From IMG/VR virus record IMGVR_UViG_3300021961_008157: 64,000 bases of DNA; one strand, given 5' to 3'. Below, one piece after another: positions 1 to 64,000 of the stretch. Each line of letters begins with the position of its first letter. Within the stretch, counting starts at the first letter, position 1. Under the pieces are notes generated by a model, which made no database searches, was not told the DNA's origin, and was given only the letters and a program-made list of their open reading frames with translations. Both the position numbers and the translations under genes were made by a program. This DNA is from a virus.

Positions 1-22
1 GAAGCATTAATAATTTTTTCAT
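1..22 (-). CDS. 5' end of a gene running off the left edge (MKKLLML..., signal-peptide-like)
   Basis: ATG at 22 preceded by an AGGA RBS and a consensus promoter at 177-205. Confidence 0.4.
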
Positions 23-176
23 TTGTAATTTCCTTTAATTTACATTTTTATTTAAACTAAGAAAGATTACATTTTTGTTACAAATATTACAATCGTGTTA
101 CGAAACCAAAAATTTCTTAATTATTTTTTGGGGGATTTTAATATTGTTCTATCACCTTCATACAGCAATAACTTAC

Positions 177-205
177 ATTATATATTTATTCATTATTTTT
201 GTCAA
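177..205 (-). promoter_or_regulatory. sigma70-type promoter
   Basis: TTGACA-N17-TATAAT on minus strand. Confidence 0.65.
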
Positions 206-269
206 TCTCGTGAAAAATTTTTAAGTAAATTGGTGTAACTAAATATTTGTTAACTATCACAATCATTCA

Positions 270-518
270 ATGAAACGTTTTTTTAATTTTAAGCATTTAA
301 CAAATGCTCGAGTCTCGTACTTCAGGCATTTTAAATTTGCTATAAGTGAAGCATGGTTTTTGTTACTGATGTGTTTAGCTAGTGTTCTACATGCAATTTT
401 TCCATTTATCTTTGATTTTAAATTATTAGAATTAAGGGTTAATCGATTATTAGTGCTGCAAAAACTTTTACCTAAGCATGAAATTTGGAAAGATCTAAGA
501 AATAAATTAGATGAATGA
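270..518 (+). CDS. small hypothetical membrane protein
   Basis: 82 aa ORF with a hydrophobic stretch and HAIFPFIF; TAAATA at 240-245; overlaps next start. Confidence 0.6.
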   Translation: MKRFFNFKHLTNARVSYFRHFKFAISEAWFLLLMCLASVLHAIFPFIFDFKLLELRVNRLLVLQKLLPKHEIWKDLRNKLDE

Positions 519-1221
519 AATTTATAAAAAGTGGTTACACGAAGGGTGCTATGTTTCCAGTAGTGGAACCACTGGCACTCCAAAAAAAGTATTCCAACCT
601 CCTAAGAAATTGGTGGCCATGTGTGACGTTGCAATCAAACGTCAAAACATAGTACCAACCAGCCGAGTTTTAACTGTTTGCAAAATGGGACATGCCGGTG
701 GTGCGCTGGCACAAACATTACCAGCGGTAAGCATTGGAGCATATGTTAGTATACAACCATTTAATGCATTTACATTTTTAACTGAACTATTAGAAAATAA
801 TTACACCCATACACACTTAACACCCGATCACTGCAAAGCTGTTATGCTAACAAAAGGATGGGAAAATGCAAACTTATCCGGTATATGGGTAACATGTGGC
901 AGCGATCCTGTAACTTGGGATATAATCGAATCGTTTGTTAATCGTGGCGCAACATTTATGGCTAATTGGGGCATGAGCGAAATTGGTCCAGTGGCCATTA
1001 ATTTAATATTTGATAGTGTAGAAAAAGTAAAACATATTAAATCTTTTTGTCCTGATGGCTGTACCATCATGGGCGATACATACTGTTGTGATTATAAAGT
1101 TGTCAACGACGTGCTGCATGTCAATGGCGACATATCAGTTTACGATGATTGGTATAATACCAAAGACAAAGTTAAAGTTGTAAATGATATAATGTTTTAC
1201 AACGGTAGGGCGTTAGACTAG
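511..1221 (+). CDS. short AMP-binding (acyl-CoA synthetase-like) protein
   Basis: SSSGTTGTPK P-loop and WGMSE motif of adenylate-forming enzymes; only 236 aa. Confidence 0.75.
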   Translation: MNEIYKKWLHEGCYVSSSGTTGTPKKVFQPPKKLVAMCDVAIKRQNIVPTSRVLTVCKMGHAGGALAQTLPAVSIGAYVSIQPFNAFTFLTELLENNYTHTHLTPDHCKAVMLTKGWENANLSGIWVTCGSDPVTWDIIESFVNRGATFMANWGMSEIGPVAINLIFDSVEKVKHIKSFCPDGCTIMGDTYCCDYKVVNDVLHVNGDISVYDDWYNTKDKVKVVNDIMFYNGRALD

Positions 1222-1223
1222 GC

Positions 1224-2027
1224 TTATTTCGAAGCAAGGTCAATATAATTATCAAACATATCGCCGATAATTTTTGCTCTTTGCTTTATATTTTTGTTGC
1301 CCAGCGTAACCATAGTGTAAAGAACACCATCCTTTTCCACTAACATAGCCAAACAACGACCAGCAGCAGTAGTCCACCCAGTTTTGGTTAGAACTATTTC
1401 GTTGTGCTTGAACACCCATTGATTGGTATTACGCAATTGAATTTTCACTGGCTTTTTGCGTTTTGGCGGAGTGTATTCAACCAGGTACTGTTGAGTGCTG
1501 CTTAGGAACTTGATCAGTGGATACTTGTTTAGCGTTAATAAAAATTCTGTCAACTCGCGCACCGTGCTAACATTTGCACTTAGCAGTCCTGTGCTGTCAG
1601 CAATCTTGGTGTTTACCAGTCCCATCTTTTCAACATGCATATTAGCATCGATTAAAAACTGTTCATAACCACCGGGATGTGCGCGGGCCAGCGACTCAGC
1701 TGAACGATTGTCGGAACTCATCAGCATAGCTCGTAGTAGTTCATAGCGTTCAACCCGTGCGCCATTGGCAAAACGTCCCGAGCTCCTACCGTTTACTTTG
1801 ATGGGTTCATATAAATTAACGCCGCTGTTTAAAACAGTATAAGCAGTAAACAGTTTGGTAATGCTGGCTATGCTACGAACATCTTGTGTTTCTTTTTCAA
1901 GTTCAAACCGTTGCTCGCGAGCATTGTACAATCCATAACTGTTGTACTCTGCTTCATCAGCAAGGCTGCTCCTTGAAAACAACAATGCCAAAACCGCAAA
2001 GGATAGGTATGCGATGCCTTTAATCAT
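1224..2027 (-). CDS. D-Ala-D-Ala carboxy/endopeptidase, peptidase S11 (PBP7-like)
   Basis: signal peptide; SxxK (ASITK), SxN (SDN) and KTG motifs. Confidence 0.9.
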   Translation of the reverse strand: MIKGIAYLSFAVLALLFSRSSLADEAEYNSYGLYNAREQRFELEKETQDVRSIASITKLFTAYTVLNSGVNLYEPIKVNGRSSGRFANGARVERYELLRAMLMSSDNRSAESLARAHPGGYEQFLIDANMHVEKMGLVNTKIADSTGLLSANVSTVRELTEFLLTLNKYPLIKFLSSTQQYLVEYTPPKRKKPVKIQLRNTNQWVFKHNEIVLTKTGWTTAAGRCLAMLVEKDGVLYTMVTLGNKNIKQRAKIIGDMFDNYIDLASK

Positions 2028-2054
2028 GTTAATACTTAGCACAGGGCTAAAAAT

Positions 2055-2144
2055 TGGCGGAAGCGGTGAGATTCGAACTCACGATACCGGTTAAGGTATG
2101 ACGGGTTAGTAATCCGTTGCCTTCGGCCACTCGGCCACGCTTCC
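2055..2144 (-). tRNA. tRNA-Ser (anticodon ACT)
   Basis: cloverleaf GGAAGCG...CGCTTCC-G-CCA, long variable arm, anticodon loop TTACTAA, TTCGAAT T-loop. Confidence 0.9.
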
Positions 2145-2641
2145 TAAAATTGTCCATTAACTGATCGTAATCTAGCATTACCCAAATCACGAAAACGATC
2201 TGCTGCATAACTTGCAGCAAACGCATGGGGTTTAACTGCGGGGGTAAGATTACAAGTTCCTTTTATATATCCAATGGCTTGTGCAATTACACAATTAGAA
2301 CCATGTGTTTCATCGGGATTGATGTCTAAATGTACTTCAACAAACCTGCCGGCAAACGAGTCACTTAATCGCTGATACATGTCGGACACTTTATAAACTT
2401 CGTTCATCAGTCGCAATGCGGGACGACCCACACGATTATCCCAGTCACGCTCCCGCACCACTTCTCCGAATATTTTACAGCCACTATTGCCATTAATGTG
2501 CACCACAATGGCTAGAGTGTAATCTGCATACCAACCGTCGAATAGTTTAACACGCTCACTGTCACAACCTAGGTAGATACGGGTTTCGGCGCTTTGGGCT
2601 TGAATAAACTCCTTGACCTGCTCTATGTCGATTGTTTGCAT
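2144..2641 (-). CDS. RNase H-like YkuK family protein
   Basis: IYLGCDS, RLMNEV, EVHLDIN and AASYAAD motifs. Confidence 0.75.
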   Translation of the reverse strand: MQTIDIEQVKEFIQAQSAETRIYLGCDSERVKLFDGWYADYTLAIVVHINGNSGCKIFGEVVRERDWDNRVGRPALRLMNEVYKVSDMYQRLSDSFAGRFVEVHLDINPDETHGSNCVIAQAIGYIKGTCNLTPAVKPHAFAASYAADRFRDLGNARLRSVNGQF

Positions 2642-2643
2642 GT

Positions 2644-2659
2644 TAAATTATTTATGGTG
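2644..2659. repeat. 16-bp direct repeat, copy 1 (copy 2 at 4306-4321)
   Basis: TAAATTATTTATGGTG identical at both sites. Confidence 0.8.
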
Positions 2660-2695
2660 CACTTAATTGTATTTGAATAAACAAAATACTTAATT

Positions 2696-3304
2696 TTATT
2701 TTATTTTTTTAATTTTTAAAGCATACGGGTTAACATACACACCCGGAGATGTGATACTTTTTCTAACAGCACTTCTTGGACCAATTTTAGTATCGTCACA
2801 AATTGTTACATTATCCATTATTAATACATCTGTAGATATAAAACAAAAATTTCCAATTTTTACATTGCCGCCTACTAAAACAAATCCTGATAAAAAACTA
2901 CCATTGCCTATAGAAACATTTTCTGCAAATGCACAGCCCCCGTGTATAATACAATCTTTGCCTGTGGTTAGGTTATACCATCCGGACCCTTGATATAAAA
3001 AACTCCCGGGTCCAATGGAACAATTGTTATATGTTGTGCCGGGCGCTGTTGAGTTATGTAGATAAGAAAACCTATCATGATTTCTTTCATCTAACAATGA
3101 CGATACCAACTTACGTTCTACAAAGTCTTTGGTTATAAGATTAATATATTGATAGTCTTGAGAAGAACTGCTTATAAAGTCAGATGGATTAATTCTTGTA
3201 ATAGATAATGATGGATCCTCATAATGAATGTAATTAGACAAAACTTTAAAAGTGGCAGTTTCGTAACTGATAGCTGCCAGCGGTTTACTATTTTTTATAA
3301 TCAT
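2696..3304 (-). CDS. hexapeptide-repeat acetyltransferase (PglD/NeuD-like)
   Basis: left-handed beta-helix repeats (SIGPGS, SIGNGS, KIGNFC, TICDDT, KIGPRS). Confidence 0.75.
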   Translation of the reverse strand: MIIKNSKPLAAISYETATFKVLSNYIHYEDPSLSITRINPSDFISSSSQDYQYINLITKDFVERKLVSSLLDERNHDRFSYLHNSTAPGTTYNNCSIGPGSFLYQGSGWYNLTTGKDCIIHGGCAFAENVSIGNGSFLSGFVLVGGNVKIGNFCFISTDVLIMDNVTICDDTKIGPRSAVRKSITSPGVYVNPYALKIKKIK

Positions 3305-3309
3305 TGACG

Positions 3310-4299
3310 TTATTTAACAGACACAACCAGGATACCGTTATTACCACCAAACCCAAAACTACATTTTAAAAAAGTTTTTTTTGATGAATCGTTGAAATTA
3401 TCAATTGCAGCAGCAAGTTCCACCAAACTGCTGGCGCCAAGTGTATGACCAATTTTTGATTTGTAAGATGTAATTGGAATGTTTGGAAGTATTTTACTGT
3501 GTAATTCAAGTTCAACACTATCACCTGCTGGTGTTGCTGTAGCATGTGCATCCCAATAACTAAAATCTTCTTTAGAAATTCCTGACTTAGATATAGTATT
3601 TTCAATTAAATCTTCTAACTTTTCAATATCAGATGGATTTGTTGGGTGTGTTGGAATTGTTTCATACCCTAAACTTTCTATTATTGCTTTTGTTTTTAAG
3701 TTGTGTTCTTCGGCAAAGTTTGTTGACGATACTATAATTGCTGCTGAACCATCGCCAAGCATTATGCCGCCGACGTTGCTATCCATTGGAGGTGCCCAAG
3801 TATCCGCTTTCGAAGTTGCCCCAATGCTGTTAAATATGTGCTTCATAAATTCGATGGAAGCAACTTCGGCTGATATAATTAGTGTTAGGCCCGAGTCGTT
3901 TCTTTGTGCTAATTGCAATGCCTTAATGCCCGAGGCACAGGCCGACAAAACACTAAACATATCTATGTTTGAACTTAACTTAGGATATAACCAAGCTAAA
4001 TCAACTACACCTAAGTATTGCAATGCTTTTGACGGTCGTGATCTGGCGCGACCTTGATTTATATTTTTATGTACTTCATCAACTGCGGTACTATCATTAT
4101 ATGTACCTGCAACAATAATGGTATTAATAAGTGGTAATAAATGATCTGGTAACTCGGACAATGCTTTTTTCAGCAAATCAGAATAAGATAAATTTAATGG
4201 TATTACCCAGCCCTGCTCGGTTTTTACAGGGGTTGCATTTTCAGTCACAGCATCTACATGCTTACTGTACAAAATAGACAACTTGGTTGGAATAATCAT
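3310..4299 (-). CDS. beta-ketoacyl synthase (FabF/FabB-like)
   Basis: SACASG, DAHATATPAGD, KSKIGHTLGAS and SFGFGGNN motifs. Confidence 0.85.
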   Translation of the reverse strand: MIIPTKLSILYSKHVDAVTENATPVKTEQGWVIPLNLSYSDLLKKALSELPDHLLPLINTIIVAGTYNDSTAVDEVHKNINQGRARSRPSKALQYLGVVDLAWLYPKLSSNIDMFSVLSACASGIKALQLAQRNDSGLTLIISAEVASIEFMKHIFNSIGATSKADTWAPPMDSNVGGIMLGDGSAAIIVSSTNFAEEHNLKTKAIIESLGYETIPTHPTNPSDIEKLEDLIENTISKSGISKEDFSYWDAHATATPAGDSVELELHSKILPNIPITSYKSKIGHTLGASSLVELAAAIDNFNDSSKKTFLKCSFGFGGNNGILVVSVK

Positions 4300-4305
4300 T
4301 TATTG

Positions 4306-4321
4306 TAAATTATTTATGGTG
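4306..4321. repeat. 16-bp direct repeat, copy 2; overlaps tRNA-Leu 3' end
   Basis: identical to 2644-2659. Confidence 0.8.
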
Positions 4322-4399
4322 GGCAAGGAGAGACTCGAACTCTCACTCCGAGGAACTGGCTTCTAAGACCAGCGCGGCTACCAATTACGCCACTTGCCC
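4317..4399 (-). tRNA. tRNA-Leu (TAG)
   Basis: cloverleaf, anticodon loop CTTAGAA, extended variable arm, encoded CCA. Confidence 0.95.
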
Positions 4400-4407
4400 A
4401 TTAGTAT

Positions 4408-4436
4408 ATTGTAGTTGATTTTTTGTAGTTTGTCAA
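4408..4436 (-). promoter_or_regulatory. sigma70-type promoter for tRNA-Leu
   Basis: TTGACA-N17-TACAAT. Confidence 0.6.
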
Positions 4437-4442
4437 GTGTAT

Positions 4443-4516
4443 TGGAGCGGGATACCAGAGTTGAACTGGTGACTTGTCCTTGGCAAGGATATATTTTACC
4501 CCTAAACTAATCCCGC
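4443..4516 (-). tRNA. tRNA-Gly (GCC)
   Basis: cloverleaf GCGGGAT...ATCCCGC-T-CCA, loop TTGCCAA. Confidence 0.93.
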
Positions 4517-4533
4517 TTTCGTTTATTTATTGG

Positions 4534-4609
4534 TGGCTCCTCGACCTGGGCTCGAACCAGGGACCTACGGATTAACAGTCCGGTGCTCTACCAACTGAGC
4601 TATCGAGGA
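4534..4609 (-). tRNA. tRNA-Asn (GTT)
   Basis: canonical cloverleaf, loop CTGTTAA, CCA. Confidence 0.96.
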
Positions 4610-4616
4610 ATATAAT

Positions 4617-4680
4617 TGGTTCGGTTTGTCTGACACTTAACCAATGAACTCTAGAATTCATTACGCTAAATTTCAAACCC
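4617..4680 (-). ncRNA. unclassified 64-nt hairpin RNA ending in ACCA
   Basis: helices GGTTTG/CAAACC, TTAGC/GTTAA, AATGAAT/GTTCATT; 3' ACCA; TAAATA just upstream (4685-4690). Confidence 0.4.
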
Positions 4681-4728
4681 AGGGTATTTAACCCGCGACA
4701 TCAATACACCGAAAGGTTTTGATGCGTG

Positions 4729-4790
4729 TCCTTGATAGCATCACTGCTATTTCGTCCTTGTTACGTTGGACTCATCAGAAGGATAACGTT
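4729..4790 (-). ncRNA. type I hammerhead ribozyme
   Basis: TCCTT-CTGATGA-GTCC(loop)GGAC-GAA-ATAGCA(GTGA)TGCTAT-C-AAGGA: complete core, three stems, AUC cleavage triplet. Confidence 0.9.
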
Positions 4791-4793
4791 GTT

Positions 4794-4868
4794 TGGTGCG
4801 CCCGGGGAATTCCGACATCCCGACCCAGCGATTATGAGTCGCTTGCTCTGCCCCTGAGCTACAGGCGC
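4794..4868 (-). tRNA. tRNA with CAT anticodon, probably Ile2 (lysidine type)
   Basis: anticodon arm AGCGA-CTCATAA-TCGCT resembles Ile2 tRNAs; atypical T-loop GTCGGAA; CCA. Confidence 0.8.
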
Positions 4869-4908
4869 ATATTATAGAAAAGCTGACCGTCAGCTTATAT
4901 ATAACAAA

Positions 4909-4920
4909 TTTTAAAGAACA
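4909..4920 (-). promoter_or_regulatory. boxA-like antitermination element
   Basis: TGTTCTTTAAAA matches rrn boxA GYTCTTTAANA; upstream of the tRNA run. Confidence 0.6.
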
Positions 4921-4994
4921 GTTGCATCAGTATTTTGCCGTTATAGCAAACCTCTCACTCGTTTGAATGACACAGTCACACTCTGACACAAAAA

Positions 4995-5225
4995 TGCTCT
5001 GCGTCCCCCGGCGGTAATTATACTGCATCAACGTAGCCCACAGACAGGACCCACCGCATCACACACAGCCTCCACCCGCTTCCCGACAGGGACCGTTCTC
5101 GCATTGCCAGCGCCGGTTAGGTTGGACCGCATCTTTCGACGTAAGACTATTATGTCTTAGAACCACCCGTGGCTATCACACCACTTCAATCCTCCGGGTC
5201 AGAGTAGCCGTTGATTAAACGGCAC
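4995..5225 (-). ncRNA. large unclassified multi-stem structured RNA (~230 nt)
   Basis: GC-rich with no ORF; closing helices CTCTG/CAGAG, CCCGG/CCGGG, GGTGGTT/AATTACC; internal hairpins including CGTC-GAAA-GATG; consensus promoter directly upstream. Confidence 0.7.
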
Positions 5226-5246
5226 GGTTTTTACTGTCTAAACGTT

Positions 5247-5275
5247 ATTATATAACAAATTTGATTTAATGTCAA
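5247..5275 (-). promoter_or_regulatory. sigma70-type promoter for the ncRNA/tRNA operon
   Basis: TTGACA-N17-TATAAT. Confidence 0.75.
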
Positions 5276-5310
5276 CCGTTTTTGAAGCTGAGGAACCGAT
5301 AAATATTGTC

Positions 5311-5592
5311 ATGATTGAAGAATATACCGCATTGATTACCGATCATGGGTTCCCGGTTGTTGCCGCTCTTGCGGGTGGATACTTCATCTTTTTAACCATT
5401 AAATTCATTCTTCGTGGTGTTACTGAAAACATACGGGGACTAAAGGCAAACATTCAAGCACTAGAGCGACGTATTACTGTGATGAACAATGATATGAAAC
5501 GCATAGACATCGCAGTCAGTAGAGTACTAGGCGTAGAAGCTGATTTAGACACTATTTCAAGATCCGAGCCCGACGATCGGAGAAAAGACTAA
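5311..5592 (+). CDS. small membrane protein with coiled coil (holin-like; paralog of next gene)
   Basis: GFPVVAA single TM plus coiled coil; start at 5311 follows TAAATA (5300-5305). Confidence 0.65.
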   Translation: MIEEYTALITDHGFPVVAALAGGYFIFLTIKFILRGVTENIRGLKANIQALERRITVMNNDMKRIDIAVSRVLGVEADLDTISRSEPDDRRKD

Positions 5593-5870
5593 TGTCGCCT
5601 TCAGAGTTGGTAGCTCAGTACGGTTTTCCAATAGTAGCAGCAATAGGAATGGCCAGCATAATATATTATATTTGGATATGGGCAACAAACGAAGCCGGCA
5701 CTATACTAGATGAAACAAACACTACACTGATACGATTAATTGATCGCATACGAGTATTAGACAACGACATGATTCGATTGACTCAGAAAGTAAACGTGGT
5801 AACACAACTTAAATCAACGCTGATTGACAAAGAAAATATCAAGTTTATTGATACTGTAAACAAACTATAA
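5592..5870 (+). CDS. small membrane protein with coiled coil (holin-like)
   Basis: GFPIVAA TM; RIRVLDNDMIRL is similar to the preceding ORF. Confidence 0.65.
   Translation: MSPSELVAQYGFPIVAAIGMASIIYYIWIWATNEAGTILDETNTTLIRLIDRIRVLDNDMIRLTQKVNVVTQLKSTLIDKENIKFIDTVNKL
5840..5870. repeat. 31-bp direct repeat, copy 1
   Basis: CAAGTTTATTGATACTGTAAACAAACTATAA identical at 6593-6623. Confidence 0.9.
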
Positions 5871-5881
5871 CAAGGAGTATT

Positions 5882-6529
5882 ATGAATCTAGCATACTTGC
5901 CAATAGATATTCCTACTCCTATTCTTAACGAACAGAAAATAATAGATTGGTTTGAATCTCACAAATTAATAGATCAAGATTATTTGGAGTACCGCCAAGG
6001 CCAGCATGCCTGGGCTACGGTTTCAACCTGTACACTTCCTAAAGACTGGCGTAGATTTGATAACAAAATGTGGGCTAATCGTAGACAGGAAAGCAACAAC
6101 AATGGAGTATTATTTCATCCCGGGTTTGAAGATATATTTCCGGAACTAGCAAGTTGTATTAAACAACTGCCTTTTAAACAATTAACAGTTAGTAAAATGT
6201 TGTATCAACTAAATGAAATTCCTGCTCACCAAGATGCTCCTGATCATAGAAATCCATCTGAGCCTAGAAGATATACTATATACTTAACTGCACCGGAGTA
6301 TAATACGTTTTATGTTTCTAAAACTGCTAATAGTGAAAAGATATTAATTAAAGTAGATCCTGAGTATTCGTGTTTTGTTTTTAATAATACTGATTGCTGG
6401 CACGGTGCATTAAAAAATGATCGGCCTAAAATTATCTTAACTACCGCAGGTATTTTAGACAATGAAAAACACGAAGCATTATTGGAAAGAAGTCTAAAAA
6501 AGTTTAAAAATCAAGCAATATACTTATGA
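5882..6529 (+). CDS. putative Fe(II)/2OG oxygenase-like (cupin) protein
   Basis: HxD (HQD) and distal WHG; AGGAG RBS. Confidence 0.55.
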   Translation: MNLAYLPIDIPTPILNEQKIIDWFESHKLIDQDYLEYRQGQHAWATVSTCTLPKDWRRFDNKMWANRRQESNNNGVLFHPGFEDIFPELASCIKQLPFKQLTVSKMLYQLNEIPAHQDAPDHRNPSEPRRYTIYLTAPEYNTFYVSKTANSEKILIKVDPEYSCFVFNNTDCWHGALKNDRPKIILTTAGILDNEKHEALLERSLKKFKNQAIYL

Positions 6530-6612
6530 AGTACCATTATTATTACAACAATATTCCAGGACAAGGACTATGTAGAAATAATCTCATCTACACAAGTTTA
6601 TTGATACTGTAA
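6526..6612 (+). pseudogene. truncated gene fragment (MKYHYYYNNIPGQGLCRNNLIYTSLLIL*)
   Basis: ATGA-coupled start; frame ends inside the second 31-bp repeat copy. Confidence 0.5.
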
Positions 6613-6623
6613 ACAAACTATAA
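6593..6623. repeat. 31-bp direct repeat, copy 2
   Basis: identical to 5840-5870. Confidence 0.9.
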
Positions 6624-6965
6624 TTTACTTAACCCTATCTCTGCCAGATCAACAGTGGCATAAATGTCAAATACTTGATGCATCCGCATGAGTTCAAATA
6701 GTGCTTGAACCGGGCGAGACATACCAGCGAGTGCCAGCTGCTGCCTATAATCAATACTTGAGCGCAGTAAACTGATCAGCGAGCCTAAGCCACTGCTGTC
6801 AATAAACTTGACCTGTTCCATGTCCAATACCACATGCTGTATGCTGCCATCTCCTGCCAAGTGATTTAATACCTTTTGTTTGAACTCACTGGCGTTTACA
6901 ACAGTTAGTTCGCTGACTGTGAGGGTAATGACGGTGACTGTACCTTGTTTTTTTACATTAAACAT
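6618..6965 (-). CDS. STAS-domain anti-sigma factor antagonist
   Basis: VVLDMEQVKFIDSSGLGSL STAS signature. Confidence 0.9.
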   Translation of the reverse strand: MFNVKKQGTVTVITLTVSELTVVNASEFKQKVLNHLAGDGSIQHVVLDMEQVKFIDSSGLGSLISLLRSSIDYRQQLALAGMSRPVQALFELMRMHQVFDIYATVDLAEIGLSKL

Positions 6966-6992
6966 AATTATATAACACTGATGTCGCTGCTG

Positions 6993-8849
6993 TTAAAAGT
7001 TATATTTTGCCGCAACATAAAAGGTCCTGCCTAATTGAGCATAACCCGATGGTTGCTCATATTTTTTATCAGTAATGTTATTTATTTTAAAACTTACTGT
7101 TAATTTTTCGTTAAACCACGATTCTTCAATGAAGAAATTATAAGTTGCTACACTATCGGCTTGAAAACGTGCAAATGTTGTACCATTTAGGTCATACATT
7201 TGTCCCATATAATTTGCTGACAGTCCAACTTTGAGATTGGGTTTTGCATGCCAAACAGCATGTGCATTACTAGACCACTGTGGGCGTCTTAGCTTTTGCA
7301 TACCTAAACTATCAATGCTGTTATTATATGTTGTATTGGTCTTTATCTCAAATTGATTAAAGCGTTTTTTAAGTGCAACCTCAACACCTTGGCTGCTCGA
7401 TACACCTGAGTCATTTTGATATGTAGCAGTAAATGTGCTTGAGTCATACACATATGCAACGGCATCTTTGGTCTTAATATAAAAGAATGTAATATCAAAC
7501 CAATCTTGTTTGTAACCAACTTCGTATGAAACGCTGCGCTCTGGATTAAGATTCGGGTTACCACTAAAACCAAAATTATCTACACCGTATAGTTCATAAA
7601 ATGTGGGCAAGCGAAAACCATTTGCTACTGATGCTTTAAAGCCATGATAGTAGCCACCAATTCGGCCAGTTAAATAACGATTATATTTTGTATTGGTATC
7701 GGCCCTGGCAGATATGTTTATTAACTGGTCTTTGTTAAACTTATATACGCTATTTGCAAATAGTGCATTATTTGTACGGCTTGAGTCTACAGTAGAAACA
7801 TACCCACCACTGGTGGTATCAATTTTTCCTGCTGTGTTTGAAAATTCATAACCAGTTGTAGTTTCGAATTTGTTAGACATTGACCAAAGTTGTGTAACTA
7901 AAACAGTATTGTTTACGCTATTAAACTTATCAATGCTGCCTTGATTATTATATTTTCTATCATGCATGCTGCGATTGTAAATTATTTTAGTACGATCATT
8001 GCTTGCACTTGCTTGAAAATTGCGCCAGCGCCAGTTGGCTGTATAGTTGTCAACATCTGCATTGCTGCTGTCTAAATTTGTAATGTTGTAATTTTGAATA
8101 TAGCCTGTGTAATAAGTCCAATCATTGGAAAACGTTTTTTGCTGTAATGCAAAGTTGTTAAAAGAATATGGATCGCGCTCACTACCACTGGCATGTACGC
8201 TAATGTTATCAGACTTTTCGTGTTCACCTTCAAAGCTGACAATGGTGTCTTGCAAACGATGCCCTAATTTAACTTTCTTGTTAAATGTTTTGTTGCTGCC
8301 ATAACTGGCCAAAACATAATTATTGGCAGTTACTGATGTGGTCATGTCAATAACACCGGCAACAGCATTTGCACCATACAAACTGCCAGCAGGCCCTTTA
8401 ATAACGCTCACACGATCAAGTCCAACTGATGAATGTTGGCTGATATCGTCGGCCCCGCTCACAGTACTTTCATCTCTAATAGAAATGCCATTTAGTGTTA
8501 GTAGTGTATGATTCGAGTCTGTTCCTCGCAAAAACAAACTGCTACTTTGCTTGGTAGTACCATTTTGCATGATGTTCATGCTAGTTGAATTAGACGTAGA
8601 TTCTTGTATGGTTCGGAATGGATCTAAATAAACAGTATTCCAGGTATAGGTACTACTAGCTTGCTCTGTAGGTGTTCTTGCTAAAACAATAGTAACACGA
8701 TATGGTTCTAAATCAACATTGGTTACATGTTGCCCGGCAACATAGACTGTTGTTAAAGATGACAGTTTGCCAACTTTTTTTATTTCATCTGCATGTGTAT
8801 AAGCAGACAAAAACAAAACAAACAAAATTACTGGAAGTTTTTTTATCAT
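6993..8849 (-). CDS. TonB-dependent outer-membrane receptor (BtuB-like)
   Basis: signal peptide; plug motifs LRGTDSNHTL and VIKGPAGSLYGANAVAGVI; NPNLNPE; C-terminal GRTFYVAAKYNF. Confidence 0.9.
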   Translation of the reverse strand: MIKKLPVILFVLFLSAYTHADEIKKVGKLSSLTTVYVAGQHVTNVDLEPYRVTIVLARTPTEQASSTYTWNTVYLDPFRTIQESTSNSTSMNIMQNGTTKQSSSLFLRGTDSNHTLLTLNGISIRDESTVSGADDISQHSSVGLDRVSVIKGPAGSLYGANAVAGVIDMTTSVTANNYVLASYGSNKTFNKKVKLGHRLQDTIVSFEGEHEKSDNISVHASGSERDPYSFNNFALQQKTFSNDWTYYTGYIQNYNITNLDSSNADVDNYTANWRWRNFQASASNDRTKIIYNRSMHDRKYNNQGSIDKFNSVNNTVLVTQLWSMSNKFETTTGYEFSNTAGKIDTTSGGYVSTVDSSRTNNALFANSVYKFNKDQLINISARADTNTKYNRYLTGRIGGYYHGFKASVANGFRLPTFYELYGVDNFGFSGNPNLNPERSVSYEVGYKQDWFDITFFYIKTKDAVAYVYDSSTFTATYQNDSGVSSSQGVEVALKKRFNQFEIKTNTTYNNSIDSLGMQKLRRPQWSSNAHAVWHAKPNLKVGLSANYMGQMYDLNGTTFARFQADSVATYNFFIEESWFNEKLTVSFKINNITDKKYEQPSGYAQLGRTFYVAAKYNF

Positions 8850-8880
8850 TATAGTACTGTTTAAATAAATTTTATTTCAA

Positions 8881-8958
8881 TGGCGCGACTGGAAGGATTC
8901 GAACCCTCGACCCTGGAGGTAGAAGCTCCATGCTCTAATCCAGCTGAGCTACAGCCGC
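8881..8958 (-). tRNA. tRNA-Arg (TCT)
   Basis: canonical cloverleaf, loop CTTCTAC, CCA. Confidence 0.95.
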
Positions 8959-8963
8959 AAACG

Positions 8964-8992
8964 ATTATACTATAAAAGATGCTTTAAGTCAA
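8964..8992 (-). promoter_or_regulatory. sigma70-type promoter for tRNA-Arg
   Basis: TTGACT-N17-TATAAT. Confidence 0.7.
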
Positions 8993-9941
8993 CACGGTCA
9001 ACTGCCTGTTGGAATGGATTTGATTCGAGCAACCGTAAGTTATGTTCAAAACGGGCACAACTGCTTTGTATAAAATTGTTGACTTTCTCAAAATTACTCA
9101 GCAAATCAAGATTGCGTTCTATAGCATAGTAACAACGATCAAAAGGATCCGACATATTTTGGTAACTGTGATCTACAACGTCGTCAAAAACGTCAAACCC
9201 CCACTCACGCATAATGTCAGCACAGCGCCAACCACCAACCCATAACGGCAGCGTGCCACTGTATATACTCATTATGGTTTTTTCGGTTATTATAGTTTCC
9301 CTTTCAAAAAAAGCCGGCTCGGTGATGATGCTTACGCATGACGGTTCAAAAATTTCTTTTTGAAGAAATCGACGGTAATTTTCCGAGCTTTCAACGTTTT
9401 TCTGTTGTAGTCCCCGATCTAACAAATTTTCTTGTCCTAATAAAAAATGTTTTGTGCTGATGTTAACTGGTGTGTTTGTAATCAATGGCGCATACTTTTC
9501 TGACAATTGTGCTAATCTGCTAACAGAAACTGTGGGATTTTTCCAGCATAAGGTATAGGTGTAATTGGTCAGTTTAAAATGTTCAATTAATACCAGCAGG
9601 AACTCTCGATGTAGCCGCGGCTTATTAATCATGAAATTAAAACATCGACTGCGTTGTGACCAATCAGGTATGATACCTTCGCTAATAAATGTTTGTGTTT
9701 CTTTAGCTAAAAATTTTGGATAAAGCACTATATTATAGTTTTTTAGTTCATCATCGTGGCACAGGACATGATCTATTAACAACACATGATTGTGTGGATC
9801 ACAGGTGCTATTATCTAATAATGCTTTTACATGAAAACAGCGATCGTTTTCATTATAATGATGATCGTTTACAAATATCACTTCGGGCTCGGTTAATACT
9901 TCGCCTGAGTAGGCATAACTAGGTCCGTGAATTTTTAACAT
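8970..9941 (-). CDS. hypothetical protein, possible GT-B glycosyltransferase-like family
   Basis: ITEKT and GFDVFDDVVDHSY motifs shared with 9935-10870 and 34483-35571. Confidence 0.55.
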   Translation of the reverse strand: MLKIHGPSYAYSGEVLTEPEVIFVNDHHYNENDRCFHVKALLDNSTCDPHNHVLLIDHVLCHDDELKNYNIVLYPKFLAKETQTFISEGIIPDWSQRSRCFNFMINKPRLHREFLLVLIEHFKLTNYTYTLCWKNPTVSVSRLAQLSEKYAPLITNTPVNISTKHFLLGQENLLDRGLQQKNVESSENYRRFLQKEIFEPSCVSIITEPAFFERETIITEKTIMSIYSGTLPLWVGGWRCADIMREWGFDVFDDVVDHSYQNMSDPFDRCYYAIERNLDLLSNFEKVNNFIQSSCARFEHNLRLLESNPFQQAVDRVDLKHLL

Positions 9942-10870
9942 ATTTGATCTAGGATGTGGTTAAATTTATTGGGCCATGCTTGCTCAAATTCGAGTAAAAG
10001 ACTTCGATTATGTTCAGCAGCACATTTAAATCTGATGTAGTCATTGTCACTATATTCACAATTAACAAAGGATTTCAGTTGTTCAACTATTTGAAGTAAT
10101 CTTTTACTATGATCTGCTATTTGGTCGTAGTTATGATCAACATAGTCATCTAGTACGTCAAATCCATAACTTTTTAAATATTTAACTGATTGGGGACTAC
10201 AGTAGAGCAGCCAGGGACGCGGCATTTGTAGTGCTCTAAATATTTTTTCACTAAAAGTAATATGACTGTCACTAGCGTAAGTTTCTAATACCACACTTAC
10301 TTTTGAGTCAATTATGCAAGATTCTAAGCCTTTATAATTTTCAATATTACTGTAGGGAATTTTTGATCTCATTGTCTGGTGCTCGTAATTGTATTCTTCT
10401 AAACCAGATTCAATATACTGCCAATCATAATTGTTTTGCCTCAACAGTATTGTATCTGGATCTGTTATTCCAAGGCGCTGACAATTAAAACTTACTAAGC
10501 CGTGCTCTAACAAATTATTTCTAACTAACTCGTAAAACATTTGTGAACGATTGCCATCGGCACGATTCATAAAACAATTATAAGCATAGCTAGGAATTTT
10601 TTCAACATACACTGGATTATAATGATTGATGTGCCAGTATTCGGGCACAACTGATAACAATTTTCCTTTGATTGGTTTTAGTGGTATGTTGTCAGTTATG
10701 ACTATATCATTTGTCCATGCCGCAGGATCATGCATAAACACGCTATCGATTAGGCACCACGATACATCTGTACGATCTTTAAGAACTTGGTTAAGACATT
10801 GATTAATTGCATTTTCTCTATCTTGAAAACACCATGACTGCTCGTGTATAATCTGTTTTGGGTTAAACAT
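9935..10870 (-). CDS. hypothetical protein, paralog of 8970-9941
   Basis: FSEKIFRAL and GFDVLDDYVDHNYD. Confidence 0.55.
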   Translation of the reverse strand: MFNPKQIIHEQSWCFQDRENAINQCLNQVLKDRTDVSWCLIDSVFMHDPAAWTNDIVITDNIPLKPIKGKLLSVVPEYWHINHYNPVYVEKIPSYAYNCFMNRADGNRSQMFYELVRNNLLEHGLVSFNCQRLGITDPDTILLRQNNYDWQYIESGLEEYNYEHQTMRSKIPYSNIENYKGLESCIIDSKVSVVLETYASDSHITFSEKIFRALQMPRPWLLYCSPQSVKYLKSYGFDVLDDYVDHNYDQIADHSKRLLQIVEQLKSFVNCEYSDNDYIRFKCAAEHNRSLLLEFEQAWPNKFNHILDQIC

Positions 10871-10922
10871 TGGAAATTGTTAATAGTTTTTTCTAGTTGA
10901 ATGCTGCCAAATAAGTACTTAT

Positions 10923-11618
10923 ATGGAATACTGGAACAATCCTATAAAAAAATATAAGTGGCCTTGCGCCGAAGATCCTGTTGTTGAAAGTTTTCATAAT
11001 GGGCAACATTGTTTGTTTTATAACCCTGCAATTCCAATAGCAGAAATAAAATATAATACACCATTGATACAATATATTAAATGGGCCAACGATGCTGTAC
11101 ACAATATTGGGATTGATAACACCTCAGATCAAACTCAACTTAGCAAGATTTTAAAAATAAATCTTTTAGTTGAACATATACAAGCTCATGGTATAGTTAA
11201 ACCAATATTAGTGTACTACACCGGATCTAAATTTGTAACATTGACCGGTGATGGTAAACTCCGAGCACTCGAATGTTTGCCAAACTTAACTACCACTGTC
11301 CCGGTGTTTATAACTACTGCAACTTGTTATAAAGATCGACTAGAAGAGTCTACAGGCATGATGCCTATTAGAACATTTAATGAATTTGCCGGTGTATTTG
11401 ACGCAAAAATTGGCCAACAATTTTTATTTACGCTAACCGATTCTAATGCCCCATATGGAATGTATTGGTATGAATATGCCAGCCCGCTAACCGCTAATGT
11501 AACGCCCGATGTTGATGATTCAATCAAGATGCTTAAATCTTATTTTAGCAAACACCTTAACACTCAACTATCCGTTGATTGGTTTACCACTCCGATTGAT
11601 TGGTCTCAATATCAATAA
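10923..11618 (+). CDS. hypothetical protein with ParB/Srx-like segment
   Basis: HGIVKPILV...TGDGKLRAL. Confidence 0.45.
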   Translation: MEYWNNPIKKYKWPCAEDPVVESFHNGQHCLFYNPAIPIAEIKYNTPLIQYIKWANDAVHNIGIDNTSDQTQLSKILKINLLVEHIQAHGIVKPILVYYTGSKFVTLTGDGKLRALECLPNLTTTVPVFITTATCYKDRLEESTGMMPIRTFNEFAGVFDAKIGQQFLFTLTDSNAPYGMYWYEYASPLTANVTPDVDDSIKMLKSYFSKHLNTQLSVDWFTTPIDWSQYQ

Positions 11619-11986
11619 CTTTCTAAAAATTTTTCTATATCACCATACAGTTGCGCTGCCACTGCTTCTCGACTCCCAAACATGTAGACTTTAACTGGCA
11701 CATGTTTTACTACTTCTATGTAGTAAGGCATTTGTAGTTTGCGATCAAGTGTTAAAATAATGCGTGTAAGAATAACTCGTTTATTAGTAATGGGTTTGAC
11801 TTCTATTCCATAGTGCGCTAAATTTAGCACACGACTTAATACATAAAAGCCATGGTCAGTTAATCGCATGCCGCCGTTTTTGCGTATGTTTATCCACCAG
11901 GTTTTTAGGGCCAAATCAACAGACTCTTTAAACTCTTCCGGCAGCTCTTCAACCAGCCGTTCAGTAAGTTTCAGTTTGTCGCGCAC
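11612..11986 (-). CDS. hypothetical protein
   Basis: 124 aa ORF, translationally coupled to neighbour. Confidence 0.7.
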   Translation of the reverse strand: MRDKLKLTERLVEELPEEFKESVDLALKTWWINIRKNGGMRLTDHGFYVLSRVLNLAHYGIEVKPITNKRVILTRIILTLDRKLQMPYYIEVVKHVPVKVYMFGSREAVAAQLYGDIEKFLESY

Positions 11987-12282
11987 TAGTTTTGGGGCGT
12001 GACTGTTTCGCCTTGTGTTAATAGTACCACACTAAACTTGTCAGTTTTAAACTGTGCGTTTAGTTTCTTGGCAAGATTGTGTGCATGGCCAGGATTAGAA
12101 AAGCTGACCTTTTTATACTTGGGCCCAGGCTGTTGAACCAGCATGTTGCTGGTTTTGAGATTGATTGGTGTATTGTCAAAAAATACTGCCCAAACGCCTG
12201 CTGACGACAGCACCTGCTCAGTCTTGTAAGTGGTCTTATTTGTCAGTTCAAGTAGAACCTTAGGTTTGGGTCTTGACATCAT
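11986..12282 (-). CDS. basic hypothetical protein
   Basis: 98 aa, GGAG RBS, TAAATA upstream. Confidence 0.75.
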   Translation of the reverse strand: MMSRPKPKVLLELTNKTTYKTEQVLSSAGVWAVFFDNTPINLKTSNMLVQQPGPKYKKVSFSNPGHAHNLAKKLNAQFKTDKFSVVLLTQGETVTPQN

Positions 12283-12321
12283 TAAACTCCAACATTTATT
12301 TATCAGAAATGTATGTAGTTT

Positions 12322-12531
12322 TTAAAATGATCCGCCTTCAACTTCAACTGTTATCGTATCATTTTGTTGTGCGGCCACTGCTACTTCACGTAAATTGTTT
12401 AATGTTAACAATAACTTAGTGATGTCAGCATGCAGGTCTTTGGCGTCCTTCATTGGCATGGTAAAGTCTTTGGCAGCCCGCGCTTCGAAGCCTTGCACCC
12501 GCTCGATAAACTTTTGTATGTGTATGCTCAT
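12322..12531 (-). CDS. hypothetical protein
   Basis: 69 aa, ATGA overlap with upstream gene. Confidence 0.7.
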   Translation of the reverse strand: MSIHIQKFIERVQGFEARAAKDFTMPMKDAKDLHADITKLLLTLNNLREVAVAAQQNDTITVEVEGGSF

Positions 12532-12893
12532 TTTTTAACAAAGGATGTTAGATCAGGAGGTGTCCATCCCAATGGTTTAAGAACCTTCCCATCATCACGC
12601 TTCCGTACCTTTCCAGTTTGCTTGTCAATTTTGGCAAAGTTAGAACGCATAACTTCCTTCCAAGCACCTTCGGCATCGCTGCCCATTGAGTGAATAGCAC
12701 CAATGGTAACAACTAAGATATCAATTAGCGCATCCAACTGCTCAACACGATCATTGGTATCAACGGCTTGTTGTAGTTCACCAACTTCTTCGGCAATAAG
12801 TTTTAGGTACAAATCAAATTGATCTTGATTGCTACGATCTACTGATTGATCGCAGGCTTGCATAAATTTCTCTTGATCACGAAATGGATTCAT
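12528..12893 (-). CDS. MazG-like NTP pyrophosphohydrolase
   Basis: LIAEEVGEL, DALIDILVV, EVMRSNFAK, DGKVLKP. Confidence 0.85.
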   Translation of the reverse strand: MNPFRDQEKFMQACDQSVDRSNQDQFDLYLKLIAEEVGELQQAVDTNDRVEQLDALIDILVVTIGAIHSMGSDAEGAWKEVMRSNFAKIDKQTGKVRKRDDGKVLKPLGWTPPDLTSFVKK

Positions 12894-13327
12894 ACTGTTA
12901 CTTCTTCTTTTGTGTGGAATGGGCCTTGGTAGGGATAGCGTTGTAGTGCAATCAGTTTAGGATCTTGTATTACCCGCCACTTTCGCCCACGTTTGATTGA
13001 ATACCACCCAGCAGCAAACCAGGACTTGCTTTTTTTAGTTTTGGTGTATAAGGGCAAGCGATGCACCACATCCCAAACTGGATTGTAACAGCGGCCTGCT
13101 GCGGAAAATCCATGCACCGTGCCAACTTCGGGCTTGACACGTGGAGGATTTTTTTCAAACGTAATATTTGATTCTCGTGCTGCAAGTTTAATAGTTTTAA
13201 ACTGCTTGACTTGATCATGAATACGAACTTGATAACCACCGTTTAGTGCTTCAATGTTGCCAACTTTTTGATCTTCTTCTTGTAATATCCAGTATTGTTT
13301 ATCAGCTACTACTTTAGCTACTAACAT
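12890..13327 (-). CDS. hypothetical protein
   Basis: 145 aa ORF in operon. Confidence 0.7.
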   Translation of the reverse strand: MLVAKVVADKQYWILQEEDQKVGNIEALNGGYQVRIHDQVKQFKTIKLAARESNITFEKNPPRVKPEVGTVHGFSAAGRCYNPVWDVVHRLPLYTKTKKSKSWFAAGWYSIKRGRKWRVIQDPKLIALQRYPYQGPFHTKEEVTV

Positions 13328-14321
13328 CTAATACTCCTTTGTAAGTTTCGTTTAACCAACGACCAAAACTTTCCGCGTTGTCGCCGCATCTGTTAAGATC
13401 GTATTTGCCACAGAACTGCATAAATCTCACACCCACTTGACCAATGTCCTTTCGCGACACCTGTTCAATGATAGCCAAGTCCACCGCATCTTTGACTGCC
13501 TGCGGTTGACAAGTAAGATCAATCAACTCACGATTGCGCTCATAATCGTCTAGCACACGATGTTCTTCACCATTGTGATCAGTCCATCGTTGTAGCATCA
13601 TATTGTTCCAGTTATAGCCACGAGCTTTACGGTCCTCAAATGCTTCTTGTAATCCCACTTTGTTTTTGGTGCCCTTGGTGCGAACACCGGGATAAGCGGA
13701 AAAAATGTTATCGCTAGTATCACCGCGCATGCATTTTTCAAACAGGAGCCACGCAGGATCGGGAATTTTTTTAGGTTCCTTAGTTTTCTTATCAATCACA
13801 GGATTGCCTTTAGCATCAAAAATGCCTTCTGTGGTAATAAGTTCATCGGTAATACCATTATACTGCTTTACATTGGGCGCAACCAACTGAACAAAGTCAG
13901 TGTCGCTGCTGATAATAATGTGCTCGTCTTGGGGGTGTAAATCAATCCAACGTGCAATGATGTCATCGCCCTCGGCTGTGGGGCAACGAAGCACACTACA
14001 GTTGGTTCGTTCTGACAAGTATTTAGTCAAATTATCATACGTTTCCCAGAACATTTTGTCTTCTTCTGCTTCTGCTTCAGTAAGAGCGGCGCGAGCTACA
14101 GCACGGTTGGCTTTGTAGGGTTTGTAATAGTCCTTGCGCCAACTACGCCCTTCTAGAGCAAAAACCACGTGATCTGCTTCAAAACGGCGCACAACTTTAT
14201 TGGCGCTCATTAGTGTAGTGTGTAATGCTACACCAACTTTCTCCCAAGGATCTGAAGCGCGAAAAGCCGTGTGCCGAGCACGGAAGAACATGTTGGCAGT
14301 ATCAATTAGAACGTATTTCAT
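13314..14321 (-). CDS. rnh: 5'-3' exonuclease / T4 RNase H-like flap nuclease
   Basis: LIDTAN, EGDDIIA, SSDTDFVQL and GDTSDNI motifs. Confidence 0.88.
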   Translation of the reverse strand: MKYVLIDTANMFFRARHTAFRASDPWEKVGVALHTTLMSANKVVRRFEADHVVFALEGRSWRKDYYKPYKANRAVARAALTEAEAEEDKMFWETYDNLTKYLSERTNCSVLRCPTAEGDDIIARWIDLHPQDEHIIISSDTDFVQLVAPNVKQYNGITDELITTEGIFDAKGNPVIDKKTKEPKKIPDPAWLLFEKCMRGDTSDNIFSAYPGVRTKGTKNKVGLQEAFEDRKARGYNWNNMMLQRWTDHNGEEHRVLDDYERNRELIDLTCQPQAVKDAVDLAIIEQVSRKDIGQVGVRFMQFCGKYDLNRCGDNAESFGRWLNETYKGVLDVSS

Positions 14322-14327
14322 AGTCTA

Positions 14328-14356
14328 ATTATAGCAGAAATACCAATATAAGTCAA
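14328..14356 (-). promoter_or_regulatory. sigma70-type promoter (probably leaderless mRNA)
   Basis: TTGACT-N17-TATAAT, 6 nt before the ATG. Confidence 0.7.
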
Positions 14357-15063
14357 TTGATGATTTGATTAGCAATAATGTATTTTAACATGTGGCGATT
14401 CCAAAATGCATGCCCGTCCTTACCAAAATGCCACGATTCGGGCAAGACTGTTTGGATACCCGCGGCCCGTATCCGAGCGTTGTATGTGCCTTCGGACTCA
14501 TAAGGATCCATATAACTGACTCCCCAATCCTTCCGATCACCAGCGGCTATACTGCTAAAGTCATTGTTGCCATTGAAGAAAATGTGCTTGATTCCTTGCT
14601 CTTTTAATTCGGTGTGCAACTGCCAAATTTCTTCATGTGCCGCTTGTGTTTTTGCCCGCCAATCAGAGTCGACCACAAACTCTTTGTAGCGTTGTTGAGC
14701 CGACTCGGGCACATCATCAGTGCCGCTGGCGCCCACTTGATGGTAAACACCATCAATCAACCACTCTTCGCGTTCCCAAGTTGACCACTGAATAACTACC
14801 AGCAGTTCGCTGAAGTTTTTTATCTTTTTCAAAAACTCTCGTGTGGTGCGCATAATGCGAGCGTTGCTGCTGCCACTTTCAGCACCACAGTGAAAACTGG
14901 CCCGCATTGCTTCGCTTAGCCGCCGCCCCCAACTTACTGCTAGATTTTCTGGATGCGGATAACGCCCTTGGTAAAATAGCGCAGGATCATCCATTGCAAA
15001 CGCATGTGGATTGACTGCTTCAGCAGCCGCGGTATGGCTATCCCCGTTTACATACAGTATCAT
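14353..15063 (-). CDS. SGNH hydrolase-like protein
   Basis: NGDSHT, GSSN and distal H motifs. Confidence 0.6.
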   Translation of the reverse strand: MILYVNGDSHTAAAEAVNPHAFAMDDPALFYQGRYPHPENLAVSWGRRLSEAMRASFHCGAESGSSNARIMRTTREFLKKIKNFSELLVVIQWSTWEREEWLIDGVYHQVGASGTDDVPESAQQRYKEFVVDSDWRAKTQAAHEEIWQLHTELKEQGIKHIFFNGNNDFSSIAAGDRKDWGVSYMDPYESEGTYNARIRAAGIQTVLPESWHFGKDGHAFWNRHMLKYIIANQIIN

Positions 15064-15446
15064 TAGGAAACTTCCGTCCTACCATCGCCAATGTCGCGAC
15101 TCTTAACTACACGATTGGGATTGTTAGCCATTTCCTGTTCCCATGTTTCCATAACCACATGGCGGCAAACATTTTGGAACCAACGATCCACAATGTCTGA
15201 ATCCTTATCATCGGGACGCCCTTGGTATCCTGCTCGTACCAAATTGGCAACAAACTTGTCATTCCAATCTAACTCAAATGAACCTTGGTGTAGGTTTTCA
15301 GGATCAATGTCCATACTTAAAATAGCTACCCATGGCTCGCCACGCTCGGTAGCCAACTCTTTTTCGCTTTTTTGTGGTGCCTTAGGCTTTTCAACCTTAG
15401 GCTCTTTAATTTCAGGCTTCTTTTTAAATCGATCAAAAAATCCCAT
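15063..15446 (-). CDS. hypothetical protein
   Basis: start at MGFFDRF after an AAGGA RBS; FELDWN motif. Confidence 0.7.
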   Translation of the reverse strand: MGFFDRFKKKPEIKEPKVEKPKAPQKSEKELATERGEPWVAILSMDIDPENLHQGSFELDWNDKFVANLVRAGYQGRPDDKDSDIVDRWFQNVCRHVVMETWEQEMANNPNRVVKSRDIGDGRTEVS

Positions 15447-15456
15447 TTGTTTTCCT

Positions 15457-16347
15457 TTATGCAAGACTTGTGTATAAGTGTTGTTGCAAGTTTAGTTTAA
15501 GACCGTGCTCAATGCAATACTGTCCAACATACTCGTGATTGCGTTGATTTGCTTCGAGATTTAATAAACCTGGTTCCCAGAAGCTGATAACTTCGTCCAC
15601 TGTACTACGCTCTGTCATGGTAATCTGTCCCTTCTCTGCTCGCAATAGTTTAATCTTTTGCGGAAAACTATTATAAACATTCATTGGACTTACATAGATA
15701 TCTCGACCTGTTTGTTCCTTCCACTCAAGTGCCCAATCTGGCACTTCGGCGTATGGACTGCCTTCAGTTGCTTCCATAACAAATTTTAAGCAATTGGCAC
15801 GTTCAAGAATTGTTTTGCTGGGAGCATAATATCTAACTGCCTTGCCTTCCTTCTCCATACACTTTGGAGAGCATACTAGCGTTACGCCTAGTGGCACATC
15901 AGTAGATAAAATGCCATTGCTTTCAACCTGAACTGCTTTAAACTTGGGCAGTTGCTGCCGCATGAACTCGCTGATGTTGTCTTGTAACAGCGGCTCACCA
16001 CCTGTCATCACTAATACAATGTTGGGAAAATCAACCAATCGTGTGTTTATATCTGCAACAGGTACAGCCCACAGTGGCACTAGTTTGCCTTTACTGGTCC
16101 AGAAGCTGGTGATAGTGTCATACATTTTGCGTTCAATGTCCGCAAACGTCATCCAGTCACCGTCGTCAAAGAAAGTGTCACAAAATGAGCAATCTAAATT
16201 ACATTTAGCCAGTCGAATGAATAGCGCAGGTTGACCAGCGAAAGGCCCCTCACCTTGTAGGGTGAAGAACATACTGGTTACAAAAAGTTTTTCAGGTTCT
16301 GTATCCTTGAAGAACTTCTTCCCTATGATTTCATTAGTACCAAACAT
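15457..16347 (-). CDS. queE: 7-carboxy-7-deazaguanine synthase (radical SAM)
   Basis: FFTLQGEG, CNLDCSFCDT (CxxxCxxC), TGGEPLLQ, ESNG, CSPK, LQQH. Confidence 0.9.
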   Translation of the reverse strand: MFGTNEIIGKKFFKDTEPEKLFVTSMFFTLQGEGPFAGQPALFIRLAKCNLDCSFCDTFFDDGDWMTFADIERKMYDTITSFWTSKGKLVPLWAVPVADINTRLVDFPNIVLVMTGGEPLLQDNISEFMRQQLPKFKAVQVESNGILSTDVPLGVTLVCSPKCMEKEGKAVRYYAPSKTILERANCLKFVMEATEGSPYAEVPDWALEWKEQTGRDIYVSPMNVYNSFPQKIKLLRAEKGQITMTERSTVDEVISFWEPGLLNLEANQRNHEYVGQYCIEHGLKLNLQQHLYTSLA

Positions 16348-16348
16348 A

Positions 16349-16975
16349 TTATTCCTTGCTAAATCTTCCTAAGATTACCCCACTGTTTTGTCTATAACCT
16401 TCGTTGTGCAAATGGCGATAACCTTGCAGCAACAAAAATGGAACAGCAGCAGAACACTTCCCGATAAACACACCTTCATTTGGATGATACCAAGTATCAT
16501 CGCAAACAATAATACTATTTTCTGTCATCCTACGCATGAGTAAAATTGCTTGTAGCAAATGTGTTTGTTGACTACTTAGATTAGTCATTTCAATGTTCAT
16601 TAAATCTCTGTAGCGTTGTTTCACATCTGCTACAAATGACTCTTCGGCACCACCAAGCCAATAATCCCAATCAAAGTTATCAAGATATGCCAGCGATATT
16701 TTAACATTGGGATCTAAGTGTTCTAAAAACTGTTCTCCACGAGCATGCACTAATTTTACATGATCTGGTAGTCGGTTGTCAACCTTCAAGTTATCGGCTG
16801 CGCGATTGATTTGATCTGCGTCAACATCCACACCATAAAAATCTACGCCACGCTCTAAACATAAATCAGCAAAAAATCGAGTGCTGCCCTCACCGCGATC
16901 TACTCCAATTTCAACCCAACTGCCATTGTCAATAGCGTCAATAAACTTTGTTATGTTACGATAGTAAGTACCCAT
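16349..16975 (-). CDS. class I SAM-dependent methyltransferase-like protein
   Basis: VEIGVDRG, YLD and VCDD motifs. Confidence 0.65.
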   Translation of the reverse strand: MGTYYRNITKFIDAIDNGSWVEIGVDRGEGSTRFFADLCLERGVDFYGVDVDADQINRAADNLKVDNRLPDHVKLVHARGEQFLEHLDPNVKISLAYLDNFDWDYWLGGAEESFVADVKQRYRDLMNIEMTNLSSQQTHLLQAILLMRRMTENSIIVCDDTWYHPNEGVFIGKCSAAVPFLLLQGYRHLHNEGYRQNSGVILGRFSKE

Positions 16976-17328
16976 TATTTTTTCTGTCCTTTAAGAATAT
17001 TCCATGCATTGGTTTTTTCCAATAACTGTTTTTCTAATTTTCTATATTGGTCACCCAACTGCTTTAGCTCATCCCACTCTTGCTCTAATTCTGGATTTGG
17101 GTTGAGTAAGGCCAATCGAGATTCGATATTTTCAATGGCTTTCAGCAAACTTTTGTCCCCGACTGTAATATCACAACCATCCTTGAGTGTAATACCTTCA
17201 TCCCCAAATTGTACTGCTTGTTCGGAATAATCATTCCATGTAACACTCCCAGATGCATATTCGGTGTTGATAGAATAAGTTGTGCTGTCGTCCAAATTAA
17301 TAGTTAATGTATCAAGTGTGTCAGTCAT
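16975..17328 (-). CDS. hypothetical coiled-coil protein
   Basis: start at MTDTL with ATGA overlap. Confidence 0.65.
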   Translation of the reverse strand: MTDTLDTLTINLDDSTTYSINTEYASGSVTWNDYSEQAVQFGDEGITLKDGCDITVGDKSLLKAIENIESRLALLNPNPELEQEWDELKQLGDQYRKLEKQLLEKTNAWNILKGQKK

Positions 17329-18110
17329 ATAGTTACCTTTCTTGCCTTTACCAACAAGTGCCAACCTAAGTACTCTCTCACCGCTTCTCGCATGGCTCCG
17401 GGCATAGCTTCAAACCAAGGCTCAAGTTCATAGCGTCCTTGCTTGTACGCTTCTACATTATACATGAAACAGTGGTCCTGACGCAACCGCTCAATAGAAA
17501 AGCGATTCCCTAGCAAGTCGGCGATATCATCTTTGGTGTAGCTTTTAGCATATGGGCAACCAGCTTGCGCTTCATATTGGTCAAGCCCTTTGTTGATCAT
17601 TGCTTGTTTCCAACTATTTTTAGCATAAACCATAAAACGGAATTCTCCATTGGGTTTAAGAATATTGTACACATTGTCAAGTATACGATCAATGGCTGGG
17701 AAATGATGTATTACCCCATAGCTGTAAACCAAGTCAACAGGAGGTATTTGATTGTAAGTGTTCCAATCGCTGGCGTCACCTGAATAAAAATTACCTGCTA
17801 GCCCCTCAACTTCGAAACGCTGTTGCGCCAGTTTAACACTGGCTTCGCTGTAGTCAATAGCATAATAGTCAGCACCATGGCGGGCAAATTCAGCAGCGTC
17901 GGATCCAATACCAGGACCGATTTCTAATACCTGCTGCCCTTGCCACAAGTGAAATCCTGCAAATTCTGGAATGTGGGGCTCCACAAGAAACCGGCGAGCC
18001 GACACTTCTTGGAAAAATTCGAGACTGCCAACGGCGTTTCCGCTGTGGCGAATATTACAAGGCTGATTGTTCCAGTATTGTTTGATGCGTTCTTCTAAAC
18101 TTAGCGTCAT
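17325..18110 (-). CDS. class I SAM-dependent methyltransferase
   Basis: VLEIGPGIGSD, DLVYSYGVIHH, LKPNG. Confidence 0.85.
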   Translation of the reverse strand: MTLSLEERIKQYWNNQPCNIRHSGNAVGSLEFFQEVSARRFLVEPHIPEFAGFHLWQGQQVLEIGPGIGSDAAEFARHGADYYAIDYSEASVKLAQQRFEVEGLAGNFYSGDASDWNTYNQIPPVDLVYSYGVIHHFPAIDRILDNVYNILKPNGEFRFMVYAKNSWKQAMINKGLDQYEAQAGCPYAKSYTKDDIADLLGNRFSIERLRQDHCFMYNVEAYKQGRYELEPWFEAMPGAMREAVREYLGWHLLVKARKVTI

Positions 18111-18934
18111 TTTTGTTTTGCCCAATCAGGTTTCCACTGAGACATTTGATTGTTTATATCATTGACTTTTAACTTTTCCCAAGGGTCCTGTTTACCTGTA
18201 AACACTCCTTGAAAAAAATCAGTGTTTAAACCACGAGACTTCATGTATGAAGCCAATCGGTGTAAATCCGCTATGCGTTTTCTATACCAGTTTGCATGAT
18301 GGAAGTCCCGTGGATCTTCGGGATTGCCCTCTAGCATCGGCCGTGTTTCAAATATGCTGTCTTTGTTATTGCCAGTTAAATCATATCTATCATGCGTCAC
18401 ATGTACATTTATACGTTCCCATATATCCATTACATAAGCCTGTTGGCTGATCCAAGCATCGCTGATTTGGTGGGGACTTAGATAGCCAAATAACTCAAGC
18501 CACTCGCGGGGCACAATGGGAAAAATGCTGTAAGGATGATCGCGATGTGTGTGAAAAGCTAATATTTTAAATTCACCAGTATGGTTGGCTATTACAGTAT
18601 CCCAACCCGGCGTTTCCATTACAGCATCGTCATTCCAAAATACCAACCAATCAGCGTCGGCGCTTTTTGCTAGGCTGTTTACATACTCGTTTAGTCGAAT
18701 ATAGCCCAGTGGTTCAAATATACGAGCTTGATAATTTACACCAAGCTCGTCTAACTTAGGCTGTAGTGTTTGCTTAAAATAGTCAATGGTTTCTGTATCG
18801 TCGCGATCGAACCCAATTAGCACTTGAAACGAATCAACATTGTCGGCTGTGTTTACAACACTTAGTATACTGCGCTCAAGTGCGGCTGTTCTGCCTCTAG
18901 TGGGCAACAGTAATGCTATGTTGTATTCACTCAT
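18107..18934 (-). CDS. glycosyltransferase family 2
   Basis: LLPTRGR N-terminus and WNDD (DxD-like) motif. Confidence 0.75.
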   Translation of the reverse strand: MSEYNIALLLPTRGRTAALERSILSVVNTADNVDSFQVLIGFDRDDTETIDYFKQTLQPKLDELGVNYQARIFEPLGYIRLNEYVNSLAKSADADWLVFWNDDAVMETPGWDTVIANHTGEFKILAFHTHRDHPYSIFPIVPREWLELFGYLSPHQISDAWISQQAYVMDIWERINVHVTHDRYDLTGNNKDSIFETRPMLEGNPEDPRDFHHANWYRKRIADLHRLASYMKSRGLNTDFFQGVFTGKQDPWEKLKVNDINNQMSQWKPDWAKQK

Positions 18935-18956
18935 TTGTTTTACTGCACAATAACGA

Positions 18957-19145
18957 TCAGTTTCGACTGAAAATACTTTTTATCAAAGCAAGAAAAAAGT
19001 TTGTTTTCTTTTTAGATTTATGGGGGCATTCAAACCAGCGGCAGCCATCTTTGTTGAACTTAGACAGCATTACTCCGCAGGTGGTACATCTTATCTTGAC
19101 CTTCTTATTATTTCCAAAAACATTGTAAACTTCGTCGTAATCCAT
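18957..19145 (-). CDS. small Cys-containing hypothetical protein
   Basis: CxxC...C...C, possible zinc ribbon. Confidence 0.45.
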   Translation of the reverse strand: MDYDEVYNVFGNNKKVKIRCTTCGVMLSKFNKDGCRWFECPHKSKKKTNFFLALIKSIFSRN

Positions 19146-19147
19146 AA

Positions 19148-19384
19148 TTACTTTTTTGTAAACCAGTCACCGAAGTAGTGTTTAATAAAAACTAAAATAA
19201 CAATCCATTTAAGTAAGTTGAGGGCTTCACTAAATATTGAGCCGAACCAATAACGCTGTTCGGTTACAAATCCTAGCCCCAAAAACACTATAACTCCAAA
19301 CGTGATTGCAAAATATTTTAATCCACTTTTAAAGTGCTTTTTAATAAATTTACCAACTTCGCTAACGCTTTTCTTTAAATCCAT
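19148..19384 (-). CDS. small two-TM membrane protein
   Basis: two hydrophobic segments; GGAG RBS. Confidence 0.6.
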   Translation of the reverse strand: MDLKKSVSEVGKFIKKHFKSGLKYFAITFGVIVFLGLGFVTEQRYWFGSIFSEALNLLKWIVILVFIKHYFGDWFTKK

Positions 19385-19387
19385 AAT

Positions 19388-19891
19388 TTACTCCAACAAG
19401 TTCTCATTCCATTCTCGGTGCCCTTCCCTCCATGCCATATTACTTTGTGTTTCACGGACTTCTACACGATAGCACCACAAGCGTTCTGCTTCGCCTGGCC
19501 CCCACATTTCAGGAATGTAAACACCATTGACATAACGATATAGCATATCGCTTAGTCCTTCGCAGCCCAGTTTAGGCAGCACTACAACCTTGGCCATTTT
19601 CTTTTCTTGTAGGAGTTTGTATGTGGCCATTTCCGGATCATCTTGTGCAACAATCAGTGTATGGTCAAACTGATCTTCTAGTATCTTCTTTAGTTCTTTA
19701 AGTCCGCCGTAGTCAGCAGCCCAGTTCCTTACATCCAAATCATCTGTACCAAAATAAAACTTCATGCTAAACGAATAGCCATGAATTAAATTACAATGAC
19801 TATCCGCACGCCACTGACGATAAGCGCAGGGAAAAGCATCGTGATATTCTTTTGTCGATGTATACTTGTACACCCGGGGTTGATTTGCCAT
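19388..19891 (-). CDS. queD: 6-carboxy-tetrahydropterin synthase
   Basis: HCNLIHGY (CxxxHGx), DYGGLK, FDHT, EVRET. Confidence 0.88.
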   Translation of the reverse strand: MANQPRVYKYTSTKEYHDAFPCAYRQWRADSHCNLIHGYSFSMKFYFGTDDLDVRNWAADYGGLKELKKILEDQFDHTLIVAQDDPEMATYKLLQEKKMAKVVVLPKLGCEGLSDMLYRYVNGVYIPEMWGPGEAERLWCYRVEVRETQSNMAWREGHREWNENLLE

Positions 19892-19894
19892 GTT

Positions 19895-19961
19895 TTCTCC
19901 TATGTTAAATTATAGCATAGGCAGCAGAATTTGTATACCGGGATGATGCTCTAAGACCGGT
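19895..19961 (-). promoter_or_regulatory. candidate preQ1-I-like riboswitch with RBS-sequestering hairpin
   Basis: P1 ACCGG/CCGGT, loop starting U and ending C, A-rich tail ATACAAA, P2 TAGAG/TTCTG, then CCTATG/CATAGG overlapping AGGAG. Confidence 0.5.
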
Positions 19962-19973
19962 GCAATACTTTAT

Positions 19974-20357
19974 TTATTTGCGATAGTTGCCCTTGCCGGG
20001 AATTGTGTTTCGCACACCCCCAACCGGATCCTCAACATCACCATTTCGGCGAGGGATTAGATGCACATGCGGCCAATTGACCGTTTGTCCTGCTGGAGTT
20101 CCATAATTCATACCAATGTTAAACCCATCGCATTCGCCCGATTCAACCATACGCTGGCCTTCTGTGAAAGCATTGTCAATTGCTTCCAGTAATATGTGTT
20201 TCATGTTAAACTTGGGCACAAACAACAAGTGTCCCGGTGTACATGGATACTTGTCTAAGTATACTGCCACACGATAGTTTTCCCGCACCAAATCGGTCCA
20301 TGGTGCGGTACTTTCTTCGATTGATTCAGGTATGTCTTTGAATATATGCGTTTCCAT
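19974..20357 (-). CDS. HIT family hydrolase
   Basis: AGQTVNWPHVHLIPR, PGHLLFVPK. Confidence 0.88.
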   Translation of the reverse strand: METHIFKDIPESIEESTAPWTDLVRENYRVAVYLDKYPCTPGHLLFVPKFNMKHILLEAIDNAFTEGQRMVESGECDGFNIGMNYGTPAGQTVNWPHVHLIPRRNGDVEDPVGGVRNTIPGKGNYRK

Positions 20358-20358
20358 T

Positions 20359-23022
20359 TTACAATGCCAACTTATACAACAGCCCAATTTGACCAGTGCC
20401 GTCTTGCCCGTATGTTGCTGAAAAGTTCAGGGAGTGATTCCGTTTTACATAATCATAACTAGCACCCACAAAGGCCAAATTTGAGTTACGAATTTTGCTG
20501 TTTACATTTGAGTAGTGCATAACACCGCCGGCATCCACACTGGTTGGAACAGTTAATGCTACAGATCCGCTTACAACTGCTGGGCGAATACCTCCGTACA
20601 AATTGATGTTTTGATCCCTCCAACCAGCCATTGCGTAAACACTACGAACAGGTGTTACACGAGTAACCATACCATAGTTGTATTGCCCAACAGTATTCAT
20701 AACGCCTGCTTGTGCCCAACTACCAGTACGTTCGGGACTGTACATTACATTAAACTCGGCAGTAGTAGAACCGGTGCTTTGCCCCCACATGCCCGAGAAG
20801 TTGATCCAGGGATTGCGATCTGTTTGCGTAACAGTCACTTGGTACTGTACAGGTTGATAGTTAGGATCAAATGCTTGACTGCTTACACCAACACTGATGT
20901 TAGCACCCGAGCCGCTAACGGACAAGCCATTGTTGGTCATTACAGATCCTGCAAAGCGGCTGCTCCAACTTTGTCCCGGTGTGTGTTTCAAATAGTGTAG
21001 CGGCTGCGACGAGGACGCAACAGCCGGAGATAAATCAACTATAAAATCTCTTTGGAAACTGTCCACAGCCGACACCGATGACAACACAGAGGATACTGTA
21101 GCATCTACACCGCCTGAAACGCTCAAAGAGCCACTAAGTGGAGCAGTAGTACCTGTGCGACCAGTTACGCTGATACCCAAATCTCCCACTGGTTGTGTAG
21201 CACGATTTAGATCCAGCAAGCCTTGCCCCATTACGTTGACATTATAGTTGGGTAGATTTTTGTTGGCAGTTTTCAACAGCAACTGAACAATTTGATTGCC
21301 CTTCATATAAGGCCACAGTTGGTGTACAATTGCCGCGGCTCCCGAAACTGCTGGTGCCGCAAAACTGGTACCACTGCTGGTCCTATATAAACCATTGTAG
21401 TCAACCGTTTCAATGGCCACGCTGGGCGCCATAATGAAAAAGTCGGAAGTGCGATATTGATCCTTACAAACTGAGTCGACTACGACTTTACAAACGTGTC
21501 CAGCACCGTTGCCTTCGGGCGTTTTACTTGTAGAGTTCCAGCCACCTGCAATCAACATCTGACCGTTGAGCAACAAATTTCCCCCAGCATCAGTTGCTGT
21601 AGCAAATACAGCGGGCGACTGGGTGTATTGTAAGCCTTGATTGCCGGCTGCCACAACCAATACCATTTCTTTGCCCAATACTCCTGCCCAGTCAGTGGGC
21701 TTGGCTAGGTTATAGTAGTTGGTTCCGCCATAGTAAACGTGGTTGCTGTAGAAGGTGCCATCGCCCAACCGATACACACTACTCTTATAGTCTGTGCTGT
21801 AATTGGTGTTAGAACTTAAATTGGCCACTACAATGTCGGAGTATTGTTGTGCCCACAGGAGCGCCTTGAGAGCAGACGCCATACTTACACTAGAAGTATT
21901 ACCAATTTTGGCCACAGCCAGATTAGCATCAAATGCTACGCCATACATTCCCTTGCCATCACGTGCGCCGGCAGCAATAGCAGCCACTTGACTACCGTGC
22001 CCCACAACGTCTTGAATACCTGTGGTAGTATAATCAACGGTGTATTTGATTTTGCCGGCAAATTCACTGCCATCAATATCGATACCAGTGTCCATAACAA
22101 GAATAGTGGATCCTTTACCAGTCCAACCTCGGGCATACGCATAGTTAGCACCAATGGCACTGATGGTTTTGCCTGCCTCCCCTGTTAGATAGTAAGCAGG
22201 ATCGCGACTGGGCACTGGTGTTGGAGTACCCATGTTTGTATTGTTATAGTAAGTTGATGCATTAAAATTAGCATCTACTGTAGTAGGAGTGTCCGGCGCT
22301 GTTGTTGTTTCAGTGGTTGTGGTTGTGGGTCCACTGATAACAGTAGTGGACACAATTTCTTTGGCTGTAAGTTTTCCATCAACGTAAGTGTATTGCCATC
22401 TTTGTGATACCACACTACCATCTGCTAATGTCGCAGTTCTAGTAACATAAGAATATCGGATCACTGGTTCTGCAACCACCGGTGCAGGCTCTACCACCGC
22501 TACTGGTTCCGGTGCAGGAGCAGGTGTTACAACCGTTGTGCTGTCAATGCTTTTGTCAGTTAGTTTTTCGTCAGTATAGGTATACTTCCATTTTTCTGCA
22601 ACAACGCTACCATCGGCTTGTGCTACAGTTTTGGTGACAAACGCATATCTAATAACTGGCACAGGAGTTGGCGGCACTACCATCGTGCTACTAACTACGT
22701 TACGAGCAGTGATTTTACCGTCTGTGTAGGTAAGGCGTGTTACTGTTTCAATAACACTACCATCAGCTTGCGTCTTGCGATCAGTGACGTTATTGTAAGT
22801 AATTACTGGTGCTTTTACGCCTAATACTGTTTCGCTAACAACCGTTTTGGCTCTAAGTTTGTTGTTAACATAAGTGTATTGCCATCGTTGGACCACGGTG
22901 GTGCCATCGGCTTGTTTGACTTTTCGTGTTACATATGAGTAACGAGTGACGTCCGCTGCCAACGCAACAGAAACAACTGCCACTAACAATAGCCCTACCA
23001 AAAACTTAACAAATCGACTCAT
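20359..23022 (-). CDS. secreted subtilisin-like S8 protease with N-terminal repeats and C-terminal beta-barrel-like domain
   Basis: signal peptide; triad VMDTG, GHGSQVA, GTSFAAP; AAGN; four ~42-aa repeats. Confidence 0.88.
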   Translation of the reverse strand: MSRFVKFLVGLLLVAVVSVALAADVTRYSYVTRKVKQADGTTVVQRWQYTYVNNKLRAKTVVSETVLGVKAPVITYNNVTDRKTQADGSVIETVTRLTYTDGKITARNVVSSTMVVPPTPVPVIRYAFVTKTVAQADGSVVAEKWKYTYTDEKLTDKSIDSTTVVTPAPAPEPVAVVEPAPVVAEPVIRYSYVTRTATLADGSVVSQRWQYTYVDGKLTAKEIVSTTVISGPTTTTTETTTAPDTPTTVDANFNASTYYNNTNMGTPTPVPSRDPAYYLTGEAGKTISAIGANYAYARGWTGKGSTILVMDTGIDIDGSEFAGKIKYTVDYTTTGIQDVVGHGSQVAAIAAGARDGKGMYGVAFDANLAVAKIGNTSSVSMASALKALLWAQQYSDIVVANLSSNTNYSTDYKSSVYRLGDGTFYSNHVYYGGTNYYNLAKPTDWAGVLGKEMVLVVAAGNQGLQYTQSPAVFATATDAGGNLLLNGQMLIAGGWNSTSKTPEGNGAGHVCKVVVDSVCKDQYRTSDFFIMAPSVAIETVDYNGLYRTSSGTSFAAPAVSGAAAIVHQLWPYMKGNQIVQLLLKTANKNLPNYNVNVMGQGLLDLNRATQPVGDLGISVTGRTGTTAPLSGSLSVSGGVDATVSSVLSSVSAVDSFQRDFIVDLSPAVASSSQPLHYLKHTPGQSWSSRFAGSVMTNNGLSVSGSGANISVGVSSQAFDPNYQPVQYQVTVTQTDRNPWINFSGMWGQSTGSTTAEFNVMYSPERTGSWAQAGVMNTVGQYNYGMVTRVTPVRSVYAMAGWRDQNINLYGGIRPAVVSGSVALTVPTSVDAGGVMHYSNVNSKIRNSNLAFVGASYDYVKRNHSLNFSATYGQDGTGQIGLLYKLAL

Positions 23023-23052
23023 AAGAGTTCCCCAAATTGATAATGTACATAC

Positions 23053-23081
23053 ATTATAGCAAAATGGTATTTATCGGTCAA
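23053..23081 (-). promoter_or_regulatory. sigma70-type promoter with embedded TAAATA
   Basis: TTGACC-N17-TATAAT. Confidence 0.7.
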
Positions 23082-23404
23082 CCACGGTCCAAATGCTTGA
23101 TTTTATTGGGAATTCCGTTCCATTTTTCGTAATCGGGCAGCGGATCTTTGCGTTTGGTAATTACTGGCCATTTTTTTGCCAATTCGGCATTGATAGCAAT
23201 AAACGGACGCTGATCCTCGGGCAAGTCTTCTTCGGCATAAATGGCGTTAACAGGACACTCGGGCACACAAACTGCACAGTCAATGCATTCATCAGGATCA
23301 ATTGCCAAAAAGTTTGGTCCTTCAACAAAACAATCTACTGGGCATACATCTACGCAATCGGTGTGTTTGCATAGAATGCAATTGTCAGTTACCACATATG
23401 TCAT
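23078..23404 (-). CDS. fdxA: 7Fe ferredoxin (FdxA-like)
   Basis: [26 protein letters not shown]...[13 protein letters not shown]. Confidence 0.92.
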
Positions 23405-23405
23405 A

Positions 23406-24113
23406 TTAATAAACCCCTTTACCACCAGCAGATTGCTGTAGTTTAATGTTGTCAAAGAACTCTTTTTTGGTTGCGGGGTCAGTTTGGAACGCACCCTTTA
23501 GTACTGTAGTTTGCGTCAAACTCGAAGTGGCCATTATACCTCTATTGGTGCAACAACCATGTTCAGCACCAATATGAACTGCTACGTTTGATGAGTTGGT
23601 AGCACGAGCAATTTCCCGAGCAATGTCGTTGGCTAGTTCTTCTTGTAGCGTACCACGACGAGCACACCATTGTGCAATGCGAGTGTATTTACTCAGTCCA
23701 ATTAATTTTTCTGCGGCAATGATTCCAATATACGCAACACCAGTCACTGGCTGATGATGGTGACTGCACATGCTGTTCAGTTCACTGCGCACTACTAGCA
23801 TGCCTTCATAGCGTTCATCAGAATCATTGGGAAAGGCTGTAGCATCCGGGGCAGGATCGTAACGTCCACTCATGATTTCGTTAAAATACATTTTGGCCAG
23901 CCGCCGGGCCGTACCTTGGCTGTTGGGATCGTTTTCACGATCAATCAGCAACGCATCTAACACTTGTTCAAATGCTTCTGTTGCTTCGTCAATCAGCAGT
24001 TCTTTGTTGTTGTCTGAAACGTAGTCACTGATATTATCACCAGCCCAAAAACGTTTACGGTCTTTTCGCATTTGTTCGCGTATCACTTGCGACAAATTTT
24101 TTTCTTCATTCAT
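23406..24113 (-). CDS. folE: GTP cyclohydrolase I
   Basis: [27 protein letters not shown]. Confidence 0.95.
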
Positions 24114-24154
24114 TTATTATGCTCCGATGTTAAGGCAGAGGATTGCCGTTGTTT

Positions 24155-24183
24155 ATTATACAAGGTATTTAGACAGTTGTCAA
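24155..24183 (-). promoter_or_regulatory. sigma70-type promoter for folE, with embedded TAAATA
   Basis: TTGACA-N17-TATAAT. Confidence 0.7.
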
Positions 24184-24797
24184 TCAACTATAGTAATAGT
24201 TCGTAAATCAGGATAAGGCACAAATACTGGTGCCGGACGATTTTCTTGAAGTCCTTTTAGGAGGGCCAATCCTTGTTGTGCTTCTTCAATTGTGGGCTTG
24301 TAGTGGTAGCCGACATGGAATATTTTTTGCTCAACCCAAGGACTAATAGTCAAATCTCTACCATCATAGCGTTGAGCAAGCAAAGTTTTGTATGCTTCGC
24401 TGTCATCTAATAGGATAGCACCACCACGGCCAATGTGCAATGGTTTGGTATTACCAAAACTCAAACATTGTAGTGTGCCCGATCGATACATGTTTTCCTC
24501 TAGCCGACGTGCGCTATCCCAAATCCTTGTACCGTGGATCTGATACTCGCCTTTCCAAGTTTGCCGATCCTCGTCGAGATAATCATAAACAATGTCCAAT
24601 TTGTGCATGGTCATTGGTATGCTCAAATAGGTAAATGGAGTAAATTCACATTCCTGTATGCGATCATATCGCAAGCAAAGTTCAATAGCATGCGTACAGC
24701 AGTCAGTCATAACAGCATACGGTGCGCCAGCAAACTCGGCTAACTCTTTTTCAAAACGTAGTATTGTATCAAAGATCATCGATTGTACCATGCCCAA
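24180..24797 (-). CDS. short DegT/DnrJ-type PLP sugar aminotransferase
   Basis: FEKELAEFAGAPYAV, DSA, SFGNTKPL, GRGGAIL. Confidence 0.75.
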   Translation of the reverse strand: MGMVQSMIFDTILRFEKELAEFAGAPYAVMTDCCTHAIELCLRYDRIQECEFTPFTYLSIPMTMHKLDIVYDYLDEDRQTWKGEYQIHGTRIWDSARRLEENMYRSGTLQCLSFGNTKPLHIGRGGAILLDDSEAYKTLLAQRYDGRDLTISPWVEQKIFHVGYHYKPTIEEAQQGLALLKGLQENRPAPVFVPYPDLRTITIVD

Positions 24798-25720
24798 GCA
24801 TGACTTATTATGTTATTCAAATTGTATTTAGGTTGCCATCCTGCCACTTGAATAAATTTAGAAGCATCAGCAGTGAGAACAGCTGGATCACCATCCCTTG
24901 CTTGACCAAACACCACAGGAATACTGTGGCCCACAACTGCTTCTGCACCATCAACTATTTCAAGGTTGCTATGTCCTACTGATGTCCCCAAGTTATAAAC
25001 ACCTGCGGGTATTGTATTTTCTAGTGCCATAACATGTGCGCGAGCAATATCTTCTACATGTACATAATCGCGAACACAAGTTCCATCGGGCGTTTCAAAC
25101 TTATTTCCGTTGCAAACAAACTGAGTATTATTTTTTACGCTTTCGAGCACACGAGCAATAATGTGTGTGGCACCGCCTTTTTGCCCGTGCCTTGCGCGAC
25201 TATCTGCACCACAAGCATTAAAGTAGCGAAAAGCCACATAGTCCAAGTTGTAGGCACGGTGATAGCTGGCCAAGGCACGTTCAATTGCGAGTTTAGTTTC
25301 ACCATAAGGACTAATGGGATCAGCAGGATCCACTTCTTGACAAGGAGTCATCACTGGCCGTCCGTATGTGGCTGCGCTCGAGCTGAATATAAATCGTATG
25401 TTCTGTTGCCGGCGACTCCGTATAATGTCCAACATAGCAATGGTTTTAACCACATTGTTGTTGTAATATTCAGCAGGATCGGTCATACTGGGACCAACCA
25501 AGCTGGTGCCAGCACAATGAATGACAGCGTCTGGAAAGTCCACCATCAGTGGACCCAGGCCTTCGACGCTGGCAAAGTCAGCCCTAACAAAGCGATCTAA
25601 TGTAATGGGCAGTTGATGATTTTCACGATCAATGCCGATTACTGTATGTCCCGCATCTTTTAACTGTAGGGCGATTTGGCCGCCGATGTAGCCGCTTACG
25701 CCCGTTACAATTACTTTCAT
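24776..25720 (-). CDS. galE: UDP-glucose 4-epimerase
   Basis: GVSGYIG, SSSAATYG, YGETK, RYFNACGA, DGTCVRDYVHV. Confidence 0.92.
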   Translation of the reverse strand: MKVIVTGVSGYIGGQIALQLKDAGHTVIGIDRENHQLPITLDRFVRADFASVEGLGPLMVDFPDAVIHCAGTSLVGPSMTDPAEYYNNNVVKTIAMLDIIRSRRQQNIRFIFSSSAATYGRPVMTPCQEVDPADPISPYGETKLAIERALASYHRAYNLDYVAFRYFNACGADSRARHGQKGGATHIIARVLESVKNNTQFVCNGNKFETPDGTCVRDYVHVEDIARAHVMALENTIPAGVYNLGTSVGHSNLEIVDGAEAVVGHSIPVVFGQARDGDPAVLTADASKFIQVAGWQPKYNLNNIISHAWAWYNR

Positions 25721-26931
25721 CCTTCAATTCTTACCACTTGGTATTTTTCATGGCTCGCATAATCACGATAGCGATTACCCGCGCGATTCCACTGCTCTCC
25801 CTGCCCTTCAATAATGTCAATCACACGATCAACAGTACCGTCAGTCCAATCACTGATCAAGCCCATGTTGTGATGTGGTGCCCGTAGGAGATTCTGCATC
25901 TTGTGATAAGCATCATCAATGCTCCAAGGAACATACAGTCTATTGGGATCATTGGCAAATGTTTCGGGAAAACTACGATATGCTGGATACAGCACATTAC
26001 AACCTAGTGTGTCCGCTTCGCTTACTGTGTTTGACACCCAGTCTTGCAGCGCACAGTTAAACAATACTCGAGTATCATTCAGCAGAGCATAGTATTGATT
26101 TTTGCTTAGGTTGTCATAAATCTTTAATTTACCTTCGGACTCCAGCTGCCGTGCTCGCGTAACATAATCGGAATTGTTGCTCCGTAACGCACCACCCGAG
26201 TAGATGGCAAATTCACATGGTTCACCGGACAGCTCGCCATACATTTCAATCAAGTCCATGAAAAAGCCGGGCTGCTTTTCCTGATCAAATCGTGCAGCAA
26301 ATCCCACACGTCGCGGACGTTGATCAAATGGTTTAATATTGTCAACGCCACCAATACGCTCCAGCACTTCGGCTTTGCCAAACGCCAGTCCCGAGATATT
26401 GTAGATTGGGCAGTCCCAACCAGCAATGCGCATGTGTGCTACCATTTCTTCGTTGGTAGCAAGTACTGCTCCACCTGATGTGCGCACTAGTTCACATACC
26501 ATCTTTTCATATAAGCCCATCCATTTTGCCATGCCCCAAACATGTACGAAATCATCAGGATCAATGGTCTGAGCAAGACAGCGAACAAAAATCCTAGGAC
26601 GCATAGCAGCATCAACTTGATCCATAATATAAGGCAAGCTCTCAATGCCGGGCTGAAACATATCTTCAAAGTAGACAACATCTTCACCTGTAACTTCTCC
26701 CTTACGCATCATTTGCACCAGATTCATCAGTTGGCTCATACCAAAGTAACTGCGACCGTGTGCATCTAACACTTGGCCCACCGAAATTGACTGCGAGTTG
26801 TCAATCACTGTACCAGGAACATAAACTACATCAAGACCACGGCGATCAAACACCCGCCGGTTCCATTCAGTTAGTTGAAGAGTGTAGCGAGCCTCGTATG
26901 ATTCAAGACCCATGTAGTAGAGTTTTCTCAT
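25717..26931 (-). CDS. GT-B glycosyltransferase (possible DNA glycosyltransferase)
   Basis: ARFDQEKQP and QDWVSNTVSEA (GT4-like); lies within the deazaguanine cluster. Confidence 0.7.
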   Translation of the reverse strand: MRKLYYMGLESYEARYTLQLTEWNRRVFDRRGLDVVYVPGTVIDNSQSISVGQVLDAHGRSYFGMSQLMNLVQMMRKGEVTGEDVVYFEDMFQPGIESLPYIMDQVDAAMRPRIFVRCLAQTIDPDDFVHVWGMAKWMGLYEKMVCELVRTSGGAVLATNEEMVAHMRIAGWDCPIYNISGLAFGKAEVLERIGGVDNIKPFDQRPRRVGFAARFDQEKQPGFFMDLIEMYGELSGEPCEFAIYSGGALRSNNSDYVTRARQLESEGKLKIYDNLSKNQYYALLNDTRVLFNCALQDWVSNTVSEADTLGCNVLYPAYRSFPETFANDPNRLYVPWSIDDAYHKMQNLLRAPHHNMGLISDWTDGTVDRVIDIIEGQGEQWNRAGNRYRDYASHEKYQVVRIEG

Positions 26932-27155
26932 GGACCCACATTCCGATTCAAACGACGAGCATCTTCCAGCCACATGTCGCGAGCATTTTTGCCCTGAACA
27001 AATTTAGTATACTGCTGCCATGCATAACTTTTAAAGTTATACAAGTCGGCTTCGTTGTAGCGATAGCCATAGTCCCGACAAAAGTTCAACAATCGTTCCA
27101 GATCCTCTTGGACTGCATAAACTTTGTTGTTAACTTCGAAATTGGGTTTACCCAT
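26928..27155 (-). CDS. hypothetical protein
   Basis: 75 aa, AGGA RBS, ATGA overlap. Confidence 0.7.
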   Translation of the reverse strand: MGKPNFEVNNKVYAVQEDLERLLNFCRDYGYRYNEADLYNFKSYAWQQYTKFVQGKNARDMWLEDARRLNRNVGP

Positions 27156-27166
27156 GATATTTTCCT

Positions 27167-27619
27167 TTAGATTTTTACATTAAGGTTAGGACGAGAAATT
27201 TCATATTTGATCAAGCAGCCATTCTCGCCATCTTCTGCCACTTCGATCCATACAGCCCTTTCGGGGTATCGGTTTGCAATTTGCAGATACAAATCATCTG
27301 CAATCATTTCACAACTTTTATAGTTCAGTTCTAGCGTTCCACCAGCATAAAGATTCTCTAGCCAGCGTTTAAACTGAATAAACTCAATGTCGCGATCATT
27401 ATGGAACACATCAATCCATACGCGAAAGTGAAAGATATGCCTGTGGGGCACACCTAGAAAGGATACATCATACTCGTCGCCTGTAGCCAGTGCGGGATCG
27501 CTTGCAGCCGCGGGATATTTGTGTACCCCTTCTTTTCTAAACGTGACCCAAATCTTGCGTTCAGCTTGACTCATTATTCTTGCTGCTGTTTCAGCCAGTG
27601 CTTGTTCTCTTGGATTCAT
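27167..27619 (-). CDS. dpdL: QueD paralog, DpdL-like (putative CDG decarboxylase)
   Basis: T-fold features with LGVPHRHIF (LxxxHRHxF), SCEMIA, EDGENG. Confidence 0.7.
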   Translation of the reverse strand: MNPREQALAETAARIMSQAERKIWVTFRKEGVHKYPAAASDPALATGDEYDVSFLGVPHRHIFHFRVWIDVFHNDRDIEFIQFKRWLENLYAGGTLELNYKSCEMIADDLYLQIANRYPERAVWIEVAEDGENGCLIKYEISRPNLNVKI

Positions 27620-28122
27620 AATACTTCATCCTTGGTATATTTAGACCAGTCCGTAAATGCCTTCCGATCCATTAGATCGTGCAAACTATGACACCATACT
27701 CCGGGGTTGGTGGCTCGGAAATCTTTGTCGTCAATTTTAATTGTGGCATTATAACCCAACTGCTGTAGGTAAGGCAGTTTAACTGAAATCATAGGAATAA
27801 AGTTGGGGTATTCAGCTAATCCGCCTTCGATTAGGCCTTCTACACAACTTGCATCAACATCGAGTGTACACCAATAGCCTTTTTGTAGAAATGGTGTAAT
27901 CATCTGTTCCCAATGCTGCCAATCAGGCGAGTTAGTTGACAACCTAGGAAAGCTCATATTGGCACCAAAATAAACATGCTCGCGGCCTTGTAGGTGAGCA
28001 GCAACGTCATCAACTGGTTGTACGCCAATAACAAATAGAGTTTTTAATCCGTGTGCGGGCGTGTGTTCTACTTCGACGCCGGTAAAGAAGTTTACCGATT
28101 CGTCATATCCATCTCTTTTCAT
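27616..28122 (-). CDS. hypothetical protein between dpdA and dpdL
   Basis: 168 aa, coupled by overlaps on both sides. Confidence 0.75.
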   Translation of the reverse strand: MKRDGYDESVNFFTGVEVEHTPAHGLKTLFVIGVQPVDDVAAHLQGREHVYFGANMSFPRLSTNSPDWQHWEQMITPFLQKGYWCTLDVDASCVEGLIEGGLAEYPNFIPMISVKLPYLQQLGYNATIKIDDKDFRATNPGVWCHSLHDLMDRKAFTDWSKYTKDEVL

Positions 28123-29687
28123 AGCATTAGATCGTGTTCGAGTTTATCTAGGTTTTTGCTGTCAAGTTCGTCGTTGTCAGATTGTACTACAGAGTCGGCT
28201 TCTTCGTCAACCACTTCAAACAAGTTATTAAACTGAGTTCGGGCATTTTTAGCCTTTTTACCCTTAAAACCTCTAGTGCCCACAATGTCCATCCAATAAC
28301 GGTCATAACTTTCGATAATGGCTTCGGATTCAGCTCGATCAGGCGTGGCAAAAATGGCTTCTACAATGTCTTCAAAACGAGTGTGATCACCGTTTGCATC
28401 CCACATCATTCGCGGCCGGGAGCCGTTATCAAAATCACGATTGGCACGTTGTACCGACTCAATGTGTATCCAAACATTGTGTGCCATTAGTAAAGCATAC
28501 GAAAAACTATCCCACGATGTTTTGCCTTCTTTACCAATCTTATTAAGATCGCCGGGCTTGTAGTAGCAGATGTCCTTCATTTGCAGTTGGCGGCTTATGG
28601 GACTTTCGTCAAAACAATCAACCAAACCATCGGCTACCACTGCGGGCCCAAACGGGCGAGTATCGGTGGCATACTTTTTATCATCCACAATGGGGTTCAT
28701 ACGATAACTCCACTTGCCATCATACGGCAGTACAATTTCGTGATAAACTTGTCCATTGGCTGTGGCTAGGAATGGACTTGCACAATCAAAGGAAATGGTA
28801 AAGTTAGGATTAACATACTTTCTAACCGCCCTTTGAATCACAGTGAGTAGCACAGCCCATTCCAACTTAGAGGTGCCTAGGAAGTGCATCCAATCGTGTA
28901 CGCCGGCTTGTAGTAGATTATCATGGCGTAGTGCTACCAAACGCTTGAGCACTAGATGTACATCGCACATGTTTTGTCCACCCATGGACCAACCATTAAA
29001 GTGTGTGTCGGGATACTTGACAGGATCGCAGTACTCTTTCATGATGTCATACCAGCGATCAGCGTCAGCGTGATTGGCACCTTGCAGCACGTTTAGTATT
29101 TTCATACCACCATTTTTGACGCCACGGCGGTGTTTCATAAAGTATTCGTTGTTATACTTTGTTGCGTCAACTGCTTCTTGTAGTGTGCTAATACCGCAAG
29201 CAGAGCTGGCTTTCTTATCGTGTATAACCCATGTGGGAATATCCAGTGTCATACCATAGTCGGCAACACCGTCCAACCACTTGAGTACAGCTTCACGACG
29301 TTTTTGTGCCTTAGGGCAACCGGAGTTGGCTTTCCAGTCGCCTTCCCAAAGTCCCTTGGCAATTTGGAATCCGCCCGAGTCGCCTAGCATTAGTGTGCCG
29401 GGCTCACGATTCCGAACCATGTCCTCAGACCAGTCTTGCTTGTTAAGATCAAGATTGGCATGACCACCTGAGTACAAACTCCATTTATATGGGAACAATG
29501 CCTGCTGACTGTTAAGCCAGTTTAACCCCTCCATGTCTTGTATACCCGCGGGCATACGAGATGGTTCCACATAAGGACCCCCTACTGGATCACGCTGTTT
29601 GCCTATAAAGGTAGCGTAAAATCCACTGATGGCCGGCAAAAAGATGGCGTAATCGTTTTGCTTGGCCGTTAAGTTGTCTTGTGTCAC
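28119..29687 (-). CDS. dpdA: TGT-family transglycosylase (DNA deazaguanine transglycosylase, DpdA-like)
   Basis: DSGGFQ, LDIP, VLQG, HFLG, SFDCASP, HN motifs; lies between replication and que genes. Confidence 0.8.
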   Translation of the reverse strand: MTQDNLTAKQNDYAIFLPAISGFYATFIGKQRDPVGGPYVEPSRMPAGIQDMEGLNWLNSQQALFPYKWSLYSGGHANLDLNKQDWSEDMVRNREPGTLMLGDSGGFQIAKGLWEGDWKANSGCPKAQKRREAVLKWLDGVADYGMTLDIPTWVIHDKKASSACGISTLQEAVDATKYNNEYFMKHRRGVKNGGMKILNVLQGANHADADRWYDIMKEYCDPVKYPDTHFNGWSMGGQNMCDVHLVLKRLVALRHDNLLQAGVHDWMHFLGTSKLEWAVLLTVIQRAVRKYVNPNFTISFDCASPFLATANGQVYHEIVLPYDGKWSYRMNPIVDDKKYATDTRPFGPAVVADGLVDCFDESPISRQLQMKDICYYKPGDLNKIGKEGKTSWDSFSYALLMAHNVWIHIESVQRANRDFDNGSRPRMMWDANGDHTRFEDIVEAIFATPDRAESEAIIESYDRYWMDIVGTRGFKGKKAKNARTQFNNLFEVVDEEADSVVQSDNDELDSKNLDKLEHDLML

Positions 29688-30406
29688 TTGCTTTGTGCGG
29701 GGAGGATATAGTTATAAACAGCCAGACCAGAATCAACAGTGATCATTGCGGCGCCGTCGTCGCTGATCTTAACCACTTTGTCGCCAGTAAGGTCCATAAT
29801 GCCAATAAAAGTTTTAATGGGCCAAGACCAAGCACGTTTAAGTTGGCCTTTAACACCAGGTTGGAATACAAAATTACCAGCGTGTGTGCTGTGATCGCCA
29901 AAGAAAAACATTAAATTACCACCGTCAGTTTTGGCTTGGAAGTTTACTTCTTCGGCATTAGCCTGTGCTTGCATTTTTAATCGCATGATGCTGGCTACTG
30001 TGGGTTCAAATTCAATGTGCCAGTTAGCACCTTTAAACTTGATTGTTTTTAGTTTTTCATTGACAATTTCACTGGCCATAAAGCGATAGCTGTTTTTAAA
30101 ATCGCCTGTGGCATTTTCAAAGTTAATACCATCGGGCTCACCAGTGGCGCGCCGTGTGATACTGAGCTTGGCATTTTCGCGATACTCTTGAAGGTTAAGC
30201 AAAATTTTCAGTTTGCTTAAATTTGGCATACCAAAGTTGCCAATAAAGTCCGCAATGGGGTTGGCAAATTTGCCCTCTACTACTACAGAACGGTCTTCGG
30301 CTAGTCCCGAAATAACTGTTTCTTTATCGTCGCCAGTAATTTTGACCAAATCAATTACACCCAAATCAAGTGTGTGTTCAACCAAGTCCAGTAAATGATC
30401 TCTCAT
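29684..30406 (-). CDS. DNA polymerase sliding clamp (gp45-like)
   Basis: 240 aa, beta-rich, ends YNYILPAQ, near the polymerase. Confidence 0.65.
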   Translation of the reverse strand: MRDHLLDLVEHTLDLGVIDLVKITGDDKETVISGLAEDRSVVVEGKFANPIADFIGNFGMPNLSKLKILLNLQEYRENAKLSITRRATGEPDGINFENATGDFKNSYRFMASEIVNEKLKTIKFKGANWHIEFEPTVASIMRLKMQAQANAEEVNFQAKTDGGNLMFFFGDHSTHAGNFVFQPGVKGQLKRAWSWPIKTFIGIMDLTGDKVVKISDDGAAMITVDSGLAVYNYILPAQSK

Positions 30407-30439
30407 GTGTTAATTCTCCTATTGTGTATTGTAAGTGAT

Positions 30440-31423
30440 TTATTTAGATTTAGCAAGTGTTTTAGGAATTATTTTTGCCAATGCTTGCCCGCCTTTTAAG
30501 CTGCCAATTGTTCCGGGTTTGACCAATTCCAACCAAGTGACGTTTTGTGTATTGTTCCAAGAAAATTGTGTGCGATAGCCAATTTTTCGAGCTGCTGCCC
30601 TAACACGCTTACCGGGTGTGTAAAAGCAGTAGTGCCTCTCAACTAATTCTACAGCATGATAGCGATCGCAATCGTTAAAAGTCATTGCCAGTGTGCCTCC
30701 AGGTCTTAATTTTTTATAAATGTTTTCAAGATAGCTTTCCAATACTTCCATAGACACAAATTCAAAAAAGTTAAATGCAAGACACAAGCCCATTTGGTTG
30801 TTGGGCAACTCCGATAATAAATCAGTGTCTGTTGGTAATTGGGGATAGATGCGTAATCGATTTTTGTAATCGTCGTTAAATTTAGACAGAGCCGGCTCTA
30901 ATAGTTCATTACTATAATCAACCAAATAAAGAGGATCAAGTGCTACTAGGTCATCTATAAAAGATTCTGTTGCTGGCCTAATAATCAAGCCAGCACACTT
31001 CCAGTCAGCTAGCGATTTTAAGCGATTTTGCAACATTGTCTTGGCTTCGTCGGAAATTGTTAAGCGTCGATCTAGAATCTGCTGATCAACTTTTTTATCT
31101 GTTTCTTCACCAAGAGTCTTATAATTGTTTGCAATTACAGCATACCGTGCTGAACTGCTTTCATAGTAGTCTTTTTCCGCAAACTCAATCATAAGATCAA
31201 GCTCGCGTATTAGCTCATTTAGTGTAGATCCAAACTGATTAAATGTATCAATAAGATTGTATAAATCTTCTTCAATAGTTTCAGTAAATGTGCGCGGCTG
31301 TATGACACTGGTTTTAACGGTATGAACAACATCTGACAATTTGTGCCGTGCCTGATACTGTATGTCCTCAATGTCATACTTTTGTAGTTGATTGCGATAT
31401 GCAATAAGTTCACTTAATTTCAT
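30440..31423 (-). CDS. coiled-coil plus methyltransferase-like protein
   Basis: C-terminal LRPGG Rossmann-like segment. Confidence 0.5.
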   Translation of the reverse strand: MKLSELIAYRNQLQKYDIEDIQYQARHKLSDVVHTVKTSVIQPRTFTETIEEDLYNLIDTFNQFGSTLNELIRELDLMIEFAEKDYYESSSARYAVIANNYKTLGEETDKKVDQQILDRRLTISDEAKTMLQNRLKSLADWKCAGLIIRPATESFIDDLVALDPLYLVDYSNELLEPALSKFNDDYKNRLRIYPQLPTDTDLLSELPNNQMGLCLAFNFFEFVSMEVLESYLENIYKKLRPGGTLAMTFNDCDRYHAVELVERHYCFYTPGKRVRAAARKIGYRTQFSWNNTQNVTWLELVKPGTIGSLKGGQALAKIIPKTLAKSK

Positions 31424-31426
31424 ACA

Positions 31427-34084
31427 TTACCATTCAAATAAAGTTTGGAATGTGTTTTCAGTGTTAGTGGCACTGGTCAAATCCCACTCAAGCACACCTA
31501 GCAAATTGTCGATCTTTTGATCAACCACAGTGGCTTCCATAGCACCGTCATCAAATGGCAGTTCCTTAAACCACTCGGGCAGTCGCTGTTCATCTGTGGG
31601 ATAACCAATACTGGTCCAGCCCAGTGGATTAGCTTTTAGCTTGCACACAATAGTTTTCATACCATCAACAATTTGCATTGAGTAGTTATCGCCATTCATA
31701 CGCCGTAAATTATTCCAGTTAAGTGCTGCTCTAACGTGCCCGGGCATGTTGGCTTTGCCTAACCGTTCTTCCTCAGCGGCATACTTGGTTAAGTTATTAA
31801 CACGTTTGGGACTGCCCTTTTCCCAACCTGGGCGATCCATGAACGTATACTTAAATTCGCGTATGCGTTCAACAATCTTGTCCCGCGGATGACCACTCAG
31901 AGCCATGTTCAATATTTCTAACAAAAAATCTTGAATCACACGCGGAGTATCACTGCGTTTTAGATCCAAGCCCATGACCTTGGTCTTGCCAATAGCACCG
32001 TTAATGTCTAGGCGTTTGCCTTCAAGATCAACAATGTTTACAGCATAACGCTTTTTAGTAATAAACAAGCCACGATCGGCTACCAGTTCGCGACCAGCCC
32101 GGATCAACGCCCCCATTTCTCGCGGGCAGTGAAATGCTTGTTCCATAAATCCCGGGAAAGAGCCATTCACTTGTTCAGCAATAGAATCATACAGCGCAAT
32201 ACAAGTTTCTTTGTTCCATTCCATGTTTCCTGCTTCAACTTCTTTTTTCACTGCGTGCCAAGCAGTAAAGTAACAACTGTCAGTGTCGCCATAAATGATA
32301 GCGTCGCCCACATGGTCATATACACCAGTGATACACTCATTGATATATGCATCCATGTGCTTGGCAATTGAACGACCTGTTAGCGTAGTTGATTGTCCAA
32401 TCCGATGATCAAAGAAACGGCATCCAGGATTTAAAATAGCGCCATACAAACTGTTTAGATTAATTTTCTTAACCAATTGACGCTTGTCCCAAAACGCTTC
32501 TTCTTTTTTATCCTTTGCATCGCGTTTCTTGGCTTGCATTTCCTTACGCTCCGCATACCAACGCTCCAACAATCCGGGAATGATACCTTTCTTTTCATAT
32601 GTAAGAATAGTGCCATTGGCCGACAATATCCATGGACGATTCGAATCAAATATAATGGACCAAATTTCCGCAGCCGAGTACACATCCGACTCGCCAGACT
32701 GCCAGTCAACGGTGATTTCAGTGCCGCGTTGTTGTTCCATAACAGCAGTATACTCTAAACTGCCAAACAATCCCTCCCACGCCGCTGCAAAACTTTGTCC
32801 ACTGTTGATTTTATCTTTGATGTATCTATCAGTCATGATAGGACGCAGTTGCCCCACAACTGTTTCGGGTCCCATGTTCATAGCACGAATCGCTGACGGA
32901 TATAGACTGTTAATGTCCACTGATCCAATCCACTCGCTCATGCCCTTCTTGGGATAAGCCACATATGCACCGGCCGCTTGTGTGTTGTCATCAGTTAGGC
33001 GCTGCTGCCGATTGGGCACAACCATGCCCCGCTCGTGTGCTTCGTTAATAATAGCCTGCTCAGTCACAGCCACAGCACCCATGGTGGTCTGTAGCAACAC
33101 AGTATTAGCATGTGCCAGCGTGTTGGCTAGATCTAGAAACTGTAGTTTTTTGTCTAACTTGTTTAGTAGTGCTGTGTCTTGGCGGTTGTATGCAATAAAC
33201 GTTTTGAAGTGCTGGTTATACAGTTGATCCAGCGTACCTTCAAACTGTGTCTTACGCTCGCCCAACTCGTATTCAGCAATAGCATCTAGACTATAACTGT
33301 GCCGTTCTTCATAAGTGTATTTCCGATACAACTGCATATAGTCCATATGCACACGACCAATCAAGTCATAAGTTTCTTGCTCGGCACCAAAGCGTTCAAA
33401 CTTCCGTGGCTTGGGAAACTGCCCCCAAAGGCAAAACTTTCGTGTATCGTCCTTGCTGAGTATGCGTGTGATGCGATTGATAGTGTAAGGAATATCATAG
33501 CCTTCGGAGTTCCACCCACTAAGCACATCTGCATCGTCGATCAGGTCCAGGAACATTTTGAGCATGTCCGCTTCGTTGTCAAACAAAAATGTGTTATCAA
33601 ACTCGGCAACCAACTCTTGTGCTGTTTCCATGCTAATGGAACGCGGAGGCACAGCCAGCGTTACCAACTGATCCAGCCAATCCAGGTATACCGAAATCGC
33701 TGTTATGGCGTTGAATGGATCTTCGGTGGGCGAAAAGCCGCGAACCTTGTCAAAGTCTACTTCAATGTCGAAAAATGCTGTTTGTAGTACAGGGGAGTCG
33801 GCATCTTTATAGTTTTCTTCAAAGCAGCGAAAGATAGGATTGATATCGCTTTCATACAACTGCTTGCTGCTGTGCATTCGAATTTCTTTGCGAAATTCTT
33901 TGTTGTTCCGAGTGGAGAATCTGCTGACTGGTGTGCCGTAGATGCTTTGAAACTTACCCCGCGGGTCATCGTAATAAAAAACAAAACTAGCAGGATATTC
34001 TTTATAGACACGATGACCATTTACACGCTCTACAACGTGAATGCGATCAGAATCTCTATCAAATAGTGCATCTACATATGACAT
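31427..34084 (-). CDS. family B DNA polymerase
   Basis: exonuclease FDIE, GWNSEGYD, YNRQD; polymerase DINSLYPS, KINLNSLYG, YGDTDS, KKRY. Confidence 0.97.
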   Translation of the reverse strand: MSYVDALFDRDSDRIHVVERVNGHRVYKEYPASFVFYYDDPRGKFQSIYGTPVSRFSTRNNKEFRKEIRMHSSKQLYESDINPIFRCFEENYKDADSPVLQTAFFDIEVDFDKVRGFSPTEDPFNAITAISVYLDWLDQLVTLAVPPRSISMETAQELVAEFDNTFLFDNEADMLKMFLDLIDDADVLSGWNSEGYDIPYTINRITRILSKDDTRKFCLWGQFPKPRKFERFGAEQETYDLIGRVHMDYMQLYRKYTYEERHSYSLDAIAEYELGERKTQFEGTLDQLYNQHFKTFIAYNRQDTALLNKLDKKLQFLDLANTLAHANTVLLQTTMGAVAVTEQAIINEAHERGMVVPNRQQRLTDDNTQAAGAYVAYPKKGMSEWIGSVDINSLYPSAIRAMNMGPETVVGQLRPIMTDRYIKDKINSGQSFAAAWEGLFGSLEYTAVMEQQRGTEITVDWQSGESDVYSAAEIWSIIFDSNRPWILSANGTILTYEKKGIIPGLLERWYAERKEMQAKKRDAKDKKEEAFWDKRQLVKKINLNSLYGAILNPGCRFFDHRIGQSTTLTGRSIAKHMDAYINECITGVYDHVGDAIIYGDTDSCYFTAWHAVKKEVEAGNMEWNKETCIALYDSIAEQVNGSFPGFMEQAFHCPREMGALIRAGRELVADRGLFITKKRYAVNIVDLEGKRLDINGAIGKTKVMGLDLKRSDTPRVIQDFLLEILNMALSGHPRDKIVERIREFKYTFMDRPGWEKGSPKRVNNLTKYAAEEERLGKANMPGHVRAALNWNNLRRMNGDNYSMQIVDGMKTIVCKLKANPLGWTSIGYPTDEQRLPEWFKELPFDDGAMEATVVDQKIDNLLGVLEWDLTSATNTENTFQTLFEW

Positions 34085-34157
34085 AACAAAATCCGTTTAT
34101 GGCCGGCAGCCGTGATACATGCTCGTAGCGTGAGCGACTCGTTGTGAATGCTACTAC

Positions 34158-34415
34158 TTATAGCGTTTTGCCTACAGTGGTCAAAATAGTTTCTAGTAGC
34201 TCGTGATCCTGCTGCTCTTTACCAAATTCAGCTTTGTGTGCCAGTTTGATGGCTTTTTTCAGAATAGCTGGTTTGATTTCCAGTTCTTCTGCCACTGCTT
34301 TAATAGTATCGCTTAGGCCACCTTGTAATGATTCAATTTCATGCATCACAGTCATGCCTTCGTTAATGATCTGTGTAAGTTTGATTTTTTGGTCGCCGTT
34401 GAATGTTTTGGTCAT
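34158..34415 (-). CDS. small dsDNA-binding protein (T4 DsbA/GapR-like)
   Basis: helical, DTIKAVAEELEIKPAILKKAIK; GGAG RBS. Confidence 0.55.
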   Translation of the reverse strand: MTKTFNGDQKIKLTQIINEGMTVMHEIESLQGGLSDTIKAVAEELEIKPAILKKAIKLAHKAEFGKEQQDHELLETILTTVGKTL

Positions 34416-34437
34416 AAAATACTCCAATTAAAAATGT

Positions 34438-34466
34438 AGTATACACAATAAGACAAGCAAAGTCAA
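34438..34466 (-). promoter_or_regulatory. sigma70-type promoter for the replication operon
   Basis: TTGACT-N17-TATACT. Confidence 0.65.
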
Positions 34467-34482
34467 CAGTTTTGGTGCAGTA

Positions 34483-35571
34483 TTATCTGAATTTGTTTAA
34501 TATTTTGTTAGCGGTTTGTTCATTATTGTCCTGGCATTTTTTTCTGAAATCTCCCGACCAGACATAATCGTTGTTGTGTTCAGTACTGTTCCGGGTCATT
34601 AACTCAATGTCGTTAGTAGTGTAATTAGCAAGACTTTTTATCAAATTAACTATTCCCTGCATTCGAGTAATATTTCCCGGATCGTTGTCCCAACTTAAAT
34701 CTAGTTCACCATAATCAAATTCAAATCCCAAATCACGCAGATGTTTATATGATTCAAATTGTCCAACAGGTACAAAAGGAGTTCCAGCAATTAAACATTT
34801 ATATAACTTTTCTGAAAATGATGGCCCTGGTATAATAACATCACCAAATTCATTAATCATGCGACTGTAATGAAAACTCTCGCCCACAAAGTGCAATGCT
34901 GACTCTAAATATGTTGATTGCCAGGGGTTTGAATTTACGTGCTGATTATTATCAATCGCGTTGTTAAACTCATCAATGGCAATTGTTTTTCCCAGCCATT
35001 TGGATTGAAATGTACTCATTAATCCGTCGAGTTCGCTGTTGCCGGTTGGCACCCAATGGTGTACATTTTTAAGCTCGACCCAGTCGCTGAGTTTAACCAG
35101 CAATTCTTCTCGTTTGATATACTCCATTAACGCAGTAAACACTATTGCTTTAGATTGTGTTATTCGATTGCAGATATTACTGATTTTGTATTTGATTGTG
35201 CGTGTCTGTTGATTGGGAAATCTTTGAATAATTCTGTGTATGTGTTCGTGCCAACTATGATATTGATAAAAATAAACATTATCAAGAAATGGAAAATCAT
35301 AGTCAGATCCATCACACAATACAATAATCGGCTCTGATATTCTAGCTGCCTGACTCATAACCCATTCAGTGTCGAATCTTTCTTGATGAAATAGTAGGAC
35401 ATAGGTTGAATGACCTAAGGGTAGATTAATGGGGTTGTTCGATGAACTAGGTATACACGGCCAAAGTGCAAAGTATGTGTCTTTGGGTAAGTCTTCTAAC
35501 CAATTTAGTTCGTCGATTTCCAGTGGGAATGTTGGACGACCAAAAAATTGATCAGGCATAATGTATTTCAT
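34483..35571 (-). CDS. hypothetical protein, paralog of 8970-9941 and 9935-10870
   Basis: FSEKLYKCL...PF...LGFEFDY...SWD. Confidence 0.6.
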   Translation of the reverse strand: MKYIMPDQFFGRPTFPLEIDELNWLEDLPKDTYFALWPCIPSSSNNPINLPLGHSTYVLLFHQERFDTEWVMSQAARISEPIIVLCDGSDYDFPFLDNVYFYQYHSWHEHIHRIIQRFPNQQTRTIKYKISNICNRITQSKAIVFTALMEYIKREELLVKLSDWVELKNVHHWVPTGNSELDGLMSTFQSKWLGKTIAIDEFNNAIDNNQHVNSNPWQSTYLESALHFVGESFHYSRMINEFGDVIIPGPSFSEKLYKCLIAGTPFVPVGQFESYKHLRDLGFEFDYGELDLSWDNDPGNITRMQGIVNLIKSLANYTTNDIELMTRNSTEHNNDYVWSGDFRKKCQDNNEQTANKILNKFR

Positions 35572-35582
35572 GCCATTATATA

Positions 35583-35670
35583 GCTCACTTTGTAGGTCAC
35601 GGTAGCGATTCGCTTCCTACGCCCAGCAGCCGGGCAACACCACGGTAACTAGTACCGGTCCTAAGGTGTG
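35583..35670 (-). ncRNA. unclassified structured RNA (~88 nt)
   Basis: GC-rich intergenic; helices ACACC/GGTGT, CGGTA/TACCG, GCCC/GGGC, GTAGG/CCTAC; possible TCGCT/AGTGA pseudoknot. Confidence 0.55.
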
Positions 35671-35675
35671 TTCTT

Positions 35676-37253
35676 TTACTTGCCGGCTACAGCCAGCGCA
35701 GCACCTTTGTTAAAACTGGGACTCCAGGGACTATTAGCCTGCTGTAATCCCTTACTCTTGCTCCATTCATAGCCAGCACGATGTCCCGAACAGTCTTTAG
35801 TGCACTCACTGCCCAAAAACTTTAGTTCATTCAGTTCATCTTTAAATCCGCTCAAGTTGCGCTCAACCTGACTGACCCAAGCACTAACATCACTGGAACC
35901 AATTTCTTCCACATCGCCTACAAATTCAGCAACACTATCAATGGCGTCACCTACAGCAAAAGGTCCATATTTTTGTAATAAGTCTGCTCGCTGCCTTAAG
36001 ATGCGGTTTGTAATAGCATTGGCCACAGGATTGTCTTCTTGGCCTTCGTCCACACCTTGCTGTTCATGCATATCGCGAAGCTCTTTATACTTGTCTAGTA
36101 AGTCTTTGTGTTTGCCAATCTCAGTTGATTTCAATCCATAGCGAGCAGTTTTAGCGTTGTCTAAATGATATTTGGCTCTCTTATGATCACCACGTTCATG
36201 GGCATCGATAGCCTTCTTCATAGTTGTGGCAAACGACGATTCCGCTACACCTTGTAGTTCTTTTTGTGTGGCGCCTGCTTTACGAGCAGCTTCAGCATCT
36301 TTAGAATCTTTTGTCTTGCGATATTTTGCTAATAATTCTTTGCGGGTGCCACCTTGACTTGGGGGATTGTAATCTGTGGCACTTGCGGTTTCATCCACAC
36401 CGTGTTCAGGCTTAACATCCACAACCTTAGCCATACTATGATGCTTTAGGAAACGCTCACGAGCAGAACGAGGACCAGTCATACCCCGAACACGGAACTT
36501 TTTAACCTTACCGTCTACTTCAGCAGTGACAATGTAATCGCGAACCATTTGAGCAGCGGCTTGTAGACCACTTGGATCTAATGCTGCTTCATCCATATCG
36601 TCACGGAACTCACCGCTGTCGTGCATACGTGCTTCTTCTTCGTCACTATCAGCATAGTCGTTAAAACTTACATCGCTAGAGTGAAAACTATGCTTACCGT
36701 GATTGTATAAGTTTACAATAACAAAACGCTTGTCTTGACCAAAATCATCAATAACGCCAGTTGCACCATTGAACTCAACGTTGCCAGTGATAACAACATC
36801 ATCACCAATGTTTAAGCCTTCTGCGGATTCCGCCACACCTTCTTTTACGCTGTCAATGATTGCTTTAATTTGCTTCAAGTGATTTAATTTACTTGCTAAT
36901 TGTTTAGCATTAGCATATTGGCTGCCAGATGTTGTGCGCTCATAGTCGCCATATCTTTTTAATTCATTTGCAACTTGTGTAATTTCAGCATCAATGTTAG
37001 GATGCTTTGCTGCCCAACCTTGTGCAATGCGCTGGTCTCTTTCGCTACTTTGCGCATCACCTTCACTCATACCCGAGCGTAGTTTCTTGCTAAACTCCTG
37101 AGCGCTTTTCTTTTCAGCTTTTTGGAAACGGCGTTCAATGTCTTTTAACCCGCGTCTGTGTTCGCGATCAATTTTCTTATCTTGTGCCGCAAGTTTATCT
37201 ATAACATCCTGAAAAGGATTGGCATTTTCATTGAAAAGGTCGTTTAAGTTCAT
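35676..37253 (-). CDS. modular polyprotein-like (probable internal head) protein
   Basis: about 8 unrelated 50-80 aa modules separated by GMSE, EGVAE, DMDE, HGVDE, QGVAE, QGVDE, ELNE. Confidence 0.7.
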   Translation of the reverse strand: MNLNDLFNENANPFQDVIDKLAAQDKKIDREHRRGLKDIERRFQKAEKKSAQEFSKKLRSGMSEGDAQSSERDQRIAQGWAAKHPNIDAEITQVANELKRYGDYERTTSGSQYANAKQLASKLNHLKQIKAIIDSVKEGVAESAEGLNIGDDVVITGNVEFNGATGVIDDFGQDKRFVIVNLYNHGKHSFHSSDVSFNDYADSDEEEARMHDSGEFRDDMDEAALDPSGLQAAAQMVRDYIVTAEVDGKVKKFRVRGMTGPRSARERFLKHHSMAKVVDVKPEHGVDETASATDYNPPSQGGTRKELLAKYRKTKDSKDAEAARKAGATQKELQGVAESSFATTMKKAIDAHERGDHKRAKYHLDNAKTARYGLKSTEIGKHKDLLDKYKELRDMHEQQGVDEGQEDNPVANAITNRILRQRADLLQKYGPFAVGDAIDSVAEFVGDVEEIGSSDVSAWVSQVERNLSGFKDELNELKFLGSECTKDCSGHRAGYEWSKSKGLQQANSPWSPSFNKGAALAVAGK

Positions 37254-37954
37254 TATGCTTCCTCTATGTAGTCAGCACTTTCGTCTTGTTTTTTGCTTCG
37301 TGCAAGATACATTTCCAATGCCATTTGTGCTTGGTCTAAATTTTTAAAGCGTGACTTTGTTGCACGACCATTGTGGCGCACTTCAAAGCCACATAGTTCA
37401 TCGCCGTGTATTTCACAGATACGACCATCTTCTAGCGTGATTGTTTTAACGGGCGACGACTCAGTGTATATAGGCTCTTCTACTGGAGCAGTAGGCATTT
37501 GGATCACTGGCTCCTCGTCAGTGGGATTTTCAGCCACAGCAGTAATTTGTTTGGCAATAATGCTACGGTCTTTATTATTTTTTTCTTTGATGTCGCTGTC
37601 GCTTTTAGTTTTTTCTTTTAAGTCTGTATCTTTCTTTTCAGTAGCAATACTGTCAAGATATTCAGCAAAAGATTTTTTAACTTTTTCTAGTTTGTCTTCA
37701 CTGGTGACTGCTTCTTCGATTTTTTCTTCGTCTTCTTCCTCAACGCTTTCATTGGCGCCAACCATGTAGCCTGCGCTGGGTGCTTTTTTATTTGGATCGC
37801 CGCCTAGCACTGGACCTTGCTTGGGCATGCTAAACAATGCTGGCATCTGTGGCACAGACTTTTGTTGACTGTTTAGGCCAGACTTAACAGAAGCAGGTGT
37901 AATGCTGCCTTCAATTACAGCCAGGCGTTGCATTATAGTGTAAATTTCATCCAT
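37253..37954 (-). CDS. acidic hypothetical (probable virion) protein
   Basis: 233 aa, multiple hydrophobic-X-E sites. Confidence 0.65.
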   Translation of the reverse strand: MDEIYTIMQRLAVIEGSITPASVKSGLNSQQKSVPQMPALFSMPKQGPVLGGDPNKKAPSAGYMVGANESVEEEDEEKIEEAVTSEDKLEKVKKSFAEYLDSIATEKKDTDLKEKTKSDSDIKEKNNKDRSIIAKQITAVAENPTDEEPVIQMPTAPVEEPIYTESSPVKTITLEDGRICEIHGDELCGFEVRHNGRATKSRFKNLDQAQMALEMYLARSKKQDESADYIEEA

Positions 37955-37956
37955 GA

Positions 37957-38397
37957 TTATTCCCTAACGTCCTTTAGAAAGCTACGCAATTGCCAAGCAT
38001 ACTTGTTTTGCTGACTCAGTCGTTCAGCAATAAAGTTGGCAATGTCTTGTTTGTTTTCAGCTTCAGCATCAGCAAAACAACTGTTCAATAGGTCTACCAT
38101 TGTTTGGCTGTCTGCCAGTAGTTCTTGGATCATTAGTTTGGCCCGGGGTATTTTTGTTTGGCCGGGTATTTGTGTCAATTCCTGAAAGCGTTCTAAGCTG
38201 CCAGGAGCGTATTCGTCTAAACTTCGTATATACTCAGCCAGTGGATCAATGGCTTCGTACGCATCTTGGTATATCTCTCCAAAAAAATTGTGTAACTGTG
38301 CAAAGTCGCTGCCTTCAACGTTCCAGTGAAAGTAGTGAACTTTTAGATAGTAGGAAAACTGGCTGGCCAGTAGTGTTTTTAGTTGATCAGTTAGCAC
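37957..38397 (-). CDS. dps: Dps/ferritin-like protein
   Basis: HYFHWNVEG, LHNFFGEIY, DPLAEYIR, WQLRS. Confidence 0.9.
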   Translation of the reverse strand: MLTDQLKTLLASQFSYYLKVHYFHWNVEGSDFAQLHNFFGEIYQDAYEAIDPLAEYIRSLDEYAPGSLERFQELTQIPGQTKIPRAKLMIQELLADSQTMVDLLNSCFADAEAENKQDIANFIAERLSQQNKYAWQLRSFLKDVRE

Positions 38398-38581
38398 GAC
38401 GTTTCTTTCCTTTTTTCATATAACTTGGAGTATTTGGAGTTGCATCCGTAGTGTATTTACCAGAAAAGAAGCTGCCGCCGTTTCTACTAACCATGCCCAG
38501 CGGAGCAGCTACTGGTGCTATACCACCTGCGCTAGTGGCGCCAGCTGACGCATTTTCGCGAATAAATTCGTGTGCTTTCAT
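38387..38581 (-). CDS. small basic protein with MKAHEFIRE leader
   Basis: N-terminus resembles the T4 capsid-targeting sequence. Confidence 0.6.
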   Translation of the reverse strand: MKAHEFIRENASAGATSAGGIAPVAAPLGMVSRNGGSFFSGKYTTDATPNTPSYMKKGKKRRAN

Positions 38582-38859
38582 TGTGTAATTTTTAAAATAT
38601 TGTTGGTAATGCGTCCGGGACCGTGGTCAACACGGAGGTTGTTTATGTGCAATGTTGCTACAGTGGGATCAAGCAATTGATAACTGATAACGTATTCCCC
38701 AGGTTCTGCTTCAATTTGGAGCATTTCTTCAAGATACTCGTTGGTCCACTTCCATGTGCGTTCAGCAAACAGTTCGTCATCAACATACACACGGTATACA
38801 GGCGGTGTGCCCGACCAAGTGCAATCAAGATCACACAGTACACGAACAAATTGTCTCAT
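38578..38859 (-). CDS. hypothetical protein
   Basis: 93 aa, TAAATA 4 nt upstream. Confidence 0.65.
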   Translation of the reverse strand: MRQFVRVLCDLDCTWSGTPPVYRVYVDDELFAERTWKWTNEYLEEMLQIEAEPGEYVISYQLLDPTVATLHINNLRVDHGPGRITNNILKITQ

Positions 38860-38877
38860 CCTGTATTTAGCTACAGT

Positions 38878-39066
38878 TTATTGAACTTGTTTGATAGAAC
38901 CTATGTGCCAGTCTTGTATATTATATTGGGTTTTTAAGATGTTCCGGGCTACAGTAATGTTTGGAGCCCAAGTTGTTACGTTAACCAAAGAAACATATCG
39001 TGGGTTTTCAATACGGATTTTAGCAATCCATTGCTTGGCTGACCCGACAATTTCTTTGGCTTTCAT
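38878..39066 (-). CDS. hypothetical protein
   Basis: 62 aa, TAAATA 7 nt upstream. Confidence 0.6.
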   Translation of the reverse strand: MKAKEIVGSAKQWIAKIRIENPRYVSLVNVTTWAPNITVARNILKTQYNIQDWHIGSIKQVQ

Positions 39067-39099
39067 TGTGTATTATTTACCAGATAAATGGTCATAATT

Positions 39100-40086
39100 C
39101 TATGCATTGTGCCCATATACTTGATAGTATCTTAGAATCATTGAATCTGCAAAAAATTTGTGTGATAGTAGTCCGGGATGGCTGCCGTCAGAACCCAGGT
39201 CAATATAATGATCATCGTGGTTCTGCCCAAAAATTCCATGTAATGGAATAAAATTCGGCATTCTTTCCATGTCTGACTCAATGCCTTTGATTAGTGTTGC
39301 TAAAATAAATTTAACTCCGATTTTATTACAAAAATTTATAACTTGGTAAATCGACGTTATAGATTTGTACTGTGTATGGTCAGACAAAAAGTATTCTTTA
39401 GTTATTAACTTTGCAGCCAGACTGCTTGCGTGACTTTTGTTTATATTTGTAAATTTCACCGACATCGACATATCGTCCCAAAATGAAAATCTTTTTGGAT
39501 TTGTAATCCCCCAAAATAAAATATCATTTTTTTCTAAGTCGGACCGCAAGATCTGATCGGCTGCCCACTCAATTGAACTCCCTGAGCGTGTCAGGAAAGA
39601 AACTGGAAGATTTAATTTTTCAGAAATTATATTTCCATAACGTTCGTGTTGTTGAACACCCATTCCGTCACTTATACTACATCCAGCAATCCAAATTTGC
39701 GGTTTTTCTGATCTTTTTGTGTCAGCAAGTTCCAGTGAATTCTTGGCTATCCCCTTTGCTTCATATCCATGAACAATTTTTGTTGGGTCCTTTGAGAATA
39801 CTGTTAGATACGATTCGATCCATTCTTTTTGCTTGCTAGATTGAAAGAGAGATTGATCAGACCATTTTTCAGGAGGAGCATATATTATTCTGTTTGCCTG
39901 TCTTAAAACAGATGCAAATTGTACCAAATTGTCAAGGTCGCCAATACTGATATAGTAAGTGCCCGGTGATAGTTCTTTGTAATTTTTGTTGGTAATTAAT
40001 ACTGCATCAAGATCATGTTTTTGTGCTGTTTCTGCCAAATACGGAGTTATATCGCCAACAAAAATTGTAATTTCTTCGGTGGCCAT
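39100..40086 (-). CDS. SGNH hydrolase-like protein
   Basis: AGCSIS, GSS, DGSHP (DxxH). Confidence 0.6.
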   Translation of the reverse strand: MATEEITIFVGDITPYLAETAQKHDLDAVLITNKNYKELSPGTYYISIGDLDNLVQFASVLRQANRIIYAPPEKWSDQSLFQSSKQKEWIESYLTVFSKDPTKIVHGYEAKGIAKNSLELADTKRSEKPQIWIAGCSISDGMGVQQHERYGNIISEKLNLPVSFLTRSGSSIEWAADQILRSDLEKNDILFWGITNPKRFSFWDDMSMSVKFTNINKSHASSLAAKLITKEYFLSDHTQYKSITSIYQVINFCNKIGVKFILATLIKGIESDMERMPNFIPLHGIFGQNHDDHYIDLGSDGSHPGLLSHKFFADSMILRYYQVYGHNA

Positions 40087-40092
40087 TGAATA

Positions 40093-40722
40093 CTACTTTG
40101 TAGATTTAGCGGCGTTCTTTTCCTTTACAGCACCCTCGGGCATGTAGGGAAAACTTACAGGATGTCGAAAACATGCTTTAGGATCGCCTTGCCCCGCTTC
40201 GATTAAAAATGCTGTTTCGGCGGGCACTTGTCCCATAGGGCAATAGCATGTGGCAATGCCATTTGGTCCCTTTTCGCAATTCCAGCTAAAACAGTTGCTG
40301 GCATTGTAGCCTTGCTTTAGATCGGCGCTGCATTTTTGAACCACAACTTTCATGTCTTTGGGCTTGTGGCTGAAGTTATTGGCTTCTTGTGGATACTCTA
40401 GCCGCGGCCAAAATGTGCTCCATACATGTTTGCTGTCAGTGGGCTCGCAACTGCCCTTCATGTTGCCCATGCTGGTGTCAGCAATATTGGGACCGTTTAA
40501 TATGGGGCAACGGCACACCACTTCAGGATATGAATTGCCAGCTGAGTTAGTAATCATTCGCTGCGTACCATCGGCATTCATTACAGGCTTACAAGTACTG
40601 GCTGCACAAAGCGCAAATTCGCCTTGGCAAATGGTCAATCCCGGAGGTGCTTTGGGTTTTGATTGTGCAAATGCTGCACTAGCCAGTACTAAACTGGTTA
40701 AAAATATTACTAGTTGTTTCAT
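40093..40722 (-). CDS. secreted Cys-rich protein
   Basis: signal peptide (AAFA) and many Cys. Confidence 0.7.
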   Translation of the reverse strand: MKQLVIFLTSLVLASAAFAQSKPKAPPGLTICQGEFALCAASTCKPVMNADGTQRMITNSAGNSYPEVVCRCPILNGPNIADTSMGNMKGSCEPTDSKHVWSTFWPRLEYPQEANNFSHKPKDMKVVVQKCSADLKQGYNASNCFSWNCEKGPNGIATCYCPMGQVPAETAFLIEAGQGDPKACFRHPVSFPYMPEGAVKEKNAAKSTK

Positions 40723-40723
40723 G

Positions 40724-41611
40724 TTAATCCGCCTTAATTTGTACGTTACTTATACTCATTGATGTGGTGCTACCACACATTGCACCCCATGAGCATGAAC
40801 CATTCCACCAGCCCTGGGGTTGCCCGGGACTCCAACCGCCCTGCCAAATACTAGCATGAATCCAATAACCATTGTTCATGCTGGTTTTAAGATCGTTCAT
40901 GTTAATAGAACCGCTGCCACTATATCCAGACCCAACAGTTGAATCATACACTACCACGCTGTTGCTCCCTTGAGTGTATGTGACTTTATATGTGGGAGTG
41001 TCACCATAGGTAAAGTCAGCAGTCATTTGTACTGGTTTGGTAATGTCAATAATGCCGGCTAACTTGTGCGATCCCCCTGATGGATTGTCGCTCATTTTAC
41101 TAGAATCATAGCAGCTGGTGTTCAATGCTTTGTCAGTATAGCTAAGTTCAAATCGTTGTGGTGCATTTATGCCACCGTTGCCTGTGTGAATTGTAGTTTG
41201 AATTACTGCGTTGGCGTTGGATTCAAGCATGTCAATTTCACGGCAATTTTGATCAGTCAAGTTGCCCCCAGCATCACAATAGTCTTTGCCCGAGTTTGAA
41301 CGGGTGGGATTGGTTGGATTGCTTACCATATAAAAAGTATGATTTACAAAATTACTAGTGGCTCGGCTGAGATCAACAGTGGCTGTAATTTGTGTGATGT
41401 TTTTGTATGATTGCTTGCTTACCACTCGTCCCGCGGCACACGAAGACGTGCCAAAAGACACAGCGCCCGGTGTATTCACATCAGGATTGGTGTCGCAACT
41501 TTTATAGTCTACTACAAATGTTGGTGTGTATGTGGTTTGTGCTGTGCTTGTTACTGTTGGTTTACATCCGACTAATAATGATAAAAATACCAGTGTTACT
41601 AATTGTTTCAT
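40724..41611 (-). CDS. lipoprotein with GH16/GH7-like catalytic motif
   Basis: lipobox LVGC; CREIDMLE (ExDxxE); YCDA. Confidence 0.6.
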   Translation of the reverse strand: MKQLVTLVFLSLLVGCKPTVTSTAQTTYTPTFVVDYKSCDTNPDVNTPGAVSFGTSSCAAGRVVSKQSYKNITQITATVDLSRATSNFVNHTFYMVSNPTNPTRSNSGKDYCDAGGNLTDQNCREIDMLESNANAVIQTTIHTGNGGINAPQRFELSYTDKALNTSCYDSSKMSDNPSGGSHKLAGIIDITKPVQMTADFTYGDTPTYKVTYTQGSNSVVVYDSTVGSGYSGSGSINMNDLKTSMNNGYWIHASIWQGGWSPGQPQGWWNGSCSWGAMCGSTTSMSISNVQIKAD

Positions 41612-41650
41612 GTTACTTCCTTCAATTTTATTTAACAATATAGACGGTCC

Positions 41651-41935
41651 TTACCACCATTTCATTGCCACACCAAATCCAAATACATTTACACAAGCAA
41701 AGTATGCTGTCAGGAGCATGGGCCACGGAATGCCCCGGCGGTAATACGCATACACTCCGGCGATAGAACCAATGAAAAATCCGGGATACACAATACGCAT
41801 GTCAGGATTGTCAGCAGTTAATGCCAGCGTTAAACTGGCTCCTACAGTTGTTATAAAACTAACCAGCTCGTAGTAAAAGGCAGTGCGATCGATTTTATAG
41901 CTTTGGATCCAAAAGGCTATTATTTTTTGTTTCAT
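41651..41935 (-). CDS. small multi-pass membrane protein
   Basis: three hydrophobic segments. Confidence 0.7.
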   Translation of the reverse strand: MKQKIIAFWIQSYKIDRTAFYYELVSFITTVGASLTLALTADNPDMRIVYPGFFIGSIAGVYAYYRRGIPWPMLLTAYFACVNVFGFGVAMKWW

Positions 41936-41954
41936 CGTTTGTTGCGTGTTTTGC

Positions 41955-42053
41955 CTATAAAATTCTGATCATTACCATTACTGTTATTACTGCCACTGCC
42001 GCTATTAGTATTAGATCCGACACCGTTTCCTTGATCTTGTTCTTGTCCATCAT
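41955..42053 (-). CDS. 32-aa membrane peptide (not in ORF track)
   Basis: MMDKNKIKETVSDLILIAAVAVITVMVMIRIL*; ATGA coupling; flanked by 27-bp imperfect repeats. Confidence 0.45.
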   Translation of the reverse strand: MMDKNKIKETVSDLILIAAVAVITVMVMIRIL

Positions 42054-42352
42054 CGCTTGCTGCGTGTTTCGCCCATGGACATTCCCCATGTGCCATCTTC
42101 ATCTACGCCGCCTGCTCGTGCGTCCTGCTGCGACATTTTAGCTGTTTCTGCATTCCGTGCAGCGTCGGCAGCTTGTGATTGCCAGCTACTTTCATCATCA
42201 ACGTTCCCAGTTTCTTCTTCCTCAATGGGCACACAGTTGTTGACTCGCACGCCACCTTTCATTTTGGTTTTGGGATTGCCAATCTTTTTACCTGACCAGC
42301 ATTTGGGATCTAGCCGTGTTTTTTCTTCAATTATGATGTCTTGGATTTTCAT
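42050..42352 (-). CDS. small modular probable virion protein
   Basis: MKIQDIIIE leader, CWSG...NNCVP module, GGVDE. Confidence 0.65.
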   Translation of the reverse strand: MKIQDIIIEEKTRLDPKCWSGKKIGNPKTKMKGGVRVNNCVPIEEEETGNVDDESSWQSQAADAARNAETAKMSQQDARAGGVDEDGTWGMSMGETRSKR

Positions 42353-42364
42353 ATGTACCTTTGT

Positions 42365-44359
42365 TTATGTTCGGCTGGTATAGTCCTTGAAGTTTTCCGC
42401 ACGATCTTGTAACCCCCGCATACCCGGATTGATCATTCGGGTTACTGCGGCTACGTCATTGTAGTTATCTACATTGGGCTGCACACGATGTTTCCAGTAC
42501 CACACAGCCACTTGTGCTGCTACTGCTGGATCTTCAACTAATTCTGGTCGTTGTTCAAGTGGTAATCCCAGTGCTTGTCCAGCTACTTTGTAGTTGTGTC
42601 GCCCGGTCAATTGTATAAACCCACGACCTTTGTAGCGTTCACCATCACCAGCAAACTTATTGCCTAGTGCCCGTGCTTTCTTTGGTGCGTGTTTAGGATC
42701 GTATTTCCGAAAGTCTAACTTACCGCCAATTTCTTTTAGTCGTTTAAAGTCCAGTGTTTCGTGGGCGCATTGTGCCATAAACGCTGCTAGTTCAGTGCCG
42801 GCTAGACCAGCACGTTGAGCAACAGATTTTAACACATTTTCAAGTGGACTGTTTGTTATATTTTTTATTTGCGCCGGTGCTTTGGGTTGTGCCTGCTTGG
42901 CTGTTTGTGCTTTTTGCACGCCTTGGGCAATGGAACTTTTTGCAACTGGTGCTTGGATTTGTTTTGCTGGTTGCTGTGGTGCAGGAGCAGTTGCTACTGG
43001 AGCGGTGCTGCTTGAACTCCATTTATTAAACGCATCTTTTGCAGCCATACCACCAGCGCCACCTGCACCAATAGCGCCAGCAATAGCCAAGTTTCCTAGA
43101 GTGTCCTTCCAACCTTCTCCGAGTGGCAATGATTGTTTTAAGAACTGCTCACCTTCACTGGTAACATACCAATATCCGTCATCGTTGATAGCATAACCAT
43201 TGCTATCTAAACTGTCTAACACGTTGTCATATTCTGCGGTGCGTGACTCATCTTCGATAAAATCCATACCTAATTTTGCTGCTGTATAGATAGCGTGTAA
43301 TACTAATATCTTGCCGTAACCCTTACCTTTGTATTCGGGATTGACTTCAGCAATGCTGCGTCCACTGTTTGCGTCATATTGATAACCGCCTGCAGGTTTG
43401 CCGTTAACTGTCATTTCAGTAGCAAACTTATTACGACCTTTACGAACTGAAATAGCAACTTGCTCTACTGACTCCGCCACACCTTGCTTCTTTGCCCAGT
43501 CGTCTGGAGAAACTTTATTTTTTTCAATAAATCGATCGTGTAGTTTGCTCGGTGTTATTTTATGATTTTTGGCCACAGTTTGCATCATGTGATCTATGGC
43601 GTCATAACTGTGGGGATCTTTAAGATCTTTTTCTAAATCTTCAACGCTGTCTTCGTTGGCTTTCTTTTTCCCACCTTTCATATTGGCGCACCAGTGATAC
43701 ATTTTGCCTTTTTCGCCTGAGTACTTTTTGGCCTTAGCCCGCAAGTCAGTTACTGAACCAGCGCAACTTGCGCCCGCTGCTTTTACACGACCTGGGCGAC
43801 TTTTACCTTTTACTTTACCGTCAGCAAAGTTTTCCGCCACACCTTGTTCCCAGATATTTTTACCCGGTTTGTGTTTGTCCCAGAATGCAGCACCGGCATC
43901 TGTTTGCTGTCCACTGCGGCGTATTCTATATCCCTTACTCTTAACATAATCATACATTGTGGCGGCAATGCCTTGACCACGGAAGCGTTCATCAACTTCT
44001 AAGTCTTGTGGATTGAGAACCATGCCTTGACTGTCATAATCTATTGTAAATAATACATGTCCTAATTCTCTACTACCTGCTGATGCCTTGACAAATACTT
44101 CTCCATCATCATCATCTTTTTGAAGTAAAATGTTTATACCGCCGTAGTTTTCTCTGTTCTCTGCCACACCAGCGGTGCTGCCCAGTCCTGGTAGTTTTAC
44201 ACCAATAACATCTTGCACCAAGTCCCAACCCTGTTTGTATTTTTTCGCAGCGATTAAACGTTTGAGTTCGGCTTTTTGCTCAGCCGTGGCCAATGTGAAA
44301 AACTTAAAAGTTTCCATTGCGCCTATGTTACGCTTGTAACTCAACTCATTTAATCGCAT
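42365..44359 (-). CDS. polyprotein: two GNAT-like domains, small modules and C-terminal GH19 lysozyme/chitinase
   Basis: VDERFRGQGIA, VNPEYKGKGYG; AFMAQCAHET, YKGRGFIQLTGRHNY, TRMINPG; GVAE linkers. Confidence 0.8.
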   Translation of the reverse strand: MRLNELSYKRNIGAMETFKFFTLATAEQKAELKRLIAAKKYKQGWDLVQDVIGVKLPGLGSTAGVAENRENYGGINILLQKDDDDGEVFVKASAGSRELGHVLFTIDYDSQGMVLNPQDLEVDERFRGQGIAATMYDYVKSKGYRIRRSGQQTDAGAAFWDKHKPGKNIWEQGVAENFADGKVKGKSRPGRVKAAGASCAGSVTDLRAKAKKYSGEKGKMYHWCANMKGGKKKANEDSVEDLEKDLKDPHSYDAIDHMMQTVAKNHKITPSKLHDRFIEKNKVSPDDWAKKQGVAESVEQVAISVRKGRNKFATEMTVNGKPAGGYQYDANSGRSIAEVNPEYKGKGYGKILVLHAIYTAAKLGMDFIEDESRTAEYDNVLDSLDSNGYAINDDGYWYVTSEGEQFLKQSLPLGEGWKDTLGNLAIAGAIGAGGAGGMAAKDAFNKWSSSSTAPVATAPAPQQPAKQIQAPVAKSSIAQGVQKAQTAKQAQPKAPAQIKNITNSPLENVLKSVAQRAGLAGTELAAFMAQCAHETLDFKRLKEIGGKLDFRKYDPKHAPKKARALGNKFAGDGERYKGRGFIQLTGRHNYKVAGQALGLPLEQRPELVEDPAVAAQVAVWYWKHRVQPNVDNYNDVAAVTRMINPGMRGLQDRAENFKDYTSRT

Positions 44360-44370
44360 ACGTGTTGCTT

Positions 44371-45516
44371 TTATTCGTCAATATAGTTTTTAACCAGCAA
44401 AACATCAAATCCGCCAGAAACACTGGCATTGGTGTTTAACACTGATAACACTCTCATTATCATGTCAGTTTTTTCCGGGAATCGAATGCCCCCATATATG
44501 ACATTTTGGAGTCTAAACGTTGTGCCAATAGCCGTTTGATTTAAAATACGCTCTGCTTTCCCAAATTCACGAACCCACCCGGCAACGATAGCTTGATTTG
44601 TTTGTGCATCTAACAGCGAAGCACTAAACTCTTTAACATATGCAGTATAACCAGCGGGAACAGTATAAGCAGCAATAGCACTTTGTCCTGCAGCCGCGGG
44701 CAGGACCATGAATATATTGGCCGTTGTAGTAGTATGCTGTGCTGTTAAGGTGCCTACATTACTCACCTGACCTGCTGCGGGCGTTTGTACAATGCCTAAA
44801 CTCATGCGCCAAAATGTCAAAGTAGTTACACCAACACCTGATCCATTCAAAGTTACAACTTCATCTATTGGATTGTAATTAAAATCCAAGCCGTATAATT
44901 TTACAGTCAAGCCAGCATCTGTCGCGCCGGCGCTGCTGGTCACAGTCAGCGTTTCGGCAGTGCCTGTTGTGGGGAATCCAGTATAAAAGCCGCCACCGTT
45001 CCACACATCTTCGGGACCATCAACGTCAGTGTTGAATCCAACTCGATTAACAATAGTACGGCCTTGATATTTGCCTTCGGCTACAAGATCAATTGCGTCC
45101 ATGCTGCGCACCACAATAGAGTCAGCGTCAAATGACACCGTGTCATCAAGTCTTGTAGTGGGTATAGCAATTTTGGCACTGGTACTGAGCACGGTTACTA
45201 CATCAGTAGTGCTGGTGCTCCCGCTGGCGTTTTCAATACGCAAGCGAAAGTATGGACTGATCGAAACAAAGTTGTGAATTTTGCCTGTCAACACTACATT
45301 TGAGTCGCTAATTTGTAAGATTCGTATGGGATTGGTTCCGTCAGTACTAAATTCAGCATATGCTGTTACTGCCTGGTTGGTGCTCATTGTCGTTGATATG
45401 CTGGCATATGGAACTACATAATCCCAGCCACCTGTCCATGATTGACCTGTTAGTATGTCAGCAGTGGTGCTGTTGTTTGTGCTTACAGTTCCTGTTTGAG
45501 TGTATAAAAAGCTCAT
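44371..45516 (-). CDS. Thr/Ser/Gly-rich beta-structured probable virion protein
   Basis: composition; YTVPAGYT; start at MSFLY coupled to upstream stop. Confidence 0.55.
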   Translation of the reverse strand: MSFLYTQTGTVSTNNSTTADILTGQSWTGGWDYVVPYASISTTMSTNQAVTAYAEFSTDGTNPIRILQISDSNVVLTGKIHNFVSISPYFRLRIENASGSTSTTDVVTVLSTSAKIAIPTTRLDDTVSFDADSIVVRSMDAIDLVAEGKYQGRTIVNRVGFNTDVDGPEDVWNGGGFYTGFPTTGTAETLTVTSSAGATDAGLTVKLYGLDFNYNPIDEVVTLNGSGVGVTTLTFWRMSLGIVQTPAAGQVSNVGTLTAQHTTTTANIFMVLPAAAGQSAIAAYTVPAGYTAYVKEFSASLLDAQTNQAIVAGWVREFGKAERILNQTAIGTTFRLQNVIYGGIRFPEKTDMIMRVLSVLNTNASVSGGFDVLLVKNYIDE

Positions 45517-45950
45517 TATATTATTCTCCATCCGTTATTGTATATCATAGCCAGTGCTCCATTGTTGACTGCCAGCGTTGCACCACCAGCATCGTTGTCT
45601 ATGGTTCCCACTAGTACTATGTTGTTGACGTTGCAATTGCCGCTTTCGTCTTTAATTGTAATTTGTTTACCGGCCACTGCGCTGGTTGGTAGGGTAACAG
45701 TACAGACACCCGCATAGTTTATGCCAACATAGTAGTCATCAGTAGCCAGTGTATAAGAAGATGTAGTCACCGTGGTTGTATTATATACCGGCGCACCAGT
45801 GTTGTATATAAGCGTACCACCGGGTGTTACGCCGTCACCAATACGTAGCCGAGGGTCGGCTTCACTGTACCAAATTTTTCCTAAATCTCCTACATACGTG
45901 GCTGCATCACCTTTGGTTTTGAAGCTACTCCATATTTTGTAAAAGCTCAT
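45516..45950 (-). CDS. tail fibre/appendage-like protein
   Basis: LRIGDGVTPGG, VTLPTS, IKDESG, terminal WRII. Confidence 0.55.
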   Translation of the reverse strand: MSFYKIWSSFKTKGDAATYVGDLGKIWYSEADPRLRIGDGVTPGGTLIYNTGAPVYNTTTVTTSSYTLATDDYYVGINYAGVCTVTLPTSAVAGKQITIKDESGNCNVNNIVLVGTIDNDAGGATLAVNNGALAMIYNNGWRII

Positions 45951-45964
45951 TTTAATGCCCTTTA

Positions 45965-48900
45965 TTATCTCATCTCGGGTACTACTTCAATCTCGGCACT
46001 TTCTGGTGGAGGATTGTATCGTCCATTTCGAATGGCTGCCAACAACCATTCTTGGGCTTTGCGGTTAGCATCCCCTTGATTGTTGCCAATGCCACTGAGT
46101 CTGTGTATTTCTTGGCCGTTGACTTTAATTATCCATTGTCCAGTAAACTCACCGCCTGGTTGCTGTGTGCTTGCTGCGGGTTGTGGCTCTTGTTGCTGTG
46201 CTTGAGCAGCACGTTGGCGCTGTAGGTCTACAGTAGAACCAGGTAATGGACCACGGCGTAAACCAATTGAACCACGGGTCATGCCACTATCTCTAACCAT
46301 TTCGTCTCTATACCTATTACCAATTTCTATAGCCATTTCGTCGTCGGCAGCATAGTATGTGCGATAAACTTGGCCAGTTTCGCGACTAAACATTTCATAC
46401 TTTACGCTTTGATTAGAACCAGTGGGTGTTATTGACATTGGACGATCACGCCTAAATTCTGAATCGCTGCCACCGGCTGGTTGCCCCAATGTCTGATTAT
46501 CATCACGTTGAGCTAACCAAACTTGATCTGGATGTTCTTGTCTCCATTGTCTTAACACAATATTGGCATCATCGATGTTAGCCGCCATGAATCGGTAATA
46601 TACACTGGTTCTATCACTTTCAGGTGTAATAACATAGTTACCGTCAGGGTTACTTGGACGACCATTTACTGTTGGTCCCGACCGTTGCCCAACTGCTTGT
46701 GGTTCACCTACTGTTGCTCGAACTGGTTCTTTATTGTACGGTGCAACGGGTTTGGCTTCTAAGTTTGCAGCACTTGCCCAATCTGGATAATTCTCTGGTT
46801 GTGTTGCTATTCTAATCGCTTCTTCTTTGGATGACGCAACAACTTTAATGCTGGCCATATAACCTGGGCGGCTAACTTCCCACCAAAACTTTTCATCACC
46901 AGTATCGCCCTTTTTAACCTTACGCTCTAGTTGTGCTTGTTTGATAAAACTCTTTAAATCTTCTTTAGGCATTTCACCTGCTACATACTTGGCAAAGTAT
47001 TCCAATGTGTCTTTGCCCGAGCCATTTGGTGACAGCACTTTGTATAACTTCTTCAAGTATTCTTGACGATACTTTTTAGGATCCATAGCAGCATCAGTAG
47101 CCACAACAAAGCGCAGTAGTGTATTTTCTAACTTGTCTACATTTGCCGCATACTCACCCAACCAATCGCCCCCGGGACTGCGGAATTCAATATAGTTGCC
47201 CTTTGTATTGATGCTTGTGTATTTCTGTGTTTCGCCAGAGTGAATGATTTTAGTTGCCATCGCTTCTAAATTATCTTTCATTTTCTTTAGCAAAGCAGCC
47301 GCATCTTCGGGACGCTGATTTATACGATCGCGCACAATCCTCATAGCACTTTTAGTATATGTATTGGCTGAACGACCAAATTGATCCAGTACATATTCAT
47401 CGCCTAACAGCAATGCCAGTTTAACATAGTCAAGTTTATCAGTTGACAAGTCGGGTATGCTAACATTCATATGTAAGCCGGTGGAATCGTTTGTGTACGC
47501 ACCAACTCTGCCTGCCCACTTTACAACTTTTTCCAAGTCATCGAGCATTTCATCTAGTGGTAGCGGAGGACTAATAAACTCAAGACCAGATTCGCCACTA
47601 TTGTCGGGATCTAAACTGCTGTCAGGTTCAATAACATAGTCTGTGGCGTTCCGCTTGGCACCGTGATAACTTGATGAGTACTGAACTTTGCGACCAATAG
47701 CATCCTCAAAATCCGACGCAATCGATCCTATATCTGTTTCGGGTTCAGGGTTGTAATAATGTGGCCAAGCGATATCGTGGCTTCCGGAAATATCACTCAT
47801 GTTGGGATAAACAGCGTCCAGGAATTCTCGCTCTTCAGTATTGTTAAACGCTTCTTCCCTGTAATCATCATATGCTTCTTGATGAAAACTGTTGGTATTT
47901 TCTATTGAATACTCAACAAAGTTCTTCCAGTCTTCTTTAGTCAGTTCATGATCTTCGGGTAATTCTAATACTTCTCTAACATCATCGTCGCTGGCATTTT
48001 CTTTAACCCAATCCCAGACACGTTCTTCCTCATCCTCTTCCCAGTTTTCATCTATACGCTCACCTAACCATTCAAAAAATTCATCTTGTAAATTTTCTAT
48101 TAGGCGATCAACTTCACGGCGGGAGTTGTAGTCATTATCATGAAAGAATTCTCTAATGTCAGCCCAACTACGGCTGCGTTGATCTGAATCATAATCAGGT
48201 TCTATGTCGCCGTCACCGTAACTATCTGTATCAACACCCGGAACGATCATTTCAAATTCCATGCCAGCACGAGCGTCAATGTTTCGTGCTAAATCGCGCA
48301 AAGAACTAATGCTCATGTTGATTTCAAACAGTGCTTCTTCGGTTAATGATTCATTTACATTATAAGTAGGATCAGTTTTGACTTTCTTCATGCCCGCCGG
48401 TTGTGCAGGATCACGAGGATCAATGTCTGTTATATCCAGACCTGTAGCTTCTAAATCTTTAATAAACTTGTGTTCTGTATCTTCGTCGCCGAAACTGATG
48501 ATAGAACTGGGAGGTCCCTTGCCAAAATCGTGTTTACCAAGGCCCTTTAAGTTGCTGATGTGTTGTCCCAATTTGTACCAGTCGTATACATCGCTTACAT
48601 CTACACGCAAAGTACCCTTTGGCATAGTGGGTTTGGATTCTGGCCCAGGTGGATGATCAGGACTGTAATCTTCAGCAGTCCGGCCAGGTAGTCGCCCTGT
48701 TTCTTTAAACTCCCGCAAAGCATTGGCCAGCCCTTTCATCAACAGTTCAGGATGTCCTTGGCTGTCAGTGTTTAAATTTAATTTGTTGGCTTCTTTACCA
48801 GTGGCACCGGGTTTAACATCTTTGGTCAGGGCCATAGACCAGCGCGGATCACGGGCCTGCTTTTTTGTTGGAATGTACCCCGAGCTTTCGTTGGCGTTGG

Positions 48901-50287
48901 CAGCACGGCGCAGAATGTTTTTAACACCTTGGCGAGCTCCATATTTTAAATCGTCTTTAGAAATTCGACTGAGATGTACAGCAGATTTAACAGCTTCGGC
49001 ACCTTTATTAAGTGGTTCAGTAGTGGCGCAACCCGGAGTGCCTGCTACGCAAGCAGCAGCAAGAGCAGCACCGGCTATACGGTCTCGAACACCTTCTTCG
49101 ACACTATCAGCTTCAAAAAATTCCGGATGCTTTTGAGCATAGTCGCGCATGAGTATGCCAGCACGAGCATTGGCTTCATTTTCCCATTTGCTGCCAGTAG
49201 CGCCAGCGTCATCAGGAACATCATCCACTTCATGTTGCCGTGCGTGGGTCAGTTCGTGTGCCACTGTGCGCAATATGTCCATAACATGACGATCGGCCAG
49301 GCTTACTTCAAGCAAGTTTTCTTCAGCGTTGTATCGTCCAAATGTTTTATTGCGTGCCGACCACTGCGGATCACGTTTAAACTTGACTTGTGGATTGTGT
49401 TTAATACCCAACTGTTCAACACAGTAGTTGATAAACGACGATACTATTTCACTGGTTGATGGCCGCGGCTTTTCATTTAAGAATGTTTGTGTTGATGGAC
49501 TAACGCCGTCCCATGTTGAACCAGCATCTTCGTTCTTAAATCCATACTTGACATAAGGTTTGACCTGTTCACGCTCTTTAAGACTAAGCTCACGATCACG
49601 AGCAGCATTGCGAGCATCAACCAATCGCTTGATAGCACCTTGATTGCGAAGCATTTTGAATGACAAATTTTCGGGACCAAACTCGCCATGCTTGTCCAAT
49701 CCAGTTTGGCGCATGTTTTTGATACGCTGCATCAGCGCAGCCATCTTTTCATAATCACCAGACTCCACAGCACTATCAATGCGTGCCGACAAGTCTTCAT
49801 ATTTGCTACGAGTAGAAATGTCATCTACACCCACATCACGACGCTTGGGTACTTCGATCCATTCGTCATTTAATACGCTATAAATTCCTTGGCTAATGTG
49901 CTTTTTGTTAGCGTTTTGTACATACAGTTCCACTTGCGAGCCACCAATGGTGATGTCATGCTGCTCGTTATACTGAAACTTTTTAGCATCAAACAACTCG
50001 CGATAAACTTCGCTGGTATCAGCTTGGGGTAAATCCACTACTAAATGTAAGTCAATGTCCGAGTGCGGTGTGTAAGTGTAAGCAGCATTAGATCCGCTGA
50101 CGGTGATGTCTTTAAGTTCATAACCCGAAACGCCTAGAAATTCGCGAAAGTCGTCGGCTATTTCCAACAGGTGCTTTCGTACATCGGGCTTGAGCTGCTC
50201 GTCAGGCGTCCATAAACGAGGATTTAATCGTTGGTTAAATTTAACAGCGTCAGCAAGATTGTAGGAATCTAATTCAAGAATATTCAT
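45965..50287 (-). CDS. large multidomain polyprotein: Pol-beta nucleotidyltransferase, HExxH metallopeptidase-like, amidoligase
   Basis: GSNAAY...SDIDLH; VAHELTH; GMEFE, IEPDSSL, GLEFISPP, STGLHMN, IEFRSPGG. Confidence 0.75.
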   Translation of the reverse strand: MNILELDSYNLADAVKFNQRLNPRLWTPDEQLKPDVRKHLLEIADDFREFLGVSGYELKDITVSGSNAAYTYTPHSDIDLHLVVDLPQADTSEVYRELFDAKKFQYNEQHDITIGGSQVELYVQNANKKHISQGIYSVLNDEWIEVPKRRDVGVDDISTRSKYEDLSARIDSAVESGDYEKMAALMQRIKNMRQTGLDKHGEFGPENLSFKMLRNQGAIKRLVDARNAARDRELSLKEREQVKPYVKYGFKNEDAGSTWDGVSPSTQTFLNEKPRPSTSEIVSSFINYCVEQLGIKHNPQVKFKRDPQWSARNKTFGRYNAEENLLEVSLADRHVMDILRTVAHELTHARQHEVDDVPDDAGATGSKWENEANARAGILMRDYAQKHPEFFEADSVEEGVRDRIAGAALAAACVAGTPGCATTEPLNKGAEAVKSAVHLSRISKDDLKYGARQGVKNILRRAANANESSGYIPTKKQARDPRWSMALTKDVKPGATGKEANKLNLNTDSQGHPELLMKGLANALREFKETGRLPGRTAEDYSPDHPPGPESKPTMPKGTLRVDVSDVYDWYKLGQHISNLKGLGKHDFGKGPPSSIISFGDEDTEHKFIKDLEATGLDITDIDPRDPAQPAGMKKVKTDPTYNVNESLTEEALFEINMSISSLRDLARNIDARAGMEFEMIVPGVDTDSYGDGDIEPDYDSDQRSRSWADIREFFHDNDYNSRREVDRLIENLQDEFFEWLGERIDENWEEDEEERVWDWVKENASDDDVREVLELPEDHELTKEDWKNFVEYSIENTNSFHQEAYDDYREEAFNNTEEREFLDAVYPNMSDISGSHDIAWPHYYNPEPETDIGSIASDFEDAIGRKVQYSSSYHGAKRNATDYVIEPDSSLDPDNSGESGLEFISPPLPLDEMLDDLEKVVKWAGRVGAYTNDSTGLHMNVSIPDLSTDKLDYVKLALLLGDEYVLDQFGRSANTYTKSAMRIVRDRINQRPEDAAALLKKMKDNLEAMATKIIHSGETQKYTSINTKGNYIEFRSPGGDWLGEYAANVDKLENTLLRFVVATDAAMDPKKYRQEYLKKLYKVLSPNGSGKDTLEYFAKYVAGEMPKEDLKSFIKQAQLERKVKKGDTGDEKFWWEVSRPGYMASIKVVASSKEEAIRIATQPENYPDWASAANLEAKPVAPYNKEPVRATVGEPQAVGQRSGPTVNGRPSNPDGNYVITPESDRTSVYYRFMAANIDDANIVLRQWRQEHPDQVWLAQRDDNQTLGQPAGGSDSEFRRDRPMSITPTGSNQSVKYEMFSRETGQVYRTYYAADDEMAIEIGNRYRDEMVRDSGMTRGSIGLRRGPLPGSTVDLQRQRAAQAQQQEPQPAASTQQPGGEFTGQWIIKVNGQEIHRLSGIGNNQGDANRKAQEWLLAAIRNGRYNPPPESAEIEVVPEMR

Positions 50288-50310
50288 TGTTTTATATTTA
50301 GCGCAAAAGG

Positions 50311-50335
50311 AAAAGCCACTGTTAAAGTGGCTTTT
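50311..50335 (-). terminator. intrinsic terminator (possibly bidirectional)
   Basis: AAAAGCCAC-TGTTAAA-GTGGCTTTT. Confidence 0.7.
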
Positions 50336-50352
50336 GGAGTTAAACTGGTTTA

Positions 50353-51207
50353 TTACTTCTTTTTCTTTTTGCTTTCAGCAATAACTTCAGATTTGGCTTC
50401 GGGAGGCACCATGCTGGCCACCGCTTCTGCTCGCTTTTTGTCAATTAGCGGAGCAAAGTCGTTCATTAGTGCTTCTTGTGATTCGTGAGCAAATGTGTAT
50501 GTGCCAGTATGACGTAGCAGAACACGCTTGTCTACCCATATTTTGCCTCCAAGATCGCGCCAGTTTTCGCAGAATGTCCAGTCTTCAGAGTAGTACCGAT
50601 TTTCCCGCACAGCAGTATCAAAGTAAGTTTTCATGTGCGGATTTAATTCTTCAGGCAGGCCAATGTCGTTAACAAACGGCTTGGTTGCGGGATGAGCATT
50701 TAGCTTTTCAAACACATCGCGTTTGATCAACATAAATCCAGTGCCAGTTTTGCTAACTTCTTCCAGTCCATCGGGACCAGTTTCGCCGTCGGGGATGCCG
50801 TTAACACACCACTTGATGGGCATGCTTTTCATAGGATACAATCCACCAATAACGTCCACTTGACGGTTGAGTAGCACTAAAATGTGCCAAGGCTCAAAGC
50901 CAATGTCAGCGTCAATAAACAATAAGTGTGTGCTGTCTTTGCTGGTTAAAAACTTGGCTACCAGCGTGTTACGAGCACGGCTGATCAAACTTTCATTTGT
51001 TAGCGTTTCCATGGTCCAATCAATGCCTAACTGGCGAGCAGTATTGCCCCATTTGATATAACTCATGAAAGTGGATTCAGTTAGCTGCCCCCCGTAGCAG
51101 GGCATGCAGATATGAACCTTTGTTGTCTTTAAGTAGTCAATGTTTACTTGAATTTGTCCAGTCACTGGCTTAGAAGGCAGCTCTGTTGTGGGTTTAGCGT
51201 CAGCCAT
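50353..51207 (-). CDS. GT-A-fold glycosyltransferase-like protein
   Basis: MPCYGG, ESLISRARN, FIDAD, GTGFMLIKR, SEDWTFC. Confidence 0.75.
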   Translation of the reverse strand: MADAKPTTELPSKPVTGQIQVNIDYLKTTKVHICMPCYGGQLTESTFMSYIKWGNTARQLGIDWTMETLTNESLISRARNTLVAKFLTSKDSTHLLFIDADIGFEPWHILVLLNRQVDVIGGLYPMKSMPIKWCVNGIPDGETGPDGLEEVSKTGTGFMLIKRDVFEKLNAHPATKPFVNDIGLPEELNPHMKTYFDTAVRENRYYSEDWTFCENWRDLGGKIWVDKRVLLRHTGTYTFAHESQEALMNDFAPLIDKKRAEAVASMVPPEAKSEVIAESKKKKK

Positions 51208-51243
51208 AAAATCCTTAATGTTGGTTAGTAATATTTACTAACT

Positions 51244-52002
51244 TTATCTTCGGTTGTAATTTTTTTCGTCGATGTAATCGGGGCGGATGTGTGTAAAATC
51301 CAGGGTAACGGCATTAGCTTCTTGCTCTAATATCAACACACGCTCCATCCAGCCAACTGTTTTTTCTGCGCCGATTGAACGTGCTTCTTTGATGTATTTT
51401 TGTGCTTGTTCTACAATGCCTAATTTTTTGTCAAATATATCGCGTATGGCTGGATCAGGTTGGCCATACAAATCAGCAATCACTTGATTCTTGTCATGGT
51501 CATTGCCCTTGATATACATTTTGCGTATTTCGCTGGCTGAGTTGGCATCAACTCCATTTACTTTAAAGTTAACAGTAGGTGTAATAATAACATAACCATG
51601 TTTGGTCATTGGCTTGATGCTTCGTTTATTTTGTGGTAGCAGTTGTAAGTAACTGGGAGAACCATCTTTTTTAGGAGCAAAACTAAAACGTTCAGCATCT
51701 TTTTCGCTAACAGCAAATATCAGTGCTGTTTTGCTTTTTTCTTCGTCAGGTATGTTGGCTGTGATTTCTGCGGCTTGATAAGGATTTTTTACGTTGGCAA
51801 TATGTCCAGGCGGAACACCTAACTTGGTCATCATAGTAACTTTATCGCTATAATTAAAAGGACTGGTTACGGGTGCTTGTACGTTGCTGGTAGCAATGTA
51901 TACAGAATTACTTCCAAAGTGCTTGGCTAACCAGTCATAACTGGCTTTGTGTCCTCGATGAAATGGGTGAAAGCGTCCGGGATAAATTACAAGATAATTC
52001 AT
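51244..52002 (-). CDS. cytidyltransferase-like (HIGH) nucleotidyltransferase
   Basis: PGRFHPFHRGH, SASEIR. Confidence 0.8.
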   Translation of the reverse strand: MNYLVIYPGRFHPFHRGHKASYDWLAKHFGSNSVYIATSNVQAPVTSPFNYSDKVTMMTKLGVPPGHIANVKNPYQAAEITANIPDEEKSKTALIFAVSEKDAERFSFAPKKDGSPSYLQLLPQNKRSIKPMTKHGYVIITPTVNFKVNGVDANSASEIRKMYIKGNDHDKNQVIADLYGQPDPAIRDIFDKKLGIVEQAQKYIKEARSIGAEKTVGWMERVLILEQEANAVTLDFTHIRPDYIDEKNYNRR

Positions 52003-52018
52003 TGTAGCATATTTATGC

Positions 52019-52453
52019 TTACATAAATTCTAGTAACCATAGGTAAATTGGAGTGGTAAACCGTAAACTAACATAGCCATTGCAGCCCATGTCACCGTAA
52101 AACTTATCTTCTATAGTGTCATGACTACCGTTACCATCGTGATAGTACTTTGACAGCTCAACAAAACCGTGCCCTAATTTAATGTCATCAAAAGCCAAAT
52201 TAGCAATAGTTAGCATAGAGTCACTGGTGATATTACCATCATCATCGACTTGAGTCATGGAAGATGTTTTATTTTTTAACACAAACGTAAATTCGTGCTC
52301 GCCTTCGTCATCAGTTATGTCAACACTAATAGACGTAGCTTCTGATACATGGTCGTAATTAACCAGAACTTGATCGTCTAGACGCAGTTCAAATCCTAGC
52401 GGTGCTGAGTAGTTGCTGCTGGTTAAATCAAATGTTACTGCTGTGGTTGTCAT
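52019..52453 (-). CDS. hypothetical protein
   Basis: 144 aa, ends FTTPIYLWLLE. Confidence 0.7.
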   Translation of the reverse strand: MTTTAVTFDLTSSNYSAPLGFELRLDDQVLVNYDHVSEATSISVDITDDEGEHEFTFVLKNKTSSMTQVDDDGNITSDSMLTIANLAFDDIKLGHGFVELSKYYHDGNGSHDTIEDKFYGDMGCNGYVSLRFTTPIYLWLLEFM

Positions 52454-52815
52454 TAATATACTACTGTTACAGAGTTGATTACGGCAATGTTTTCAAATCC
52501 AGTGACGTCAGCTTTGATCCAGGTATAATTGCCATTCAAATTGATAGGATAGCGAAATAGTGTTGAGTCGCTGTCAATTAACGCAACTTCAAACCAGTTG
52601 GCAGTTGCAGGATCATAGTCCAGTGTAGCCTTAAACTTCATGGTGCCTGTAAAATCTGTAATTGTTACAAATACAGTTTGTAAGCTGCCCTGTCCGTGAT
52701 AGTAACCCACGCCTTTAACGGGGTCGCTTTCAAAGTAGGTTGTACTGCCATCGTAGTTGCCGTTGGGTGTTCCCACAACTACATTGTCAAACAATGTTAG
52801 TGTAGTTAAGGACAT
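52453..52815 (-). CDS. hypothetical beta-rich protein
   Basis: 120 aa ORF in operon. Confidence 0.7.
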   Translation of the reverse strand: MSLTTLTLFDNVVVGTPNGNYDGSTTYFESDPVKGVGYYHGQGSLQTVFVTITDFTGTMKFKATLDYDPATANWFEVALIDSDSTLFRYPINLNGNYTWIKADVTGFENIAVINSVTVVY

Positions 52816-52816
52816 G

Positions 52817-52981
52817 TTATGCCTTTTCTACTTCAACAATAACACCAGCGCCCACTAGTTCTTGAGCTACAGCCGCTAGATTGGACTCAAGCTCTTCGGA
52901 ACTGATAGACTCGGGCTGATCATTTTCCCGGATCAATTTGCTGAATTTGATAACAATAACTTCTTCGTATATTTTTGCCAT
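52817..52981 (-). CDS. 54-aa hypothetical protein (not in ORF track)
   Basis: MAKIYEEVIVIKFSKLIRE...VIVEVEKA* fills the gap exactly. Confidence 0.65.
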   Translation of the reverse strand: MAKIYEEVIVIKFSKLIRENDQPESISSEELESNLAAVAQELVGAGVIVEVEKA

Positions 52982-52991
52982 AGTATATTAC

Positions 52992-53699
52992 TTATGCTTT
53001 TAATATATCAACTGTCTTTTTTATTAGACCCGGGCGTATTAAATTTAGCATCAGTGCATTAGCGTGATCATTGTAATCTATAAAATAATGCGAATACACC
53101 CATTTAAATGATTCAGTCGTCCAGCGGGACAAACACGGACTTAATCTTAAAGAATCGCTGTTGTTTTGGAGGAACCGCACAATTGCTCGTTTTTCTTGAT
53201 CAGACAATTTAATTTGACTTAGATAGCTACGATACAAATGCCGGGGATTTTTTAGTTTAACAGAATTTCTTGGGCGATCAATGACCACTTGTTTAAAATG
53301 TACAAAATTAAATTTTACATCACTGGCAGCAATTTCATCAAACAAAGCATGATTATTTGTGTACAATCGCATGTTTCCAAATTCAACAACTAATTTGAAT
53401 TTGTGATTAACAGCAGTTAAAACGTCGCATAATTTGTGCAAGTTAGCAACAGTTTCGTCTGTGATGCGAACCGATGATCTTCCTCTAGAAGGCACCCAAG
53501 ATCCAATGGCGCTGTATTTTTTACGCACGTTCAGAACATGATCAATGTATTTGTGATCCAGACGACGCAAACAAGTAACTTCGTCTATGCCCGCAGTCAT
53601 GCAGTAGCGATACTGATCATAAAACAAACGATCGCTGCCCACGGCAGTAAATTTAGTTAGCGGGACCATTGAGTAAAATATAGCCTTTGCTGTCCACAA
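52992..53699 (-). CDS. hypothetical protein (start uncertain)
   Basis: long ORF overlapping the clpA end. Confidence 0.6.
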   Translation of the reverse strand: MWTAKAIFYSMVPLTKFTAVGSDRLFYDQYRYCMTAGIDEVTCLRRLDHKYIDHVLNVRKKYSAIGSWVPSRGRSSVRITDETVANLHKLCDVLTAVNHKFKLVVEFGNMRLYTNNHALFDEIAASDVKFNFVHFKQVVIDRPRNSVKLKNPRHLYRSYLSQIKLSDQEKRAIVRFLQNNSDSLRLSPCLSRWTTESFKWVYSHYFIDYNDHANALMLNLIRPGLIKKTVDILKA

Positions 53700-55932
53700 C
53701 AGGCAGCGGTGCTGCCAGTGGTTTGATTACAAACATAAGTTCATCATTTACCATGGTTGCTAAAATAGAACAATCTTTAACTTGATCAAACAAAATACGC
53801 TTGCTGAGGGGCACACGAATCAACTCATCAATTTTCCGGCTTAGGGGACGAGCGCCCATTTTGCTATCATAGCCCTTTTCGGCCAGCATGTTGATCACGC
53901 TTTCATCAAACATCAGTTTAATATTTTTATTATACAAACTTTGTTGCAGTTCTCTAGTAAACTTAACAACCACTTTCTTAATAGCCAACTGATCCAGTTT
54001 ATTAAACTTGCAAATAGCGTCAATGCGATTACGTAGCTCAGGTTTAAAAAACTCTTTCATGGCACGATCTTCTTCGCCAGATTTTTCCAACGACTTACCA
54101 AAGCCAATGTTGTTGTTTTCGTTGTCGCGAGCACCGAGGTTAGATGTCATAATAATAATGCAGTTTTTAACATCCACTGTTTTACCACCACTGCTGGTGA
54201 TTCGTGCTTCATCTAGTATCTGCAACATGATGTTGACCACATCCGGGTGTGCTTTTTCAATTTCATCAAACAGGAGCACACTGAAAGGATTTTTAGTAAT
54301 GTCACTGATCAGTTTACCACCACCAACATTACCATCATCAAAGCCCACATAACCCGGGGGCGCGCCAATCAAAGCAGAAACACTATGCCGTTCTTGATAC
54401 TCGCTCATGTCATATTTCAGCAACTCCATGTCAAGATTTTCAGCTAGCAGTTTTGCTAATTCAGTTTTACCTGTGCCAGTGGGACCTAAAAACAAGAAGC
54501 TGGCTACGGGCTTCTTAGGATTGCCAATGCCCGAAAAGTTAATATACACACGCTCAAGAACGGTGTCAATAGCTTGATCTTGGCCATACAAGTATTGCTT
54601 AACATTGTTTTCAAGTTCAAGGATTTTAACACTACGCTCATTTTGTAAACGATCCAGCGGCACACTGGTAACGCGACTAACTTGTCCCATGATCATGTCA
54701 CGGGTAATAGTTACATTGCCTTGATCTTTAACCCGCTGCGCTGCACACGCACCATCAAGCAGATCAATTGACTTGTCAGGATTTTTACGATCGTGAATAT
54801 AACGACGGCTTAGTTCTACTGCTGCTGTCATTGCGTCAGTGTCAATCATTACATTGTGGAATGTTTCCAGTCGTGGGCTAATGCCAATCAGTATTTGCTC
54901 AGTGGTGTTGTCATCAGGCTCGCCTACAGTGACTCTATGGAATCGACGCATAAGTGCGCGATCACGTTCAAATGACTCATAGTATTCTTCCCACGTAGTG
55001 CTGGCAATTACTTTTAAATTACCACTGGTTATAGCGGGTTTAATCATGTTGGCAAAATCTAAACTGCTTTGCCCCGAAGCACCCGCGCCCATCATTGTAT
55101 GTGCTTCGTCGATGAATAGGATACAATTCTTTTTGGTTTTTAGTGCGTTGATTACTTCTTCAAACTTTTCTTCAAACTCGCCGCGATATTTACAACCAGC
55201 CAGCAAGCTGCCAATCTCCACACCCCAAACTTCAGCACCCTTCAAAAACTCTGGCACACGACCTTCGTGTATTTCTTGTGCTAGTCCATCAATGATAGCA
55301 GTTTTGCCCACACCCGGATCACCTACCATTAGCACATTGGCTTTAAACTTTCGAGCCATTACAGTGATTATTTCTTCTAGCTCATCGGTCCGCCCAATCA
55401 TGGGTTCAAGCATGCCTTCGCGAGCATGCTTGCTTAAATTGATACAATGCTTTTCAAGAGTTTCTTGGGCTTTTTCAACAGAAATTTCAGCATCGTTTGC
55501 TTTGGAATTCTTTTGAAAGAATTCAGTGAACTCGGTCTTTCTTACATTGTATTTGAGTAGGAAATAGTGCGAGTGGCTGTTGGTTTCGGCCATTATAGCC
55601 AAATATAAATCTAGTATGGTAATTTGCCGCCGACCAGTGAACAATACTGCTGTCAGGGCACGATTAAACACACGCTCAAGACCATTGGTCTTACGGGGAG
55701 GATCGTCGCGCTCAGTGACTAAACTAGTCTGCGACATTATGTATTGCGTTAACTCTGATTCCAGTTGATCAACTGGAGTGCCAAACTTTTCTAAAATATT
55801 ACGAAAGGATTTTTGCTGCACCATGGCCAGCAACACATGCTCCGTTAGTACATAACCATGTTTTAGTGAAACAGCAATAGTAGTTGCATTAGCGACAATT
55901 TGTTCAATTTCGGGGCTAGGATTGTTTTGCAT
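53653..55932 (-). CDS. clpA: ClpA/ClpB-family AAA+ chaperone
   Basis: Clp-N; GDPGVGKT; FIDEAH; GPTGTGKT; DEIEKAH; GARPL; no ClpB M-domain. Confidence 0.9.
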   Translation of the reverse strand: MQNNPSPEIEQIVANATTIAVSLKHGYVLTEHVLLAMVQQKSFRNILEKFGTPVDQLESELTQYIMSQTSLVTERDDPPRKTNGLERVFNRALTAVLFTGRRQITILDLYLAIMAETNSHSHYFLLKYNVRKTEFTEFFQKNSKANDAEISVEKAQETLEKHCINLSKHAREGMLEPMIGRTDELEEIITVMARKFKANVLMVGDPGVGKTAIIDGLAQEIHEGRVPEFLKGAEVWGVEIGSLLAGCKYRGEFEEKFEEVINALKTKKNCILFIDEAHTMMGAGASGQSSLDFANMIKPAITSGNLKVIASTTWEEYYESFERDRALMRRFHRVTVGEPDDNTTEQILIGISPRLETFHNVMIDTDAMTAAVELSRRYIHDRKNPDKSIDLLDGACAAQRVKDQGNVTITRDMIMGQVSRVTSVPLDRLQNERSVKILELENNVKQYLYGQDQAIDTVLERVYINFSGIGNPKKPVASFLFLGPTGTGKTELAKLLAENLDMELLKYDMSEYQERHSVSALIGAPPGYVGFDDGNVGGGKLISDITKNPFSVLLFDEIEKAHPDVVNIMLQILDEARITSSGGKTVDVKNCIIIMTSNLGARDNENNNIGFGKSLEKSGEEDRAMKEFFKPELRNRIDAICKFNKLDQLAIKKVVVKFTRELQQSLYNKNIKLMFDESVINMLAEKGYDSKMGARPLSRKIDELIRVPLSKRILFDQVKDCSILATMVNDELMFVIKPLAAPLPVVDSKGYILLNGPAN

Positions 55933-55982
55933 TGTTTCTTTCAGTGTTGTTTACAACATTATACCGGTTTTTAAGTTTATAT

Positions 55983-56780
55983 TCAACCGGTGTTTGCTCG
56001 TTCCTGCTTTATCATATTTAACAAATCTTCGGATATGTCTGTGGGAATAGACGCTTGAATTTGCACAATAATATCGCCGGTTTCATTTCTTCCGGGAAGA
56101 CCCTTTCCACGTAATCTCAATCGATCACCGGGCTGTGTTCCTTTGGGTATTAAAATAGTTATTTCTTGGCCCAACAAATCCTTAACCACTGACTCGCCAC
56201 CGAGTATCAAATCCCAAAGATCAACGGTGTGTTCAGTATGTAGTGTAGAGCCATTACGTTGCCATTTAGGATCATCGCGAACTTTAAAAGTAATAATCAA
56301 ATCGCCACCGCCGGGCGCCAGTCCTTTATATTGTACGCTGTCGCCATTGTTGATGCCTTTTGGCACTTCAATTTCTATAGTATTTCTGCCACCAAATCCA
56401 ATAGTGCGTTTTCCACCTGTGGCAACGTCGAGTAAACTGATAGTTAAGTTTACTCTACTGACCACAGTTTGGTGCTGTCTTTTTTGATTGAATCTGGTGC
56501 CAAAAACATCAAATATAGTTTCAAAGTCAAAGTGTTGGCTGGACGGATGGGGGTGTTGCCCAAAGTTGCCCCATTGTGGTCGGGGATTGTCGTACTCAGA
56601 GCGCCGTTGAGCGTCACTTAGTGTGTCATAAGCAGTTTGTATTTCTTGAAACTTGGCTGTGTCCCCACCTTTGTCGGGATGATGCTGCGAAGCCAACCGA
56701 CGATAAGCCTTCTTTATTTCGTCAGGAGTGGCACTGGTTTTAACACCAAGTGTTTTATAGTGGTCGGTACTTGTAGCCAT
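55983..56780 (-). CDS. DnaJ/CbpA-type co-chaperone
   Basis: J domain with HPD; C-terminal domain; no zinc finger. Confidence 0.92.
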   Translation of the reverse strand: MATSTDHYKTLGVKTSATPDEIKKAYRRLASQHHPDKGGDTAKFQEIQTAYDTLSDAQRRSEYDNPRPQWGNFGQHPHPSSQHFDFETIFDVFGTRFNQKRQHQTVVSRVNLTISLLDVATGGKRTIGFGGRNTIEIEVPKGINNGDSVQYKGLAPGGGDLIITFKVRDDPKWQRNGSTLHTEHTVDLWDLILGGESVVKDLLGQEITILIPKGTQPGDRLRLRGKGLPGRNETGDIIVQIQASIPTDISEDLLNMIKQERANTG

Positions 56781-56816
56781 AAAAAAGCAGTCAACATAAT
56801 AATTTATGCTGACTGC
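56781..56816 (-). terminator. intrinsic terminator ending the lysis cassette
   Basis: GCAGTCAGCATAA/TTATGTTGACTGC stem followed by TTTTTT. Confidence 0.7.
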
Positions 56817-56829
56817 GTCAGTGCAAATA

Positions 56830-57063
56830 CTATTTGACTATAGACATGATAGCCGATACACCAGCAATCAGTGCACTTTTGATATTGATATTGTCGGCTT
56901 CGTGATTCAACTGATCAGTGTTGATTAAATCTTGCAGTAGTTCATTACGCTCATCAGCAGAAATTTTACCTTGCGAAAATTTTTCTTGCAATTCGAGTGC
57001 AATTCGAGCACGCTCTTCAGCCCACGGTGCGCCGCAAGTTAATAAGTTTTTTAGTTCGTCCAT
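56830..57063 (-). CDS. hypothetical protein
   Basis: 77 aa, GGAG RBS. Confidence 0.65.
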   Translation of the reverse strand: MDELKNLLTCGAPWAEERARIALELQEKFSQGKISADERNELLQDLINTDQLNHEADNINIKSALIAGVSAIMSIVK

Positions 57064-57064
57064 A

Positions 57065-57463
57065 TTAATATCTCCATAACACCGAGTTAGCAGCTTTGTC
57101 TGCTTGCACTATAATAATCTTTTTCTTGATTTCGCAATAGTCTTGACTGGCTTGTCCTGTTTCTGTGCGCTTGAACCAATCGCCAACAGTTTGACGCAGC
57201 GGCTCTACCAAGCGTATAACATCGTTTTGTGAAGAGCCTTTGCTGGCACTATAAAGTAAAAACCATTGTATGTCGCTGTTTAAGCCAGCAGCGTGACCTT
57301 TTTGCATTTCCACTGTGGCGCATTGTATGTTGTGTGCACGTTGACGTATGTCAATGATTTTGGCACTTTGGTTGTCATCCCAAAAACTGGGCAACCATTG
57401 CTGTATGCTGGCACAGCCTCCTAGTGCAGTTGATGTTATTAAAATCAATAAAAGTTTTTTCAT
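57065..57463 (-). CDS. lipoprotein
   Basis: lipobox LGGC. Confidence 0.7.
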   Translation of the reverse strand: MKKLLLILITSTALGGCASIQQWLPSFWDDNQSAKIIDIRQRAHNIQCATVEMQKGHAAGLNSDIQWFLLYSASKGSSQNDVIRLVEPLRQTVGDWFKRTETGQASQDYCEIKKKIIIVQADKAANSVLWRY

Positions 57464-57882
57464 TTTGAGTTTTCCTGTGGTTTAGTTGGCTCGTAGTATT
57501 CTTTGTATTTGATAATAATTGTACGCTGCATGGCAATAAAGTTTCGCAGTTCAGCGGTGGTCAGGGACAATTGTTGATATTCATTGTCAGTGAGAGCAAA
57601 TAATACTAGATCCTGCTTTTTTTCTTCTAGCTTTTTAAATACTTCTTGAGCGTTTTCAGGTGTAATCACTATCCAACGAGTTGCCTTAACTTTTAACGGG
57701 TCCAGAGGAGGAATTGCCAATGGAGTTTTCTCTATGGGCTTGGTAATGATTTCAATGGGCTTAGGCGACGATGAATCACGCCAAAATGCACAACCAGACA
57801 AGGTACTAATTAGGAGTAGGCTTGTAATTAGGATTGGCCAAGGATGGGCATTCTTTGTTAATTTCAGTAGGTAGTTTAGCAT
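57460..57882 (-). CDS. o-spanin-like outer-membrane lipoprotein
   Basis: lipobox LSGC, Pro-rich, overlaps i-spanin 3' end. Confidence 0.7.
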   Translation of the reverse strand: MLNYLLKLTKNAHPWPILITSLLLISTLSGCAFWRDSSSPKPIEIITKPIEKTPLAIPPLDPLKVKATRWIVITPENAQEVFKKLEEKKQDLVLFALTDNEYQQLSLTTAELRNFIAMQRTIIIKYKEYYEPTKPQENSK

Positions 57883-58306
57883 GTTTTTCTCGGTCAGTTA
57901 ATGGTGCGCCCGACGCTATTTCAAAACACCGTGCAGCATTTTCACTGCCGGCATTTACCAGTTTTTCGACTAAACCTGGTTTGGCCGCTGCTGTTGTGCC
58001 AAAGTCGCGTTTGTCGCCATTGGCTTTGGTGTTGAATCGATCATTTAAACCGGCTATATCTTTGCTGTGCGACTTAACAGCGGCAGCTAATTCTTTATTA
58101 ATTTCATTAATTTTTGTTTGATTTTTTTGTATATCAGCAATGGTTTCTTTTTGCTTGTCAACGCTGTCAGCCAGCTGCTTGGCATTTGCTTGACTGGTAA
58201 CCAAGTCGGCTCGCAAGCCAGTAACATACCAAATGCCCCCGGCTATAATAGCCACTGTTAACAGCAATGCAACAGCGCGGATGACAGCGGCGTTAATGGG
58301 AAACAT
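57806..58306 (-). CDS. i-spanin-like protein
   Basis: N-terminal TM plus periplasmic coiled coil, directly after the endolysin. Confidence 0.7.
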   Translation of the reverse strand: MFPINAAVIRAVALLLTVAIIAGGIWYVTGLRADLVTSQANAKQLADSVDKQKETIADIQKNQTKINEINKELAAAVKSHSKDIAGLNDRFNTKANGDKRDFGTTAAAKPGLVEKLVNAGSENAARCFEIASGAPLTDREKHAKLPTEINKECPSLANPNYKPTPN

Positions 58307-58308
58307 GG

Positions 58309-58932
58309 TTATGCCTCAAATACTTCAAGAGCATGTTTATAATGTGCCATACGCTCATCTAGTCCAATGGTGCCACCATTGATGCGCCGTGTTAGTGTAG
58401 TAATATCATTGTCATCGGCGTAGCGATTTAACTTGTTGGTTTTCCAAAACCAACAGGCACTGGCTACTGCGCCTTCGGGTGTTTCGAGATAATCCGGAAC
58501 ATCATCTATATTCATTCCTGTGCTGTCAGCAAATGCTTGATAGTTGTTGCGTCCAGTTAGTTGTATAAGTCCCCGTCCACAATAGCGATAGCCGTCGCCT
58601 GACGCTTCGTCGCCGTTCCCCATTCGATTAGCATATACACGATTGGCAATGGCTTCTTGTTTGTTGGGCTTGTTGGCATATTCTTCTGCTATGCTGTCAT
58701 CGGGAAAATATTTGCCAAATACTTTTCTTAAACTGGTAGCACGATAGTTTAGGTTTTCTTTGAGTGCAGTAAATCCGGCACTTTCGTGGGCAGTTTGGGC
58801 AAGGAATGCGGCAACACGACCCGGCGTGTTAATTTCGTATTCTGGTAGCACCTTATTCAATGCAGTAGTCCACTCAGAAATGTTGGAATTTCTGGGAATA
58901 ATCTCCTGCAATTGTTCTTCAGTGATTTGCAT
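58309..58932 (-). CDS. GH19 endolysin
   Basis: AAFLAQTAHES, ENLNY, GRGLIQLTGRNNY, TRRINGG. Confidence 0.92.
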   Translation of the reverse strand: MQITEEQLQEIIPRNSNISEWTTALNKVLPEYEINTPGRVAAFLAQTAHESAGFTALKENLNYRATSLRKVFGKYFPDDSIAEEYANKPNKQEAIANRVYANRMGNGDEASGDGYRYCGRGLIQLTGRNNYQAFADSTGMNIDDVPDYLETPEGAVASACWFWKTNKLNRYADDNDITTLTRRINGGTIGLDERMAHYKHALEVFEA

Positions 58933-58996
58933 TAATATACCTCTTTAAGGTATTTAGTTTGATCTCGCACTACAAATTTTATTAAAATTTGATACC

Positions 58997-60286
58997 TTAA
59001 TACCTATAAGTTTCGGCTTTATAAGGACCATTAACATTAACGCTAATATAGTCTGCTTGCTCTTCGGTTAAAGTTGTTAGTACAGCACCAATTTGTTTAA
59101 GATGCAATCGTGCTACTTTTTCGTCTAGCTTTTTAGGTAGTAGATACAACTTGCCTTTTTCGTATGCAGTAGGATTAGTAAACAATTCGATTTGTGCAAG
59201 AACTTGATTGGTAAAACTGTTACTCATAACAAAACTGGGATGCCCTGTAGCACAACCTAAGTTTACTAAACGTCCTTTTGCTAACAAAATAATACGCTTG
59301 CCGTCCGGCCAAATAACATGATCAACTTGAGGTTTAATTTCTTCCCATTGCAAATCTGCTAAGTCAGCAACAGTGATTTCTGTGTCAAAGTGACCAATGT
59401 TACACACAATTGCTTGATGTTTCATTGCATCCATATGCTTCCGTGTAATCACATCTTTATTACCTGTAGCTGTTACAAATATATCTGCTTTATCAGCAGC
59501 ATATTCCATTGTTACAACACGATAACCTTCCATTGCAGCTTGTAGTGCTGTAATAGGATCTATCTCAGTAACCCAAACTTGTGCAGACAGCGCTCTTAGG
59601 GCGGCAGCACTACCTTTACCTACATCACCAAATCCACACACAACCGCAGTTTTTCCAGCGATCATAACATCAGTTGCACGTTTAATACCATCTACTAAAC
59701 TTTCTCTACAACCATATAAGTTGTCAAACTTACTTTTAGTAACAGAGTCATTAACATTAAACGCACGGAACGGAAATGTATTAGCTTCAATACGTTTTAA
59801 AATAGCATGTATGCCCGTCGTTGTTTCTTCACTTAATCCAATAATACCGCCAACAAGCTCGGGATGATGATCAATGATATAGCCAGTTAAGTCGTGCCCA
59901 TCATCAAGAATCATATTAGGAATCCACCCACTGGGCCCAGTTACAGTTTGTTCAATGCACCACCAATATTCTTCTTCTGTTTCACCTTTCCATGCAAACA
60001 CAGGAATACCCATGTCAGCTATCGCAGCGGCAGCTTGATCTTGCGTAGAGAATATGTTACAACTACTCCAGCGTACACTGGCACCAAGTTCCACTAATGT
60101 TTTAATTAATACAGCGGTTTGAATAGTCATGTGCAAACTACCAACAATTCGAGCACCACTTAGTGGTTGTGCGTTTTTGTATTCAGCTTTAATGGCCATA
60201 AGACCTGGCATTTCGTTTTCGGCAATGGCTATTTCTTTATGCCCCCATGATGCTAGATCGATGTTGGCAATTTTGTAATCATTCAT
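58997..60286 (-). CDS. ahcY: S-adenosylhomocysteine hydrolase
   Basis: [39 protein letters not shown]. Confidence 0.97.
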
Positions 60287-60288
60287 TT

Positions 60289-60456
60289 TTATCTTCCTCG
60301 GGCAGTTGATCTTGTAGTGGGTTTATTAGTAGTCACTTGAGATTTGCCTTTGCCTTTTTCCTGCTGTATCTTGGCCGCAGTTTCGGGCGTGATTTTATTT
60401 TTAAGAGCTTGCGCTGCTTTAATTGCTTCTAAAAAACTCTGTTTCTTTTCGGTCAT
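60289..60456 (-). CDS. 55-aa basic hypothetical protein (not in ORF track)
   Basis: [13 protein letters not shown]...RSTARGR* with AGGAG RBS. Confidence 0.6.
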
Positions 60457-60467
60457 TTGATTCTCCT

Positions 60468-61577
60468 TTATTTGTTATTGTTTTTCAACATATTTTCTAA
60501 TAACAAATTCCAACTATGTTTGCCCATCATACCATAATAGTTTCCGTCTTTGCTATATATTTCAATATCTTTCTGAACATTTTCATTATTTTTTCTGTAG
60601 TATTCCCAGTAGTCACCGGTTCCTTGATTCAGTGAATATAGTGCCCGTATCCATTTGTGGATGCTTACATATGTGTTTTTTAATTGTTTGTTATATTGAT
60701 CAGGATTGTCCCCAACTTCTAAGAAGGTCTTAATACCAAGTTGCGCAGCAAAATTAGCGGTTGCATTTAAAGGCTCAATAAAACCTGCACTTAACCCTAC
60801 AAATATCACATTGTCTATCCAAGGCTGTTCTGGAATAAGAGTTTCAAACTTGATAATATTTTCATGTTTAATGCCAGTATGATTTTCAAATTGTGTTATG
60901 GCATCGTTGTCACTTAAAAATTTAGAAGAAAAAACATAGCCATGGCTCATTCTCGATTTAAGGCTAATACTCCACATCCACCCGCAAGGCATCATTTGTG
61001 ATTTAGTATACGGAACATATTTAGGAGGACCATTACCAATTACAGCTCTATCGTTAATTAAAAAATCACTAGGGATGTGTTTTATTCCAACTGTGTCTGA
61101 TAATACACTTTGTTGTCCAGTTGCATCAATATAAAATTCGTTTTTTCTATAATCTTGCTTGTGAAATTTTTGATTAATTTTTGTAAATGTATTAAAGGTG
61201 GAGCAATATTCTTCTAATAGATCACAAAATCCTGGAGCATCAATATGGCAAGCATAGCTTGTATCAAATGATGTTTTTAAATTTTGAGTCTCATTTGCAA
61301 AATAATACAGCCAGGTATCGCCATTCCATCCGCTGAAAAGTGTTCCGAGCTTTGGATATCCGTTTACACGATTTAAAAATTCTTGATAATCCATATCCAT
61401 TAAACGAGGAATGTCATTGATAATTGGCACAGTAGATTCGCCAATTTTTCTTACAATTACATCTGGATCTCTATATAAGGTTACTGTTTTTCCTGCTTTT
61501 AACAAATAAAGACAACATATCCAAGCAGCAGTGCCGCTGCCTAACACATTAATGTGATTTAAATTATAGTTTTTCAT
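60468..61577 (-). CDS. tryptophan halogenase-like flavoprotein
   Basis: GSGTAAW, IGESTVP, IDATG, WMWSI, GFIEPLNA. Confidence 0.8.
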   Translation of the reverse strand: MKNYNLNHINVLGSGTAAWICCLYLLKAGKTVTLYRDPDVIVRKIGESTVPIINDIPRLMDMDYQEFLNRVNGYPKLGTLFSGWNGDTWLYYFANETQNLKTSFDTSYACHIDAPGFCDLLEEYCSTFNTFTKINQKFHKQDYRKNEFYIDATGQQSVLSDTVGIKHIPSDFLINDRAVIGNGPPKYVPYTKSQMMPCGWMWSISLKSRMSHGYVFSSKFLSDNDAITQFENHTGIKHENIIKFETLIPEQPWIDNVIFVGLSAGFIEPLNATANFAAQLGIKTFLEVGDNPDQYNKQLKNTYVSIHKWIRALYSLNQGTGDYWEYYRKNNENVQKDIEIYSKDGNYYGMMGKHSWNLLLENMLKNNNK

Positions 61578-62005
61578 TGGTCGGTTGATTTAATATATTT
61601 TGAAACTACTTCTGCCAATACTTCGTGCGTATCATCAAACCACTTGCTCACATGATAGTTGTATTGTGTAAGAGGTTCAAACAATTGATTAGTATCTTCA
61701 AATCGGCTGGATTTGATAGTATCCATCCAAATAACATAATCAGGAGCAAATTCTGCACGAGCCTGTGCTGTGGGGCAAATAAAATCTGCCACCACAATAC
61801 GTCCTGCTTTCACTACGCCATCGGCTAGATACCGCATTCGTTGTGCTTGTCGTATCCGCCCTTCGGGTGTAAAATCCCAGTCATTGTATTCTTTTCGTAT
61901 TTGATCTGCGTTAAGCCATACTGCACCAATTAATCGCGCAAATGGTTCTGCTAGTGTAGTCTTGCCCGATCCCGGAAGTCCGCAAACGAGAATTTTTCTA
62001 ATCAT
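61574..62005 (-). CDS. cysC: adenylylsulfate kinase-like P-loop kinase
   Basis: GLPGSGKT, NADQIR, DFTPEGR, FICP. Confidence 0.7.
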   Translation of the reverse strand: MIRKILVCGLPGSGKTTLAEPFARLIGAVWLNADQIRKEYNDWDFTPEGRIRQAQRMRYLADGVVKAGRIVVADFICPTAQARAEFAPDYVIWMDTIKSSRFEDTNQLFEPLTQYNYHVSKWFDDTHEVLAEVVSKYIKSTDQ

Positions 62006-62654
62006 TTTTTAGACTTTCTAAAAATCTATCAGTTGCATTAGTTTTTACTCCGGTTATTTGTAAAGTAGCTCGTGGTGTATGACCTGCGTTAGCAGTACTA
62101 TGCGGAACATTTAACCAATCAAATGTGCTTACATCTCCAGCATGCCAATGACTCCACATGTAATTACCATAGTTCCAAAAATGGCCCATTTGCCAATCAG
62201 TTAATTGTATAAAGTATCTGACTACTTTAGTTGGATCTTCGGGCATCCATTTTTCTAACTTGTCTAAGTGTAAATTCCATACTTGTCCGGGATGTTGTAC
62301 ATGAATTCTAGTCATAGGCAATTCTAATGCAAACTGATCAGCAATGTCTTGAAACACACGTGGAACGTCATAGTTTAAATCAGTTACAATATAATCCTTA
62401 CTCATGCCATATGATTCTAAATCATATTCTTCTTGATCATACTCGTCTGAGGCACGCACTAAAGAATCGTTAGGCTTACCGCGAGTTCTCCAAGAGACAG
62501 GTTTGGCATTTGCTATTGCAGCTTCTAATTCATTGGTCCAGATTGGTTTAATATGTCCCAACGTTAAAACTGTATCCCATCTTGTGTCAATAACGGCTGG
62601 ATCAAAATGATATTTGCTGCGTGCCTTTGTTATTTCCCAATTACTTTTAGACAT
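61998..62654 (-). CDS. cupin/oxygenase-like protein
   Basis: HLD...PHSTANAG. Confidence 0.55.
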   Translation of the reverse strand: MSKSNWEITKARSKYHFDPAVIDTRWDTVLTLGHIKPIWTNELEAAIANAKPVSWRTRGKPNDSLVRASDEYDQEEYDLESYGMSKDYIVTDLNYDVPRVFQDIADQFALELPMTRIHVQHPGQVWNLHLDKLEKWMPEDPTKVVRYFIQLTDWQMGHFWNYGNYMWSHWHAGDVSTFDWLNVPHSTANAGHTPRATLQITGVKTNATDRFLESLKND

Positions 62655-64000
62655 AGTCTAATCCTCGATTTTTATTTTTTATACTTCTATAAATTATTAA
62701 TACTGTCACAACTACAGTTGTCATGAACAATGGGCGCACAATCAACTGATCCCATGTATACAGTTGTAAAGTTTGTAAAATATAACCTTCAAGTCTTTCT
62801 GCGACCACATAAGTTACCAACAATGCTGGACGGCTAATGTCAAAGTATTTACACGCAATTCCCAACAAGCTAACAATACCAAGCATTGCATAATCTTGCC
62901 AACCACCTGTATATTGTGCATTTGCCCAAATAATAACTGCAAGAATTATAGCAGCATATATCCAATATGGTATTTCAAGAATCTTAACAATGTATCGCAT
63001 AAAGAAAATGCTAACCAGTCCCACAATTAAACTGCCGCCAACAAATCCTCCTGCCAGGCTCCAAATAAAGTTAGTGTCATTTAACAGCGTTGGTGTTCCC
63101 AACTCAATGCCAAAATAAATGCACAGAGCCATCATGATAGCAGCAAATGGTGCTGCTGGAATACCAAACAACACAGTGGGCAACATGCTCGAAACCTTTT
63201 GTGCAGAATTTGCACCTTCACAGCCTAACAATCCTATAGGATTACCGTTGCCAAATTGTTTATCAGGATGTCGGGCCACAGTAGATCCATAGGCCAAAAA
63301 GTCACCAATGGCACCACCAACGCCCGGCAGTAATCCAGTAACAAATCCTATTACACCTCCACGAACCATATCCCATCGATATGTAATACAGTCATTCATG
63401 CCTTGGCGAAGTTGTTGCCAATAATTGTCAAACACAGGGGGGCGATTGTGTCTTGTTTTTAATCCCCACAACAGTTCTGGAATTCCAAACAGTCCCGAAA
63501 TGAGCGCAATCATTTGTACGCCTGCACCCAAGTATTCCCACCCAAATGTAAATCTTGTTGCACCAGTGGCCGGATCTTGCCCAATGACTCCAATGAATAA
63601 TCCCAGGGCAATTGCCAGTACGCTTTTAAAAGGATTTTTGCTTGCAACAAATCCCACACAGGCTAAACTCATTAACATAAATCCAGCAAACTCGGGCATG
63701 CCAAACCAAAGTATAACCTTACCGTATATTGGTAATAATAAAAATGCCAGTGTGCCATAAAACACACCATTGAAGGTACTGTCAAAAATAGCAATGCCCA
63801 TTGCTCTACCTGCTTCACCGCGTTGCGTCATAGGATAACCATCAATGACGCAAGCAGCAGTAGTGCTTGCTCCGGGTATGCCAGTTAATATGCTGGTGTA
63901 ACTATCGGCCGCTGCACAAGCAGCGGTGATGCTGGTTAGAAAAACAATACCAGCATAAGGATCGCTAAGAAAATATGGAGCAAGACCAAAAACAGTAATC
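62647..64000 (-). CDS. tctA: tripartite tricarboxylate transporter TctA (5' end beyond window)
   Basis: frame stays open to the window edge; GIPGA, DGYPM, GLLPGVG, EGANSA, GIP. Confidence 0.88.
   Translation of the reverse strand, partial: ITVFGLAPYFLSDPYAGIVFLTSITAACAAADSYTSILTGIPGASTTAACVIDGYPMTQRGEAGRAMGIAIFDSTFNGVFYGTLAFLLLPIYGKVILWFGMPEFAGFMLMSLACVGFVASKNPFKSVLAIALGLFIGVIGQDPATGATRFTFGWEYLGAGVQMIALISGLFGIPELLWGLKTRHNRPPVFDNYWQQLRQGMNDCITYRWDMVRGGVIGFVTGLLPGVGGAIGDFLAYGSTVARHPDKQFGNGNPIGLLGCEGANSAQKVSSMLPTVLFGIPAAPFAAIMMALCIYFGIELGTPTLLNDTNFIWSLAGGFVGGSLIVGLVSIFFMRYIVKILEIPYWIYAAIILAVIIWANAQYTGGWQDYAMLGIVSLLGIACKYFDISRPALLVTYVVAERLEGYILQTLQLYTWDQLIVRPLFMTTVVVTVLIIYRSIKNKNRGLDYV

Follow-up and report, generated by a model that had tools for sequence, protein, structure and literature searches.

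In the 64,000-nt stretch of viral DNA that we analyzed (IMG/VR record IMGVR_UViG_3300021961_008157; hereafter the window), the minus strand carries, within an operon of RNA genes, a motif whose sequence identifies it as a genuine type I hammerhead ribozyme (4729-4783), with an intact core, three stems and a match to a covariance model. Our preferred reading, to which we give a probability of roughly 0.7, is that the hammerhead is active and forms one self-contained cassette together with a small-RNA gene, in which it acts as a portable maker of 5′ ends. With less assurance, we lean toward the wider view that the cassette is a portable, self-processing small-RNA gene present in many unrelated phages, often in their tRNA arrays, that the 5′-OH aids maturation or stability of the RNA, and that the RNA serves infection in a role of its own, which could lie in translation, tRNA biology, transcription read-through or counter-defence.

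The hammerhead motif and the operon around it

Read on the minus strand, the RNA past the tRNA runs in the order GCGCACCA AACAACGUUA, UCCUU (4783-4779), CUGAUGA (4778-4772), GUCC-AACGUAACAA-GGAC, GAA (4753-4751), AUAGCA-GUGA-UGCUAU, C (4734), the predicted cut, AAGGA (4733-4729) and C. Stem I, which is open, is formed by UCCUU and AAGGA (5 bp), while stem II (GUCC 4771-4768 with GGAC 4757-4754; 4 bp) and stem III (AUAGCA 4750-4745 with UGCUAU 4740-4735; 6 bp) are closed by loops, namely the 10-nt AACGUAACAA (4767-4758) and GUGA, respectively. The core, as read from the sequence, consists of CUGAUGA, GAA, A4750 paired with U4735, and C4734, and it agrees with the published hammerhead core, C3 U4 G5 A6 N7 G8 A9 / G12 A13 A14 / A15.1-U16.1 / H17 (PMC3088659). 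A preliminary description of this DNA had named the same core and stems within 4729-4790 on the minus strand, and its cleavage site is borne out as well: according to the hammerhead consensus, C17 corresponds to 4734, which puts the predicted self-cleavage between 4734 and 4733. The predicted 5′ product would end in a 2′,3′-cyclic phosphate and the 3′ product would begin with 5′-OH-AAGGAC. Folded by itself, an 81-nt stretch around the motif takes the hammerhead as its minimum-free-energy structure; in a 259-nt context, the minimum-free-energy structure is without stem I.

A chance motif is ruled out by counts in shuffled sequences and by a family model. The pattern that combines the core with stem II occurs once in the window, with 0.00-0.01 occurrences expected from shuffles. 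The comparison with hammerhead models that the preliminary description had proposed gave a divided answer: Rfam Hammerhead_1 (RF00163) aligns end to end (26.6 bits, E 1.4e-4 on 301 nt), but the score lies under the gathering score of 34, because the window copy has a long loop II and a long stem III. We also built a covariance model, R1, from a seed of 20 related copies from which the window was left out. Its sole match in the 64 kb is full length and lies at 4680-4794 on the minus strand (77.6 bits, E 1.5e-18), and since the seed excluded the window, this match marks the window element as a true member of the cassette family. An explanation by an open reading frame on the opposite strand was considered separately and rejected.

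The window copy has its peculiarities. Stem I has 5 bp versus 6 bp in the relatives, the sixth pair being A·C because the closing G of the relatives is A in the window, and loop II has 10 nt versus 4-5 nt in the relatives. Loop II contains AACGU (4767-4763), and the 10 nt that separate the CCA from stem I include ACGUU (4789-4785, minus strand), which complements it over five Watson-Crick pairs, a complementarity matched by 60 of 20,000 composition-preserving shuffles. The preliminary description had proposed a pseudoknot between these two segments; the complementarity is present as described, but it is not kept in the relatives, which offer at most 2-4 such pairs, and none of the viral or metagenome contigs scanned by pattern holds a close relative with the same loop II and pseudoknot. 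We therefore speak of a candidate pseudoknot, which is plausible and looks lineage-specific. In other hammerheads, a tertiary contact between loop and tail was shown to be required for fast cleavage (PMC3088659), and the candidate pseudoknot looks like a contact of this type.

These features bear on the possibility that the window copy is inactive or decaying, so that cleavage at a useful rate has been lost and the RNA ends come from host RNases (RNase E, RNase P). The weakening of stem I by the A·C pair, the atypical loop II and the score under the Rfam threshold are compatible with such a loss, and damage to the core (GUAA) is found in other cassette copies; however, in the window every core position of the published consensus is intact, the stems are perfect, and the enlarged loop II finds a 5-bp complement in the flank; such a match seldom arises by chance, and it has the look of a tertiary contact that compensates. 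We consider decay of this copy unlikely.

The operon that contains the hammerhead is headed by a sigma-70 promoter which agrees with the consensus at 12 of 12 positions (TTGACA-17-TATAAT; 5247-5275, minus strand). Between this promoter and tRNA(CAT) lie ~370 nt of non-coding sequence (4869-5245, minus strand), in which Rfam gives no match, and which includes a hairpin with a U run (about 4880-4900) just ahead of the tRNA. The gene for tRNA(CAT), with its encoded CCA, occupies 4794-4868 on the minus strand; it is matched by the Rfam tRNA model (46 bits at 4797-4868), was missed by ARAGORN, and its CCA ends at 4794, 10 nt ahead of stem I. The T arm is aberrant, with a U53·U61 mismatch for G53-C61 and the T loop GUCGGAA, and the anticodon stem-loop, together with the C4-G69 and C5-G68 pairs, presumably resembles that of tRNA-Ile2. 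On the other side of the hammerhead, tRNA-Asn(GUU) (4534-4609, minus strand) begins 124 nt past the cut, and a second near-consensus promoter (TTGACA-17-TACAAT; 4408-4436, minus strand) lies within the array, a short way before tRNA-Leu(UAG). Elsewhere, the minus strand of this phage window encodes unusual auxiliary genes, i.e., a ClpB-like double AAA ATPase (53653-55932), an S-adenosylhomocysteine hydrolase (58997-60286) and a TctA-family transporter protein (62647-63831).

The downstream RNA and its family

Past the cut, the members of the family share a layout of AAGGAC ACGC, a hairpin P1 around ACCUUNNGGUGUA, G(N)CGCG, a short P2 and (A/U)GG, and a third helical domain, P3, sits directly between AGG and (N)RAACCR, where at least 8 different complementary sequences are used. 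In the window, the full-length R1 match covers ACGC right after the hammerhead, P1 with ACCUUNNGGUGUA, and then GNCGCG. P1 bears the family hallmark ACCUUUCGGUGUA (4696-4726, minus strand), with ACC (4715-4717) facing GGU (4708-4710) at its tip, and it is followed by P2, GGGU-UAAAU-ACCC, and then UGG (4682-4694, minus strand). The variable, long-range P3 domain extends over 4617-4680 (minus strand); in it GUUUGA (4673-4678) pairs with UCAGAC (4628-4633), or alternatively GGUUUG with CAAACC, and GG (4679-4680) closes the domain by pairing with CC (4623-4624), an AAA bulge intervening. The tail motif is present as AAACCG (4622-4627) with a second copy, GAACCA (4617-4622), both on the minus strand and 107-117 nt past the cut, where the RAACCR tail of the family lies at 105-175 nt; the 3′ end of the small RNA is likely at this tail, at about 4617. 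The minimum-free-energy fold of the 117-nt downstream stretch reproduces the P1-P2-P3 layout (z -2.7). Rfam offers no family for the downstream RNA, neither for the window copy nor for those of 11 related loci, and its only match within the RNA of the window is a weak one on the P1 hairpin (COG2908, 16 bits). Some copies have possible extra pseudoknots (5′ GACAC with GUGUC; CGCGGG with CCCGC), which are not alignable family-wide.

The helices covary across the family. In the 20-sequence seed, 98% of the cells pair and 13 pairs are altered on both sides, values which none of 500 shuffles reaches. When the set is widened to 48 copies in an alignment that was itself fitted to the model, 97% of the cells pair, with 33-45% pairing in slid controls, and both-side changes are found in 20 of the 25 modelled pairs. 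By helix, such changes affect 6/6 pairs of stem I, 3/4 of stem II, 5/6 of stem III (14 of 16 for the three ribozyme stems together) and 6/6 of the lower part of P1. The wider set takes in a second subfamily with stem I CUGUCU/AGACAG, as well as single copies with GUGUAA/UUACAC and GACACA/UGUGUC. Most relatives were collected by patterns that fix the letters of the core and stem I, and hence the invariance of these letters within the main subfamily is partly an artefact of collection. P1 and P3 are kept through many compensatory changes and the joining segments are invariant, which points to selection on the fold of the downstream RNA.

In total, we find roughly 45 relatives of the window locus; the pattern scans of viral and metagenome contigs that yielded this wider family returned no close relative of the exact window copy. 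Judging by their names, several of the contigs may stem from lake water. The DNA polymerase places the phage among jumbo phages, with 50% identity to that of Sinorhizobium phage Phosso and 47% to that of Agrobacterium phage Atu_ph07. These two phages, the closest by DNA polymerase, have no cassette, and neither do 21 loci that share the neighbouring ORF 2144-2641 and possess large tRNA arrays; because of these absences, we regard the cassette as patchy in distribution, and it probably moves between phages. A BLAST search of isolated phages with cassette sequences yielded nothing above noise and no cultured carrier, and complete E. coli genomes gave no match to the one query used there, a cassette of the CUGUCU/AGACAG subfamily (L032). 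In another contig of the family, a permuted tmRNA gene (L147:1-272, minus strand; RF04321, 136 bits) lies ~8 kb from the cassette.

The partner of the ribozyme

What becomes of the neighbours of a type I hammerhead depends on the side of its cut. After cleavage, the 5′ product retains the catalytic body and the 3′ product receives a 5′-OH (PMC3088659; PMC6765202); since the cut is made at the 3′ side of the ribozyme itself, in the window the body would remain on the tRNA as a trailer, and it is the downstream RNA that would obtain the 5′-OH. The association of ribozyme and downstream RNA is also seen when the latter is searched for by itself. A pattern that describes just P1 and the sequence flanking it, and contains no letter of the hammerhead, retrieved 9 viral contigs, 8 of which have a complete hammerhead upstream; in the ninth (L227), the contig end cuts the hammerhead, and its 3′ half is kept. 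A tRNA is a less regular neighbour: a same-strand tRNA ends 0-10 nt before stem I in 5 of the 42 unique cassettes, the window included (the other four begin 0-9 nt past the tRNA end), and a same-strand tRNA lies within 500 nt in 11 cassettes and in none of the remaining 31. By a rough estimate, rather than a computed value, 11 of 42 looks far above random placement, and some link of the cassette to tRNA biology may exist. Across the loci, we counted 191 unique hammerheads; all 5 that start within 15 nt past a tRNA end are cassette copies, and none of the 191 closely follows a tRNA without the downstream RNA. Judging from these contigs, the constant partner of the ribozyme is the RNA downstream of the cut and not the tRNA. 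In the compact arrays (L032, L145, L186, L222, L181 and the window), the next tRNA begins 116-138 nt past the cut, and in four other cassettes it is 190-243 nt away.

Several loci show variations of this arrangement. In six of them (L144, L151, L161, L230, L246 and L248) the hammerhead starts where a DUF932 (phrog_1221) gene stops, at its UAG codon, e.g., L151:2699-3637 (minus strand); neither DUF932/phrog_1221 nor the small ORFs of no assigned function beside the non-tRNA cassettes give a functional hint. Two copies (L181:8485-8652 and L186:9393-9560, both minus strand) have GUAA for the GAAA of the core and an insert of ~58 nt in loop III, and the downstream RNA is intact. The ribozyme has probably decayed in both, and the combination of a damaged core with an intact RNA suggests that an active ribozyme may in some cases be dispensable for the downstream RNA. 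A third locus (L175:2085-2255, minus strand), judged by its flank and its R1 match, looks like these two.

Two further loci, L060 (8399-8525) and L064 (6483-6756), each contain a type I hammerhead that is predicted to cut exactly at base +1 of tRNA-Tyr(GUA), with stem I doubling as the acceptor stem; this arrangement would represent ribozyme-made tRNA 5′ ends in phages. As in the window, the setting is a phage RNA-gene array and the cut would fix where the RNA of the next gene begins, but there the downstream gene is a tRNA, whereas in the window it is a structured RNA other than a tRNA. The position of the cut at +1 suggests that the hammerheads of phage RNA-gene arrays act on behalf of the gene behind them.

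HDV-like ribozymes have a nested double-pseudoknot fold and cleave at the 5′ edge of the ribozyme itself, a geometry that would release the 3′ end of a tRNA. HDV-like theta ribozymes have been proposed to process tRNA 3′ trailers in gut phages (Kienbeck et al., 2024, PMC10879173), and the preliminary description had pointed to this precedent; by analogy, the hammerhead of the window would mature or release tRNA(CAT) without host RNases. Both are small self-cleaving ribozymes directly after a phage tRNA gene, and the distance of 10 nt past the CCA in the window, the four other cassettes at 0-9 nt, the 11 of 42 cassettes located in tRNA arrays and the theta precedent itself all speak for trailer processing. 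However, no HDV-type Rfam match is found in 4300-5300, and the window ribozyme has a different fold, that of a hammerhead, and the opposite cut side, so that it is unable to release the tRNA at its 3′ end: with the cut 60 nt past the CCA, the tRNA would retain a folded ribozyme with a cyclic phosphate, for the removal of which host endonucleases would still be needed. Moreover, a tRNA neighbour is optional in this hammerhead family, unlike for theta ribozymes, with 31 of the 42 cassettes lacking a same-strand tRNA within 500 nt, hammerheads after tRNAs always come with the downstream RNA in our set, and phage relatives with 20-30 tRNAs are wholly without the cassette. We consider a role in trailer processing quite unlikely, and the analogy with theta ribozymes holds for position only. 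Of the related proposal that the hammerhead splits the polycistronic precursor independently of host RNases, one half survives: the predicted cut would split the RNA and provide the downstream part with a 5′-OH, but the tRNA would still depend on host nucleases.

That the cassette is instead a transcript insulator or the footprint of a mobile element, i.e., selfish or neutral DNA whose cut merely separates segments and whose downstream RNA is functionless, is very improbable, since its patchy occurrence (absent from Phosso, Atu_ph07 and the 21 neighbour-gene loci, present in unrelated contigs and in contexts as varied as DUF932 stop codons) is set against the compensatory changes in P1 and P3 and the invariant joining segments, which indicate selection on the fold, and against the lack of a nuclease or integrase gene alongside the cassette in the loci inspected.

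We thus return to the reading of an active hammerhead within a portable cassette, and propose the following course of events. Host RNA polymerase would transcribe the operon from the consensus promoter (5275-5247), and the hammerhead would fold once AAGGA, the 3′ strand of stem I, is made, possibly aided by the 5-bp pseudoknot between loop II and the spacer. Cleavage after C17 (4734), which we infer to take place in vivo, would detach tRNA(CAT) together with the ribozyme body, ending in a cyclic phosphate, and would give a structured RNA of ~115 nt (4733 to about 4617) a precise 5′-OH end, AAGGAC, from which its maturation or stability may benefit. RNase P acting at tRNA-Asn (4609), perhaps together with exonuclease trimming, would set the 3′ end of the small RNA. 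The built-in ribozyme would let the small-RNA gene work at any insertion site, whether after a tRNA, after a stop codon or elsewhere.

Relation to known ribozymes and phage RNAs

The window ribozyme shares its core, its three stems and the open stem I with the type I hammerheads of bacteria, prophages and phages (RF00163, clan CL00010; Perreault et al., 2011, PMC3088659). The phage setting of those hammerheads and the cutting of polycistronic transcripts suggested for them also match the window, in which the pseudoknot is a candidate. The fusion of the ribozyme to one conserved downstream RNA and its place inside a tRNA operon appear neither in that work nor in a later review (PMC6765202), and our full-text literature searches returned no account of a hammerhead within a phage tRNA array, nor of a cassette of hammerhead and small RNA. 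What is new, as we read these sequences, is the conserved partnership with a downstream RNA, which is undescribed for this known class of ribozyme.

Small RNAs of unassigned function among phage tRNA genes have a counterpart in the stable RNAs C and D (species 1 and 2) of the T4 tRNA cluster. T4 rnaC (L263:1388-1526, minus strand; species 1 RNA) contains GAGUAGCG twice and UAACCGG, words that recur in some cassette tails (L145, L143 and L154). We nevertheless rejected rnaC and rnaD as homologues: the likeness is confined to short words, the local structure is different, and they have no hammerhead and no P1 hallmark.

The purpose of bacterial and phage hammerheads has been open since their finding in 2011. 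According to a 2019 review, most of them were still functional orphans (PMC6765202). The family described here links one lineage of hammerheads to one conserved product, a folded small RNA that starts at the predicted cut site. It also illustrates that the cut side of a ribozyme tells which neighbour it serves, and that ribozymes adjacent to phage tRNAs are not all trailer processors. If the cassette is indeed a portable gene, it would give phage and bacterial hammerheads a concrete and testable job.

Follow-up and report, generated by a model that had tools for sequence, protein, structure and literature searches.

A conserved pseudoknot in the leader of phage queD-like genes, related in shape to the preQ1-I aptamer and predicted to act as a translational ON switch

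The closest described leaders and the phage element

To our knowledge, very few riboswitch classes are known in phages. The leader of phage T4 gene 32 carries a pseudoknot that serves as the nucleation site for a protein in translational autoregulation, and this control represses the gene. The add adenine riboswitch switches translation on: one segment of its aptamer complements the region of the Shine-Dalgarno sequence (SD) and the start codon, and the ligand-bound fold releases the ribosome-binding site (RBS). Closest in shape to the element described here is the class I preQ1 riboswitch (preQ1-I); its Rfam consensus, taken from a Paenibacillus match, reads aGuGG-UUCGuAAaCcUC-CCaCu-AUAAAAAACUAAGG. 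The preQ1 riboswitches described in a 2024 review are all bacterial and all OFF switches; the dinucleotide UC before the 3′ strand of the first stem (P1) is key to preQ1 recognition in type I, its place being taken by AC in types II and III (PMC11625349).

The window, a 64,000-nt stretch of DNA from an uncultured phage (IMG/VR record IMGVR_UViG_3300021961_008157), contains a queD-like gene whose leader occupies positions 19961-19897 of the minus strand, within the 82-nt gap that separates the gene from a HIT-family gene (19974-20357). The letters match those quoted in an earlier, sequence-only reading of this DNA, and the 5-bp P1, the C that closes its loop, the A-rich tail and the CCUAUG/CAUAGG hairpin over the AGGAG site that it had pointed out are all present (Table 1). 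The P1 loop has 15 nt (UCUUAGAGCAUCAUC), the last of which is C19942.

Table 1. Features of the leader and of the associated genes (window positions; alignment A2 is partly pattern-ascertained, A1 is not)
Feature	Position	Strand	Remarks
ATAAATA box	19971-19977	-	9 nt 5′ of P1; candidate T4-late-type promoter element with a putative role
P1 5′ arm ACCGG	19957-19961	-	partner 19937-19941
L1 UCU	19954-19956	-	C19955 invariant in A1 and A2; L1 length variable in relatives
P2 5′ arm UAG(A)GCA	19947-19953	-	A19950 bulged or mismatched; core GCA/UGC in family register
L2 UCAUC	19942-19946	-	C19942 at the preQ1-I specificity-base position; C invariant in A1 and A2
P1 3′ arm CCGGU	19937-19941	-	partner 19957-19961
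L3 tail AUACAAAUUCUGC	19924-19936	-	family form WUAYAAA + YUCUGC, 13 nt
P2 3′ arm UGCCUA	19918-19923	-	CC(UA) doubles as part of the sequestering hairpin
Embedded sigma70-like promoter	19909-19937	-	-35 TATACA 19937-19932; 17-nt spacer; TGc and -10 TATAAT 19914-19909
SD-sequestering hairpin CCUAUG-loop-CAUAGG	19899-19921	-	arms 19921-19916 and 19904-19899; seen in the platform minimum-free-energy (MFE) fold
Shine-Dalgarno AGGAG	19897-19901	-	overlapped by the hairpin; read from sequence
Start codon AUG	19891-19889	-	QueD-like gene
QueD-like (PTPS-fold) gene, 167 aa	19388-19891	-	Pfam PF01242, 2.9e-14; phrog_2389, 1.9e-35
FolE	23406-24113		window gene
QueE-like radical-SAM protein	15457-16347		window gene

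Several traits of the element recall preQ1-I. Both are small H-type pseudoknots with a 5-bp P1 ending in GG/CC, an L2 of about 5 nt and a tail that opens with AUA(Y)AAA, and both precede a gene of the queuosine pathway; the invariant C before the 3′ strand of P1 mostly follows U, giving the UC of type I, and follows C or A in some members. By comparison with preQ1-I, the P1 loop of the phage element is longer (13-19 nt as against 11-12), and its L1 is NCUU, with U, C or A as the first base and an invariant C as the second, instead of the UU of types I and III or UUC. While the A-rich L3 of preQ1-I runs straight into P2 (AUAAAAAACUAAGG), the phage tail is 5-6 nt longer and adds an invariant YUCUGC; since this motif intervenes, P2 does not abut the A-run. 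P2 itself is longer (4-7 bp) and lies further 3′, the SD falls outside it, the expression platform predicts ON rather than OFF control and, among the matches listed, the element occurs only in uncultured phage contigs.

Searches with covariance models draw the same boundary from both sides. At gathering thresholds, the whole window returns six tRNAs and no hit to RF00522, the preQ1-I family (threshold 39 bits). At E ≤ 10, RF00522 has no match in either 501 nt or 88 nt around the element, and the elements of five relatives are not among its matches; a Paenibacillus preQ1-I used as a positive control scores 55 bits. Reciprocally, the covariance model R1, which detects the phage element, misses this genuine preQ1-I even with filters off. 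The element thus fails membership in preQ1-I as the family is now defined, although it is related to that family in shape. Of the class I layout claimed for it earlier, the H-type knot, the P1 topped by G-C, the invariant C and the WUAYAAA tail stand; RF00522 membership does not, and the search with a preQ1 model that had been proposed as a check came back empty in the window. A 17-bit Rfam match to preQ1-II was rejected as it covered only the unstructured flanks and the RBS.

It is quite unlikely that the leader is nonetheless a genuine, divergent preQ1-I member that binds preQ1 or preQ0 and represses queD, as the feedback model of the earlier reading would have it. The knot and the GG/CC-topped P1, the UC, the AUAYAAA tail and the Q-pathway gene downstream all speak for such kinship. 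Against it weigh the silence of RF00522 in the window and five relatives and the failure of R1 on a preQ1-I that RF00522 scores so highly, the additional YUCUGC in L3 and the NCUU in L1, and the position of the SD outside P2, where the competition between P2 and the helix over the SD or AUG (see below) follows ON logic. Moreover, neither QueC nor QueF was found, so that synthesis of preQ0 or preQ1 by the phage is not apparent.

Conservation and covariation upstream of queD-like genes

Relatives were gathered from IMG/VR by a protein search with the QueD-like sequence, which gave at least 593 matches, of which 80 were kept. R1 finds the element at all 81 of these protein-ascertained queD loci (80 relatives and the window), its matches at L021 and L058 being truncated by the contig end. 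A further set (L081-L200) comes from a scan of IMG/VR at the DNA level, blind to genes, for a pattern in which L2 and the tail are fixed and the P1 and P2 positions left free. Of the 120 matches listed, 119 are real elements located upstream of a queD-like gene or its operon, 111 of them immediately 5′ of the gene, and among the matches listed some precede queD homologues that are just 34-38% identical to that of the window. At L183, L133 and L145 one ORF is inserted between leader and queD, the leader still standing at the 5′ end of the operon; judged by eye, the inserted ORFs encode a GIY-YIG homing-endonuclease-like protein (282 aa), a cupin-like protein (113 aa) and a protein of 243 aa, respectively.

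The element is associated exclusively with queD-like genes, and it is single-copy: five relatives, two of which are rated 100% complete (364 and 383 kb), have exactly one element per genome. A pattern scan of bacterial and archaeal genomes gave, among the 120 matches listed, a single one that passed the structural filter, and it looks like chance; blastn of GenBank phages with three versions of the element gave chance-level matches only. The closest cultured queD, 51% identical, belongs to Acidovorax phage ACP17, which has no such leader because its queD overlaps the upstream gene. Rfam 15 holds no family for the element, and full-text literature searches found no description of it. A second, divergent copy (28.8 bits) was seen at L054:1882-1931, and likewise at L064:1871-1920. 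By eye, this copy has an ATAAGTA box upstream, a P1 of ACCAG/CUGGU, in which an otherwise invariant G-C would turn into A-U, and a possible P2 of UGGC/GCCA; it precedes a gene for a 309-aa PRMT-like methyltransferase situated just upstream of the main element and queD, and the motif may thus control a second gene in some phages.

Taken alone, the leader of the window folds no better than its shuffles (z = -0.39); its significance comes from the relatives. In the unfiltered, protein-ascertained alignment (A5), P1 is 99.3% paired and four of its five pairs change on both sides (AU/UA, GC/CG, CG/AU/UA and GC/AU). P2 crosses P1, joining the 3′ part of the loop to the nucleotides directly after the invariant CUGC, and it covaries over at least 18 types of 3′ strand; the pairings include GGCA/UGCC, GGCG/CGCC, GGUG/CACC, GACGC/GUGUC, GACGU/AUGUC, GGCAU/AUGCC, GAUG/CAUC, GGGC/GUCC and ACGUCAU/AUGUCGU. 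Pairing at its core positions is 82-100%, with several types of pair, and sliding the partner by 1-3 columns lowers the overall pairing of P2 from 86% to 30-48%. An alignment-free test agrees: duplexes between cognate loops and 3′ strands average -5.58 kcal/mol, compared with -4.02 ± 0.32 kcal/mol for permuted ones, and none of 20,000 permutations of the 18 3′-strand types reaches the observed value. The leader is hence an H-type pseudoknot that is conserved, covaries and occurs exclusively with phage queD-like genes; conservation and covariation upstream of queD homologues, which the sequence-only reading had named as a check on its candidate, were found across the protein-ascertained loci, all 81 of which carry the element.

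The P2 drawn in that reading (UAGAG/UUCUG) fared otherwise: it has no two-sided pair changes, only 56% of its cells are paired and it performs no better than the slid controls. The supported helix, UAG(A)GCA 19953-19947 with UGCCUA 19923-18, lies 3 nt further 3′. In the window it comprises GCA/UGC in the family register, extendable by UAG/CUA if A19950 is bulged out, with a duplex energy of -4.9 kcal/mol; this GAGCA subtype is common to at least a dozen relatives. The L3 tail is near-invariant at the protein-ascertained loci. As the pattern used to collect L081-L200 specifies L2 and the tail, the invariance of these two segments is partly by construction in that set, although near-invariance of both is also present at the protein-ascertained loci. 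The correlation expected between the lengths of L1 and P2 is absent when P2 is measured as a contiguous helix.

Expression platform, switch logic and promoters

In all of the platform architectures, which number at least four, the 3′ strand of P2 and a few bases beyond it complement the ribosome-binding region. In class a, to which the window belongs, CCUAUG pairs with CAUAGG and hides the SD, and in class d GUCUU does the same with GAGAC; in class b (UGUCAUC/GAUGGCA), class c (GCCAUUG/CAAUGGC) and class e (GCCGUCUU/AAGAUGGC) it is the AUG that is hidden. MFE folds of the platform alone have the 9 nt after CUG paired with the SD (90) or the AUG (61) in 151 of 153 distinct variants. The arms of the class-a hairpin are invariant and show no covariation within the class; support for this hairpin comes from the other classes, where the SD or AUG is likewise the partner of this 3′ strand of P2. 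In preQ1-I, the ligand-bound fold either occludes the SD or favours a terminator; terminator-like sites were looked for here and none was found.

As the 3′ strand of P2 is shared by both helices, the pseudoknot and the occlusion of the RBS are mutually exclusive. Their energies are close: withholding the P2 3′ strand from the platform costs 4.3-7.5 kcal/mol on average, and the P2 duplex is worth -4.8 to -6.6 kcal/mol. In computed folds, pairing of the SD or AUG drops once this strand is withheld; in the window, the off-state fold keeps AGGAG in a helix, from which removal of the 3′ arm of P2 releases it. Two states that are mutually exclusive and, by these calculations, nearly balanced are as expected for a switch and, as in riboswitches generally, a conserved structured 5′ leader is joined here to a platform with mutually exclusive folds. 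Mutual exclusivity means that formation of the knot should free the RBS, which makes the leader a predicted ON switch, a direction of control read from structure alone. The earlier proposal of feedback (OFF) control runs against this competition, in which the knot should turn translation on.

A plausible mechanism can be drawn from these elements. P1 would form as a 5-bp stem and P2 would join the 3′ half of the P1 loop to the bases directly after the WUAYAAA-YUCUGC tail; the 3′ strand of P2 would also serve as the 5′ strand of the helix hiding the RBS, represented here by CCUAUG/CAUAGG over AGGAG and elsewhere by a helix with the start codon. A small ligand could stabilise the knot, upon which the 3′ strand of P2 would leave the sequestering helix and the SD or AUG would be freed. 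Recognition of the ligand probably goes through the invariant C that precedes the 3′ strand of P1; the ligand would then present a guanine-like face and might be, for example, an intermediate of the 7-deazaguanine or pterin pathway. The reading that we favour, and consider rather probable, is thus that the leader is a translational ON riboswitch for a ligand with a guanine-like face. Its logic would be that of the add adenine riboswitch, although an H-type pseudoknot takes the place of a three-way junction and both the ligand and the class of gene differ. The points against this ON riboswitch include, besides the silence of RF00522, the fold of the single sequence and the invariant class-a hairpin, that it is hard to see why a biosynthetic gene would be switched on by the product of its own pathway, should that be the ligand, and that the P2 of the window itself is imperfect, A19950 being bulged or mismatched.

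Covariation and alternative pairing establish an RNA switch and are silent on what triggers it, and this raises the possibility of a structured leader that responds to something other than a small molecule: a protein-binding knot with autoregulation in the style of T4 gene 32, or an element in which translation depends on folding or temperature. Small phage leader pseudoknots can act as protein operators, and ACP17, the cultured phage with the closest queD, is T4-like and encodes RegA. The phage leader further resembles that of gene 32 in that both are small H-type knots located 5′-terminally on the mRNA, the T4 example being one of translational control in a T4-like phage; unlike it, the knot here competes with occlusion of the RBS and its loops are conserved in the manner of a ligand pocket. 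Many unpaired positions of L1, L2 and L3 are invariant down to 34% QueD identity, as is usual for a compact ligand pocket; the arrangement follows that of a known small-molecule aptamer, and the two states differ little in energy, as one would expect if a ligand tips the switch. A ligand-independent leader is for these reasons rather unlikely, and the ON riboswitch remains the better account.

Candidate promoters lie both upstream of and within the leader. An ATAA[AG]TA box precedes P1 in 82 of 152 instances, mostly ending 7-8 nt before it, and a TATAAT-like -10 does so in 69 of 152, its commonest distance from P1 being 7 nt; some loci (e.g., L083 and L097) have a full TTGAcc-16-TGTATAAT promoter. 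Late promoters of the T4 type read TATAAATA, which the ATAA[A/G]TA box resembles. As the upstream boxes end about 7-9 nt before P1, transcription from them, which the sequence suggests, would place the knot at the extreme 5′ end of the mRNA. In class a, a second, sigma70-like promoter is embedded in the element itself, with the -35 (TATACA or TTTACA) in the tail and TGn plus TATAAT forming the hairpin loop. Among the 94 class-a instances, the TGn is present in 83, and a -35 scoring 4/6 or better lies 16-18 nt away in 82; in the -10 hexamer, T1 and A2 are invariant (93 loops), position 3 is variable and T6 is found in 88 of 91. This conservation, seen in about 88% of class-a relatives, has the pattern expected of a -10 box, at the level of sequence. 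The start predicted near 19902 would yield a short mRNA devoid of the aptamer and of the 5′ arm of the hairpin, and the embedded promoter could in this way bypass the aptamer.

The embedded promoter can partly explain the conservation of loop and tail in class a. Taken to its extreme, this explanation leaves no functional RNA structure and reduces the leader to DNA-level signals, namely a promoter of the sigma70 type, with its -35 in the tail and its -10 in the hairpin loop, and a flanking palindromic operator. The TATACA-17-TGcTATAAT of the window, the T1/A2/T6 pattern of the -10 and the TGn in 83-88 of about 93 class-a loci, and hairpin arms that do not covary would all fit; such a reading is very improbable all the same, as it leaves unexplained the compensatory changes in P1 and in the crossing P2, and as P1, P2, the tail and the pairing of the P2 3′ strand with SD or AUG persist in classes b to e, where this promoter is missing. 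Since P1/P2 covariation and the promoter-less classes are beyond its reach, the promoter is best viewed as a layer added in class a to the RNA switch.

Pathway context and neighbouring genes

The sequence-only reading had seen no preQ1 synthesis genes. This holds for QueC and DpdA/TGT, which are undetected, and not for the window as a whole, where FolE, a QueD-like and a QueE-like protein are encoded, with glycosyltransferase and methyltransferase genes between queD and queE. The QueD-like protein scores 32.8 bits against TIGR03367, the NCBIfam QueD equivalog, the cut-off of which is 89. In five relatives, two of them rated complete, neither QueC (PF06508) nor TGT/DpdA (PF01702, phrog_887, phrog_7068) was found over threshold, the PHROG searches having no positive control; the DNA-modification pathway that the earlier reading had placed under the control of the leader is correspondingly in doubt. 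The two complete phages (364-383 kb; G001 and G002, the records of L025 and L044) have a queD module with no detectable QueC or TGT/DpdA. In the window, a tblastn match with the DpdA of phage Iggy (E = 0.32, 51052-51573) was judged spurious, since the ORFs there match phrog_1574 and a cytidyltransferase PHROG. The pathway may end in CDG or in another product.

All 197 leader-associated QueD-like proteins carry the motif SHCxxxHGY, with HGH found at the aligned position of the solved CPH4 synthase 7v0f, and further upstream they have xAYRQW/CFRQW. The HGY was considered as the mark of a different enzyme and discarded: the QueD proteins of ACP17 and Iggy have the same SHCxxxHGY, and the Iggy locus is annotated with QueC, QueE, FolE and DpdA. 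Because Iggy shares it, the motif is a trait of phage-type QueD and not evidence of different chemistry.

A more specific version of the riboswitch reading, which we hold tentatively and rate below the general one, is that of a class confined to phages, either related to preQ1-I or convergent with it, that senses a guanine-faced intermediate (e.g., the dihydroneopterin triphosphate made by FolE, or CDG/7-deazaguanine) and switches on translation of QueD-like proteins in large phages that encode FolE, QueD and QueE and lack a recognisable QueC or DpdA; in the lineage of the window, the internal sigma70-like promoter would let early transcripts bypass the switch. Hundreds of uncultured large phages carry the element upstream of queD; it is missing from Rfam 15 and is predicted to be wired in the opposite sense to preQ1 riboswitches. 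If it binds a ligand, it would represent a new aptamer architecture for the smallest riboswitch fold, show how phages time a 7-deazaguanine or pterin module and help to identify the product of FolE-QueD-QueE sets in which QueC and DpdA are missing. Its small size, about 45 nt, lends itself to direct study by biochemical and structural methods.

The window has further features. A cluster of six tRNA genes occupies 2058-8958 of the minus strand (2058-2144, 4320-4399, 4446-4516, 4537-4609, 4797-4868 and 8884-8958). An 887-aa protein encoded at 20359-23022 (minus strand) has a predicted protease domain (phrog_3677) and, in its N-terminal part, several repeats of a motif of ~45 aa (RYSYVTR...QADGS...W.YTY..KL). 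Sugar-modification genes flank queD and folE on both sides (24180-26973 and 17325-18934, minus strand); the flanks include a DegT-like aminotransferase fragment, an NAD-dependent epimerase/dehydratase and two methyltransferases. The gene at 25717-26973 has weak GT-B glycosyltransferase-like matches below the Pfam cut-offs, that at 18107-18934 matches a glycosyltransferase PHROG, and some of the flanking genes have counterparts beside queD, folE and queE of ACP17 (gp122, gp124 and gp125).

Follow-up and report, generated by a model that had tools for sequence, protein, structure and literature searches.

Why would a phage string unrelated small domains into single proteins on a recurring, Glu-terminated joint? 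The question is raised by two minus-strand ORFs of 525 and 664 aa in a 64,000-nt stretch of DNA (IMG/VR record IMGVR_UViG_3300021961_008157; hereafter the window) from an uncultured T4-superfamily jumbo phage. Its family-B DNA polymerase (PolB) is 50% identical to that of Sinorhizobium phage Phosso, 47% identical to that of Atu_ph07 and 85–86% identical to those of G001 and G002, two IMG/VR contigs of 320–332 kb with genes for a gp23-type capsid protein and a gp21-type protease. A first-pass annotation had described both ORFs and proposed that seven GV[AD]E joints within them act as prohead-protease sites and as in-frame recombination joints. The ORFs and all seven joints are present and in frame as it described (Table 1).

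Table 1. Coordinates of the focal ORFs, their joints and other features of the window
Feature	Position	Strand	Basis or remark
Candidate cargo polyprotein 1, 525 aa	35676..37253	-	ORF list
Leader of polyprotein 1, T4-CTS-like, MNLNDLFNE	37227..37253	-	most homologues begin with the same leader type
Polyprotein 1 joint 1, E-G-V-A-E, GAAGGTGTGGCGGAA	36828..36842	-	between helical domain and KOW barrel
Polyprotein 1 joint 2, H-G-V-D-E	36390..36404	-	at start of low-pLDDT gap 286-299
Polyprotein 1 joint 3, Q-G-V-A-E	36240..36254	-	residues 335-338
Polyprotein 1 joint 4, Q-G-V-D-E	36045..36059	-	matches low-pLDDT gap 400-406
Candidate cargo polyprotein 2, 664 aa	42365..44359	-	ORF list; Pfam; PHROGs
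Polyprotein 2 joint 1, A-G-V-A-E	44159..44173	-	motif scan
Polyprotein 2 joint 2, Q-G-V-A-E, exact CAAGGTGTGGCGGAA	43832..43846	-	motif scan
Polyprotein 2 joint 3, Q-G-V-A-E	43472..43486	-	motif scan
ENFADGK module, 60 aa, very basic, two Cys	43652..43831	-	most widespread cassette
GH19 muramidase/chitinase-type domain, C-terminal in polyprotein 2	42368..42844	-	Pfam PF00182, 1.1e-12
Acidic protein, 233 aa, second leader type, MDEIYTIMQRLAVIE followed by G	37253..37954	-	one-base overlap with polyprotein 1 start
64-aa ORF, leader MKAHEFIRE followed by N	38387..38581	-	window's nearest match to T4 CTS
100-aa ORF, leader MKIQDIIIE followed by E, eighth GVDE	42050..42352	-	ORF list
Giant multi-domain protein, 1440 aa, same cluster	45965..50287	-	Pfam; phrog_36119 (PHROGs)
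PolB	31427..34084	-	context; places phage in T4 superfamily
Rz-like spanin	57806-58306		adjoins stand-alone GH19 endolysin
GH19 endolysin, stand-alone	58309..58932	-	PHROGs; context

Modular architecture of the two proteins

Polyprotein 1 runs from its leader through a helical module, a KOW/SH3-like barrel, an alpha/beta module and three helical modules to a Cys-bearing tail. Its AlphaFold model contains a helical domain, the barrel, an alpha/beta domain and two helical domains, with the tail modelled at low confidence and low-pLDDT gaps at residues 214-233, 286-299 and 400-406; Foldseek returned weak matches to KOW domains. Three of the four joints sit in gaps that separate confident domains. 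The remaining one, joint 3, is modelled within a helix (residues 330-353), so this module boundary is less clear, a point against the reading of the protein as cleaved cargo. At least 468 homologues were found, each covering only 10-63% of the protein.

Polyprotein 2 consists of an N-terminal piece, a GNAT domain, the basic ENFADGK module, a helical module, a GNAT-like module, a Gly-rich hydrophobic segment with a low-complexity spacer and, last, a GH19 domain; Pfam recognized two GNAT regions and the GH19. Parts of residues 1-480 are common to at least 1895 homologues. The ENFADGK module is carried by at least 594 IMG/VR loci, mostly at 75-92% identity; it matched no Pfam family except for a spurious hit to OAR, and its matches in Atlas were viral hypothetical proteins only. 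The GH19 domain shares 35% identity with a stand-alone GH19 endolysin of the phage and is therefore a second copy; as that endolysin comes with a spanin, the copy in polyprotein 2 does not serve as lysis enzyme. Neither focal ORF contains a peptidase domain.

Codon choice and DNA sequence at the joints

G-V-[AD]-E occurs four times in polyprotein 1 and three times in polyprotein 2, and just once elsewhere in the window's gene set of 78 ORFs and ~20,000 residues, as a GVDE in the 100-aa ORF. The codon counts that had been reported for the seven joints are correct: GGT in 7/7, GTG in 6/7 and GCG in 4/5, against window backgrounds of 0.36, 0.23 and 0.09 (binomial p ~7.5e-4, 7.5e-4 and 2.9e-4). 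Outside the linkers both ORFs follow background codon usage, and codon-pair context offers no explanation, as GCG is used in 5 of 93 Ala codons before Glu and GTG in 13 of 81 Val codons after Gly. The bias claimed by the first-pass annotation is thus left unexplained by either test. The eighth GVDE is written in ordinary codons (GGC GTA GAT GAA), which counts against the cargo reading. When up to three mismatches are allowed, CAAGGTGTGGCGGAA has six matches in the window, all on the coding strand and in frame, where 1.5 are expected; none of 100 shuffles reached six. Likeness between joints is limited to ~15 nt, and the flanking sequences are unrelated.

Relatives show the same preference. At 42 distinct joint sites, GGT is used in 34/42, GTG in 26/36 and GCG in 24/38 cases, compared with 0.39, 0.20 and 0.08 in the background. 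The exact 12-mer GGTGTGGCGGAA encodes 25 of 38 GVAE sites; related loci totalling 1.2 Mb contain it 21 times, always in frame, where 0.05 copies are expected (an excess of ~400-fold). The joint DNA, CAA GGT GTG GCG GAA, is kept at its silent positions across phages of 35-50% G+C.

Cassettes, leaders and head machinery in relatives

The modules are cassettes from a very large pool common to uncultured relatives, in which they occur in many orders. They recur in hundreds to thousands of metagenomic proteins and in at least 36 arrangements, with cassettes of both focal ORFs mixed in single proteins; syntenic slots are occupied by versions of 203, 335 and 664 aa or by unrelated genes. The first-pass annotation had named a fixed module order and background codon usage as findings that would speak against it; both were tested, and neither was found.

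Cassette junctions are almost always aliphatic-x-Glu. Among 70 distinct junctions upstream of ENFADGK, P1 is Glu in all 70 and P3 is V, I, M or L in 55, next to unrelated upstream sequences, and across 238 homologues a Glu stands before the KOW cassette in 90/114 cases and before ENFADGK in 100/100. The claim that each module ends in hydrophobic-X-E holds for most boundaries and fails at some. Most junctions in relatives are x-x-E sequences other than GV[AD]E, so shuffling can do without GV[AD]E DNA; G001 and G002, the nearest relatives, are among those with other joints, which counts against the cargo reading. A module swap exactly at the motif is seen in one pair of loci: L011 and L019 share 87% DNA identity as far as the joint, and their sequences beyond it are unrelated. 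That this was the one DNA-level swap found there also weighs against the cargo reading. In a broader breakpoint comparison, on an underpowered sample, 2 of 16 ends lay near a joint.

Both focal ORFs belong to a hypervariable cluster (~35.6-50.3 kb), flanked by ClpA/DnaJ genes and PolB, and sit among genes with leaders such as MKAHEFIRE, MNLNDLFNE and MKIQDIIIE that resemble the T4 capsid targeting sequence (CTS), MKTYQEFIAE (PMC8442874), whose processing is governed by residues 8 and 10 (PMC9026906). Cassettes are seen both after a joint and directly behind a leader: some polyprotein 1 homologues (e.g. P0019 and P0022) have the leader fused straight to the KOW module, and in homologue P0115 the module of the 100-aa ORF comes after MNLNDLFTE. 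A second leader class, MD[ML]KxLLxKL...E, found in the 233-aa acidic protein (39-40% identical to its G001/G002 orthologues), starts many homologues. The leader of polyprotein 2, MRLNELSYKRNIGAME, is atypical, again a point against the cargo reading. The 1440-aa protein combines nucleotidyltransferase-like and Amidoligase_2 domains with an HExxH motif; its orthologues in G001 and G002, of 1864 and 1625 aa, differ by module gaps and insertions, and its KPTMPKGT...YDWYKLG cassette recurs in relatives' polyproteins (L013 and L029).

Peptidase_S77 and Gp23 are present in all five large relatives tested, two of which are those with 85-86% identical PolB, and the relatives' capsid protein has an L-x-E aligned to the column of T4 gp23 FLTE (Glu65), the T4 cleavage position. 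The proposed fit to T4-type prohead-protease sites is upheld in that the linkers are aliphatic-x-Glu, the leaders are T4-CTS-like and close relatives encode Peptidase_S77. Counting against the cargo reading, the T4 late promoter TATAAATA has zero occurrences in the window, and neither the window nor the ~30 kb of flanking contig yielded a gene for a head protease, capsid or portal; we therefore infer the protease from relatives.

A capsid-cargo reading, its rivals and its closest relatives

We think it likely, judging from sequence, that the focal ORFs encode capsid-cargo polyproteins of this phage that are cut at their joints by a head protease. Because the joint fits the head-protease rule and its silent positions are conserved, the modules probably enter the capsid as cargo and are then separated and injected; exchange between phages probably takes place at the joints. 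The T4-CTS-type leader would bring the precursor into the prohead scaffolding core, where a gp21/Peptidase_S77-type protease would cut after Glu, at the leader and at every aliphatic-x-Glu joint, of which GV[AD]E is the commonest form in the focal ORFs. The predicted products are small proteins, among them two GNAT acetyltransferases, the very basic 60-aa protein, the KOW-like barrel, helical modules and the GH19 wall hydrolase, which, on the model of T4 IPI-III and Alt, would stay in the head and pass into the host along with the DNA. That any module counters host defences is pure conjecture.

The same proteins might instead be uncleaved 'polyvalent' multi-domain effectors that act as single chains, packaged or not, with GV[AD]E as flexible linkers that came along with the cassettes. 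Phage effectors built from several shuffled domains have been described as a class, some of whose members are transferred uncut (PMC5512222), and the helix modelled over residues 335-338 agrees with this. We nevertheless judge it rather improbable: a plain linker has no need of an aliphatic-x-Glu pattern with an invariant Glu, beside unrelated upstream sequence, and the same Glu ends the N-terminal leader, while the relatives' capsid protein has the motif at T4's known cleavage position. Very improbable, in our estimate, is cleavage by some other protease, not necessarily in the capsid, the candidates being the HExxH domain of the 1440-aa protein, the phage's Peptidase_S8 (subtilase; 20359-23022 in the window) and a host enzyme. 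Embedded metallopeptidases have been proposed to release polyvalent proteins (PMC5512222), and the missing head protease would suit this account; yet gp21-type enzymes follow just this rule, cutting after Glu with an aliphatic residue at P3 (PMC9026906), CTS-like leaders indicate the prohead, S77 occurs in every large relative tested and the focal ORFs have no peptidase of their own.

The conserved DNA of the joint is a separate matter. The reason we favour, tentatively, is repeated cassette exchange in or through the joint sequence; other causes are possible, and the idea of a recombination joint is plausible but unproven. Selection on mRNA or translation could also fix silent sites of CAAGGTGTGGCGGAA, for example through a pause at rare codons (GTG, GCG) or one at an anti-Shine-Dalgarno-like AAGGTG that gives the upstream module time to fold; exchange would then rely on longer shared stretches, among them the 180-nt ENFADGK cassette. 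GTG and GCG are indeed rare codons in the window, 15 nt is a short stretch for recombination by homology, shuffling occurs at many junctions that lack GV[AD]E, and the ENFADGK cassette DNA is 82% identical over 176 nt between the window and L039. We regard this explanation as unlikely but worth keeping in mind, as the same codons are kept in loci of differing codon rarity whose G+C content ranges from 35 to 50%, CAA, GGT and GAA, which are common codons, and a following GGC are fixed too, and homology between L011 and L019 breaks exactly at the joint. Chance or codon usage might be invoked for just seven sites in the window; with p values of 1e-3 to 1e-17, complete frame and strand bias and the 12-mer excess in relatives, that origin is already refuted by the codon, shuffle, codon-pair and 12-mer tests, and we give it practically no weight.

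The best reading of the cargo polyproteins is as an extension of T4 internal proteins and their CTS and of the published polyvalent proteins, and the label 'undescribed system' was too strong. As with T4 IPI, IPII, IPIII and Alt, there is a ~10-residue N-terminal leader ending in Glu, a predicted gp21-type cut after Glu in aliphatic-x-Glu, and a diverse set of unrelated payloads in hypervariable loci, and gp21-type protease and gp23-type capsid protein are encoded, here by the relatives. T4 Ip1-3 are injected anti-restriction proteins (PMC12373910). Unlike the T4 proteins, which are single, small and cut once, those predicted here chain up to seven cassettes with a predicted cut at every joint, share a recurrent GV[AD]E joint with conserved DNA and include enzymes (GNAT, GH19). 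Polyvalent proteins of phages and conjugative elements (Iyer, Burroughs, Anand, de Souza and Aravind, 2017; PMC5512222) likewise hold several unrelated, extensively shuffled effector-type domains per polypeptide. They, too, feature HExxH peptidase motifs and lysozyme-type domains, have been compared to RNA-virus polyproteins and are predicted to travel with the DNA. Their release was proposed to occur through embedded peptidase domains, with no common linker or leader described (PMC5512222), whereas the focal ORFs lack a peptidase and have a uniform joint of the trans-protease type and a T4-type leader.

Glu-directed cuts by a gp21-related protease, predicted here, are known for many head and ejection proteins of the giant phages phiKZ, 201phi2-1 and SPN3US (PMC9026906), and multiple cleavage sites per protein are known there as well (PMC9026906; PMC10052503; PMC5694885). 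Those phages form a different lineage, in which processing removes propeptides and does not split up chains of unrelated cassettes. The phiKZ-type motif has small residues at P3, in contrast to the aliphatic P3 of the window's joints. In hyperplastic regions of T4-type phages, too, short repeated DNA motifs lie on either side of non-essential units that can be swapped, as in PeSLs, intergenic promoter-terminator units that exchange whole genes (2010; PMC2839356), and polymorphic IP loci (Repoila et al., 1994, as cited in PMC3012670). Unlike in PeSLs, the motif here is 15-18 nt long, lies in frame within an ORF and, in its putative recombination role, would exchange protein modules. Integron gene cassettes, too, form arrays in which a short sequence that keeps recurring delimits exchangeable units; the first-pass term 'integron-like' is an analogy only, because the 15-nt joint comes without a recombinase or att-like structure (no integrase among ~45 window ORFs scanned, no attC-like structure) and the units here are in-frame protein modules, not genes.

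The cluster's 64-aa ORF has orthologues in G001 and G002 that are 64-66% identical, and the portion after its leader is similar to the mature N-terminus of the relatives' capsid protein.

Leaders, joints and a predicted cutting rule

Comparative evidence supports well, and in our view makes probable, a reading in which the two focal ORFs encode capsid-targeted polyproteins whose modules ('cassettes') would be released by a protease at GV[AD]E linkers ('joints'). The accompanying proposal of the first-pass annotation, that the joints also act as recombination points, is plausible at a tentative level. Homologues of both ORFs nearly all start with a nine- or ten-residue leader, M-x-(L/I/F)-x-(D/E/Q)-(L/I/F)-(F/I/V)-x-E, a pattern judged on 120 homologues and present at the start of most. 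The T4 capsid targeting sequence (CTS) is MKTYQEFIAE (PMC8442874); its first ten residues are enough for packaging, residues 8 and 10 control processing, and the T4 prohead protease gp21 and its giant-phage relatives cleave after Glu (PMC9026906). CTS-like leaders of about ten residues ending in Glu open polyprotein 1 and two small ORFs in the window (see table). An atypical leader, MRLNELSYKRNIGAME, opens polyprotein 2; that of a 233-aa ORF is of a second type, likewise common in homologues.

Coordinates of the features discussed (window positions unless a locus or residues are named)
Feature	Position	Strand	Length (aa)	Content
Polyprotein 1	35676-37253	-	525	leader MNLNDLFNE
Polyprotein 1, confident model units	residues 13-139; 148-200; 235-283; 300-399; 409-482			helical; five-stranded barrel; alpha/beta; helical; helical
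Polyprotein 1, low-confidence gaps	residues 214-233; 286-299; 400-406
Polyprotein 2	42365-44359	-	664	two GNAT regions and a GH19 domain (Pfam)
Small leader-bearing ORF	38387-38581	-	64	leader MKAHEFIRE
Small leader-bearing ORF	42050-42352		100	leader MKIQDIIIE
Giant neighbour	45965-50287	-	1440	NTP_transf_2 and Amidoligase_2 (Pfam)
Two ORFs between giant neighbour and polyprotein 2	44371-45950	-	144 and 386	weak tail-fibre-type PHROG matches
PolB	31427-34084			DNA polymerase
ClpA/ClpB-type protein and DnaJ homologue, adjoining	53653-56780	-	759 (ClpA/ClpB-type)	double AAA+ protein
Subtilase	20359-23022	-	887	G5 and Peptidase_S8 domains
Modification gene group	15457-24113	-		QueE-like radical SAM, QueD-like, GTP cyclohydrolase; methyltransferase and glycosyltransferase among them
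Part of receptor/porin gene group	6993-8849	-		continued on the contig left of the window (L090)
Occupant of polyprotein 1 slot in G001/G002	L007:13037-15634; L008:13236-15554		772-865	starts MIVDQLF

The KOW cassette, the SH3-like barrel of polyprotein 1, is joined straight to the leader in some homologues (…LFE/NAEGLN…) and follows a joint in the window (…GVAE/SAEGLN…); leader ends and joint ends can therefore take each other's place. Before the ENFADGK cassette, a 60-aa module of polyprotein 2, we find 70 distinct junctions at which P1 is Glu without exception (70/70) and P3 is Val, Ile, Met or Leu in 55/70, and the modules upstream are unrelated. Across 238 homologous proteins, a Glu stands directly before the KOW cassette 90 times out of 114 (P3 aliphatic in 84) and before every one of 100 ENFADGK cassettes (P3 aliphatic in 91). 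The aliphatic-x-Glu motif at leaders and joints marks predicted cleavage sites.

As searches of the window and of ~30 kb of adjoining contig revealed no head protease, capsid or portal gene, the head protease step rests on relatives; contig walking for the protease yielded auxiliary and replication genes only. All five of the large IMG/VR relatives that carry these cassettes, including the contigs G001 and G002, have a Peptidase_S77 above the Pfam cut-off, and its gene adjoins those for a scaffold protein and a Gp23-type capsid protein. When the relatives' capsid proteins are aligned with T4 gp23, Y-L-A/S-E falls in the column of F-L-T-E ending at Glu65, the gp21 cleavage site. The 64-aa ORF reads NASAGATSAGGIAPV...GMVSR after its leader, resembling the mature N-terminus of the major capsid protein of the relatives (…YLKE/NASAGSTSSGNIATLNRV…). 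It is 64-66% identical in G001 and G002, and its sequence might mimic the cleavage site and N-arm of that capsid protein. A second phage-encoded protease, the subtilase, lies in the window.

Cassettes and their arrangement among relatives

The AlphaFold model of polyprotein 1 (mean pLDDT 77) has five confident units. Three of the four joints lie in gaps between domains, the joint at residues 335-338 is modelled within a helix, and the Cys-bearing tail has low model confidence. A Foldseek search with the model gave nothing below E 1e-3; the barrel resembles KOW/SH3-like domains at weak E-values only. Pfam returned nothing credible on the small cassettes, only an OAR match on a basic stretch. 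The ENFADGK cassette is very basic and without a known family (an Atlas search gave viral hypothetical clusters only). We count it in at least 594 IMG/VR loci, most often at the end of the chain or as a mini-protein directly behind a leader. By analogy with the basic internal proteins of T4, our guess is that it may be DNA-associated. The GH19 domain of polyprotein 2 is preceded by a glycine-rich hydrophobic segment and is 35% identical to a stand-alone GH19 endolysin that lies beside an Rz-like spanin in the phage; from these features, the polyprotein domain is more likely to be a virion-borne wall hydrolase used at entry.

We found at least 468 homologues of polyprotein 1, each covering just 10-63% of it, and searches of phage records (tblastn) and IMG/VR gave no whole-length relative. 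For residues 1-480 of polyprotein 2, homologues number at least 1,895 out of 8,000 scored candidates; partner domains in them include cytidine deaminase, NUDIX, nucleotidyltransferase, ParB, SET and superoxide dismutase. The two commonest cassettes had no match in 50,697 phage records, a set in which the main cassettes are thus absent from every cultured phage. The expectation that module order would vary between relatives was borne out: among the 238 homologues, the cassettes of the window stand in at least 36 different orders, with inversions (2e-2b-2c vs 2b-2e-2c for cassettes of polyprotein 2, 1c-1b vs 1b-1c for those of polyprotein 1) and with cassettes of both ORFs mixed.

G001 and G002 are syntenic with the window from ClpA/DnaJ to PolB, but carry different cargo there. 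The polyprotein 2 slot encodes 203 aa in G001 (leader, GNAT, ENFADGK) and 335 aa in G002 (leader, GNAT, GNAT, ENFADGK), against 664 aa in the window. In the polyprotein 1 slot, both have an unrelated protein with a similar leader start, which also contains a glycine-zipper-like hydrophobic segment, a LysM-like stretch and long Pro/Ala/Thr-rich spacers. In length, the giant neighbour varies from 1440 aa in the window to 1625 aa in G002 and 1864 aa in G001, with module gaps, and the 144-aa and 386-aa ORFs beside it are missing from the syntenic region of G001 and G002. Two further large contigs, G003 and G004, have still other leader-bearing genes between ClpA/DnaJ and PolB.

Conservation of the joint DNA

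The placement of the seven G-V-[A/D]-E sites, in frame in the two focal ORFs, proved exact, as did their codon counts: Gly is GGT in 7/7, Val GTG in 6/7 and Ala GCG in 4/5, where the background is 0.36, 0.23 and 0.09, respectively. The chance of such counts is ~7.5e-4 for GGT in 7/7, ~7.5e-4 for GTG in at least 6/7 and ~2.9e-4 for GCG in at least 4/5. The motif is in no other ORF of the 78-gene, ~20,000-residue window set besides one GVDE in the 100-aa ORF, where ordinary codons are used. When up to three mismatches to CAAGGTGTGGCGGAA are allowed, all six matches are in frame on the coding strand; 1.5 were expected, and no shuffle reached six.

The same preference is seen in 80 IMG/VR loci, which hold 42 distinct G-[VI]-[AD]-E sites. 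Gly is GGT in 34/42, Val GTG in 26/36 and Ala GCG in 24/38 (background 0.39, 0.20 and 0.08; p from 3e-8 to 1e-17). Gln before the joint is always CAA, and Gly after it is GGC in 14/16, as counted from the peptide tally. The 12-mer GGTGTGGCGGAA has exact matches at 21 separate places within 1.2 Mb of related loci, vs 0.05 expected, and the frame bias looked for in relatives is complete, with the 12-mer in frame in a long ORF at 21/21 places. It encodes 25/38 GVAE sites, in loci whose G+C runs from 35 to 50%. The two closest relatives have joints of other x-x-E sequence.

Silent-site conservation of the joint DNA is real and lineage-wide. Codon usage and codon-pair bias, which could produce such uniformity, are rejected by the background and by neighbouring-codon counts: in the window, Ala before Glu is GCG in 5/93 and Val after Gly is GTG in 13/81, and the two focal ORFs use ordinary codons outside the joints. 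Recent duplication of a linker with its flank is ruled out by unrelated flanks; the DNA likeness between joints ends at the 15-mer edges, and the joints are therefore not remnants of recent segment duplications. Either repeated exchange at the joint or an mRNA signal may account for the conservation. Exchange predicts breakpoints at the motif, and one pair of related loci (L011 and L019) has DNA that is 87% identical for ~130 nt up to a joint and unrelated directly after it. An all-against-all breakpoint test of the loci gave too few alignments and is underpowered, with 2/16 internal ends lying 9 nt or less from a joint (1.6% expected).

In a dual-use version, which we consider possible though on the unlikely side, Q-G-V-A-E would be a head-protease site and its DNA, CAAGGTGTGGCGGAA (GGC often next), an in-frame exchange point, together making a combinatorial payload system. 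Jumbo phages would then exchange effector cassettes one by one within capsid-loaded polyproteins, and this protein-level payload system would be common to thousands of uncultured phages.

If the reading as jointed, capsid-targeted polyproteins is true, many uncultured giant phages would fill their heads with strings of small enzymes and binding proteins, which the head protease would dice into a cocktail delivered at infection. This would be a far larger and more modular version of the three internal proteins of T4, which are specific anti-restriction factors. The large cassette pool (at least 1,895 proteins among 8,000 candidates) would serve as a ready list of candidates for early-acting effectors and for counter-defence proteins, and the leader and joint rules would let such cargo be spotted from sequence alone. 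A silent-site-conserved coding joint with exchange breakpoints would, in turn, be a new example of in-frame module shuffling by phages.

Known systems and the genome setting

The closest system is that of the T4 internal proteins and Alt, with its CTS, gp21 cutting, hypervariable loci and injected anti-restriction proteins (PMC3012670, PMC9026906, PMC12373910). Among published concepts, the polyvalent protein comes nearest: shuffled effector domains in one chain that is delivered along with the DNA, with embedded peptidases as the proposed means of release (Iyer et al. 2017, PMC5512222). Like polyvalent proteins, the focal ORFs combine at least two unrelated effector-type domains per polypeptide (two GNAT and GH19; a KOW-like barrel and other folds), with extensive domain rearrangement among homologues. 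Unlike them, neither focal ORF contains a peptidase family (Pfam, PHROGs), and the 1440-aa neighbour has an HExxH motif only, without a Pfam peptidase match. What sets the present case apart from both is that many cassettes are chained behind a T4-type leader, that a uniform joint fits a protease acting in trans, and that the joint DNA is conserved; a full-text literature search found no paper describing such chained, leader-bearing, uniformly jointed cassettes. The description 'integron-like' holds as an analogy only: an integrase was looked for among ~45 window ORFs (Pfam or PHROGs) and attI/attC-type sites were sought, neither being found, and the joint is a 15-nt coding sequence without a conserved or palindromic flank.

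PolB has 50% identity with its counterpart in Sinorhizobium phage Phosso, 47% with the one in Agrobacterium phage Atu_ph07 and ~43% with those of the PBECO4 group, all T4-superfamily jumbo phages. It shares 85-86% identity with G001 and G002 (320 and 332 kb), and 74%, 66% and 57% with three further IMG/VR contigs; given its identity to the 320- and 332-kb contigs, the window is part of an uncultured jumbo phage. GenBank phages gave no near-identical DNA, and the window's proteins recur on metagenome contigs from ENA and Logan, the longest of 143 kb. The minus strand carries nearly all genes. The T4 late-promoter octamer TATAAATA has 0 matches in the 64-kb window vs 4.7 expected. CTAAATA lies 5-20 nt upstream of the 1440-aa gene, a 93-aa gene and the endolysin gene, without overall enrichment in the window (14 vs 12.3 expected).

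A TonB-dependent receptor, a porin, a hybrid histidine kinase/response regulator, a periplasmic binding protein and a D-Ala-D-Ala carboxypeptidase-type gene lie in the window and on the contig to its left. They are either unusual auxiliary genes or a sign of a chimeric assembly; the receptor/porin arrangement is common to two independent assemblies. The presence of QueE-like, QueD-like and GTP cyclohydrolase genes points to possible modification of the DNA with 7-deazaguanine. The ClpA/ClpB-type and DnaJ pair keeps its position in G003 and G004.
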